From Macrostomum lignano (taxonomy: Eukaryota): a stretch of 41,610 nucleotides of DNA. The stretch is taken from assembly GCA_002269645.1 (NCBI GenBank), contig NIVC01004575.1, positions 1 through 41,610 of the forward strand, written 5' to 3'. Positions 1 through 41,610 of this stretch are shown here, one piece after another; the stretch's first letter is position 1, and every line of letters starts with the position of its first letter. The translations under genes were made by a program, and so were the position numbers. Below the pieces are notes generated by a model. The model was not told where the DNA came from. It did no database searches and saw only the letters and a program-made list of their open reading frames with translations.

Positions 1-325
1 AAGGGGGCAGCAGGGACACACTAAAGGACACATCAAGGGGGCAGCAGGGACACACTGAGGGACACATCAAGGGGCAGCAGGGACACACAGAGGGACACAT
101 CAAGGGGGCAGCAGGGACACACTAAAGGACACATCAAGGGGGCAGCAGGGACACACTAAAGGACACATCAAGGGGGCAGCAGGGACACACTAAAGGACAC
201 ATCAAGGGGCAGCAGGGACGCACTGAGGGACACATCAAGGGGCAGCAGAGACACACTGAGGGACACATCAAGGGGCAGCAGGGACACACTAAAGGACACA
301 TCAAGGGGGCAGCAGGGACACACTG
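1..325. repeat. 33-34 bp minisatellite (AAGGGGGCAGCAGGGACACACTAAAGGACACATC), at least 9 copies, in SBF intron 3, truncated by the window edge
   Basis: Direct tandem periodicity; explains ORFs 134..385 and 168..365. Confidence 0.95.
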
Positions 326-385
326 AGATACAAAGCCCCGCCACAGCCCAGAAATTTCCCAGCAAGAATAACCGAGTTCACTCAC

Positions 386-588
386 TAATTAAACGGATAG
401 AGCAGCGCAGTGAGGGCCCTGCAGGCGGAGGTCAGCCTGGCATAGCTATAAGAAAACAGCGCCACTCTGCAGCCAGTGAGCAGGGCGGTGACAAGCAGGA
501 TGCAGTTGTGAATGCCCAGCTGACGGAACAGAAGAGTTACAGAGGAGCCCGTTACTGGAACTTCTGAGCACATTGGCGGCCGTACAAT
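386..588 (-). CDS. SBF1/SBF2: SBF1/SBF2 (MTMR5/13) coding exon 3, DENN core (IVRPPMCSEVPVTGSSVTLLFRQLGIHNC...RALTALLYPFNY)
   Basis: Resembles SBF2 [20 protein letters not shown]...RALESLMFPLKY; acceptor cccgcag at 589-590, donor TA|GTGAGT at 385; phase 0 in, phase 2 out. Confidence 0.9.
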
Positions 589-649
589 CTGCGGGATGTT
601 CGAGTTTTAATTAGAACAGCGTTTAAGAATTATTAATGCCAACACCAAT

Positions 650-1050
650 TCTACCTATTCTATTGCAATAGAACTAGAAAATAGGTCCACCTCTGTCTAG
701 GGATATCTGCCTATTCTAGAACTATTCCATGTCCTATTCTATCCCTAATATATTCCTTATTATATTCCCTAGGAACTATTCCTTATTCTAGAAAATAGGT
801 TTACTTCTGTCTGTCTGGGGAAATCTCCCTATTATAGAACTAGAAAATAGGTTTACTTCTGTCTGTCTGGGGAAATCTCCCTATTCTAGAACTAGAAAAT
901 AGGTTTACTTCTGTCTGTCTGGGAAATCTCCCTATTCTAGAACTAGAAAATAGGTTTACTTCTGTCTGAGTAAATCTCCCTATTCTACACTAGAACTAGA
1001 AAATAGGTTTACTGCTGTCTGGGACCCTATTCAAGAAATAGAAGATAGGT
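650..1050. repeat. ~52 bp minisatellite (CTATTCTAGAACTAGAAAATAGGTTTACTTCTGTCTGTCTGGGGAAATCTCC), ~4 good copies plus degenerate flanks, in SBF intron 2
   Basis: Direct tandem periodicity. Confidence 0.85.
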
Positions 1051-1114
1051 TCTCCTCTGTCGGGAAGAATCCCATTGACGCATCACAGAAATACATCGCC
1101 ACACCTCAACCCAC

Positions 1115-1706
1115 CTGGTGGTCGTGCGCGGATATGCTAAACCTAGTCGGCACGTGACTGCTAACAATAACTCCGCCAAGCAGATTGCCAACAATTCTTT
1201 CTAACTGGCCCTCCTCTTTGCGGGCCGAGCCGTCTACGTAGGCGGTGTAGATCACGGCTAGACAGTCGTGCAGCACCTCGGGACAGTCGTGCCTGGACAG
1301 CAGCACCAGACTCTTGGGCGCGTACAGGTCAGCTGGCCGAACCAGATGGGGGTCGGCCGCCGCTGCCTGCTGCAACTCCCGTTGGAGCCATGGAACTGCT
1401 GCTGCTCCAGCTGGTCGTCTGGCAGAGATTCAGATGACAGGCCAAGAGACGGCCGACGGCCCATGCAGAGCAGCTTCTGCTGAGAACTGACTGGCTCATA
1501 AAAATTGAACATGGCCGCGTAGCACTGGGAGCCGCTCTCGGACGTGAAGGTGTGCACAAAAAATGTGGGCGCCTGAGGCCGGCTGGTCAGGTGCCAACCG
1601 CAAGGCTGACAGAACAGCTCCTGGTGCTCCACGAATGCGAAATCTTCCCAATTGGTGATTGGGAAGCGTTGGACAAGCTTGCCACCGCATGACTCCTCCG
1701 CGCGAC
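1115..1706 (-). CDS. SBF1/SBF2: SBF coding exon 2, uDENN/DENN (GKLVQRFPITNWEDFAFVEHQELFCQPCGWHL...ADLYAPKSLVLLSR...), interrupted by an apparent 1-bp frameshift near 1378-1381
   Basis: Resembles SBF2 GKIIQRFPQKDW...ELFCQPGGWQL and AEVFAPKSLVLVSR; acceptor cccaaag at 1707-1708 (phase 1), donor CAG|GTGGGT at 1114; the two homologous halves lie in different frames. Confidence 0.85.
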
Positions 1707-2480
1707 CTTTGGGTTTTGGGAGTATTGATGCAATTAAAATCTCTTCAAATGTAGATTTTAGTTAAGTTCATTCATCCCATGCTTATCCAATATAATAATT
1801 CTTGCTTTATAATACACATGTATAGTTTAGTGTACCTTTTACTGACAAATATGAAGTAACATTGGCCAAACTCATAGCACTAAGCCTTTAATAGCCTACA
1901 ATCCAAACAACCTGACTTGATATCATAACACATGCTAAAAATATTTAACTCAGATTTACCTTGTAGTCAAGTGAATTTTAAACTATGAACAAGTTTGTTA
2001 TATTTCAAGGAACCAAAGAAATAAAACCAAATAAGAAACCAATTCAATAGAAAACTCCTTTAGTATTATGATTTAGATGCATATGCAAATAGATATAATA
2101 TTTAATTAGCTCTATTGATGATATAGGTATATATATATACAACTTTAAAAGTAGTTTTATTGTCAAAAGTTCCACTTCTCTTTTATAATTTAACATAAGA
2201 ATTGAAATAAAAATATACCCAACAGCATTAAAAAATTGCCACCTTTGAGAGTGCACAGTAAATTCTAGCTCAGTATTGACTTTTGAGTGATATAACTTAT
2301 GCCACGCAATGTAGAGTTGGGCTAAGTGAGGAGGGATTTTGAAGAGTGGAGGGCAAAGATTAGATGGATTGAAGCTTCCACCTGGTTTTAATTGGTTTTT
2401 CAAGCATTTCTTGTTGGTTGGCCAGGTGATAGACATTGGTCAAAAGACACTATTCATTTGGGTAAAAAGACAATACTTAC

Positions 2481-2527
2481 TGGGGAAAAAAGGTAGCAAC
2501 TTTCCAACATAGCTGAGTATCCCTTGG
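2481..2527 (-). other. Candidate cassette exon C (47 nt) in SBF intron 1
   Basis: Acceptor tctcttttatag and donor CCA|GTAAGTAT; no homology support. Confidence 0.45.
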
Positions 2528-2860
2528 CTATAAAAGAGACATACTCTATGGTATATGTTATAGATATAAATAAATTTATATAAATACCATGCCACTAGAC
2601 TCTAGAGATAGTATGCCAACTCTACAAAAATTTTATATACAATAAGCTTATATGGGGTACAAGTAATTTTGTTAATAAGCTACTCTAATGACAATGTACA
2701 TTTTGAAATACCAGTTAAAAATTTGTAGAGCTTTTATTATATTTCTATTAGATCACTTTTATATTATTCATACATGCACAACCTCCCAAATTCCATTAAC
2801 CATGTGACTTAGTTTTTAACAAAAATGCGACATAGTTTTTGGCCAAAAAATGTGACTTAC

Positions 2861-2918
2861 CTGATGCATGAAACAACGAAACATTCAACAAATCAACAAA
2901 ACATTCGCAACATGAAAG
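2861..2918 (-). other. Candidate cassette (poison) exon B (58 nt) in SBF intron 1
   Basis: Acceptor gttctttcctcag and donor CAG|GTAAGT; in-frame TGA at 2895-2893. Confidence 0.45.
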
Positions 2919-3594
2919 CTGAGGAAAGAACAGTTAAAAGTTAATCAACATTGTCCTGAGGCTTCTCCACATTGTCACCACTGCGCTGGCAGTAACATTG
3001 TCACCAACCCTCATACAATCCATATGTATTGTATGAGGGTTCTATTTCAGTTTTTGCAGCCCTATGGGATATAATATAGTTCATTTACAGTTGACAAAGT
3101 GATAAAAGTTAGGGAATTTCTAATTTGCCAATTGACAGAGTTACCAAGGTTTGAAACCACTTTGTTGGCTTGTTGACAAAAAAAACAATGCAAAAAGGGA
3201 CCCAAACTAGTCACAAAGATGGTAGATTTCATGCAAAATTATGGCATATACAAAGGAATTTTCTGGCACACATGGCATACATAGCACATGGCACGCCACT
3301 CTTGGTACATAGTCTATATAGTAAAATCTTCTTAGTTCAAACATAAAGTATGGCATGTGTTAATATATACTTGTTGGGTTGTTCCTTTTTCAAATAAATA
3401 TTCAATTCACTTCAATCTTCAAAAAAGCACAAAAAAGTTTTTTAATATATAAATATATATTGTATTGAAAAATTTAAATATCATGACAATTTTTATTTTA
3501 TTAATATTGAGGAAAAATTCTAAAATATGCAAAATTCAAAATTCAAAATAAGATAAAATTAAGATTATCTATTTAATTTATTCAGCATTATGAC

Positions 3595-4067
3595 CCAGGA
3601 TGGAATTCTTGCACGAAAATTGCAACGCGTTTTTGCGTTCAGGAAAAAAATTGCGAAAAATTGCGCAACGCAAAAAAAATTGCGCACCTGTACGGGCTGC
3701 AAAAAATGCGACAAAAATTGCGAATTATTTTGCGACTATTTACACAGTTTAAATTTATAAATTACTGACTTTACTGTATTAAATCTAGAATTCCTTCAAA
3801 ACGTAACATTTATAGTTCGTTATTTACGAACTGTTCAAATTTAAAATTCTTTACTTAAAAAAACAAAGATAATCAGTTTAATATTTATTGTAATGAGTCG
3901 TCAAAAAATGCAAGTATAACACTATTGCAAAACATTATTTTGACAATTGGTAATGCTAAAAATTGCACCACTAAATTTTGTTTAAGATTGTAAAATTGCG
4001 TTTGGTTCAATATGGAATTGCGCACCGAATTCCGTTTTATATGCCAGATGCAAGAATTCCATGCTGG
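3595..4067. mobile_element. 473-bp non-autonomous DNA transposon (MITE, hAT-like)
   Basis: 19-bp TIRs CCAGGATGGAATTCTTGCA / TGCAAGAATTCCATGCTGG (1 mismatch); perfect 8-bp TSD ATTATGAC at 3587-3594 and 4068-4075; repeated subterminal AATTGCG motifs. Confidence 0.9.
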
Positions 4068-4404
4068 ATTATGACTAATATATTTTGCAAAACCTAGATT
4101 TGTTATATTGCTATATAATAGCTACTAGACCCTAGGCCTAATACAAGGTGCACATTTCTTTTTTTGTTGGCGCAGATGCACTTTTTTACTTGACGCACCA
4201 GTTAATAATTTGATTAGGGATTTGTTGCAGCACACATGATGCACCTTCATGACCATGTGACCCAAAGACTAGGACCCAAATGCTTATATCTTATTGCATT
4301 AAGAGGGAAAGGTCTAATTAAAATGAAAGAATATATACAAGTTTGTCTTCAAAACTGCTAAACAGTTAATATTGTGCTTGAAATAAAAGAATAGCAATAC
4401 TTAC

Positions 4405-4462
4405 GTGCAGCTGCTTCAAAGTTATAGCCAAATATAGCTAAGTAATCAGCTAATCGACTCAT
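4405..4462 (-). CDS. SBF1/SBF2: SBF coding exon 1 (MSRLADYLAIFGYNFEAAA)
   Basis: Matches the SBF2 N-terminus MARLADYFIVVGYD; donor C|GTAAGTAT, phase 1, compatible with exon 2. Too short for the ORF track. Confidence 0.9.
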
Positions 4463-5341
4463 CTGATTTTTCCTTCTCCTCTACAAGTACTCGATTCTTA
4501 AATTTAAGAATTGGAGTCACAAAAGAAAAAGATTTAGTCTTAAACTTCTAATTTATATTCTTCAGTTTTAAGTGGATATGGTCGCATTTTACCTATTTTC
4601 TTGTCTTCGTGAAAATATATTAAAATGCAACATAAAATAATAACTATGTTTATCTTATCCGTAGTCTATCAACAGTCTCGAAAACAATCAAATTTTAGAA
4701 CACTTGTAACATTTCAGTAAAAGGCTATGTGGCACAGTAAACCGAAAATGTTGCTTCACTCCCTAGAAAATAGATGAAAAATACTAATCAACTGCTTTCC
4801 CTTTACTTTCATAGAAAATCTGAAACTGAATAATTTACTAAACTTAACAATACTAACTTGATATTTAAAAAAAAGTTACGTTTTGGTAAAAATTGTATTC
4901 CAGTTTTATTTTCCCTAAGTGTGCACTTTTATTGAAATTTCTGCAAAAGAAGTAAGATTATTATTTTTAATTTAGTTATTGTAGGAAATAGTACAAATTT
5001 TTACAGCTTTACTTCAACGTCAGCTTATGTTCAGTAAAAATTTTGTTATTTATAGTTCATAATCTTATACCGGTTTTTATAATGCATTTAGAATTCGAGT
5101 GCTATATTCAATTCCATATAAATAAACTTCTCTACTAAACGTCAAGCCTAGTCCAGATCTATTGCAGACTTCTATCGACTATTCATCTTCTGTCTGTTCA
5201 GACTTCAGACTTCTCAGTTCTGCCAAAACTTCAAAGTAGTAGAAGTTATTGCGCTACTGTTTAGAGCAACCTAAATTATAATTTTCTGTGAAACCACCTT
5301 TACTAAGACTAGAGTAGGCTCAAGGCCTCATAAAAAATACT
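4463..5341. promoter_or_regulatory. Probable bidirectional promoter and 5' UTR region between divergent SBF and NELF-A
   Basis: Start codons face away from each other 879 bp apart; TSSs not identifiable from sequence. Confidence 0.6.
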
Positions 5342-5566
5342 ATGGCAACTCAGCCAACAGACGAAATCATTGAATGGCATAAGAGATTGGGTGGTGACAA
5401 CTTTGATTACTGGATTCCACCAACTGTAACGGCCTGTTTTACAGAAGAGAAACTAAAAGCATTGAGTGATATTCATTCTTCAGGAAATTTTAGCAACTTA
5501 TCAGAATGTCTAAAAACAAAGCTTCTTCTTGCATTGTGTAATATGCCACAAAGAAACTCTGATCAG
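5342..5566 (+). CDS. NELFA: NELF-A exon 1 (MATQPTDEIIEWHKRLGGDNFDYWIPPTV...KTKLLLALCNMPQRNSDQ)
   Basis: Resembles NELF-A LWLHNKLG..ELWAPPSI...KLKLLLGTLHLPRR; donor CAG|GTAAGT, phase 0. Confidence 0.9.
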
Positions 5567-8439
5567 GTAAGTTTTAATTTTGTAACCTATTATTGTTTAT
5601 TTAAGAGTATGCTTTATAAATGATATAATTATATAGCTTAGCTATATTAAATTTGGCATTAGCTTAGCAAGCAAAAGCTCTGCATATGTAGGCCTATATG
5701 GTCTAAGTCTAATACTATTACTAACAGCTATGTAGATAGAATATAATGTGATTAAAAATGGTTCTGGCCAAAGTTGTTATTCAAGATTGTCATATATGGG
5801 TTATGAGGAAAACAACTTGGCCTAAATTATCTATATTGTCATTGTCTTATTATTGTATTGTGTGCATTTACTTAAATTATCATATTGTGTTATATTGGCT
5901 ATGCAATGATCTCAACTTATTGTGGCAACCATCTGCTTAGAACTTTAGTAATTAGGACTTGGACTAGGACTATTCCTAGTTAAATTCATTGGGTCTGACT
6001 AAATATTTAGTGTCACATTGTATTGCATTATATTAGTTTAATAATTCTATAATAAGAAGCCATTATATATATTTTTAAACTTTAGTCAAGATACTATTTA
6101 ATAGCTATTATAATAGTATATATAAATAAATTTATTCTAAGGTTTTAAATATATTTTTTGTTCAATTGGATTTTTTTTCAAAGAAAGTTGATTTGATAAT
6201 TCAATAAAATTAATTTCTTAATATTTTACTTATTAGGCCCTAGAGTATATCTAAATATACTAAATATTATCTATTATCCATATTTAGTCCTATATAATTA
6301 AAATGCATGTTTGAAATTGATGCACTTTATATATAACAAAATACAACTATAGTTACAATATATAATTAGTAAAGTAAATGGTTTTATACAATTATAGAAT
6401 AAAGTTAGAGGTTGGATAAGATCTTGATCTTCCTATCATTATTCATGATTTTGACTGTTTTCTTAATCAAATCTCAATTAAATCTCAATTTCAAAAGTGC
6501 CATGAGTCTGAGATATAAAATAAAGTAAAATAAAGAGCTTTAGTTTGAATATCAATATTTTGAATATAGCATAGTGTTACAGGATGATGCTTCTGCCCTC
6601 TAGAATCCTACTAATGCCACTAGCTATTATAGGGGTAAACTTCTATCTTCCGAAACAATCTCACCGATTAGCCACTAGCTGTTATAGGTGTTTTGTTCTG
6701 TCCCCTGTAATGATCTCACTGCTATTACCAAAGTTGTAACAATGCTGATTCTTTTTTGAATATCCTATTAGTCCTAACTTCTAATTCCTGACTCTGGTAT
6801 CATTCTGATAGCATTCTTAGTAGCATTCTGGTAGCATTCTTAGTAGGGTTCAGGTAGCATTCATATATTATATGGCCTGAGCAGTCTTCTGGTATGTGTA
6901 CTTTTTCTCCAGTCTAGGCATTACCAAGATTAGAAGGTCACAGAGCTTACTCTTAGTACTCCCTTTGCATGAATTCCCCAGCTTCTCTCAACCTTCTGGC
7001 AAGTTTCTTAAAAACACTCTTACTTATCTTACTAGTAAAATACTTAATGTTTTTAAAAGATCTGAGAACAATTTAGCAAACACTTATTATTGAACTAGCT
7101 ATAAATTATTTAATCGCATGAGCAAGTTGGTTTTCTATTCCTAAACTTTGCTCCTATTTATACCAACTGAAATGTGTATTTTAATAATTTAAGAATATTA
7201 TTAGAAAATATTTAGAAAAGTAAAACAAAATAAATTTTGGGCATAAGTTTATATTTAATTTTTTCTAAGAAACCCTATTACAATAGATTACCTAGACTTT
7301 GATATAAACACATTGAATTAAAAATGAATTTGAATCAAATTAGTACCAAAAAACTCAGTGTCACCCATATTAAGGGATTTAGCCAAGTGTTTAGAAAATT
7401 GATGCACAAGTCACCTAACTAGTAGCAGTAATGCAACCAGAAATTTTTTAAGAAGGAGCAGTTTCCAGAAGGTAAAGACCAGAGAGGGGCAAAGGGGGTG
7501 GCTCTGTTTTTGGCAAAAAATTGCTTGGTCCCCCTTTGATTTTTTCAAGTCTTTTCTCAATGTAGGCACAGCCACCCTCCTGGTTATGCCACTGTGTTGA
7601 ACCTCTTTTTTTAAGCAACACAGAAATAAGGTTGCACATTTTGTGTGCCATGTCAATAGCTTGGTTTTCTTTCTTGCTTGATTGACAAGTTTTATCAAAA
7701 GCTATTCTCTTAAAGATTAGATCTTGCCTGTTTGTTAATGCCAGTTATATTCCAATTTGCTACAATAGTGCTTTAGCAAAAGTACCTATTGGAGTAAGTT
7801 AACAAACCACAGATAGCTATCTGTTGCATTTTCAATATTTTTCTGTGCTATGTTACACAACAGTTGAAGAGCAGGGCAGTATTGTGTGTTTTAGTTGACA
7901 GGTGGCAATGCCAGAAGTATGGTGCATTTATGACCCTTAGGAGTAACATAGTTGTCATTTGAGACTTTGAGCATAGAATTTCAGGACATTTATTATATTT
8001 TCTAGGTTTTCATATTGGTCTTTATCTGTCATTTTAGCCGTTTTTTTTCTAATTTTTCAAATTGTTATTTTTCACATCATTCTGCCCCTTTTCATTCTTT
8101 TGTCTCATGTGTTGCACTTTTTGCATCTGTCATGCATCAATGGGTTTAAAGTAAAATATTACTTAAAATCCATATTGTCAAAGAAGTTCTTTATTCTAAA
8201 GAAAACCAACAAAGATCAGTTTTGTTCAACAGTTAGTTAGCTTTTATTATGATATATACATTTTATATTCAATAAATCAATGTTGAACTTTCATTTGCTA
8301 ATAAGGATAAAGCATCCATGCTAAATAACTAGCTTTGTAAGTAGAATAGCAGAAATATTTTCCTAGATTTCAGTAAATCAAAGGCCAAAACTAAATTGCA
8401 CAAATTAGTACAAACTTGTCTCAATCTCAATCCATGCAG

Positions 8440-8982
8440 TGGCGAGAGCACATTGATGCAATATTCAATGTAGCGCTGAGCGAGGGAAGCGAGAGCTGGG
8501 TCAGGCCCATAGCCGACATGCTGTACACTCTGCCATCACTTGGCTACCTGCGCACAGGCCTGGAAGACAATCCGCTAGTGTCGGAGGCGCTGACCGCTGT
8601 GCAGACTAAACGGCCCTGGCGGCTCAGTTCGCTGCCAATGGAGGCGGAATTTGTCAATCCGGATGTCCTGGCCGACCTTGGCTGTCCAGACGGTCAACAG
8701 CAGCAGCAGCAGCAGAGACATTTTGTAATTGTACGCAAGCCGCGCTCGGTGGTTGCTATGGGGGTCATACTGGAGAAAGCGGCCAGGCAAAGAGACGACG
8801 CCCAAGGCGGCGGCAGGCGCTACACGGCGCCAATTAAGATGCGCAGCTTCGCCAAGAACTGGTTCGACGAAGACGACCAGACTGATAGGCCGGCTAATGA
8901 GTCGTCTGCCGCTTCGTCTGGAGTTCGGCGCCCGGCCAATTCGTCTCTGTCTGCTGGCGGGCATCGGCTAGCGGGATCTCAG
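8440..8982 (+). CDS. NELFA: NELF-A exon 2 (WREHIDAIFNVAL...SWVRPIADML...LPMEAEFVN...HFVIVRKPRS...)
   Basis: Resembles NELF-A DPWVLMVADIL, LPLECQYLN, HFQLKRKPKS; acceptor catgcag, donor CAG|GTCAGG; 181 codons, phase 0-0. Confidence 0.9.
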
Positions 8983-9012
8983 GTCAGGCTGTGTGCGCGT
9001 GTTCTCACTGCA

Positions 9013-9879
9013 CCCCAGATACATATGGATTACCCCAGATACCTATGGATTACCCCAGATACCTATGGATTACCCCAGATACCTATGGATCACCCCAGAT
9101 ACCTATGGATCACCCCAGATACCTATGGATTACCCCAGATACCTATGGATCACTCCAGATACCTATGGATCACCTCAGATACCTATGGATTACCCCAGAT
9201 ACCTATGGATCACTCCAGATACCTATGGATCACCTCAGATACCTATGGATTACCCCAGATACCTATGGATCACCTCAGATACCTATGGATTACCCCAGAT
9301 ACCTATGGATCACACCAGATACATATGGATCACCCCAGATACATATGGATCACCCCACATACATATGGATCACGCCAGATACATATGGATCACCCCAGAT
9401 ACATATGGATCAACCCAGATACATATGGATCAACCCAGATACATATGGATTACCCCAGATACCTATGGATCACCTCAGATACCCTATGGATCACCCCAGA
9501 TACCCTAAGGATTACCCCAGATACCTATGGACCCCCAGATACTCATGGATCACCCCAGATACCCTATGAATCACCTCAGATACTTTATGAATCAGCCCAG
9601 ATACCCTAAGGATTACCCCAGATACCTATGGACCCCCAGATACTCATGGATCACCCCAGATACCCTATGAATCACCTCAGATACTTTATGAATCAGCCCA
9701 GATACCCTAAGGATTACCCCAGATACCTATGGACCCCCAGATACTCATGGATCACCCCAGATACATATGGATCACCTCAGATACATATGGATCACCCCAG
9801 ATACCTTATGGATCACCTCAGATACCTTATGGATCACCTCAGATACCTTATAAATCACCTTAGATACCTATGGATCACA
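9013..9879. repeat. 20-21 bp minisatellite (ATACCTATGGATTACCCCAG), ~42 copies, in NELF-A intron 2
   Basis: Direct periodicity; source of the YLWITPDTYG ORFs. Confidence 0.95.
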
Positions 9880-9919
9880 TTTTTCACCGTTTTCCTCCCA
9901 ATGCGCCCAAACCGAGCAG

Positions 9920-10218
9920 ATGCGCCGCCCCGTGCAGAGCCAGCCGCCGCTGCAGCTGCTGGCCAGGCAGCGCTCATCCGTTCACCCGCTGGGGACGCCG
10001 GTCGGCGGGTCGCACGGCCTGCATCATCAGCTATCGCAGCAGCCGCCGCAGCAGCGCACCACTAAACTGATTGAGCTGTCCGAGCCGCCCGCCATCGGCC
10101 GCGCCGCTAAGGCCCGTCGGCGTCAGGAAGAAGCGGAGCGCCGTCGACAAGAGGAGCGGGCCGCTAAGGAGGAAGCCGCCGCCAAGGCCGCCCAGGCTCG
10201 CGAAGCTGAGGAGGCCAG
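9920..10218 (+). CDS. NELFA: NELF-A exon 3 (MRRPVQSQ...TKLIELSEPPAIGRAAKARRRQEE...)
   Basis: Resembles NELF-A VKLLDISEL...GREAKRRR; acceptor gagcag, donor AG|GTAAGG, phase 0 in, phase 2 out. Confidence 0.85.
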
Positions 10219-10262
10219 GTAAGGACTCTGGGTAGCGCTTAACTGGCGTTTCAAGCTCATTG

Positions 10263-10670
10263 ATCCTTAGTTGCTGGGCCAGCCTCCCAGATCCCCAGTT
10301 GCTAGGCCAGCCTCCCAGATCCCCAGTTGCTGGGCCAGCCTCCCAGATCCCCAGTTGCTGGGCCAGCCTCCCAGATCCTCAGTTGCTGGGCCAGCCTCCC
10401 AGATCCCCAGTTGCTGGGCCTGCCTCCCAGATCCTCAGTTGCTCGGCCAGCCTCCCAGATCCCCAGTTGCTAGGCCAGCCTCCCAGATCCCCAGTTGCTG
10501 GGCCAGCCTTCCAGATCCTCAGTTGCTGGGCCAGCCTCCCAGATCCCCAGTTGCTGGGCCTGCCTTCCAAATCCTCAGTTGCTGTACCAGCCCCCAGATC
10601 CTCAGTTGCTGTACCAGCCTCCCAGATCTTCAGTTGCTGGGCCTGCCTCCCAGATCCTCAGTTGCTCGGC
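10263..10670. repeat. 28 bp minisatellite (CCCCAGTTGCTGGGCCAGCCTCCCAGAT), ~14 copies, in NELF-A intron 3
   Basis: Direct periodicity; its ORFs repeat every 28 aa (three units). Confidence 0.95.
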
Positions 10671-10735
10671 TGAGATTTCAAGACTGAGGCGAATACTCTG
10701 CAGTTTTTACAAATCCAGTGCTCCAACCATTGCAG

Positions 10736-11207
10736 ACAGCAGGCCCTGGCAAAGGAGGCAGAGGAAACTGCCGCAGCGGCTCAAGCAGCCTCCGCCGCCG
10801 CGGTCGCTGCTGCCTCATCGTCGGTCGTGAATTCCAATGCGGCCGGCTCGATGCCCGCATCTGCGGCTGGCCTGCCGCATCTGTCCTCCCCGTTGCTGAC
10901 GCCGTCCGGACCTGCCGGTGCACCGAATTTTGCCGGCCTGTCAACTGCAACGGTGTCGGTGTCGGCGCCATCCAGCGCGCCGTCGGTTGTTCCAGCGACG
11001 CTGCCTTCCCTGCGCCTGACTCCGGCCAGCACCTCGACGCTGACTCAGCCGACGAATCAGCAGCCTGTGCAGCAGCAGCAGCAGGCGGCGCAGCCTCAAC
11101 CGCCCGGTGCATCGGCGGCAGCGGCAACGCCGAGCTACCTGCTCCCGTTCGCGCCAGCCTATGCCGGCCAGATGCAGCAGCCGACGCTGTTTGCCTACAG
11201 CCAGCCT
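10736..11207 (+). CDS. NELFA: NELF-A exon 4, low-complexity A/S/P/Q linker
   Basis: Acceptor ccattgcag in phase 2 continues the frame of ORF 10827; donor CCT|GTGAGT, phase 0. Confidence 0.8.
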
Positions 11208-11330
11208 GTGAGTTATTCCAGATTGTCTCTTAGTGGGAGTTGGATTATGTGATCCTATGTTGTTGTACCTGTTGCTCGAATGTGCGTCTGCCCGCTGTCA
11301 CACCTTCACTGCTAATCACATTTCACTGTC

Positions 11331-12058
11331 TTTTCTGTCAGCTACCCTATCTACTCTGTCAGCTACCCTACCTACTCTGTCAGCTACCCTACCTACTCTG
11401 TCAGCTACCCTACCTACTCTGTCAGCTACCCTACCTCCTCTGTCAGCTACCCTACCTACTCTGTCAGCTACCCTACCTACTCTGTCAGCTACCCTACCTA
11501 CTCTGTCAGCTACCCTACCTACTCTGTCAGCTACCCTACCTCCTCTGTCAGCTACCCTACCTACTCCGTCAGCTACCCTACCTACTCCGTCAGCTACCCT
11601 ACCTACTCTGTCAGCTACCCTACCTACTCTGTCAGCTACCCTACCTACTCTGTCAGCTACCCTACCTACTCTGTCAGCTACCCTACCTCCTCTGTCAGCT
11701 ACCCTACCTCCTCCGTCAGCTACCCTACCTACTCCGTCAGCTACCCTACCTACTCTGTCAGCTACCCTACCTCCTCTGTCAGCTACCCTACCTACTCTGT
11801 CAGCTACCCTACCTCCTCTGTCAGCTACCCTACCTACTCCGTCAGCTACCCTACCTACTCCGTCAGCTACCCTACCTACTCTGTCAGCTACCCTACCTCC
11901 TCTGTCAGCTACCCTACCTACTCTGTCAGCTACCCTACCTACTCCGTCAGCTACCCTACCTACTCCGTCAGCTACCCTACCTACTCTGTCAGCTACCCTA
12001 CCTCCTCTGTCAGCTACCCTACCTACTCTGTCAGCTACCCTACCTACTCTGTCAGCTA
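11331..12058. repeat. 21 bp minisatellite (CTCTGTCAGCTACCCTACCTA), ~34 copies, in NELF-A intron 4
   Basis: Direct periodicity; source of the LSATLPT and LPYLLCQ ORFs. Confidence 0.97.
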
Positions 12059-12089
12059 TTTCATGGCTGGCACTCCATTAACTTTTCAG

Positions 12090-12620
12090 ACTGCGTCTGC
12101 AGCGCCAAACAACATCACGGTTGTGCAGCTGGTCAATCGACCTTACGCGATGCAGCAGCAGCAGCCGCAGCAACAGCAACAGCAGCAGCAACAGCAGCAG
12201 CTCCAGCACCAGCCGCCGCAGCAACAGCAGCAGCTCCAGCACCAGCCGCCGCACCAAGCGGCCGCCTCCCTGTCTGTCCAGCTGACGCCAGAGCAGAGCC
12301 GAGCTGCCGCCGAGCTATTCGCCACGGCCAACAAGCTCACTAAGCCGGAGAAATCAGTCATATTGGCTTTTATTGGCGGCAATAGGACTAATTTAACCCC
12401 CGAGCTCGGCCACCTGGTTCGAATTCACCTGTCCGAATACAAAGAGCGCGTGTTCGATCAGAATCAGCGAGTCTACAAAGACGTCATTGCGGATCAGTAT
12501 TTTCAAATGGACTACGCCAGCGGACACTGGACTATTGTTAAACGGTACAAGGAGGGCGCACCCGAGGTGCTGGCTAGGCTGGACTATCTTCGGCCTCAGC
12601 AGCAGCAGCAGCAGCAGTAA
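12090..12620 (+). CDS. NELFA: NELF-A exon 5, conserved C-terminal domain (LTPEQSRAAAELFATANKLTKPEKSVILAFIGGNRTN...FQMDYASGHW) ending in poly-Q and TAA
   Basis: Resembles NELF-A LTREQMFAAQEMFKTANKVTRPEKALILGFMAGSREN...FEMNYATGQW; acceptor ttttcag; five exons total 2070 nt = 689 aa plus stop. Confidence 0.92.
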   Translation, partial: TASAAPNNITVVQLVNRPYAMQQQQPQQQQQQQQQQQLQHQPPQQQQQLQHQPPHQAAASLSVQLTPEQSRAAAELFATANKLTKPEKSVILAFIGGNRTNLTPELGHLVRIHLSEYKERVFDQNQRVYKDVIADQYFQMDYASGHWTIVKRYKEGAPEVLARLDYLRPQQQQQQQ

Positions 12621-13515
12621 TAGCAGGTTTAGCATCTGACATGTTTGCTTCGCTGCATCTGGGAATTAATCGATCATGTTTGTTGTTGTTGAATTAATAA
12701 TGCTTAGATCTGTATTTATGTAGCCTGGCGTTTTGTAAATCAAAGCTTATTTTATTTTAATTTCAACCATACGCATTGAATGTATACTTGTATATCTAGA
12801 TCAGTATGTACTTTTTCTGAACAGAATGTAGTACGTACGAAAACCGTGTATAAATACAATTTGTTCAATGTACTTCTATTGTAGTTTAGCTTTTAGTCTA
12901 ATGTACTTTAAATGGGTAAGTCTGGTTTAATGTACTTTAAATATTTAATTCTAGTGTAATGAACGTATATTTTAGATTACACTCGTAGCTTTTAAGTAAT
13001 GTACTTTTAGGTGTACTAATCTAACGATGTAGTTTCTATTGAGCATGGTGAAACAGTCGCTAACTCTCTACACACAAGGCTACTAATTTGCTGCTGCTAA
13101 AAATTTTACAGTTCAATCTCGTCTCTGAATAATTCAATAATATGTAGATTGGCATTTTGTGCTTCGCTGCTCAGGTGTGAATTAGCTGACTAAAAAATAA
13201 CTTGTGCCGCGCGAGCCTATTAACCATGTTACATTTGTTACGTGTGCATGGACGTACCGCCTGTGTCTGTTATTCAGTGTTCCATCCTGTTAAAGTTTTC
13301 CGTGTCCATAATATACATAATCAATCGCTGCACTATTTTCATATTGGATAAGTGCTATTGTGCCAGCTTAGAAAATTTTAATAACTATAATTACGACTCG
13401 TTGTAATTATTAATTCAACCTTGTAATTAGCCCTGTTTTTAATTATTTTTTCCTTGCATTCCTTGCAAAGCTGTAGTTTAGCTTTTGATAAAGGGCATCC
13501 CAATTGGATCCACTT

Positions 13516-13682
13516 TTGGGGTTGTAGTCTCAAAGGTCGGGGGTTCGATTCCCGATCCCACTGGAACAATTTGTGTCCTTGAGCAAGTCACTCAACTCTG
13601 CATTGCTTCAGTTGACCCAGCTGTAAAATGGGTGCCAGCATTCGCTGGGGTAATTGAGGGTGTGTGGCGACCCCCCCCCCCA
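13516..13682 (+). mobile_element. 5'-eroded tRNA-derived SINE with a CORE-like domain
   Basis: B box GGTTCGATTCC at 13542-13552, then TGTGTCCTTGAGCAAGTCACTCAAC...TCAGTT...CTGTAAAATGGG, close to the MIR/CORE consensus. Confidence 0.7.
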
Positions 13683-14735
13683 GTCCTTCAGATGCCAGCT
13701 ACTCTGTCAGCCGTACGCAGCCTTCAGATGCGCCGTGCAAATAGCTGCGGCTGAGCTGTCGGTTGCACATCTGCCCAATTGGGGCAGGTGTACTGGAAAC
13801 GCAACTGGTTGGAAATAAACAATTCCTTATTGAAGAAACCTCACTATAATTTATTTAGTTTACAATTTAATAAAAGAATTCTTTGTTTGACAAAAATTAT
13901 GTATTTTTTATGCCGGACAATTTCAACTAAAAGACGCTTAATGTGTGCTTTGCGGGTCGGGGGCATTCTTTGCTATTAGGCGTATGGCATATATTATATC
14001 AATATAACGCAATTGTATGTTAAAGTGCAGAAGCTGCGGTCGAGGCTTGGGAGAGAAGAAACGTAACAATAATTACGTTATCGCGGTTATGAAGAGTTAC
14101 AGACTAGATAAATTCAGATGTCATTAGTACAGACAAATTCAGTTTGTTGGGGTGCTAAAAAACTGGAAATACTATTATACTAGGGCGCTGTTTTATATTG
14201 AAACTAAAACTGTTATTGTACACTTTAAATAGTAGTGCTTTTTAAGAGAGAAAAACAAGCGCAGGCATTGTACAGAAGGGTTGCACTTTTAGAACTAATA
14301 TAAAATGATGAACAAGACAGCTGTCTATACGGTTTAAAGAGTCTTTGCGCACTGTGAAATGATTAAAACTGTAATTGAATTAAAAGGCGAATCCAGTGAA
14401 CTTCGATTTCTTTTTTAATTAAGGAAGTTCTAAACGAGGGAAGGGTGGTTGCAGCCAATAGTTATTATTATTATATCTATATCTAAGCTCAGCTTACTGG
14501 AGAAGCGAATTCTATGTGTAGGACATATGGGCATAAAACAACAGGTGAAAATTACGAATTAACAATAGCATAAAACGCGATACGACCGTCCTTTCTAGTG
14601 TAATAAGTGGCAACTTTTTGTCTACAGGTGCGTAAAATATCGCACTCAAGATATTTTTATATAAAGTACCACTTTCAGCCCTGCAACTAATAAAATGTAA
14701 ATCGTAAGTCTTGATGTTTTACAAGCACTTGCAGT

Positions 14736-15280
14736 CAGTGGCGTACGCAGAGAGGCCTCTTCTCTTCCCCACCCCCCAACGCAACCGACCGCCACCCCAC
14801 CCCCAATACAACCGATCGCCACCCCACCCCCAACACAACCGATCGCCACCCCACCCCCAACACAACCGATCGCCACCCCACCCCCAACACAACCGATCGC
14901 CACCCCACCCCAACACAACCGATCGCCACCCCACCCCCAACACAACCGATCGCCACCCCACCCCCAACACAACCGATCGCCACCCCACCCCCAACACAAC
15001 CGATCGCCACCCCACCCCCAACACAACCGATCGCCACCCCACCCCGAACACAACCGATCGCCACTCCACCCCCAACACAACCGATCGCCACCCCACCCCC
15101 CAAAAGTTGTGCATCCAAAAACGAATGAACAGAGCTCAACATTCGCCACTTCTTGGCCGGGGCATCAACTGGCCTAAGAGATAGGGGTAGGGGGCGGCTA
15201 CCAAGGAGATTTGGATGCCACCCAATTTTTAAAGAGTCTGAAGAGGCCTCATCAAATTCAAACTCGTGCGTACGCCACTG
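14736..15280. mobile_element. 545-bp MITE (hAT-like CAGTGGCG termini) carrying an internal minisatellite
   Basis: Perfect 14-bp TIRs CAGTGGCGTACGCA / TGCGTACGCCACTG plus subterminal inverted GAGGCCTCTT; flanking 8-mers match only 5 of 8. Confidence 0.75.
14768..15100. repeat. 27 bp minisatellite (ACCGATCGCCACCCCACCCCCAACACA), ~12 copies, inside the MITE
   Basis: Direct periodicity with occasional 26-bp units. Confidence 0.95.
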
Positions 15281-16464
15281 TGTGCAGCTCATATCGGAGC
15301 AGAAACGTAATGAAATATGCGAGAGGTTTTACACAAAATTTGTGATAATCCGTGATTCATGTTTTTAAAAAGCTTTAAACTGTCTTACGAATAGCATTGA
15401 GTCATTCAGTTTGTTTAAATGACCTCACAATAGCGCGGTACAAACTTGACTAATAAAGCAACAATAATCGAAGGAGGCAAAGAAAAATTACGTATGCATA
15501 TAATAATAGTAAAGAATAAAAATTACTTGTCCCGGGCGGGCTTCGTTATTGAATAATAATTGAAAACTGCAAATTTCTATCTTTGTTCAAGTGAGCAGTA
15601 TTTGTTAAGCTGTTTATGCGTTTTAAATATTGATTAATATGCGATGCGCTGGATTGGCAGTCATGTAGAATTAATAAACAATGACTAAAACTTACCGTTT
15701 TTTCAAGATATTTAGAGGTAAAAAGTAAACTGACTTAGCAAAATAAATCATTTACGAACAAAAGAGCTAACTTGTATATATGCCTTGTGCATTGAGTATA
15801 ATATTATATAACAGAAGTCAGTTAGAAACGAGCTTAAAAACTATTGGTAAAAGGGTCGTAAAAAACCGATATTCCCTCAATGACCAAACACGAGCCGTCT
15901 GTCGGTGTGATACACGGTTCCAATAAAAAGGAAAACACAAACAAACACTGACAAACAAATAAAAAAGAAACAAAACACACAGACTAGTATAAGAAGATTA
16001 GGACAAAAAAGCACAACAGTCTTCTTTAGGATAATGCGTCTAAGAGGAAGCAGAGGTTGAGAGGGGAGATTAGATATTTAGCAATAGAAATATGTCGTTA
16101 CTACGTGGATAGGGCGCTCGGCATGCTTTTTTGTCAGCATTTGCTATCTACTTACTGTTAGTAGTGCTTCGTGTTAGCGCAGTGTTGGCAGTCGCATTTC
16201 AGTGTCTCTAGTTTCTAAGTACACTATGTATGTATATTGTCTATGTACATTGCCAACGTACATCGTCCTTGGGGGCATCCACCTCACGCTATTTCTCTTC
16301 TAGCTTCAGTTCTAAATTTAGCCCAAAGTGATTCTCTATTGGCTGATAAATTAGCAGCCAATCAGATTATGCTAACTGCAATGCGACTGAACAGCTGCAT
16401 AGTTTTTCTTTAGTTACGTGCTGTCACTGATTAAAAACGCGTGCTTAGCTTATATGTAGAGCGC

Positions 16465-16629
16465 TCAGGCCACAGCCTCCGCCGCATTGGGCCCGGCCTC
16501 ATCGTCGTACTCAACCGACGGGTTGCTCTTTAGAAAATGGGCCAGCTGGTTATTGGATAGGCTGGAGTTCATCGACCGGCGATCCATATCAGAGTCAAGC
16601 CCCATCCTGAAAGCGTTCACAACGCGAAC
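16465..16629 (-). CDS. ATP2B (PMCA): PMCA terminal exon T3, canonical type (VRVVNAFRMGLDSDMDRRSM...SVEYDDEAGPNAAEAVA*)
   Basis: VRVVNAF completes the CaM-binding domain (cf. IRVVNAF); acceptor ccccttttcccctctctctctctag, phase 0; not in the ORF track. Confidence 0.88.
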   Translation of the reverse strand, partial: VRVVNAFRMGLDSDMDRRSMNSSLSNNQLAHFLKSNPSVEYDDEAGPNAAEAVA

Positions 16630-17389
16630 CTAGAGAGAGAGAGGGGAAAAGGGGCTTAAGTTAACGGCCATTTGATTTAAGTTTGCGGTTTGTTAACATT
16701 ACGAGCACAAAGCGAACCTGCGAAAAGCTTTTTTCACAGTTTTTGGCTGGAAAACTCAATAAATAACGACATCAAACGGGTCACGCCGAAACTTATTTAA
16801 AAATTATAAAATAATATTATAATTATAAACATCGCTTAATTAGCAATGTAGTGCAAGCTGGGATCAGCTGGGATCAATTCAGTGCAAGCATGTTTGGTGT
16901 GCGTGTCTGTGTGCTCGCGCGCAGATGAGAATTTTCTAATATATTACTTACTAACGTCTGTGATTTCAGTAGCAAGTGGCAAAAAAGATCCAATTTTAAT
17001 AGAATTGTTTGAAAAAGATGACTCCAGGCCCTGACGACACCAGAATAGGTGAATGAGGAACTGTAGTTTGGTTCTGATTGTCTATTCGTAGCATATTAAC
17101 CTGGACTCCGGGGCAACGATTGATACATTGACTATATGTACCGGCGAAGCAGAGTCGTGCTAAAAATCTGACCTTTAGGAATACCGAACGATAAGAGAGA
17201 TCAACTTTTTAAAATCTGTGATAAATAAAGAGTAGGATAAAGTGCAAGTTTGTTTTCAGTGTGCCTGTGCAGAGCGGGTTACACGGAGAAGCAGCGGCGC
17301 AATTGTTGCTCATTTAATCTTCTAAAAAATTCTAGCAGTCGCACTTTTCACTTTCTATTAGAAGGTCCTGATCGCTTTGGCTATCTTAA

Positions 17390-17712
17390 ATGGGGTAAGG
17401 GAGTGCAGCCAATTAAACTGGGGTAAGCTAGGATGCAGCCAATTAAACTGGAGTAAGGGTACAGCCAATTAAACTGGGGTAAGGAATACAGCCAATTAAA
17501 CTGGGGTAAGGGGTGCAGCCAATTTAACTGGGGTAAGGGATGCAGCCAATTAAACTGGGGTAAGGGGTGCAGCCAGTTAAACTGGGGTAAGGAGTGCAGC
17601 CAATTAAACTGGGGTAAGGGATGCAGCCAATTAAACTGGGGTAAGGGGTGCAGCCAGTTAAACTGGGGTAAGGAGTGCAGCCAATTAAACTGGGGTAAGG
17701 GGTGCAACTAGT
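17390..17712. repeat. 27 bp minisatellite (ACTGGGGTAAGGGGTGCAGCCAATTAA), ~12 copies
   Basis: Direct periodicity. Confidence 0.95.
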
Positions 17713-18411
17713 TAAACTTGATCAATTAGTGACCTTCTTGGATTGGTCGTATGCTGGCTGAATGCCTTGCAGAGTGGATCGCTAGCGCATTGGCATTTTC
17801 AAGTGCAAACAAACACAGCTTAACAAAAGAACAATTTCATGGGAGTCGAAGGTATAAAAAACGGCAAGGTAGGACGACCACGATGGACACAGGCAGGACG
17901 AGACACGTTGACGAGATGTGGGTTGAGACAATTTTTTGGCGTCGCTGGGAGAAAGATAATGAAGCGGACGAGAAGCTGTGCTCGGACTGAGGGCTAAAGC
18001 TCACTTGCCGTCTAACTGTTGAACTGAGCCGAGGTTCGGTTGTTATACGGATGTTCCAGGTCATTTTTTAGCTCCTGCCTTCAGTAACTTTCAGACCGAT
18101 TCTATTAGGAGTTGTTTCGCGCACATCTTAGCCAGTTTGCCTTTACTGTGGCATGTTTTAGATTTTCTAACTTAAGCAGTACCCCTCCACCGACTGAGTT
18201 GGCATGGCTTGGCAAGGACAGCAGTAGTGATGTGAAAGAAACAAATAATTCATGATGATTTGTACGATAGAGAGAAAATTGCCTGCGAAAAGAGACGCTA
18301 ACAAGATAAGAAAACAAAAACTGTTGACGTCGGAGTGGTCTGCGCGACTTTAGAGAGTTAAGGGAGAAAGAAGATAGATGGTGAGAATCATGATGAGAGC
18401 TGCGGTGGAGA

Positions 18412-18815
18412 CAGTGTGAGAGTCAGGGTGGAGTCAGTGTGAGAGTCAGGGTGGAGTCAGGGTAAGAGTCAGGGTGGAGTTAGTGTGGAGTCAGTGTGAG
18501 AGTCAGGGTGGAGTTAGTGTGGAGTCAGTGTGAGAGTCAGGGTGGAGTTAGTGTGGAGTCAGTGTGAGAGTCAGGGTGAGAGTCAGGGTGGAGTCAGGGT
18601 GAGAGTCAGGGTGAGAGTCAGGGTGAGAGTCAGGGTGGAGTCAGGATGAACCAGGAAGGAGTCAGGGTGGAGTCAGGGCGAGAGCAGAGTGGAGTCAGTT
18701 TGGAGTCAGTGTGTCAGTGTAAGAGTCAGGGAGAAGTCAGGGTGAACCAGGGAGAAGTCAGGGTAAACCAGGGAGGAGTCAGGGTGAGAGTCAGAGTGAG
18801 TCAGGGTGGAGTCAA
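18412..18815. repeat. ~11 bp degenerate minisatellite (GAGTCAGGGTG)
   Basis: Direct periodicity, decaying at the right end. Confidence 0.9.
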
Positions 18816-18858
18816 GATAATAGTGGTGATGCCTACAATGCTGAGAGTCAGGACGCGG

Positions 18859-19323
18859 TCAAACAGCGGGCGGGTCCTCCTCAACGATGGAGGCGCCGCC
18901 GGCGCTGGCTCCCGCGCCGAGCTGCAGGTGGCCGGAGCCGCCTAGCGGGCCAACCCAGTCGATGGAGTGGCTCTTGCCGCCAACTTGTGCGTGCGCGCGA
19001 AACACCCCCCCACTGGCAGCCCCGGCAACGACGGCACTGGCGGAGCTGCCACCAGCCACTGCGGTCACCCTGCCGACTCCGTCTAAGCCGCCGACGCTGG
19101 AATCGGGCAGCGCGGAGGCGGAGTCGGCGTCCTCGGCAGGGTGACCGGCGCCGCCGCTGCCGCAGGCGACGGCATCGTCAGCGGAGGCAAAGCGGGTCAT
19201 GGGCCTGGGGTGGGTGTTCGACCGGCGGTAGAGCAGCATCTGGCGCTGCCGGCGCAGCTCAATGAAATCCTTGCGATCCTCCAAGTCCTCCAGGGTGCTT
19301 TTGAAGGCGCGGACGACGCGCAG
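18859..19323 (-). CDS. ATP2B (PMCA): PMCA alternative terminal exon T2 (LRVVRAFKSTLEDLEDRKDF...EEDPPAV*), 154 aa
   Basis: LRVVRAF is a second copy of the CaM-domain second half, directly after acceptor aaatccacgcag in phase 0; GC3-rich codons. Confidence 0.82.
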   Translation of the reverse strand: MRVVRAFKSTLEDLEDRKDFIELRRQRQMLLYRRSNTHPRPMTRFASADDAVACGSGGAGHPAEDADSASALPDSSVGGLDGVGRVTAVAGGSSASAVVAGAASGGVFRAHAQVGGKSHSIDWVGPLGGSGHLQLGAGASAGGASIVEEDPPAV

Positions 19324-20670
19324 CTGCGTGGATTTTGATGCGGTTCGGAGATCGAGGGGGAAACGTGTTGGCTTGGCCGGTTGGGAGGTGGAGGTTGGCA
19401 CTGGACGCAATTGGGGATTCCCTAGTTACGGAAACTCTGAGGCTGGCGGAGCGGGCTGCCGCAGGTGAGCCGCGCAACTCGCTGGCATCCGACTCGAGGT
19501 CGTGCTTGACTACCGCTGCGCCTTTCCCTCCCTCTCCCTCTCCCCTCAGCCTCTCAGCCTCTCCCTGTCCCCGTCTATCTCTCAGCCTCACTCTAGACTC
19601 TAGCTCTCCCCTTCTTTTTTTCTCTATAAATCCTTTCCCTCTGTATCCGCCTCTATTGTTCTCGTCGCGTCACGCAGGATTTCTGCGCGCTACGCAGGCC
19701 TCTGCGGAGCTGAACCGCGAACTCGCAAGGGCATGGGGGCAAACGGGAGGGCAAAAAGAAGGTCAAACAAAAAGGTGAACAAAAAAGTGCCTGAAAACTC
19801 AAGTGACAGAATGTGTACGAGCATCGCTACTGCCCCCATCTCAATTTAGTAGTAAGAAGCGGGTGCGCGTGTTATCATACGAGTACTATAGAATATAAAA
19901 TCAATGTAGCTAGCTCGTAAAATAAGTTCCGTGTCAACTAAAAATGACTTGTGTTCCACTTAAAGAGCTGTGAAGAAGACTTAAAAAAGTTTAGCAAGTT
20001 AAGCTTGAAATAATATAGCAAAGCACTCGTAGCATTCTAACTTGGCTACTAAATTGGGGGAAAAGATAGCTAAGCAACTTTAAAGCAAAATTCCTATAAC
20101 GGTAGGAAACTTATAGTTATGGTGACTTTTTTTAGAAAATACATGCATAATTCCATTAATCCAACACCATGCTTACACCAACAGCTAAAGGTAATTAGCT
20201 AGCTGATCGTGGAGCAAGGATGCTTACTATATGTACAGTACTAATAAAGATTTAGCAAAGGAATAGTTATCGTCATCGATGCCACTAACTGAAGATAAAG
20301 CAAATTATCGAAAATATCAGAATCATGCAATCAAATGTTAGAACCGAAAGATAAATGAGAATGCTATTGTTACTACTCAGTAATAAGAATATGCGTAGTA
20401 TTTGTTGCAAAATAAACTGAGTTGGAATTTGGAAGCAACAAACAAAATATGCACAAACTGCTACACAATGGCTAATGATATCCGTGTTTCAGTTAAGAAT
20501 CTACCTCGTAGATAAGAGGAACTTATTAGTAACAAGCTTGCCAAAAGAAAAATGCAATCTACTAAACAGGTTTCGAACGGCTAAAATGAAAGAAAGTAGT
20601 GTATACTGCAGTGTGCAGATCCAACACCGACATGTGTCTGAAGTTGGCTGGAGCTGTTCTAGCTACTTAC

Positions 20671-20679
20671 CGTTTGCAT
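20671..20679 (-). CDS. ATP2B (PMCA): Candidate 9-nt PMCA microexon (MQT) at splice site C
   Basis: ~35-nt pyrimidine tract ending tcttgcag, then ATGCAAACG, then GTAAGT; phase 0-0. Confidence 0.65.
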
Positions 20680-22247
20680 CTGCAAGAATAAAAAGGGAGG
20701 GAAGGAGAGAGTGGAGCGGGAGGTACGGTAGGCAATAACGGAGCCATTGGGGAGAATTATACTATTCATTTAAGGGAACACATATTGGAAAAATAAATCC
20801 GGAAAAGTAAAATTAAACTTGAACTATAGTAAGCCGGCTAAACTATATTTAAGCGAATTTTATTTAGCTTACTTTTAATTACCTTTCTAAGTTGAAAGTA
20901 TGACAAAATAATAGATCTTACTTTCCATAGTATAAATGAGAGTAAAAAAATAATACCGATAGAAAAGAATCATATTAATTCAGATAAATTTTTCGAATCG
21001 AAAAAAATATATAGATGGGGTTGATTATATGTAGAAATAAATTTAACTGTAGTCTAAATATAGTTATTTACAAAAATATTTTGTTCGCGATTATAAACCG
21101 GATATGAATTTAATCGTTTACAAAAATATTGTTGCCAATATTAGCAGACCAATCGATAACTATTCAAATAATGGCCAACGTGTTTCAGAAAATTTATTTT
21201 AAAAGCACTCTGCATCTCTACATTCATTATTCTAAACCTAAATGGTGCTTTTTTTCCAGTAAAACAACAAAAATGTCAATTAAATGTTTTAATTTATACG
21301 CTTTCATTGCCGCCACAAATTCACGTCTGCTATATTTAGCTGGTAGAACGAAAAAGAAACGATATTTTCAAACACGAATAGTTTGTTAAATTAAAATTTT
21401 GCGTGCGTTTGTTTTTAGCGCTCGATAGTAAAACGCGCAAAAATCGATAGAAACACGCGTAGAATTTCGCTATTTGACAGTTTCTAATGATCGTTAATTA
21501 TTAAAATACAATAATGTAGTTCGTATAGAGATGCCAGTATATGCGTAAACAAAATAACGTACTGTAGATATAAAGTAGTGCTTTGGACAGTAATAGTAGT
21601 TCAAGATGAAGCGAGACGAGATGACAGCGTTGCTTGTTTTACAATAAGGATAAAAAAAATTTTTATCTTTAAAAAAGATTTTCGATAAACTTTACACCGA
21701 AAATCAAAAGTTACGGTGCAGATTTTTTAAGTAGCTCCAACGCCTTTCTTTGTTCCATTAGTTCTTTTTTATGTTAGAACTACGAGCGTATATAGACACT
21801 ACAAGCAATGGTAAAATTTCAGTAAATATTGAAACCACAAATAGAAGGAAGCAGCCTATATAGCTAATCAAGCGACAACACCGTATATAGTCGAGGTGGC
21901 AGGCTTGGGTTAAACTAAAGCGGTTGAGCGTGTATTTTTAGTATTTATGTTCTGTCAGGATGGGAGAGTAAAACACGACTTGAATTAGAGACTATAACAG
22001 AACTAAGGATATAATCGATATAAATATGACACAGTATAAATAATGATAAACAAGCAATGGGCGTAATATACGAGCTAGTAGTGATGCTAACTGTACGTAT
22101 TTGATAAACAAAGCATGCTAAAATTGTTTATTGATTTTGTTAGTTTGAACAAAACATGATTAACTATATAAGCTACACACGTCGCTATAAGCTTTTAGGT
22201 AGCCGCTGGGCCGAACTCGATGAGTTTTAAGAGTTGTTTCTTGACTC

Positions 22248-22481
22248 TCAGTTATCTTTCTTTTGTAGCTCCTCTTCTTCCGACTCATTTAATGGCTGCT
22301 GATCTTGCTTTTCCTGCTGCTGCTGCTGTCCGCGGCTGCTCAGCAGCCTGTCGCTGCTATTGGAACTCGGAGGCCCAGCCGCCTGCCCGACTCCAACTAT
22401 GGTCATTCGGCGCTCTTCGATCTTGCGCAGAGCCGACACCATCCAGGGATCGATTGAGCGCAACTCGTCTGCCCGTCGGCG
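22248..22481 (-). CDS. ATP2B (PMCA): PMCA alternative terminal exon T1 (RRRADELRSIDPWMVSALRKIEERR...LQKKDN*), 77 aa
   Basis: Acceptor ctgtacag in phase 0; coding-like GC-rich island in AT-rich intron; AATAAA (- strand) at 22132-22127; no homology support. Confidence 0.6.
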   Translation of the reverse strand, partial: RRRADELRSIDPWMVSALRKIEERRMTIVGVGQAAGPPSSNSSDRLLSSRGQQQQQEKQDQQPLNESEEEELQKKDN

Positions 22482-22924
22482 CTGTACAGTTGTTGTTGTT
22501 GACAAATGAAAGGTGAGGGAAATTGTAAAGGGGTTTGCGGATTGGGCGCGTCTTATTAGCACATGTATTGAGTCGGGTTGGCCGCTACTAAACCTCAATC
22601 GAATGAATAAGCCGATGAGTTTTCACTTAATCCGCTAGCGCTCTTAGGGCATCCAAGCGCTCTGGAAGAAGACCCCTTCCCGTGAACTTACGAGAAAATG
22701 ACAATTAAGCCTGATCAGATCAGTGCATACAAACAATTGGGGCTGTTAAAGAGAGACCTTTTAACAATTGGATAGGAATCATTTTAAGTGTTAGTAACTG
22801 CGATTTAGTGTGTCAAAAACAGCACTCAAGGTGTAAAAAACAATGACGCCTCGATCGGGTGTTAGGAATGGCACTGCAGGTACCAACGATGGCATTTTTG
22901 TGTCTACCCTTCTTCTGTCAGGAA

Positions 22925-23695
22925 GAATAAAGCTGTTTGAGCGTTGACACTTAATTGAGATGTCAAGAAGAATACCTGTTTGAGTGCTGACACTTAATTG
23001 AGATGTCAGGAAGAATACCTGTTTAAGCGTTGACACTTAATTGAGATGTCAGGAAGAATACCTGTTTGAGTGTTGACACTTAATTGAGATGTCAGGAAGA
23101 ATACCTGTTTGAGTGTTGACACTTAATTGAGATGTCAAGAAGAATACCTGTTTAAGCGTTGACAATCGAGATGTCAGGAAGAATACCTGTTTGAGTGTTG
23201 ACACTTAATTGAGATGTCAGGAAGAATACCTGTTTGAGTGTTGAAACTTAATTGAGATGTCAGGAAGAATACCTGTTTAAGCGTTGACAATCGAGATGTC
23301 AGGAAGAATACCTGTTTGAGTGTTGACACTTAATTGAGATGTCAGGAAGAATACCTGTTTAAGCGTTGACAATCGAGATGTCAGGAAGAATACCTGTTTG
23401 AGTGTTGACACTTAATTGAGATGTCAGGAAGAATACCTGTTTGAGTGTTGACACTTAATTGAGATGTCAGGAAGAATACCTGTTTAAGCGTTGACAATCG
23501 AGATGTCAGGAAGAATACCTGTTTGAGTGTTGACACTTCATTGAGATGTCAGGAAGAATACCTGTTTAAGCGTTGACAATTGAGATGTCAGGAAGAATAC
23601 CTGTTTGAGTGTTGACACTTAATTGAGATGTCAGGAAGAATACCTGTTTAAGCGTTGACAATTGAGATATCAGGAAGAATACCTGTCTGAGCGTT
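22925..23695. repeat. 43/39 bp minisatellite (GAGTGTTGACACTTAATTGAGATGTCAGGAAGAATACCTGTTT plus a 39-bp variant), ~18 units
   Basis: Direct periodicity with two interspersed unit types. Confidence 0.95.
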
Positions 23696-25927
23696 GAAAA
23701 TTTGCAATCTATACCTAGTCAAATGACAAAATTTCAAGTATCAGTACGCTGGTAACAGCCCCGGTGTCAAGAATGGCGCTGTAGGTGTCAGGAACACCAC
23801 TTTAAGGATTCAGTGAGGTTAGAGAGGTTGGTTCCCAATAGTGAGTTTGCTAGGCTAGCAGATAAGATCACTCATCGGAGAATGCATCCGATTTCGGCTT
23901 AAAAAATTGGCTCGAAAAACCGAATAAAAAATGTCATATGCAGGAAAATGACGTATTGCTATAAGATACATGTGGTAATTTTGTAAGTGCGCTATTTAAA
24001 ACCCGCATGCCACATGACTGAGGTATTTTTAATAACTACGTAGTAGCAGTAGAAGAATGGAATTTTATTAAAAAAACCGGCCTTCTAATTTTTATTGGCC
24101 AGAGATTTATAACATGTCTTAGTGTTGCGTGTTGAGCGATCCATCCTTCTACTTGAAGTTCTGTATACTCAAACCCATAACAATATATATTGGTAGTAGT
24201 ATTGGTTTTAACTTATTATATATATAAACTTACAGTGGTTACATATGGTAGCGATATAGATGGCATAAATATATTACTATATAAATATCGTATTGACAGC
24301 ACATTTTCTTGTGATCTTTTAGATATCTATATTTTAGATATTTATGTATAAGTTTGAATACGATTGTTTTGTTATACTGGTCTATCAACCATGCAGTTTT
24401 ATTAGGAAATGTTTAATAAAGAAACAATTTTCTACTTGTATTTTGCTTCGATTAAGATAAATGTGATATTTATCATTGAGTATAGTTAGATTACAAACTA
24501 CGTAACAATATTCCAGGTTAATATGAGCATGACGAAGCAAAACGTGTGCAATGGTTTCAGATGAAATCAAATCAATTTGTCACTATATAATAGCAGATTG
24601 CTAAACATATTTGTTAGTTTAATGAAAAGTTGAGCTATCTATTTAGCATTATTTAAATTATAAAGTGCAAATTGCAAAGAATCTGATTACTTTTAATTAT
24701 AAGTCTAAGTTTTGCGAAATAAGGTGCTACGGTGAGTAACGATTTGCAGTTAACAGAAAAAGTAAAAACAGGGAACGACTGGTTTATATAATACGGGCAA
24801 CTCGATGGGATTACTAAACTCGGACGGCACGGCGCGGTTTAAGAAATGTTTTTTAAACACTTTTGTTAATTTTACATCGCTTCGTTTCTGAATATTTTTA
24901 TTAATTATAATAAACTATAGCTAATCACCTAACAACTTTTAATGTAGCTATCGATAATGGAAACGCAAAACTTAAATTTGCTACGTCAAAGCGAAGCTAA
25001 AATAATACGCTTGTTATGTAATCATTTTTAAAAGCGAACATTAAATTGCTGGCAGTTTTTTAGCATGCGGTAGTTGATTATTCGGATATGCGAGTATTAA
25101 TCGTGGTACAACAGTAAATATGATGGATAGTATATATAAGAATATTTTTTAATAATAGTATTCAATATTCACAATTATATTTGTTACGCCCCCCACTTTT
25201 CATTTTAAAAAATTCGATTGACAAATATTCAGCTGTGATTTTAATCTACATGTATCTACTACAACCTTAAGACTTTTACTCATTCGTTACTTTTATTTAC
25301 ATTTATAACGATATAACTGCATATATATAACTCTATAACTTATTTAAACTGTGACTATATTTATCACTAAACATTGTATTGTCCAGATGAAATCCAAATC
25401 CGTTAAATCATATTTAACGAACGCGGATTTAGCTTTCAATTGTGGATTATAAGACGCCATGATATACATGTTCTATGTAGTTATTGATTTTAATGACTAT
25501 TGTTTAATTGATATACATGTGCATAATACATTCAAAGCTTACTTAATTAAACACGAAAGGCCGTAGGGGAGGCACAGACTTGTGAGGGTGGACTTGGGGG
25601 CAAGAAAGATTATTATATGGGTCCTTGGGCTGTGTGTACAAAGCCAATGTACAAAGGCTTGGTGAGTGGGGTGGGCAGAGAATAAACTTGTTTTGGACGC
25701 ATACAGAATTATATATGTACGGCTCTGGGTGGTTTTGGGTTAGGGGTAGGGCCTGTATGTACAATTGACACTATAGTAGCTATAATAGCTCGTACCTCCA
25801 AAGTCTAAACTCCAGTACTCCAGCCCCAATTTTCATAGTAAAAAATGCAGCTAAAGCAAATGAATTAACTAGAGCAAGTTGATGTTATTTTTAAAAAGAA
25901 TAAGTAAAAAATACAGAATTTGCTTAC

Positions 25928-25942
25928 GTTTTGTTTGATTAA
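25928..25942 (-). CDS. ATP2B (PMCA): Candidate 15-nt PMCA microexon (LIKQN) at splice site C
   Basis: ctctgcctctccgtag|TTAATCAAACAAAAC|GTAAGC; phase 0-0, no stop. Confidence 0.55.
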
Positions 25943-26784
25943 CTACGGAGAGGCAGAGTCTGACTTGTAACACCGGAGAATATTGACGGCCGCTTGTTGA
26001 CTTCTTCATGCTCAGTTATCACTTTTGTCGGATTCCAAATTTAGTATCCGCGCGGGAATAATTTTACCCATATTGGAGTGTAGATCGAGACATACGTGTA
26101 CACATGTACAAAATGTACAAGCTGGCGGTCAAAAGCCAGATATCAGGTTCTTTACATTCGGGGACTGGTGCAGGGGTTTGTGATGTTCAGGCTCAAGCTT
26201 TTGAAAGTGCAATTAATAGATGGAAATAATTAACTCAGCAGCAACAGGCGATTGATCTCTCGTTGTCAACTTGGGGCAACAGTACAAAACAAACATTATT
26301 ATATTGGAATAATCTTTCGAGTAATTTTGTGTGGCTGCATAGTTTTGGAAGATTCGATAACTCGTCTTCTGTTGGTACAAATAAAGAGATATCATGCGTT
26401 GCTGAGTATATTATTAGCCATATTTCTAAACTGCAAACCTCACTTTGAAAAGCTTTTTACATGTATGTAATATTAGCAATTTACTCCAGGTAATTGTATG
26501 TGTATAAGGTAAATCCGGACCCTCATTGCATAAGAAGAAAGAATTGACAACAGTGACGTACAACAATGGAGTCTTAACAGTAACAATAAGCATTAGCACG
26601 GATGCTTTGACTGCAAGCAGCACAGAGACAGACAAAAGCAACATAGTCAATTGGCTAGTTATAGCTAGCAAAGTCGCACCCAATCGTCTCTAGTGGCATT
26701 GATTATCTTACGGGTATGCCCAACTTAATATTTTGTCTTAACTGATGAAAATGAAATCCGCAAAAGGCGAAAAAAATCTGCAAA

Positions 26785-26857
26785 TTTTTCATGTTAAATT
26801 GGTCTGTCACTTGAAAAAACGTTTAAAATAATGACAAGACCAATTTAACATGAAAAA
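26785..26857. repeat. Near-perfect 25/26-bp inverted repeat with a 22-nt spacer
   Basis: TTTTTCATGTTAAATTGGTC-TGTCA versus TGACAAGACCAATTTAACATGAAAAA. Confidence 0.85.
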
Positions 26858-27018
26858 TCGATTAATGCGTCGTTAGAGCAGCATGTGAGGCACAAAATAG
26901 TGTGATTAGAACTTTCTCTGACACTGTTAAGAGACCCAATCACTGTTTTAGTGTTGAAAATCGTAAAATTTCCTATCTCCGTAGTGTCTTTTTCCGGTGA
27001 AACCTGCCTTTAAAACTA

Positions 27019-27409
27019 TTTCTAAACGAAAAGCTTTATGAATATCGATAGAGCAATAAGAAAGGCACAACATATCAAAAGATGAACTCTGGATCTGCCT
27101 CCCATCAAAAGCAATAACAATTTATGTGCTGAAAAAATTAAAACCTCCTATCTCTGTAGTGTATTTTTTCGGCGAAAAGTTGCCTTCAAAATATTTACCA
27201 TAGATTTCGAGTGTAGCGTCCTATATATATGTTTACTTGAGTAGTCCTTGAGGTTTTACTGTAAAAGTATACTACAGAGATAGAATAAATTCCTTTTTCA
27301 GCACATAAAGTGCTATTGCTATTGATAGGAGGCAGACCCAGTGTTCATATTTCGATGCCTTGCCTTCCTCATAGCTCTATTAATACTCACAAAGCATCTC
27401 GTTTAGAAA
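27019..27409. repeat. Long imperfect inverted repeat (fold-back), arms 27019-27164 and 27267-27409
   Basis: The reverse complement of the right arm aligns along its length to the left arm (CTAAACGA, TCTGCCTCC, TTTATGTGCTGAAAAA, CTATCTCTGTAGT); roughly three-quarters identical by eye. Confidence 0.8.
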
Positions 27410-28904
27410 ATTAGGATTATGCTTAATTATCGACTCATTGGTTTTAGAAATCTATTTTGTTACTCTGTTACACATTTGCATGTAACAGAATCCTAAATTT
27501 TGTGACATTAGTTTCCCGTCCATCTACTTGAGTAGTCCTTGAGTCCCGACTGCGATTGTTGCAGATGGTCACACAGATAAATCAAAGCCACTAGGGCTCA
27601 CTGGGCTTGACTGCCATTTTGTTGTGGTTTAGCACAGATCTAGGCGTTATAAGCTGAGCATAGCAAATAATACGGTTAGTGATTGAAAGCACTTTATTAA
27701 ATACAAACTCAAATACAGACAAGTTCATCGTTTTAATTTCAATATTACCAAAATTACCAAAATTGATATAGAAAAATAATCAATCTATCTCCAACAGACA
27801 TTATTAATTTAAATTACTATTGTTTTTTTAAAATAACACTCACTTTACAATCAAGGTGGAAAATAAAGCAAAGTAAAAATAATGCTTAACTAAGCGCATA
27901 TTAAATTGGCACACAGATCGGCAATAACAAAAATCAAGATTGGCACGGGTCCAGCAAATTAAAAAAATAATCGATTAGCGAATCAAAGTAAGAAAAGATG
28001 GTTAACAAATTGCATTGCAGCAGCGGCGGCTATAAGCTTCTCATTAAAGTAGTTTGTAATATTTATTCTATTACGTAATCTAATTACGTAACCTTGATAA
28101 AGAATAAAAGTTTTGTTTAAATGCACCAGTTAAGTTTTGTAAAAAATGCGGATTAGGTCATTTTTCCGATCGTGCAAACACAGGTTGTTGTCTTTCACCA
28201 GGAAAATGACACCGCATAATTATTAATGATGATATAAATTTTATAAAACGTTTAACGTGATTTGAACTGAAATTTAATTTCGAACAGAAATCCAATTTTC
28301 CGTATAATTCACATACTTTTTGACAGACTAAAAGAAGCTCCAAAGAGAAGAATGCTTTCATTCCTACTGAGCAGTAGTAGTGTATGGCGCATTGTGCAAG
28401 CAAAAATGAAATTAGATATTGATCGATAGAATGGACCCATTCTGTAACCGCCACCCCCGTCCCGAACCCTCCAATCCCCAGCGAACGACCCCCGCGGACA
28501 CAAATTAGATTTTTTAACAACCTTAGCTTCGCGGAAAAGCTTGGCTAAAGTCGCCATGCCAGCGACGCTAAATCGCCTGACGGCCGCCAATTGGGCCGGG
28601 GACAGCGGCTGCAAATTGGAGCGAGAATTGCGGATTGCAACGGTCTCAGGCGTCTCCTTCTCTCTCAGCTTACTCCACATTCCGGTGTAAGGCATGATGG
28701 GACCAGAAAGAATGTGTGTGGATGGGAGCAACATTTCTGCGCTCTTCCACGTCGACACAAATTGGATATGAATTTTTCATTTACAATTATTTGTACTCTC
28801 TTTCTCATTTCTTCTCTTTTCTCTCGTTTCCTATCGCGCTCTGCTCCATTCATTCCCCTTTAACTCTCTTCTCTCCTCTATTCATTTTCCTTTAACCCTC
28901 TACT

Positions 28905-29205
28905 CTCCTCACCTTCATTTCCCTCAACCTCTCCTCTCCTTCATTCCCCTCAACCTCTCCTCTCCTTCATTCCCCTCAACCTCTCCTCTCCTTCATTACC
29001 CTCAACCTCTCTTCTCCTTCATTCCCCTCAACCTCTCTTCGCCTTTATTCCCCTCAACCTCTCTTCTCCTTCATTCCCCTCAACCTCTCTTCTCCTTCAT
29101 TCCCCTCAACCTCTCTTCTCCTTCATTCCCCTCAACCTCTCTTCTCCTTCATTCCCCTCAACCTCTCTTCTCCTTCATTCCCCTCAACCTCTCTTCTCCC
29201 TATTC
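28905..29205. repeat. 26 bp pyrimidine-rich minisatellite (TTCATTCCCCTCAACCTCTCTTCTCC), ~11 copies
   Basis: Direct periodicity. Confidence 0.93.
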
Positions 29206-29502
29206 TCCCCAACCCATCTAACAATAGCAAGATCAGTGTAGTGAGCAATGCAGAATACAGAACGGCACATAAAGCGCTTATACAAGCCACTGCTCAGTAA
29301 GGACGAACAAGGGACTAAATATAGCTATATGAAGATTGCCAAACTCTGGATCCTTCTCTGAATCGAATGATTTTCTCGTTATTCTGGGAACACGTTGGCC
29401 ATCAATAGTTTTATTACTCGTTTAGATAAAAATTCAATTCAATGACAAAAATTATCAAAGAGGTACATAGAGACACAGAACAGTGACAGAACAGCATCTT
29501 AC

Positions 29503-29694
29503 CTGCGTCTGCAGCCGAGCCAAGCCTCGGATCCACAACACCTGTCCCTTCTTGTTAATATCCGATTCAACATCCGTGAGCGAGGCCATCTGGTCGTACT
29601 GCTCCTCCTCGAGGATCTGTTCGATCTCCTGTTCCGTGCTGCCGCCAATCTCCAGGCACGAAGGCAGGACAGAGATTGGCACTGTGATCACCAA
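29503..29694 (-). CDS. ATP2B (PMCA): PMCA exon: end of TM10 through the first half of the CaM-binding domain (LVITVP...KKGQVLWIRGLARLQTQ)
   Basis: Matches RRGQILWFRGLNRIQTQ; acceptor gccgcag, donor CAG|GTAAGA; 64 codons, phase 0-0 (splice site C). Confidence 0.93.
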
Positions 29695-29783
29695 CTGCGG
29701 CAATGGCGCGTTTGGGATGAATAGAAATCATTGTTTCATTTGTGCAACTTTCTATAGATCTCTATAAATACTTTAGCGGCAAA

Positions 29784-30425
29784 CCCCATCCAAGTAACTT
29801 GTGTCAGCTGACAGAACCCCATCCAGGTAACTTGTGTCAGCTGACAGAATCCCATCCAGGTAACTTGTGTCAGCTGACAGAACCCCATCCAGGTAACTTG
29901 TGTCAGCTGACAGAACCCCATCCAAGTAACTTGTGTCAGCTGACAGAACCCCATCCAGGTAACTTGTGTCAGCTGACAGAATCCCATCCAGGTAACTTGT
30001 GTCAGCTGACAGAATCCCATCCAGGTAACTTGTGTCAGCTGACAGAATCCCATCCAGGTAACTTGTGTCAGCTGACAGAATCCCATCCAGGTAACTTGTG
30101 TCAGCTGACAGAACCCCATCCAGGTAACTTGTGTCAGCTGACAGAATCCCATCCAGGTAACTTGTGTCAGCTGACAGAATCCCATCCAGGTAACTTGTGT
30201 CAGCTGACAGAACCCCATCCAGGTAACTTGTGTCAGCTGACAGAACCCCATCCAGGTAACTTGTGTCAGCTGACAGAACCCCATCCAGGTAACTTGTGTC
30301 AGCTGACAGAACCCCATCCAGGTAACTTGTGTCAGCTGACAGAACCCCATCCAGGTAACTTGTGTCAGCTGACAGAATCCCATCCAGGTAACTTGTGTCA
30401 GCTGACAGAATCCCATCCAGGTAAC
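29784..30425. repeat. 33 bp minisatellite (CCCATCCAGGTAACTTGTGTCAGCTGACAGAAY), ~19 copies
   Basis: Direct periodicity; palindrome TGTCAGCTGACA in each unit. Confidence 0.97.
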
Positions 30426-30458
30426 TAAGAATCGAAAAAAGTTTGCATTCTCTCTCAC

Positions 30459-30566
30459 CTGGTGCCAGACGAGGGTGCCAAAACCGAAGCAGAGGCACCA
30501 GAGCCAGTGGCTCAGCTCCAGACCGCGCGTTCTGAACACCATGCCGCCGTACTGGACAATCAGAAT
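30459..30566 (-). CDS. ATP2B (PMCA): PMCA exon, TM9-10 (ILIVQYGGMVFRTRGLELSHWLWCLCFGFGTLVWHQ)
   Basis: Matches IVIVQFGG...QWLW...GTLLWGQ; 36 codons, canonical splice sites. Confidence 0.92.
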
Positions 30567-30739
30567 CTGCAGAAATTTATTAAGATCACTTTATAACTCA
30601 ATAAGGTTCAATAAACTCAATAACGATGAGACAGTCGGGGCCGCTGTACACCCTGTGTGAGCGTGACTGCTCGCCTCCCCTCGGGTTGCGAGTCTTTGAT
30701 TTGCGGCAGCGCCCCAATGGGCCCTGCAAACTGACTAAC

Positions 30740-30942
30740 CTGGAGAACGAAGGTGGTGATCCAGATGAGCACAAACAGCAGGTTGCGCTGCAGGCCCGAG
30801 AAGATGTTCCGCTGGTTGTGAATCTTCCTGGCGTTGATTTCGTTGAACAGAGTCATCAGCACGAAGGCGTTAAATATAGCGGTAAAGTGCTCGGTAGGGA
30901 CCCGGCTGCCAATCTCGATGGGCGTGTCAATCATCTTGTCGC
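30740..30942 (-). CDS. ATP2B (PMCA): PMCA exon, TM8 (PTEHFTAIFNAFVLMTLFNEINARKIHNQRNIF)
   Basis: FNEINARKIH motif; phase 1 in, phase 0 out. Confidence 0.95.
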
Positions 30943-31048
30943 CTAGAGATAGGTATTGGATTAGGTCATTGTAGCACAGTAGGTTATGACTAGTCTGACT
31001 ACTCATGGGGTAATCCATGCAATTGCAATAGAAAAGTTGGTTCCCTAC

Positions 31049-31262
31049 CGCAGAACAGCAGGAAGAAGGTGATAACCAGCTGGTAAAGCGCATTGCCCAC
31101 AATATTCCTCAGCATGGTGGTGTCAATCAGCGGCTTGGTCCGGCCGTAGGGCTTTCTCTCAAGCAGCTCGTCGCTAGGCAGCTCAGTTGCCAGGGCCAGA
31201 GAGGCCAGCGTGTCCATGATGAGGTTCACCCACAGCATCTGGATGGCTCGCAGCGGCGTGTC
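31049..31262 (-). CDS. ATP2B (PMCA): PMCA exon, TM6-7 ([27 protein letters not shown]...[10 protein letters not shown])
   Basis: [11 protein letters not shown] Ca2+-binding motif; phase 0 in, phase 1 out. Confidence 0.96.
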
Positions 31263-31476
31263 CTGTTTTGACGGGCAATGTACTTGTCAATGTACGGATC
31301 ATACGATCACTCAATGTAAGTAAGTACGTGTGCATCGAATCTACTCAAATGCACCAATCTACACTCGAAATCTACTATAAAAATGAAACGAATTTACTCA
31401 AGAAACCTGTCATGGGTTACAAAAAAATCTACATGTAACAGCATTAAGGTTATAAAAAAGTGAATCCACACCTATA

Positions 31477-31850
31477 GGGGGCCGTAGCCCAGTGGTCTAG
31501 CGCGGCGCTCTTATGTGCCAGCGGCCCAGGCTCGATTCCCAGTGCAGTCGCATTAATTTGTAGCTAAATTGGAATCTCGGCTTGGCTCTGCTCGTGCAAT
31601 TAACACCCTTGAGGGCCAACCCCCAAGGCACTGTGAAGTGTACATGCCTAATTAATGATAATAAAGTTAGGGCCGCTGTACACTCCTGTGTGAGTGTGTG
31701 CCTGTGCGTGTGACTGCGTACGTATCCGCGCGCTTGTGTGCCTGCTCAGGGGAGTCGGCGGAATGGGCAGTAATGCCTCTCGCCGGTTGTGTGACAATGT
31801 CGCTTAAAGTGCGCCAGGGTCCCTGTCAGACCCTGCCTCTAATAAAAAAA
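31477..31850 (+). mobile_element. Apparently full-length tRNA-derived SINE (374 bp), antisense in a PMCA intron
   Basis: A box TAGCCCAGTGG, B box GGCTCGATTCC, unique body with a TG-rich stretch, 3' hairpin CAGGGTC-7nt-GACCCTG and an A-rich tail; no clear TSD. Confidence 0.78.
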
Positions 31851-31896
31851 TCCATACCCAACCTCAGTACCCAATGTCAGAGCATCTCAACCCTAC

Positions 31897-32283
31897 CGAG
31901 ATGACGCAGGCGCTGAAGACGGCCACAACCACAGCGACAACGTTGACAGTTAGCTGGAACTGCAGGAACTTGGAGATCGAGTCATACACGTTGCGGCCCC
32001 ACATAACGGCCTTGACAATGCTGGAGAAGTTGTCGTCAGTCAGAATGATGTCGGAGGCCTCCTTGGCTACGTCAGTACCCTGGATGCCCATGGCAAAGCC
32101 GACGTCCGCTTTCTTCAAAGCCGGCCCGTCGTTGGTGCCGTCGCCGGTGACGGCGACAACCTCGCGACCGGCGGAAATCTTCGAGGCGATGATGCCGGAG
32201 ACTAGGGTGTACTTGTCCTGCGGCGAGGAGCGGGCAAGGACGCGGAGCCGAGGCCACACCTGATCAAATCGGTCCTGGGTCAC
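31897..32283 (-). CDS. ATP2B (PMCA): PMCA exon, P-domain hinge and TM5 ([16 protein letters not shown]...[24 protein letters not shown]...[11 protein letters not shown])
   Basis: Invariant GDGTND motif; 129 codons, phase 0-0. Confidence 0.97.
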
Positions 32284-32941
32284 CTGCGCAGGTTGAAGGT
32301 GATTATAATGTTTTCATTTTTAGCCGTTAGGCACTGTAACGCATTTCGCTCAGTGGTCCTTGGTTGACCGCGTCAAGGGAATTCATCTCGCGCAAACTTG
32401 TCAGCCAGACTCATGAGCTAAGGTCTGCGATGCTACACACCGGCAACCCCTCTATTCTGATGCAGGAATGGCTGGGGAACCTTCTCCAAGCTGACTCACA
32501 AGCCGATCCAAGGGATTTGCGTACCGCATGTTTTCAAGGCAGTCCGGTAGTCCTAGGATTGCTGGACTTGACTTTTCACGTAGCCTTGTTGCATGGGTAC
32601 GGGTTATCCAGGAAGTGTATCTTTGCGTACCAGGTGCCGGGGACAGGTGCTACTTTAAGGTCTGACTCAAACAGGCTAAGCGACCAGTCCACAAACCGCG
32701 GAAACAGCTTCCTTGTTTCTTTCAAGGGCCCCACGTAGTAACGCCTAAGACAGAACACATGCTTTTTAGATTTACAACGATCCATATGTCTATTTTTTAA
32801 TTCTAAAAATGGAAAAACGCTTCCTTTTCCTTCTAACTGAGAATTGTCCATACCCTTTAGGTAGAATGCTTCGGATTTGAGGACTGAATAAGCTCTGCAT
32901 TCATCCCAATAACAAGCGAGGAATCTACCGGTTATTCTCAC

Positions 32942-33184
32942 CTGTCCAGTGTTGGGGTCGCGAATTCGCTTGTTGAAGTCCTTGCCCTCCAGTACGAGGA
33001 AATTTTCGCCCGGTTTCAGAATGCCACACTTGGTAGCGATGGACCGGGCCGTGTTGATGTTGTCTCCCGTCACCATGCGGACGCAGATGCCGGCGTTCTG
33101 GCATTTGCGAATAGCGGCGGGCACCTCTGGCCGCACCGGGTCCTCGATACCGATGACCCCGATGCAGGTCAGCCTTGACACCAC
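32942..33184 (-). CDS. ATP2B (PMCA): PMCA exon ([18 protein letters not shown]...[19 protein letters not shown])
   Basis: DPVR and MVTGDN motifs; 81 codons, phase 0-0. Confidence 0.97.
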
Positions 33185-33258
33185 CTGGTGTTTTCGGGAT
33201 GAGTAGCCATTGATAAGCGGACGCTTTTAAAACTGACTGAATTTGCCACTCGGCATCT

Positions 33259-33722
33259 CTTTGAAGCCTGCCACCTTACTAAACAAACAAAGTCACTTCC
33301 TTTGAAGTCTGCCGACTTACTAAACAAACAAAGTCACTTCCTTTGAAGTCTGCCGACTTACTAAAAAAACACGCTTATTCCCTTTGAAGTCTGCCGTCTT
33401 ACTAAACAAACAAAGTCCCTTCCTTTGAAGTCTGCCGACTTACTAAACAAACACGCTTATTCCCTTTGAAGTCTGCCGACTTACTAAACAAACAAAGTCA
33501 CTTCCTTTGAAGTCTGCCGACTTACTAAACAAACACGCTTATTCCCTTTGAAGTCTGCCGACTTACTAAACAAACAAAGTCACTTCCTTTGAAGTCTGCC
33601 GACTTACTAAACAAACACGCTCACTCCCCTTGAAGTCTGTCGTCTTACTAAACAAACACGCTCACTCCCTTTGAAGTCTGCCGTCTTACTAAACAAACAC
33701 GCTCACTCCCTTTGAAGTCTGC
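33259..33722. repeat. 41 bp minisatellite (CTTTGAAGTCTGCCGACTTACTAAACAAACAAAGTCACTTC), ~11 copies, two unit variants
   Basis: Direct periodicity. Confidence 0.95.
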
Positions 33723-33817
33723 ATGCCGCCAATTACTAAACAACAGCCTACCTCTTTAGAGTGTACGGCATTACAAATTAAACACTCAATCTCTTTCATT
33801 CACCAAAAGCGACTCAC

Positions 33818-34273
33818 CTGATCCTCATTGTCCCAGTCCGGTTCGCCGTCCAAAGGCACCTCGTTGGGCCCCAGCTGGCCGGAGCCGCGCGGCACGAACT
33901 CCTTGAAAGCGATGCCAATCGTACGCAGACCGTCGCAGGCCATCGGCTCGATCACCTGGCGGACGATTTGCTCCTGCTCCGGCTTGCCGAACGGCCTTGG
34001 CTGGCCCTGGCCGTCCAGGATGAACGCGCACTTGCTCATGACCATCTCGGAGGCGCCTTTGCAGAACAGGATGTAGCCGCCGCCGGGCCTATTGATCACC
34101 GTGGTCATGGACTTTCGCACCGAGTTGAAGGTGTAGATCTTGTGGATGGCCTCCTCGGGTACCTCGCGTCTGTAGTCGTCATAGTGCTTGCCGAGGTCCA
34201 GCACCAGGCCCAGCAGGGCGCATTCGGTCTTGTTGCCCACTTGCTTGGGCAGCTCGTTGGCCACCTCGGCGGG
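33818..34273 (-). CDS. ATP2B (PMCA): PMCA exon, N-domain (GNKTECALLG...FNSVRKSMTT...KGASE...DGLRTI)
   Basis: GNKTE, KGASE and GLRTI motifs; 152 codons, phase 0-0. Confidence 0.96.
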
Positions 34274-34806
34274 CTGTACATTGATGTTCAATATAATGTA
34301 CATTTTGTTGATGTTCAATATAGGCAATGTACATTGAAATCATGATACTGGATGTAGTTTAAGTGACATTTCCCAATTTTTTGAGATATTTTTAGAGGCG
34401 CTTCATGACATTGTTAAGATTGGCTCGACATTGTTGAGGTTCCTTCTAGGAATTGTTCATGGTTGCTTCAGGGCATCATCAGTTACGAGCCGTAGGATTG
34501 ATTCTTAGTAGTAGTTGTGACTCAAGCGACTGTGACCTAATCTAGCTCAAAAAGAGAATTCCGCACAGTGCAATGACTCTCGCTAAAGCTACAGGTAGAC
34601 CTGAAATGATGAAGGAACTGCAGGTTTCGACACAAAAGCTCAAAGCTTAAACAAGCAGTCTGCCTCGAGGCCGTCTTAGCCTGCTAATCCCCAGCCAATC
34701 GCCCACAAAGGCAGCGCTTTGGAAAAAGAGAAAATTGGGAATAAAATTGATTCCGACCGCATCGTCAAATTTGAGGAATAAGAAAATGAACAGAACATTG
34801 GCTCAC

Positions 34807-34915
34807 CAAAATCCGCGACGTGTAGCCGCTATTAACTGAAATTGCTTTGCAAAGCATTTCGCTAATCTCTTTGGGATAGTCGCTGTACTTCTTGGTAATC
34901 TTCTTCTCCAGGGCC
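34807..34915 (-). CDS. ATP2B (PMCA): PMCA exon (ALEKKITKKYSDYPKEISEMLCKAISVNSGYTSRIL)
   Basis: ISVNSGYTSRIL matches ISVNCAYTSKIL; donor TTG|GTGAGC; acceptor is phase 2, which mismatches the upstream donor (see findings); not in the ORF track. Confidence 0.85.
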
Positions 34916-35118
34916 CTGCGGTAGAATTATGATTAACGAGTTCGAGTTAATTCAGGCAATCATTGTTGCTTTGATTCGATGAGTCCCAGGTTCGATTCTT
35001 ATTTTGGAAGCAAAATATTGTTTTTTCATGTGGTAAAAACTTAAGGAGAGTTGAAGTGTGGAATTTTAGCTCGTAGTAGTATTTGACGTTTTCAATGTGA
35101 TTCTGAAAAGAGGACACG

Positions 35119-35440
35119 GGATTTCGGACAGGGATTTCGGTCAGGGGATTTCGGACAGGGGATTTCGGACAGGGGATTTCGGACAGGGGATTTCGGACAG
35201 GGGATTTCGGACAGGGGATTTCGGACAGGGGATTCGGACAAGGGATTTCGGACAGGGGATTTCGGACAGGGGATTTCGGACAGGGGATTTCGGACAGGGG
35301 ATTTCGGACAGGGGATTCGGACAAGGGATTTCGGACAGGGGATTTCGGACAGGGGATTTCGGACAGAGGATTTCGGATGGGGATTTCGGACGGGGATTTC
35401 GAACAGGGGATTTTGGACAGCGGATTTCGGACAAGGGATT
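35119..35440. repeat. 13-14 bp minisatellite (GGGGATTTCGGACA), ~23 copies
   Basis: Direct periodicity. Confidence 0.95.
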
Positions 35441-35524
35441 CTCAAGGGTTCAAGAGATTAAGGCGAGGGGATTTTAGGGAGTGAATTTGTTGTTGGCTTT
35501 GTCGAGTGAATTTCAGCCACTCAC

Positions 35525-36058
35525 CTCCCAGGTACACCTGAACGGCAGTCATCCTGTTAGTAGTCAAAGTGCCAGTCTTGTCTGAACAGATTGCTGTAGC
35601 ATTGCCCATGGTCTCGCAGGCGTCCAGATGCCGCACCAAGTTGTTGTCCTTCATCATCTTCTTGACTGAGTAAGCCAGAGAGAGGGTGACAGCCAGCGGC
35701 AAGCCTTCGGGCACGGCGACCACGATCACGGTGACGGAGATGATGACGAAGTCGATAAACTTCTGCAGGTCGCGGGTGAAGTTAAACTCCAGGCCGGCTC
35801 CGGTTGGCGGCTGGGCGAAGGTCAGCACGCAGTACTTGATGATGAGGACAAGGAAGGTCACAGCGCCGATCAGCGAGCCGACGTTGCCTATCCGGATGGC
35901 CAAGCTGGTGAGCTTGGCCTGCAGGATGCTCTTCTCCTTGCTTGACGAGTACTTTTTCTTCTTCTCTTCGTCGTCCACGTGATTGGTGGCGCCGTCGCCC
36001 CCGGCTGGCGAGGAACCGGCGGCGCCGCTCACAGCAGTCAGCTGTACAGCTTCGGGAT
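35525..36058 (-). CDS. ATP2B (PMCA): PMCA exon, TM3-4 and phosphorylation site ([10 protein letters not shown]...[13 protein letters not shown]...[13 protein letters not shown])
   Basis: PEGL and DKTGT P-type ATPase motifs; acceptor cacggcag (phase 1), donor G|GTGAGT (phase 1). Confidence 0.97.
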
Positions 36059-36087
36059 CTGCCGTGGGCAGGGATTGGCGAGTTGTA

Positions 36088-36225
36088 AGCACCTGGGACA
36101 GGTAATTGTGTCAGCACCTGGGACAGGTAACTGTGTCAGCACCTGGGACAGGTAACTGTGTCAGCACCTGGGACAGGTAACTGTGTCAGCACCTGGGACA
36201 GGTAACTGTGTCAGCACCTGGGACA
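36088..36225. repeat. 25 bp minisatellite (GCACCTGGGACAGGTAACTGTGTCA), ~5.5 copies, just upstream of the PMCA acceptor
   Basis: Direct periodicity. Confidence 0.93.
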
Positions 36226-37422
36226 GATTGCTTTATAAATAAACCGATAAGCAAACACTTCAAGCATATATTCGAAGGCACAGTTTGCTAGGAAATGGCG
36301 GAACAAAACTATACCAGAGCTCGTGCAAAAAGCATTAAAATTTTCAGAAGATCACTCAGTACACTTCAAATCGATATAGTGTTGAAAATTTCTCTGTGTC
36401 CGCTGCTAATTCACGTCTAGAAATCATTTAAATAGAATTGTAAATAATACACAGCAGGAATAACAAGCTACTTTAAGTAGCTTTACTGCTGTTTTAGTCG
36501 GAGAAAACACAAAGATGTTTCACGCTTCAACAATATAAATTATTCTAGTTGGAGATTTAGCCGCGCCTCAGTCAGACCTGAGCTGAGAACTAATATTGAG
36601 CACAGGGAAGGGGGGGGTGAGCTGCATGCGTTCGAGGCGTTAGTTGAAGAGCAGACAAACTTATGCTTGGGTCCGGGAGGGGGGAAAATTCCCGTGTGGG
36701 GATATTTTTAGCCAGCGGATCGGTAATTAATTCGGCATCAGAATTAAGGGATAACAAAAACTGCATGCTGGGGGGGGGGTGTTCAGCCTGAGACGCCGGA
36801 AAAAAGATTCAGAAGAGAGAGAGGGGAACGGAGGAGGCAGAGCCAACGAAGAAGGTGTGCGTGCAGTCGGTAGAAAATTAATCCCTCGACTCATTCCAGG
36901 GCAACCAGGCTTTGCTGCCGCATGGGCTGGCAGGTTGCGATGGGGGGAGGGGGAGAATTCGCATGGGATTTCTAGCCCACTGCCTGGCCAAATAGGCCAT
37001 GAGGAAAATGTTCGGCCAGCAAGGCTTGAGCTTGTTCCGTTTTCCCATCCCGTCAGGGCCATTCTCGACGCATAATATTGCGCCAAAATCATTATTTCCC
37101 TTTCATTTGGCTACTCAACTCAGCTGCCAATGCCGGGGGTGGGGCGACAGAGCAGACAAAGCTGTCGAGAATAGGATTAAATCCCCGCTGCTGCCTTGCC
37201 CCATCCTAAATCCCCGAGCACACTCGAATGAATCAGCTGCTGCTAGTTGGGCCAAAATCTTCTCAAGTAATTTGCCTTGATTTGACTTTGGCAGGAATCT
37301 GGGCCTCCGCTTGGCTGTGCTGCATCTATTGCCTATGGGTACCTCATTTATTGCCCACAGGCCAATAAGCTGCTTCTGAAACCAATTCTGCGCATTGCGG
37401 ATTGATGTTGGAATTGTTATTT

Positions 37423-38548
37423 CTGTGCCATGTCTGTGTCTGTGTCTGTGCCTGTGTCTGTGCCATGTCTGTATCTGTATCTGTGCCATGTCTGTGTCTG
37501 TGTCTGTGCCTGTGTCTGTGCCATGTCTGTATCTGTATCTGTGCCATGTCTGTGTCTGTGTCTGTGTCTGTGTCTGTGCCATGTCTGTATCTGTATCTGT
37601 GCCATGTCTGTGTCTGTGTCTGTGCCTGTGTCTGTGCCATGTCTGTATCTGTATCTGTGCCATGTCTGTGTCTGTGTCTGTGTCTGTGTCTGTGCCATGT
37701 CTGTATCTGTATCTGTGCCATGTCTGTGTCTGTGTCTGTGCCTGTGTCTGTGCCATGGTGTATCTGTGTCTGTGTCATGTCTGTGTCTGTGTCTGTGCCT
37801 GTGTCTGTGCCATGTCTGTATCTGTGTCTGTGCCTGTATCTGTGCCATGTCTGTGTCTGTGTCTGTGTCTGTGCCTGTGTCTGTGCCATGTCTGTGTCTG
37901 TGTCTGTGCCATGTCTGTGTCTGTGTCTGTGTCTGTGCCATGTCTGTGTCTGTGTCTGTGCCATGTCTGTGTCTGTGTCTGTGTCTGTGCCATGTCTGTG
38001 TCTGTGTCTGTGCCATGTCTGTGTCTGTGTCTGTGTCATGTCTGTGTCTGTGTCTGTGTCTGTGCCATGTCTGTGTCTTTGTCTGTGTCTGCGCTAGTGT
38101 CTGTGTCTGTGTCTGTTTATGTGTCTTTTTCTGTGTATTTTCCTGTAATTTGACGGTCTGTGCCTGTATGCTGATGGTCTGTACCTGTATGTTGATGGTC
38201 TGTACCTGTATGTTGATAGTCTGTACCTGTATGTTGATGGTCTGTACCTGTATGTTGATGGTCTGTACCTGTATGTTGATGGTCTGTGCCTGTAATTTGA
38301 CGGTCTGTGCCTGTATGCTGATGGTCTGTACCTGTATGTTGATGGTCTGTGCCTGTAATTTGACGGTCTGTGCCTGTATGCTGATGGTCTGTGCCTGTAT
38401 GCTGATGGTCTGTGCCTGTATGCTGATGGTCTGTGCCTGTATGCTGATGGTCTGTGCCTGTATGCTGATGGTCTGTGCCTGTATGCTGATGGTCTGTGCA
38501 TGTATGCTGATGGTCTGTGCCTGTATGCTGATGGTCTGTGCCTGTCTA
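37423..38548. repeat. Compound array: hexamer-based TGTGTC/TGTATC/TGTGCC blocks punctuated by CATG (37423-~38115), then a 21-bp repeat TGTGCCTGTATGCTGATGGTC (~38145-38548)
   Basis: Direct periodicity; source of all the HRHRHR and CVCVCA ORFs. Confidence 0.95.
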
Positions 38549-39071
38549 TCCTAGCCAAATTCCTTGCAGGCATGTCCTGTGCTTGCCCCTCAATACTTTA
38601 CTGCGTCTTTCAACTCAAAGCCAGCTCAAATAATAGCTAGTGCTCACTACGAGCTACATCTAGATAATTCTAAAAAATGCTTTCCTTCCGTCCTTCTCTC
38701 TCTACTCCATCCATCCTCTTAATCCCCATTAGCTTTTTATCCCTATCAGCTGGGATGCAGCCTCTCTCAGCCTTATCCGCCCTGTCACAAAGAGTCAAAA
38801 CCATAGCATTGAGTAGCGGCTAGTGTTTCCCTATACAAAGCCCCGGGGGGAGCGACCCCGTGATTATGATTAGTTATAGCATGGCAAAAAAAGTGAAGCA
38901 CAAGCCTTTTTTAAGATGCGATCAATCGGGACTCGATAAAAATAGGCGGAACTGCAGCCGCTTCCTACACCTTCGTACTAATTATGGATGTTCAACTAAA
39001 ATAAAACTATATATTATTGACTGATTAGGCAGCCTGGCGGATTGCGGACAACTCTACCAGGCTCTACTCAC

Positions 39072-39089
39072 GCGGCGCACTTTGCTCGG
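39072..39089 (-). CDS. ATP2B (PMCA): Candidate 18-nt PMCA microexon at splice site A (gives A-E-Q-S-A-P-H in place of D)
   Basis: atttctgcttctattccag|CCGAGCAAAGTGCGCCGC|GTGAGT; phase 1-1, matching both flanking exons. Confidence 0.65.
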
Positions 39090-39506
39090 CTGGAATAGAA
39101 GCAGAAATGTCGGGCAAGCTTATTTTTATTGCTTTTCTTGTGGCGATCTTTTTGCTTGCTAATATTTAGCCTAGTTATTTACTGAGTGCCCCTGCGGCTG
39201 CTCGGCTATAGTTTCAAGAGAGAGGCACTGGAGAGATGAAGATGTCAGAGTCTGTGCGAGCGGGTTGGATATTGGACATGACAGTCTGGGTTCTTGAGGT
39301 GAAGGGAACGTTTCATAAGCTCGAAAATTCATATCGTCGACACGTCTTGCTTGTTGCTTTTCGAGCTCGTGAAAGCGGCCCATGTCACGAACTAAACTTC
39401 ATGCACGAAATATAAATTCTACGAATCGCCTTGTATGCTGCACTCGTTTGTTAACTTGCTTTCTGATACGCAAAAATAGGCTCGTCAGATTTGTTAATTT
39501 GCGTAC

Positions 39507-39683
39507 CGTTCGGCTTGTCGTTAGCGGATCTTTTCTGCGCCTGCGCCGGTGCCGGCTTGTCGTCGCCGTCAGCGCCTTCGGCCTCGCCGGTGGCGCCGAG
39601 CAGGCTGAAGATGATGCCAGCCTGGGAGTTGATGCCGACAGCTGTCACTATCATTCGGCCGGAGCCTTCCATCACGTTGGTGC
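39507..39683 (-). CDS. ATP2B (PMCA): PMCA exon, A-domain end ([31 protein letters not shown]...KPN); upstream exons lie beyond the window
   Basis: Matches [27 protein letters not shown]; acceptor ctctccag, donor G|GTACGC; phase 1-1. Confidence 0.92.
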
Positions 39684-39857
39684 CTGGAGAGTTTTTAAGA
39701 TGCGTTACAGAGTGTCGTTAATATCATGAGATCTAAAGGCTGACATTTGCACTTGTAAATAACTCAGACGTTTGGAGAAACCTGCTTTCCTCAGTTATTC
39801 AGTTGAATCAGTTTTCACTTCAACTTGCGCCACTAGTGCCCTACTTCAGATTTCGAT

Positions 39858-40815
39858 GTGTTTTCGGGTGACGAGAGCTGTATTAGAGGCCATAAAACAG
39901 TCATGAAACAGATAAGCGGAGAGAGCAGCGCCCTTGGTACAGTGTTTTCGGGTGACGAGAGCTGTATTAGAGGCCATAAAACAGTCATGAAACAGATAAG
40001 CGGAGAGAGCAGCGCCCTTGGTACAGTGTTTTCGGGTGACGAGAGCTGTATTAGAGGCCATAAAACAGTCATGAAACAGATAAGCGGAGAGAGCAGCGCC
40101 CTTGGTACAGTGTTTTCGGGTGACGAGAGCTGTATTAGAGGCCATAAAACAGTCATGAAACTGATAAGCGGAGAGAGCAGCGCCCTTGGTACAGTGTTTT
40201 CGGGTGACGAGAGCTGTATTAGAGGCCATAAAACAGTCATGAAACAGATAAGCGGAGAGAGCAGCGCCCTTGGTACAGTGTTTTCGGGTGACGAGAGCTG
40301 TATTAGAGGCCATAAAACAGTCATGAAACAGATAAGCGGAGAGAGCAGCGCCCTTGTACAGTGTTTTCGGGTGACGAGAGCTGTATTAGAGGCCATAAAA
40401 CAGTCATGAAACAGATAAGCGAGAGAGAGCAGCGCCCTTGGTACAGTGTTTTCGGGTGACGAGAGCTGTATTAGAGGCCATAAAACAGTCATGAAACAGA
40501 TAAGCGGAGAGAGCAGCGCCCTTGGTACAGTGTTTTCGGGTGACGAGAGCTGTATTAGAGGCCATAAAACAGTCATGAAACAGATAAGCGGAGAGAGCAG
40601 CGCCCTTGGTACAGTGTTTTCGGGTGACGAGAGCTGTATTAGAGGCCATAAAACAGTCATGAAACAGATAAGCGGAGAGAGCAGCGCCCTTGGTACAGTG
40701 TTTTCGGGTGACGAGAGCTGTATTAGAGGCCATAAACAGTCATGAAACAGATAAGCGGAGAGAGCAGCGCCCTTGGTCAGTGTTTTCGGGTGACGAGAGC
40801 TGTATTGGAGGCCAG
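39858..40815. repeat. 84 bp minisatellite, ~11.4 highly homogeneous copies, in a PMCA intron
   Basis: GGTACAGTG recurs at 84-bp spacing (39936, 40020...); ORFs repeat every 28 aa. Confidence 0.97.
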
Positions 40816-41610
40816 TCATAAAACTGATAAGTAACGCCTTTGTTTGTGTTGCTGTTGATAAGCACGACTGAGAACTGTACAAGAATGCATTTTTATGAAG
40901 AAACTCAGAAATCTTAAAAGTTGCGATTGTAATTCAAAAGCCTGCAATACGAGCGTGGATCGAAAAAGGGAAAACTTTTTTCGCAGTTCAGACAGCCTAG
41001 GCCTCAACTGCCTGCAGCCGTGACCCAATGCTTATGCATCACAGCATACGCAAAACATCCAGCCGAAATGAAAGATTATTATTAGAAAGAATGCTAGGAG
41101 TTTCAAATACTATATATTCTTACACATACGCCTAGGGCGCATAAGAAAACAGGGGAATCGATATGCGTAAAAAATTCACCCCATATCGACTGCTGGGTAA
41201 AGAGGGCAAAGTGGATTCCGAATTCCAATAGCCAGACTGTTCTCTCCGAAAGTCGCAGCAGTGCTGACAAAATGCCGGAGCTGTCGCCAGGATGCCGCCC
41301 CCCTCGCCCTATCCCTTAAACCAGACCCCCCAGGCAGCGGTGAAGACGGGAAGGGGGGTGAAAGTCGAGAGGAAACTGCGGGAGGGGCGGGCGGGCGGTG
41401 GCTCTTCTTCGGCGACGACAGCCACATTGACTTTCTTCTTTCTTTCCCTTTCTCTTCATCTCGCTTCGATTTCGCTCGGCTGAGGGCAGCGCGGACCAGC
41501 TGCTGAAGTGGTGGCCGCCCCCCCCCCCCACCTCGGCGGGGTCAGTGATGCTGTGCGCACCGGCTCGCCTACCGCCCAAGGAAAGGTAGCTTAGCTGAGA
41601 TGAACGCAGA

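Follow-up and report, generated by a model that had tools for sequence, protein, structure and literature searches.

The window, the 41,610-nucleotide stretch of Macrostomum lignano DNA analysed here, carries on its minus strand the 3' end of a gene that by homology is a plasma-membrane Ca2+-ATPase (PMCA, P2B-type) of the protostome animal type. The end of this gene is best explained, with a probability that we put at about 0.72, by the invertebrate form of site-C choice between two last exons, T2 and T3, together with a conserved microexon, MQT. Past the exon ending in ...WIRGLARLQTQ the pre-mRNA would pick between at least two alternative last exons, and these ancient paralogues would each give the second half of the calmodulin-binding/autoinhibitory helix (V14 and F18, counted from Trp1) and a different C-terminal tail. 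Such a choice would represent site C splicing of PMCA as it occurs in invertebrates, a type of splicing that dates to the bilaterian ancestor. Site-C splicing of PMCA is the classic animal means of setting the calmodulin sensitivity and the resting activity of the main Ca2+-extrusion pump; at the M. lignano locus this switch appears to be organised as competing last exons, an arrangement common to protostome phyla.

The ORF at 35442..36092 carries, within a 13-residue stretch, the DKTGTLT phosphorylation motif of a P-type ATPase core, and the window also encodes a C-terminal cation-ATPase membrane domain. The protein search returned 903 PMCA-type matches at E<=1e-20, and by tblastn the exons encoding TM7-10 are 58-87% identical to PMCA homologues. 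The anchor exon (29694..29503, minus strand) reads ...DINKKGQVLWIRGLARLQTQ and ends with the phase 0 donor CAG/gtaaga (slashes mark exon borders). Its translation, the tblastn alignments to PMCA homologues and Pfam PF12424 demonstrate that, besides the last part of TM10 and the acidic linker, it encodes the first half of the calmodulin-binding domain (...GQVLWIRGLARLQTQ). The junction at the exon end, ...WIRGLARLQTQ/gtaaga, falls inside the calmodulin-binding domain, immediately past ...R[LI]QTQ, at an identical position in all retrieved homologues. It interrupts the domain 11 residues past the Trp anchor, hence the V14 and F18 anchors are encoded in the alternative exons. W1, V14 and F18 are the calmodulin anchors, and site C lies inside the calmodulin-binding domain (PMC12693652). 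A sequence-only reading of this DNA had listed six elements (the anchor exon, LIKQN, T1, MQT, T2 and T3), placed their point of divergence at PMCA site C, and taken T2 and T3 as paralogous VVxAF tails and MQT as a spacer microexon. We confirmed the six elements, found on the minus strand at the coordinates given here with every junction in phase 0 and both microexons multiples of 3; the other points are supported by the evidence that follows.

T2 (19323..18862, stop 18861..18859, minus strand) is predicted to be an alternative last exon of 154 aa plus stop, with the acceptor ...atccacgcag/CTGCGCGTCGTC and reading LRVVRAFKSTLEDLEDRKDF... (LRVVRAFKSTLEDLED...). T3 (16629..16468, stop 16467..16465, minus strand), predicted to be the most distal last exon, has 54 aa plus stop and the acceptor border ctctctctctag/GTTCGCGTTGTG, and reads VRVVNAFRMGLDSD...AEAVA. 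The whole window contains exactly two xxVVxAF copies, T2 and T3; they lie in tandem and each can be assigned to a conserved class, T2 to LRV[IV]RAFKSTLEDLEE, which supplies anchors V14 and F18, and T3 to [ILV][RK]VVNAFR.GLD. T2 scored 77 against the bee and 38 against the nematode T2-type tail, versus about 20 against T3-class tails, and T3 scored 49 against the tapeworm and 36 against the bee T3-type tail, with cross-class scores again of about 20. Over 50 aa, T2 is 50% identical to the bee exon. The anchor exon covers positions 1-15 of the PF12424 (ATP_Ca_trans_C) profile; joined to T2 the match spans positions 1-29 at 46.5 bits, joined to T3 it spans 1-37 at 54.1 bits, and anchor+MQT+T3 reaches 44.2 bits, all above the cut-off (gathering score) of 22.9 bits. 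Anchor+T1 scored 26.9 bits over positions 1-15 only, the anchor half alone matching.

T3-homologous tails are present in tapeworm, fluke and bee as well as in Logan/JGI transcripts. In transcript-derived proteins the same ...RLQTQ junction is followed by T2-type tails (P0014, P0016, P0021, P0028, P0043 and others) or by T3-type tails (P0001, P0002, P0011, P0017, P0024, P0078 and P0098), and both classes occur in transcript-derived arthropod and nematode proteins. Judged by this homology, T2 and T3 are real exons, orthologous to the two tail classes of bees, other arthropods, nematodes and tapeworms, and both are very probably used in M. lignano. T1, T2 and T3 end in their own in-frame stops (22250-22248, 18861-18859 and 16467-16465), and no donor of at least 7/9 was found in or after T1 or T2. 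Each VVxAF copy terminates in frame on its own and lacks a good donor, so T2 and T3 behave as alternative last exons. Past the T2 stop the first canonical poly(A) hexamer is at 1540 nt, with none within 1.5 kb; past the T3 stop it is at 2045 nt, with none within 2 kb.

We considered whether only T3 is used (with MQT, as in tapeworms, or without it), T2 being a decaying relic and T1 and LIKQN a chance ORF and a chance AG-GT pair. The T3 acceptor, ccccttttcccctctctctctctag, is by far the strongest of the elements, the latter two-thirds of T2 are low-complexity and Ala/Gly-rich, and the Dibothriocephalus latus contig showed MQT and a T3-type exon only, with no T2-type exon found. However, a relic is not expected to keep a frame open over 154 codons, a GC3 of 0.81 (0.82 in constitutive exons), a frame-specific codon score (+0.86, versus 0.15 and 0.0 in the other frames), the identity to the bee exon noted above and an acceptor on par with that of the constitutive anchor exon; we therefore give the relic account little credence.

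MQT (20679..20671, minus strand) is a 9-nt microexon, ccctttttattcttgcag/ATGCAAACG/gtaagtag, with its acceptor side also given as ttattcttgcag/ATGCAAACG, that places three extra residues between the first and second halves of the calmodulin-binding domain. We scanned 29502..16630 for stop-free AG-(3n)-GT candidates, requiring YAG, a donor score of 8/9 or better and a polypyrimidine fraction no lower than 0.75. MQT, with a pyrimidine fraction of 0.88 and a donor of 8/9, was the sole candidate in these 13 kb, compared with a mean of 0.015 in shuffled sequence; it is within the microexon size limit (up to 27 nt, a multiple of 3) and has splice sites beyond chance. The same intron of D. latus carries a near-identical microexon, ATGCAAACT/gtaagtg (L004, 1972-1980), and Hymenolepis microstoma protein P0012 reads ...RLQTQ-MQT-LKVVNAF, demonstrating conservation of both sequence and position. 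Between the window and these tapeworms MQT is near-identical (ATGCAAAC[G/T] followed by gtaagt), the T3-type tail is very similar (LKVVNAFRMGLDSR...) and the TM9-10 region is 72% identical to the window gene. Overall identity of the tapeworm PMCA is only about 50-55%, indicating that the tapeworm is not a close relative. MQT as a microexon is strongly supported by these comparisons and is likely to be used in M. lignano. Spliced ahead of a VVxAF exon, it would move the later half of the helix away from Trp1 by three residues, so that F18 becomes F21 and a Val occupies position 18, and we infer that this would alter calmodulin affinity or autoinhibition. If used, MQT amounts to a simple experiment of nature showing how calmodulin affinity is set by the spacing of the anchors. 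Our literature search found no paper describing the MQT microexon, and no 9-nt microexon at vertebrate site C is described within the searchable literature; MQT may be the one new detail here.

T1 (22481..22251, stop 22250..22248, minus strand) is a candidate alternative last exon of 77 aa plus stop, ...aactgtacag/CGCCGACGG..., reading RRRADELRSIDPWMV...LQKKDN (RRRADELRSIDPWMVSALRKIEERRM...). It is not homologous to T2 or T3 and may be a third last exon, specific to the lineage, whose sequence would take the place of the second half of the calmodulin-binding domain, truncating the domain. T1 forms a GC island of ~230 nt (0.58-0.62 versus 0.28-0.48 in the flanks) with GC1/2/3 of 0.66/0.42/0.65 and three-base periodicity; the island starts near an in-phase AG and ends near the stop codon, there is no downstream donor, and an AATAAA hexamer (22127..22132, minus strand) that could serve as the poly(A) signal of an mRNA ending with T1 lies 115 nt downstream of the stop. 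The polypyrimidine tract is weak (0.41), and the codon-bias score is a GC effect common to the antisense strand. By the island, the periodicity, the lack of a donor and the hexamer T1 is exon-like and remains a candidate, with use in M. lignano possible at somewhat less than even odds. T1 could instead belong to another gene, nested or antisense, as one of its exons, or be a mobile-element remnant, rich in GC, within the intron. The antisense of T1 is also open (ORF 22220..22516, 98 aa) with an equally good codon-bias score, T1 shows no PMCA-type homology, and a 43-nt minisatellite occupies 22916-23697, 435 nt upstream of T1 in transcript order. Yet a search of 1.84 billion representative proteins returned no homologue at E<=1e-3, transposon proteins included, and the island starts and ends close to the in-phase AG and the stop codon, respectively; an origin outside PMCA is accordingly very unlikely. 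The conservation proposed earlier as a check on T1 and T2 was thus seen for T2, in the bee exon, and was not seen for T1.

LIKQN (25942..25928, minus strand) is a candidate 15-nt microexon, ctctgcctctccgtag/TTAATCAAACAAAAC/gtaagc, with the acceptor ccgtag/TTAATCAAACAAAAC, and may be a second microexon in this intron. With a pyrimidine fraction of 0.71 and a donor of 7/9 it passes relaxed cut-offs only. These are passed by MQT and LIKQN alone, with none on the opposite strand, and shuffled sequence gives a mean of 0.785 candidates per 13 kb at this stringency, indicating that LIKQN by itself is not beyond chance. The D. latus intron (L004), the loci L005, L006 and L002 and all retrieved proteins lack a LIKQN counterpart, and use of LIKQN in M. 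lignano is doubtful.

The sequence-only reading had joined all these elements into a combinatorial code, in which last exons T1, T2 and T3 and freely combinable LIKQN and MQT give up to 10 tails, a figure that is an arithmetic upper bound only. The phase 0 AG/GT borders of all elements, the exon-like features of T1 and the two microexons being the only ones to pass the relaxed cut-offs are consistent with such a code, as are third tails elsewhere. In the Rodentolepis locus L006 there are two VVxAF exons, each with a good acceptor and a stop of its own, and in the tapeworm gene model P0030 (L006, 4680-4925) the anchor is separated from these two by a tail exon that is not of the VVxAF type; chelicerate transcripts P0058 and P0112 also bear a third, non-VVxAF tail. 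However, T1 has no match in the protein search and does not resemble the third tail of the tapeworm, LIKQN is neither beyond chance nor conserved, and MQT is seen joined to a T3-type exon only, in one protein, and we consider the full code improbable. It is equally improbable that MQT, T1, LIKQN and T2/T3 give graded calmodulin control at one junction through six or more functionally distinct tails. Under such control MQT would re-space the helix halves by about one turn (W1-F18 to W1-F21), T1 would drop the second half and bring its own Trp-containing basic helix (DPWMVSALRKIEERRM), and LIKQN would contribute five further residues.

The reading that we prefer, a choice between T2 and T3 with MQT as a conserved addition, was compared with known PMCA genes. 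In vertebrate ATP2B1-4 the 'a' and 'b' variants diverge at the same position, directly after ...RGLNRIQTQ and 11 residues past the Trp anchor, and vertebrates likewise have two tandem paralogous xxVVxAF exons (MDVVNAF..., IRVVNAF...; P0039, P0026, P0088), the common outcome being that the tails vary at the C-terminus and across the later half of the calmodulin-binding domain. The upstream vertebrate copy is reportedly a cassette exon with internal donors, joined to a common last exon, and the 'a' tail is said to end in a shifted frame, whereas the M. lignano copies terminate separately as described above. Arthropod and nematode PMCA (Drosophila PMCA, C. elegans mca-3 and the bee locus L002) have matching tail classes, LRVIRAFKSTLEDLEE... 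and IRVVNAFRQGLD..., and no T1 or LIKQN counterpart. The Melipona locus L002 carries a T2-type exon ending in HETSI and a stop, a 23-aa cassette, and a T3-type exon ending in TETAV and a stop; this order, T2-type before T3-type with an own stop each, is that of the window. The arthropod cassette (VIGG[DE]LQERLIPVPYSK..TDQA) lies between the two exons in place of MQT, and the ends of both arthropod tails, HETSI and TETAV, are PDZ-type motifs of class I; such motifs are missing from the window tails (DPPAV, AEAVA).

These comparisons bear on two further proposals, that the layout is special to this gene and that it is an undescribed regulatory design. Neither holds: bee and tapeworm loci also have two xxVVxAF exons with own stop codons, and PMCA (ATP2B1-4, fly PMCA, worm mca-3) is listed among tandem duplicated exon substitutions, where the fly event and that of ATP2B1-4 are traced to a common origin in a bilaterian ancestor (PMC9741552). 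The published ancestry and these loci together indicate that the design is not new, nor is it a new regulatory principle. The interpretation is partly supported and its novelty modest, the locus being mostly an ordinary case of a known splicing hotspot. The exon structure described here can aid PMCA annotation, as these exons are often merged or missed in automated models (bee P0003 and P0004; several tails that are intron read-through).

The region studied is the 3' part of a gene encoding a plasma-membrane Ca2+-ATPase (PMCA), located on the minus strand. An upstream exon ORF (35442..36092) contains the P-type ATPase hallmark CSDKTGTLT. Upstream exons also encode the TM7-TM10 domain, and PMCA fragments from many animals align to this domain. 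The exon carrying the first half of the calmodulin-binding domain (29694..29503, here denoted the anchor exon) ends ...DINKKGQVLWIRGLARLQTQ and is followed by gtaaga; the junction after it is PMCA splice site C. Downstream of this junction, all on the minus strand and in phase 0, lie LIKQN (15 nt; 25942..25928), T1 (22481..22251 plus stop), MQT (9 nt; 20679..20671), T2 (19323..18862 plus stop) and T3 (16629..16468 plus stop). Sequence and translation placed every element listed by the sequence-only reading where it had been reported, in phase 0. The peptide of the anchor half, GQVLWIRGLARLQTQ, would join VRVVNAF... of T3 or LRVVRAF... of T2, and the window has no xxVVxAF-type copies besides these two; T1 reads RRRADELRSIDPW...

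When the site-C donor is left unused, the frame stays open for 15 more codons, VRCCSVTVLCLYVPL and a stop (window 29455-29502), so that an intron-retention transcript would yield a pump that stops partway through its calmodulin-binding domain. GC3 is 0.82 in the exons, whereas the introns are AT-rich (about 30-40% GC) and filled with minisatellites. Long arrays, in which 11-30 copies of a unit of 14-84 nt follow one another at up to 98% identity, occupy many of the PMCA introns, for example 29782-30426, 39858-40814, 22916-23697, 33259-33722, 37422-38545, 17386-17718, 28896-29214 and 35112-35440. An Rfam scan of the window gave no match.

The reading of T2 and T3 as paralogous, alternative site-C tails is supported both by completion of the Pfam calmodulin-binding domain, PF12424, and by class-specific homologues. 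Anchor plus T3 covered profile positions 1-37 at 54.1 bits and anchor plus T2 positions 1-29 at 46.5 bits; in the T1 combination, the profile was matched by the anchor half alone (positions 1-15). Among public proteins, the identical junction is followed by one of two tail types. The T2-type, LRV[IV]RAFKSTLED[LM]EE..., occurs in a spider, a nematode and numerous arthropod-like transcripts, and the T3-type, [IL][RK]VVNAFR.G[LV]D..., in tapeworm, fluke, insects, a nematode and Logan/JGI transcripts. The likeness extends outside xxVVxAF and is specific to the class: T2 of the window scored 77 to the bee and 38 to the nematode T2-type tail, and T3 scored 49 to the tapeworm and 36 to the bee T3-type tail, against cross-class scores of about 20. 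T2 also has the extreme codon bias of the constitutive exons (GC3 0.81 vs 0.82), and this signal is frame-specific. By sequence comparison, T2 and T3 are real, ancient exons, orthologous to known tail classes. When the full concatenated tails served as query, their Ala/Gly/Gln low-complexity parts swamped the homologue search, which returned a single match. The searches turned up no protein or transcript from this organism or any near relative; the best identity in the protein searches was 61%, the matches being fragments of <500 aa only; metagenome scans with the anchor-exon peptide and with the degenerate DNA pattern GL.R.QTQMQT gave no match. TM9-10 and the MQT microexon are nearest to tapeworm, and the T2 exon is nearest to arthropods and nematodes.

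Competing last exons are also present in genomic loci of other animals. At the Melipona (stingless bee) locus L002, a T2-type exon that closes with a stop codon (...LVHETSI and stop) is followed 9 kb on by a 23-aa cassette, VIGGELQERLIPVPYSKSSTDQA, with borders ag/.../gtaagc (19194-19262), and 6 kb past the cassette by a T3-type exon, likewise with its own stop (...SHTETAV and stop); T2-type followed by T3-type is the order of the window. In the tapeworm Rodentolepis nana (L006), the anchor exon is followed by two xxVVxAF exons, each with a good acceptor and a stop of its own. These exons (8880 and 10083), of a tapeworm paralogue, show no clear T2 or T3 class by score; by eye the upstream exon resembles the T3 class and the downstream exon the T2 class, an order that, if so, is the reverse of that in the bee and the window and matches the vertebrate a-then-b. 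Within or after T1 and T2 of the window there is no donor above 6/9, which fits terminal exons.

The sequence-only reading had regarded this arrangement as an undescribed regulatory design, a view not supported in light of the literature and of the tandem own-stop exons that the bee and tapeworm loci contain. Tandem duplicated exon substitutions have already been catalogued by Martinez-Gomez et al. 2022 (PMC9741552), whose list includes the PMCA family, with annotated cases in vertebrates, arthropods (PMCA) and nematodes (mca-3). In the supplementary tables of PMC9741552, the ATP2B1-4 events are assigned a bilaterian age, and fly PMCA is grouped with them as one event of the bilaterian ancestor. 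The exons behind the PMCA events are unnamed in PMC9741552; our reading is that they are the site-C exon pair. Apart from PMC9741552, the literature searched yielded nothing specific on invertebrate site-C splicing or PMCA microexons. At the core of the arrangement are paralogous alternative site-C tails, a known and ancient feature. Vertebrate site C combines a cassette exon with a frame shift, whereas the gene studied here has separate last exons, a difference that the loci from bee and tapeworm suggest is general among protostomes. T2 and T3 of the window differ throughout their downstream part, in parallel with the vertebrate a and b variants.

Variation at the same junction was seen in sequences from other lineages. 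The 23-aa arthropod cassette VIGG[DE]LQERLIPVPYSK..TDQA precedes the T3-type exon in the protein P0049 and in the bee locus, and the protein P0094 has a 24-aa in-frame cassette, EALVEEISQAIDLDRRRSTMCPAD, at the site-C junction ahead of MRVVNAF. In the spider Trichonephila clavata (L003, 10001-10414), the anchor (...GQILWIRGLTRLQTQ) is contiguous with a T2-type tail (LRVVRAFKSTLEDMEE...HETSI and stop); lacking an intron at site C, this copy cannot switch tails at that junction, and it may be an intron-loss paralogue or a retrocopy.

Of the two spacer microexons proposed, MQT stood beyond chance and is conserved in tapeworms, whereas LIKQN remained at chance level with no counterpart. The splice sites of MQT are excellent (ccctttttattcttgcag/ATGCAAACG/gtaagtag), and it is the sole stop-free AG-(3n)-GT candidate of its quality in the 13 kb from the anchor exon to T3; locally shuffled sequence gave a mean of 0.015 such candidates. 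The tapeworm Dibothriocephalus latus (L004) has tttttccttctcaag/ATGCAAACT/gtaagtg at 1972-1980, in the intron between the ...WIRGLNRLQTQ exon (602-793) and a T3-type exon (8792); we estimate the chance of AG-ATGCARACN-GT in an 8-kb intron at about 2e-4. The Hymenolepis microstoma protein P0012, an "expressed protein" according to its source, includes the microexon (...GQILWLRGLNRLQTQ-MQT-LKVVNAFRMGLD...), which is left out of the D. latus model P0002. The splice-site quality, the D. latus copy, and inclusion and skipping in these two proteins indicate that MQT is a conserved and probably alternative microexon. The literature searched contained no mention of a microexon at PMCA site C, and MQT is the best-supported new detail of the locus, modestly interesting and apparently undescribed. 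MQT (ATGCAAACG, 20671-20679) and a stretch near the end of the anchor exon (CTGCAGACG, encoding LQT, 29506-29514) are alike at 7/9 bases, and inclusion of MQT produces the near-repeat LQTQ-MQT; a local duplication of the anchor-exon end may have given rise to MQT.

LIKQN passed relaxed splice criteria only, for which the chance expectation is 0.785 candidates, and no counterpart was found in any locus or protein examined. T1 coincides with a GC island of ~230 nt (0.58-0.62 vs 0.28-0.48 on either side), and its GC1/2/3 of 0.66/0.42/0.65 shows a low-GC2 periodicity as in coding sequence. Its acceptor AG is the first one past a pyrimidine-rich stretch, although the immediate polypyrimidine score is weak (0.41); it has no donor, and AATAAA lies 115 nt beyond its stop, the poly(A) hexamer search being informative for T1 only. 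A codon-usage log-likelihood was dropped as coding evidence because it was GC-driven and equal on the antisense strand, leaving the island and the periodicity as the sole compositional support. Conservation of T1 was not borne out: an exhaustive search of 1.84 billion representative proteins yielded no homologue at E<=1e-3.

In the predicted Rodentolepis gene model P0030, the anchor is separated from the two VVxAF exons by a tail exon of non-VVxAF type (L006 4680-4925), in the position of T1 and unrelated to it in sequence; BLASTP gave no match and the Smith-Waterman score was below the shuffle mean, so the analogy is positional only. The chelicerate-like transcripts P0058 and P0112 share a third tail that is also non-VVxAF, QTQ/VCLIQLHN.T...QQAQQL.LKR.S.GSPTSPT..., which starts with Val (GTN) as expected for read-through of the site-C donor, and if so would be a conserved tail truncating the calmodulin-binding domain. 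Since lineage-specific truncating tails occur elsewhere, T1 stays plausible; T1 and LIKQN are candidates, and the ten tails of the sequence-only reading are an arithmetic maximum, not an observation.

Calmodulin engages hydrophobic anchors V14 and F18, counted from the Trp anchor W1 (PMC12693652). Because the junction falls after Q11, both anchors lie in the alternative exons. T2 (L12 R13 V14 V15 R16 A17 F18) and T3 (V12 R13 V14 V15 N16 A17 F18) retain both, and T1 (R12 R13 R14 A15 D16 E17 L18 ... P23) lacks V14 and F18. MQT ahead of T2 or T3 puts Thr at 14, Val at 17-18 and Phe at 21, and would move the second half of the helix about one turn farther from W1; LIKQN would increase the spacing by 5 residues, with Phe at 23. 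We infer that calmodulin binding and autoinhibition would be lowered or re-shaped by MQT, and also by T1 if used; the choice between T2 and T3 would set different downstream regulatory tails.

A second gene, convergent with PMCA, occupies window 5342-12620 on the plus strand. Its ORFs match the N-terminal domain of NELF-A in Pfam at 22.5 and 20.8 bits, short of the gathering cut-off of 27, and its C-terminal ORF (12063-12620), NELF-A-like by eye, had no significant Pfam match. Between these ORFs lie long in-frame-looking minisatellites, with a 20-nt unit x43 (9011-9878), a 28-nt unit (10262-10670) and a 21-nt unit x34 (11334-12058).

Follow-up and report, generated by a model that had tools for sequence, protein, structure and literature searches.

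The stretch of DNA analysed here (the window, 41,610 nt of the Macrostomum lignano genome) carries on its minus strand a gene for a PMCA, the plasma-membrane pump that exports Ca2+ from animal cells with high affinity. Open reading frames of the window encode the core of a P-type ATPase, including its DKTGT phosphorylation motif, together with a Cation_ATPase_C domain and TM7-10, which identifies the pump as a PMCA, a type IIB P-type Ca2+-ATPase that carries a calmodulin-binding domain at its C-terminus. An NJ tree gives the window organism a probable placement among flatworms (83% bootstrap), and an exact look-up of ten window ORFs gave no match. A protein search with these reading frames returned 5953 matches at E≤1e-30, all of the PMCA type with PF00702/PF00689/PF12424; the search was word-indexed and its results ended at proteins about 1.75 times as long as the query, with neither full-length PMCAs nor the protein of the window itself among them. 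The same search with a query that included the Gly/Ala/Ser-rich tail gave 0 matches, probably because low-complexity words swamped the word index.

The pump's calmodulin-binding domain (CaMBD) is split between exons. In the published description it is built of Pattern 1 (GQILWxRGLxRxQTQ) and, after it, Pattern 2 ([ILVM][RK]VVxAF) (PMC12693652), and both patterns are found in the window, the former as GQVLWIRGLARLQTQ at 29.5 kb and the latter twice, as LRVVRAF at 19.3 kb and VRVVNAF at 16.6 kb. The first half of the domain lies in an upstream constitutive exon (29503..29694, minus strand; sequence and translation ...LVITVPISVLPSCLEIGGSTEQ...KKGQVLWIRGLARLQTQ), which ends in phase 0 at 29503 as ...GQVLWIRGLARLQTQ/GTAAGA, with the donor at 29502-29497 (slashes mark exon boundaries here and below). 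All animal PMCA genes share this QTQ/GT boundary, at which each of 115 intron read-through fragments breaks off. The second half is supplied by either of two alternative tail exons on the same strand. The first (18859..19323; LRVVRAFKSTLED..., LRVVRAFKSTLEDLEDRKDF... to its own stop) follows the phase-0 acceptor cacgcag/CTG and is homologous to the LRVVRAFRRTLEDIED exon of the annelid Lamellibrachia (L008 32922). The second (16465..16629; VRVVNAFRMGLDS..., VRVVNAFRMGLDSDMDRRS...EAVA and a stop) follows the phase-0 acceptor ctctctag/GTT and is of the tail type that comes after MQT or MQA in flatworms, as in the Hymenolepis protein P0007 (LKVVNAFRMGLDSR).

Between the two halves lies the predicted 9-nt microexon ATGCAAACG (20671..20679, read from 20679 to 20671 on the minus strand), which encodes Met-Gln-Thr and stands in the order cccgctccactctctccttccctccctttttattcTTGCAG/ATGCAAACG/GTAAGTagctag; the assignment draws on homologous 9-nt exons and protein inserts in other species. 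The elements pointed out in the sequence-only reading, a 9-nt MQT exon between TGCAG and GTAAGT behind a pyrimidine tract, are all present. The TGCAG (20680..20684) comprises a UGC at positions -5 to -3 (20684-20682) and the acceptor AG (20681-20680), and the consensus donor GTAAGT occupies 20665..20670. By composition, a CU-rich polypyrimidine tract spans 20685..20722 within an 80-nt AG-exclusion zone, the next upstream AG being 80 nt away; 36 of the 40 bases 5' of the acceptor are pyrimidines, and four UCUC/CUCU motifs are present. Among all acceptors of the window PMCA gene, the microexon has the strongest pyrimidine tract and the longest AG-exclusion zone. Arrangements of an AG, 3-30 nt and GTRAGT occur 68 times on both window strands, and at least 22 pyrimidines in the 28 upstream bases are found only at the microexon (27/28). 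The surrounding intron has a G+C content of 34%. Rbfox-type GCAUG elements downstream of the microexon occur at background frequency only.

The microexon sits where vertebrate PMCA genes have splice site C, a phase-0 junction that follows ...LQTQ and parts the two halves of the calmodulin-binding/autoinhibitory helix, and the 9-nt exon is a newly found form of the already known site-C splicing of PMCAs. Its host intron measures ~10 kb, with 8.8 kb to the upstream exon and 1.3 kb to the first tail exon. All junctions, those of the CaM-binding exon, the microexon and both tail exons, are in phase 0; thus, M-Q-T is in frame with either tail. The predicted inclusion junctions are CAGACGCAG/ATGCAAACG/CTGCGCGTC and CAGACGCAG/ATGCAAACG/GTTCGCGTT, and the skipping junctions are CAGACGCAG/CTGCGCGTC and CAGACGCAG/GTTCGCGTT.

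Comparisons with other flatworm pump genes revealed the exon at the same CDS junction. Dicrocoelium dendriticum has an annotated free-standing 9-nt exon ATGCAGGCT (M-Q-A; L001 47320-47328) in the context ...cgacaacTTGCAG/ATGCAGGCT/GTAAGT, ~140 nt past the CaMBD exon and with a TTGCAG acceptor identical to that of the window; the annotated protein P0012 reads QTQ-MQA-MKVVDAF. Paragonimus kellicotti has an unannotated 9-nt copy ATGCAAGCT (L005 21716-21724), flanked as tttgtag/ATGCAAGCT/gtaagt and located ~207 nt past the CaMBD exon, and its annotated protein is without the insert. The Hymenolepis microstoma protein P0007, read at the protein level only, contains QTQ-MQT-LKVVNAFRMGLDS (QTQ-MQT-LKVV), with the same residues and the same tail type as the window exon at 16629. 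An exhaustive HMMER scan added P0238 and P0239, which both read QTQ-MQA-MQVV. L003 is a transcript in spliced form, and the three insert codons of L004 sit inside a single exon, indicating that the insert-bearing pump is a normal product there; the L004 pump is 51-63% identical to every group compared. The 16-nt pattern AG-ATGCARRCN-GTRAG occurs exactly once per locus in the window, Dicrocoelium and Paragonimus, each time on the coding strand and in the site-C intron, against an expectation per strand of 1e-5 to 3e-4 over the three loci (3e-4 in the window). Conservation in relatives had been named beforehand as the test that could refute the exon, and the Dicrocoelium and Paragonimus exons together with the Hymenolepis and P0238/P0239 inserts gave it a favourable outcome. 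The microexon is very probably real, since distant pump genes of flatworms have a homologous exon in the same place, and we infer its inclusion in the window species solely from this conservation.

The distribution of the exon is patchy, as it is absent or unrecognisable in the type-I PMCA locus of Clonorchis, the nearest named relative of the window gene, and in the PMCA locus of Lamellibrachia. The Taenia locus L002 and the cestode locus L006 do not include both of the flanking exons and are uninformative for the exon comparison. The place of the exon in the intron is not constant either: the upstream exon is 8.8 kb away in the window and 0.14-0.2 kb away in the trematodes. Across species, the gene models of Dicrocoelium and Hymenolepis contain the insert and that of Paragonimus, whose genome has the exon, does not; the trematode-type proteins P0006 and P0119 are also insert-free. 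The coexistence of both kinds of models is no more than suggestive of inclusion and skipping isoforms from one gene. IUPAC scans of JGI metagenome and metatranscriptome contigs for the spliced QxQ-MQ[TA]-x[RKQ]V[VI] junction gave no match, and a junction-profile search with four bait rows, in which MQT was put into real junctions, found only intron read-through reading frames. No account of this microexon turned up in literature searches on PMCA and microexons, eMIC and PMCA, and site C in invertebrates.

The speed and strength with which calmodulin activates PMCA are set by the distal part of the helix to which it binds, its second half, and vertebrates vary the same part through site-C splicing. 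When spliced in, MQT would enter the 1-18 calmodulin motif after residue 11 and before residue 12 and precede either tail exon. Counted from the Trp anchor, the insert moves the Phe from position 18 to 21 and places Val at 18, exactly as had been noted from the sequence, and the Trp-to-Phe spacing changes from 1-18 to 1-21. The sequence-only reading overlooked that the hydrophobic register is largely kept. All insert-bearing forms share the pattern M12-Q13-T/A14-h15-[RKQ]16-V17-V18-x-A-F21 and retain hydrophobic residues at 12, 15, 17 and 18 (Met12, Leu/Val15 and Val17-Val18 in the window), with the distal anchors weakened from V14 to T/A and from F18 to V. The effect of the insert thus seems closer to a fine-tuned weakening of the distal anchors than to a shift of the whole register. 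With the anchors downgraded in this way (Val14 to Thr, Phe18 to Val, Phe now at 21), a pump that carries the insert would bind the calmodulin N-lobe and/or the autoinhibitory docking site differently, probably more weakly. Such altered binding may yield a pump with changed basal activity and activation kinetics, an outcome analogous to the vertebrate a vs. b variants.

Like the a/b/c/d variants at site C of the vertebrate PMCAs (ATP2B1-4), the microexon alters the distal half of the calmodulin-binding/autoinhibitory helix, and the vertebrate inserts also start with Met (QTQ-M[DE]VV; P0042, P0045, P0052, P0268). However, the exons inserted in vertebrates measure roughly 87-178 nt and put a paralogous M[DE]VVxxF segment, in which the Phe stays at 18, in place of the distal helix; most of them alter the reading frame of the tail. 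The window microexon instead adds 9 nt (three residues), leaves the downstream sequence unchanged and displaces the Phe to 21. An ecdysozoan 69-nt cassette is inserted in frame at the identical QTQ junction before IRVVNAFR (P0017, P0018, P0032, P0060, P0023), but it encodes 23 residues of unrelated sequence without a Met-Gln start (VIGGELQERLIPVPYSKxxTDQA in insects, MSEHLIPVPMSKQPTDQA in Trichuris); no homologue of this cassette is detectable in the window. The micro-exon genes (MEGs) of schistosomes are flatworm genes that likewise rely on the accurate splicing of very short symmetric exons. However, they encode secreted proteins from many tandem microexons, whereas the window gene has one microexon among normal-sized exons in a conserved housekeeping/regulatory pump, and a gene of the schistosome type was rejected.

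The splice signals resemble those of regulated neural microexons. The cis-code of eMIC-dependent microexons consists of a UGC near the 3' splice site, an extended AG-exclusion zone and a pyrimidine tract that is long and rich in UCUC (PMC8797185). The rule on UGC, pyrimidine tracts and eMIC control stated in the sequence-only reading is backed by this paper, and the window exon displays the code, with a length of 9 nt that is a multiple of 3 and falls within the 3-27 nt range. The Dicrocoelium exon similarly has a UGC at -5, an AG-exclusion zone of 95 nt and a CUAAC at -50. The Paragonimus copy has no UGC next to the acceptor, which shows that the UGC element is not universally conserved. The exon thus resembles the eMIC/SRRM3-4 (Srrm234) neural microexons, which are 3n in length, at most 27 nt long and provided with the same acceptor features, also in that its host gene controls neuronal Ca2+ handling. 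However, the window donor is consensus-strong, whereas the donors of fly eMIC exons are reported to be weak (PMC8797185). The microexon programmes of fly and mammal have almost nothing in common (PMC8797185), and PMCA is not named among the eMIC targets in the main text of that study. With less confidence than for the exon itself, the acceptor architecture may be read as the type used by eMIC/Srrm234-type activators, and inclusion as regulated rather than constitutive.

As a whole, the 9 nt are best explained as a genuine, conserved PMCA site-C microexon that would retune the calmodulin switch and whose inclusion would be regulated, a reading of the sequence to which we assign a probability of about 0.7. 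The exon could instead be genuine but constitutive in the window species, with no switch and the "minus" form confined to other lineages. The very strong pyrimidine tract and the perfect GTAAGT donor are consistent with constant use, as are the insert-containing gene models of Dicrocoelium and Hymenolepis and the fused codons of L004, which are always present. However, the size of an exon limits its unaided definition, and 9 nt between introns of 8.8 kb and 1.3 kb are a poor substrate for it; the acceptor is of the eMIC-type regulated architecture, the Paragonimus model omits the exon though the genome has a copy, and P0006 and P0119 also read without it. Constitutive splicing is thus an unlikely explanation, although one with some weight. 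More improbable is that the splice-like motif goes unused in the window species, as a chance arrangement or as the decayed relic of a flatworm exon. The missing exon in the type-I gene of Clonorchis would fit such a loss. However, every signal in the window is intact and optimal, from the pyrimidine tract and AG through the open 3n frame to the GTAAGT, whereas a relic is not expected to retain a perfect donor, a perfect acceptor and an ATG-CAR-NCN coding sequence. Two trematode loci have the 16-nt pattern in common with the window, where its low expectation speaks against coincidence, and a chance motif was rejected on these grounds.

Two further readings concern the fate of the donor. Its read-through does give MQTVSS and a stop, as had been noted, and the in-frame stop 9 nt past the donor would end the protein at ...LQTQ-MQTVSS and cut the pump short midway through its CaM-binding domain; PMCA tails that are truncated and constitutively active are conceivable. 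However, the truncated tail proposed on this basis found no support. The stop is not conserved, with the read-through continuing stop-free as MQAVSVCTG... in Dicrocoelium and MQAVSTSTR... in Paragonimus, AATAAA is absent from the ~360 nt downstream (one AATAAG only), and the perfect GTAAGT favours donor use. A read-through terminal exon is accordingly very improbable and was rejected. The site might also serve as a ratchet point for the stepwise, recursive removal of the 10-kb intron and leave no trace in the mRNA, since it is found far inside a long intron and, like ratchet points, has a strong acceptor paired with a strong donor. However, ratchet points require the juxtaposition AG/GTRAGT. 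Here nine bases separate the AG and the GT, and the base after the AG is an A (ATG...), so that the donor is not rebuilt after the first step. A ratchet is unneeded in the trematodes, in which the homologous exon is just 140-207 nt from the upstream exon, and the 9 nt are represented in the proteins of several species. A recursive splice site was thus rejected for want of a GTRAGT directly after the acceptor AG, and the chance that it explains the site is slight in the extreme.

The conserved site-C microexon is a rare example of a microexon conserved over deep divergences, and gene models of parasitic flatworms such as that of Paragonimus miss the 9-nt exon. A more far-reaching version of this reading is tentative and, on balance, doubtful. 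In it, the microexon would be older than both the divergence of the two PMCA paralogues of flatworms and that of trematodes and cestodes, and possibly reach beyond flatworms, because L004 comes from an unplaced lineage; it would be neuronal, controlled by eMIC/Srrm234, and would convert the 1-18 motif into a weaker Val18/Phe21 variant. If this were true, the exon would be among the few microexons conserved over such distances, an invertebrate answer to the tuning problem that vertebrates solve by the a/b tail swap, and a natural spacing mutant for studying how the calmodulin N-lobe releases PMCA autoinhibition. The conserved three-residue insert in itself is a minimal natural experiment, in which the Trp anchor and the helix are kept while the identity and spacing of the Val14/Phe18 anchors change. 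If its inclusion is regulated, invertebrate cells could retune Ca2+ clearance with the tail of the pump unchanged.

The PMCA gene lies mostly within the window on the minus strand, with its first ~270 codons beyond position 41610, and ORFs containing its exons encode the DKTGT phosphorylation site, the hinge and TM7-10. The exon for the first half of the calmodulin-binding domain (CaMBD; 29694-29503, minus strand) ends in ...KKGQVLWIRGLARLQTQ followed by GTAAGA. Two alternative tail exons on the same strand each carry their own stop: an L-type exon (LRVVRAFKSTLEDLEDRKDF..., also given as LRVVRAFKSTLED...; 18859-19323, starting at 19323) and a V/I-type exon (VRVVNAFRMGLDSDMDRRS...EAVA, also given as VRVVNAFRMGLDS...; 16465-16629, starting at 16629). 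All three junctions are in phase 0. An L-type and then an I-type tail exon occur in the same order in the annelid Lamellibrachia (locus L008, 32922 and 36663), so this alternative-last-exon arrangement is old in protostomes. The PMCA introns are full of high-identity minisatellites with units of 14-125 nt and up to 98% identity (29782-30426, 39858-40814, 22916-23697, 37422-38545, 33259-33722 and 35112-35440; TRF gave 26 tandem-repeat rows in the window), one of which, 33 nt x 19.5 copies, occupies most of a short intron separating two coding exons. The neighbouring genes are a uDENN/DENN-domain gene (~1106-1632, minus strand) and a NELF-A homologue (~5342-12620, plus strand), whose N-terminal domain is divided between two ORFs (at 5342 and 8416) and stays below the Pfam cut-off, whose C-terminal part is poly-Gln-rich, and whose region has minisatellites in open frames (9011-9878, 10262-10670 and 11334-12058).

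The minus strand of the window bears out the sequence-only reading in its description and position of a 9-nt microexon. It lies at 20679-20671 and reads cccgctccactctctccttccctccctttttattcTTGCAG, ATGCAAACG and then GTAAGT. No acceptor region of the PMCA gene is more extreme: 36 of 40 bases are pyrimidines, UCUC/CUCU occurs four times, the AG-exclusion zone spans 80 nt and a UGC sits at -5. On both window strands, 68 arrangements of 'AG, 3-30 nt, GTRAGT' were found, and only the microexon has a strong pyrimidine tract. We put the probability that the microexon is genuine, in the sense of being spliced into at least some M. lignano transcripts, at 0.85-0.9. With its acceptor (TTGCAG, ATGCAAACG, GT; 20671-20684, minus strand) it is similar to the last bases of the upstream exon (CTGCAGACGCAG, GT; 29503-29514, minus strand); ATGCAAACG and CTGCAGACG are identical at 7 of 9 positions and repeat [L/M]-Q-T. 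In Dicrocoelium fewer positions agree (5/9). The similarity could hint at an origin by local duplication of the upstream exon end.

A 413-residue query built from the 3' exons of the window PMCA retrieved PMCA fragments of many phyla. Public gene models already include a 9-nt insert at site C, the phase-0 junction after QTQ inside the CaMBD, in two flatworms, Hymenolepis microstoma (P0007, ...WLRGLNRLQTQ-MQT-LKVVNAFRMGLDS) and Dicrocoelium dendriticum (P0012, ...WVRGVNRIQTQ-MQA-MKVVDAFRMGL); other trematode-type proteins join QTQ directly to MKVVDAF. The Dicrocoelium MQA comes from a free-standing 9-nt exon (...ctcatctcgacaacTTGCAG, ATGCAGGCT, GTAAGTgtt) ~140 nt 3' of the CaMBD exon and 23.6 kb 5' of the tail exon. 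The Paragonimus kellicotti genome has ...ccttactttgtag, ATGCAAGCT, gtaagtacc ~207 nt 3' of the CaMBD exon (L005 21716-21724, GCA_014220965.1), between that exon and the tail exon. Gene model P0104 omits this well-conserved exon, which is likely an annotation gap. The splice signals, whose conservation in relatives had been proposed as a test of the exon, recur at the same junction in both trematodes. HMMER, run exhaustively against 1.84 billion representatives with a profile from the two real insert-bearing junctions only, found two more proteins (P0238 and P0239) with QTQ-MQA-MQVV[HQ]AFRMN, one on a 1.3-kb spliced transcript (L003, ENA ERZ27284377, ~390) and the other on a short-intron contig of 4.5 kb (L004, Logan ERR14173670, ~3891). 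In L004 the MQA codons, ATGCAGGCC, form one exon together with the exons on either side and are therefore always present; both flanking introns have been lost and the microexon kept. Together, the Hymenolepis, Dicrocoelium and P0238/P0239 sequences, the L003 transcript and the L004 exon show that a pump lengthened by three residues at site C is a normal product of several animals. The Clonorchis type-I locus and the Lamellibrachia locus contain both flanks and no credible 9-nt exon, even under relaxed criteria; the comparison excluded Taenia L002 and cestode contig L006, which do not contain both flanking exons. No publication describing a 9-nt exon at PMCA site C was found.

Other explanations of the motif fare poorly. 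The pattern AG-ATGCARRCN-GTRAG occurs once each in the window and the two trematode loci, every time on the coding strand in the site-C intron, with 1e-5 to 3e-4 occurrences expected per strand from base composition; this rules out a chance motif. Read-through of the donor into a minimal truncated tail, MQTVSS*, as previously suggested, has no support, the stop being absent from the trematode copies and no AATAAA lying in the ~360 nt that follow in the window. A recursive-splicing ratchet point is ruled out: the microexon begins with A, so no 5' splice site is rebuilt, and the trematode copies are in short introns.

The eMIC domain of SRRM3/4 originated in bilaterian ancestors and confines the microexon programme to neurons in non-vertebrate bilaterians (PMC8797185). 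The window and Dicrocoelium exons fit the eMIC code well, and the Paragonimus exon fits it partially, without a proximal UGC; because of these cis features, regulated and possibly neuronal inclusion is plausible. GCAUG downstream of the microexon is at background frequency, without excess. In contrast to the weaker donors reported for fly eMIC exons, the microexon donor is the consensus GTAAGT. Constitutive inclusion in M. lignano is a real alternative; alternative inclusion would nevertheless take the larger share of the probability that the exon is genuine. Control by the eMIC factor itself is a tentative proposal, with the odds somewhat against it.

Across 424 aligned columns, identity of the window PMCA is 76% with the type-I PMCAs of Schistosoma and Clonorchis and 70-74% with annelid-like and insect sequences and with type-II sequences of trematodes. 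It groups with the two type-I trematode sequences in a neighbour-joining tree (83% bootstrap), a placement that makes a flatworm source probable and puts the gene nearer the type-I copy. MQT/MQA exons are annotated in type-II genes, those of trematodes and one cestode. Should the tree be right, the microexon would be older than both the split of the paralogues and the divergence of trematodes from cestodes, and the Clonorchis type-I gene, at least, would have lost it. The L004 sequence, from a deeply divergent animal, has 51-63% identity to all groups and fits none, so a wider distribution is possible.

Calmodulin binds PMCA through a 1-18 motif (2KNE peptide) in the CaMBD, which contains splice site C; V14 and F18 are the distal positions of highest conservation and sensitivity, and Phe-to-Val substitution and truncation identify Phe as a principal anchor (PMC12693652). 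Counted from the Trp anchor, skipping forms read L/V12-R13-V14-V15-R/N16-A17-F18 and inclusion forms M12-Q13-T14-L/V15-R16-V17-V18-x-A-F21. The earlier count, by which Phe moves from 18 to 21 and Val onto 18, was right. Every insert-bearing sequence found shares M12, Q13, T/A14, hydrophobic 15, R/K/Q16, V17, V18 and F21; hydrophobicity is retained at 12, 15, 17 and 18, while lesser residues replace the two conserved distal anchors (T/A for V14, V for F18). Inclusion would weaken or re-shape the N-lobe contact and the autoinhibitory docking of the distal helix, which may change the basal activity and activation kinetics of the pump. A measurable effect on calmodulin regulation is slightly favoured.

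Among known systems, vertebrate PMCA site-C splicing comes closest; it uses the same junction and acts on the same half of the helix. However, the vertebrate exons swap in a paralogous M[DE]VVxxF segment that keeps Phe18, and usually change the tail. Vertebrate site-C exons are also much larger than 9 nt. At this QTQ junction, insects and Trichuris have an in-frame cassette of unrelated sequence that the window lacks (P0017, P0018, P0023, P0032 and P0060). The 23-residue cassette VIGGELQERLIPVPYSKxxTDQA is common to insects, a Drosophila kikkawai isoform has it in tandem duplicate, and the nematode Trichuris has a recognisable relative, MSEHLIPVPMSKQPTDQA; such cassettes mark site C as a recurrent hotspot for in-frame insertion. 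The site-C intron of the window also holds an 87-nt in-frame candidate (28522-28608, minus strand; aatTTGCAG, CCG...AAG, GTTGTT) encoding PLSPAQLAAVRRFSVAGMATLAKLFREAK, with a PKA-like RRFS site loosely like the tick alternative tail ...SLAQLRRFSAAS. Its donor is weak and no cross-species match was found, so a further cassette here is speculative. We class the microexon as real, conserved and mechanistically suggestive, a variation on known site-C splicing with no new principle.
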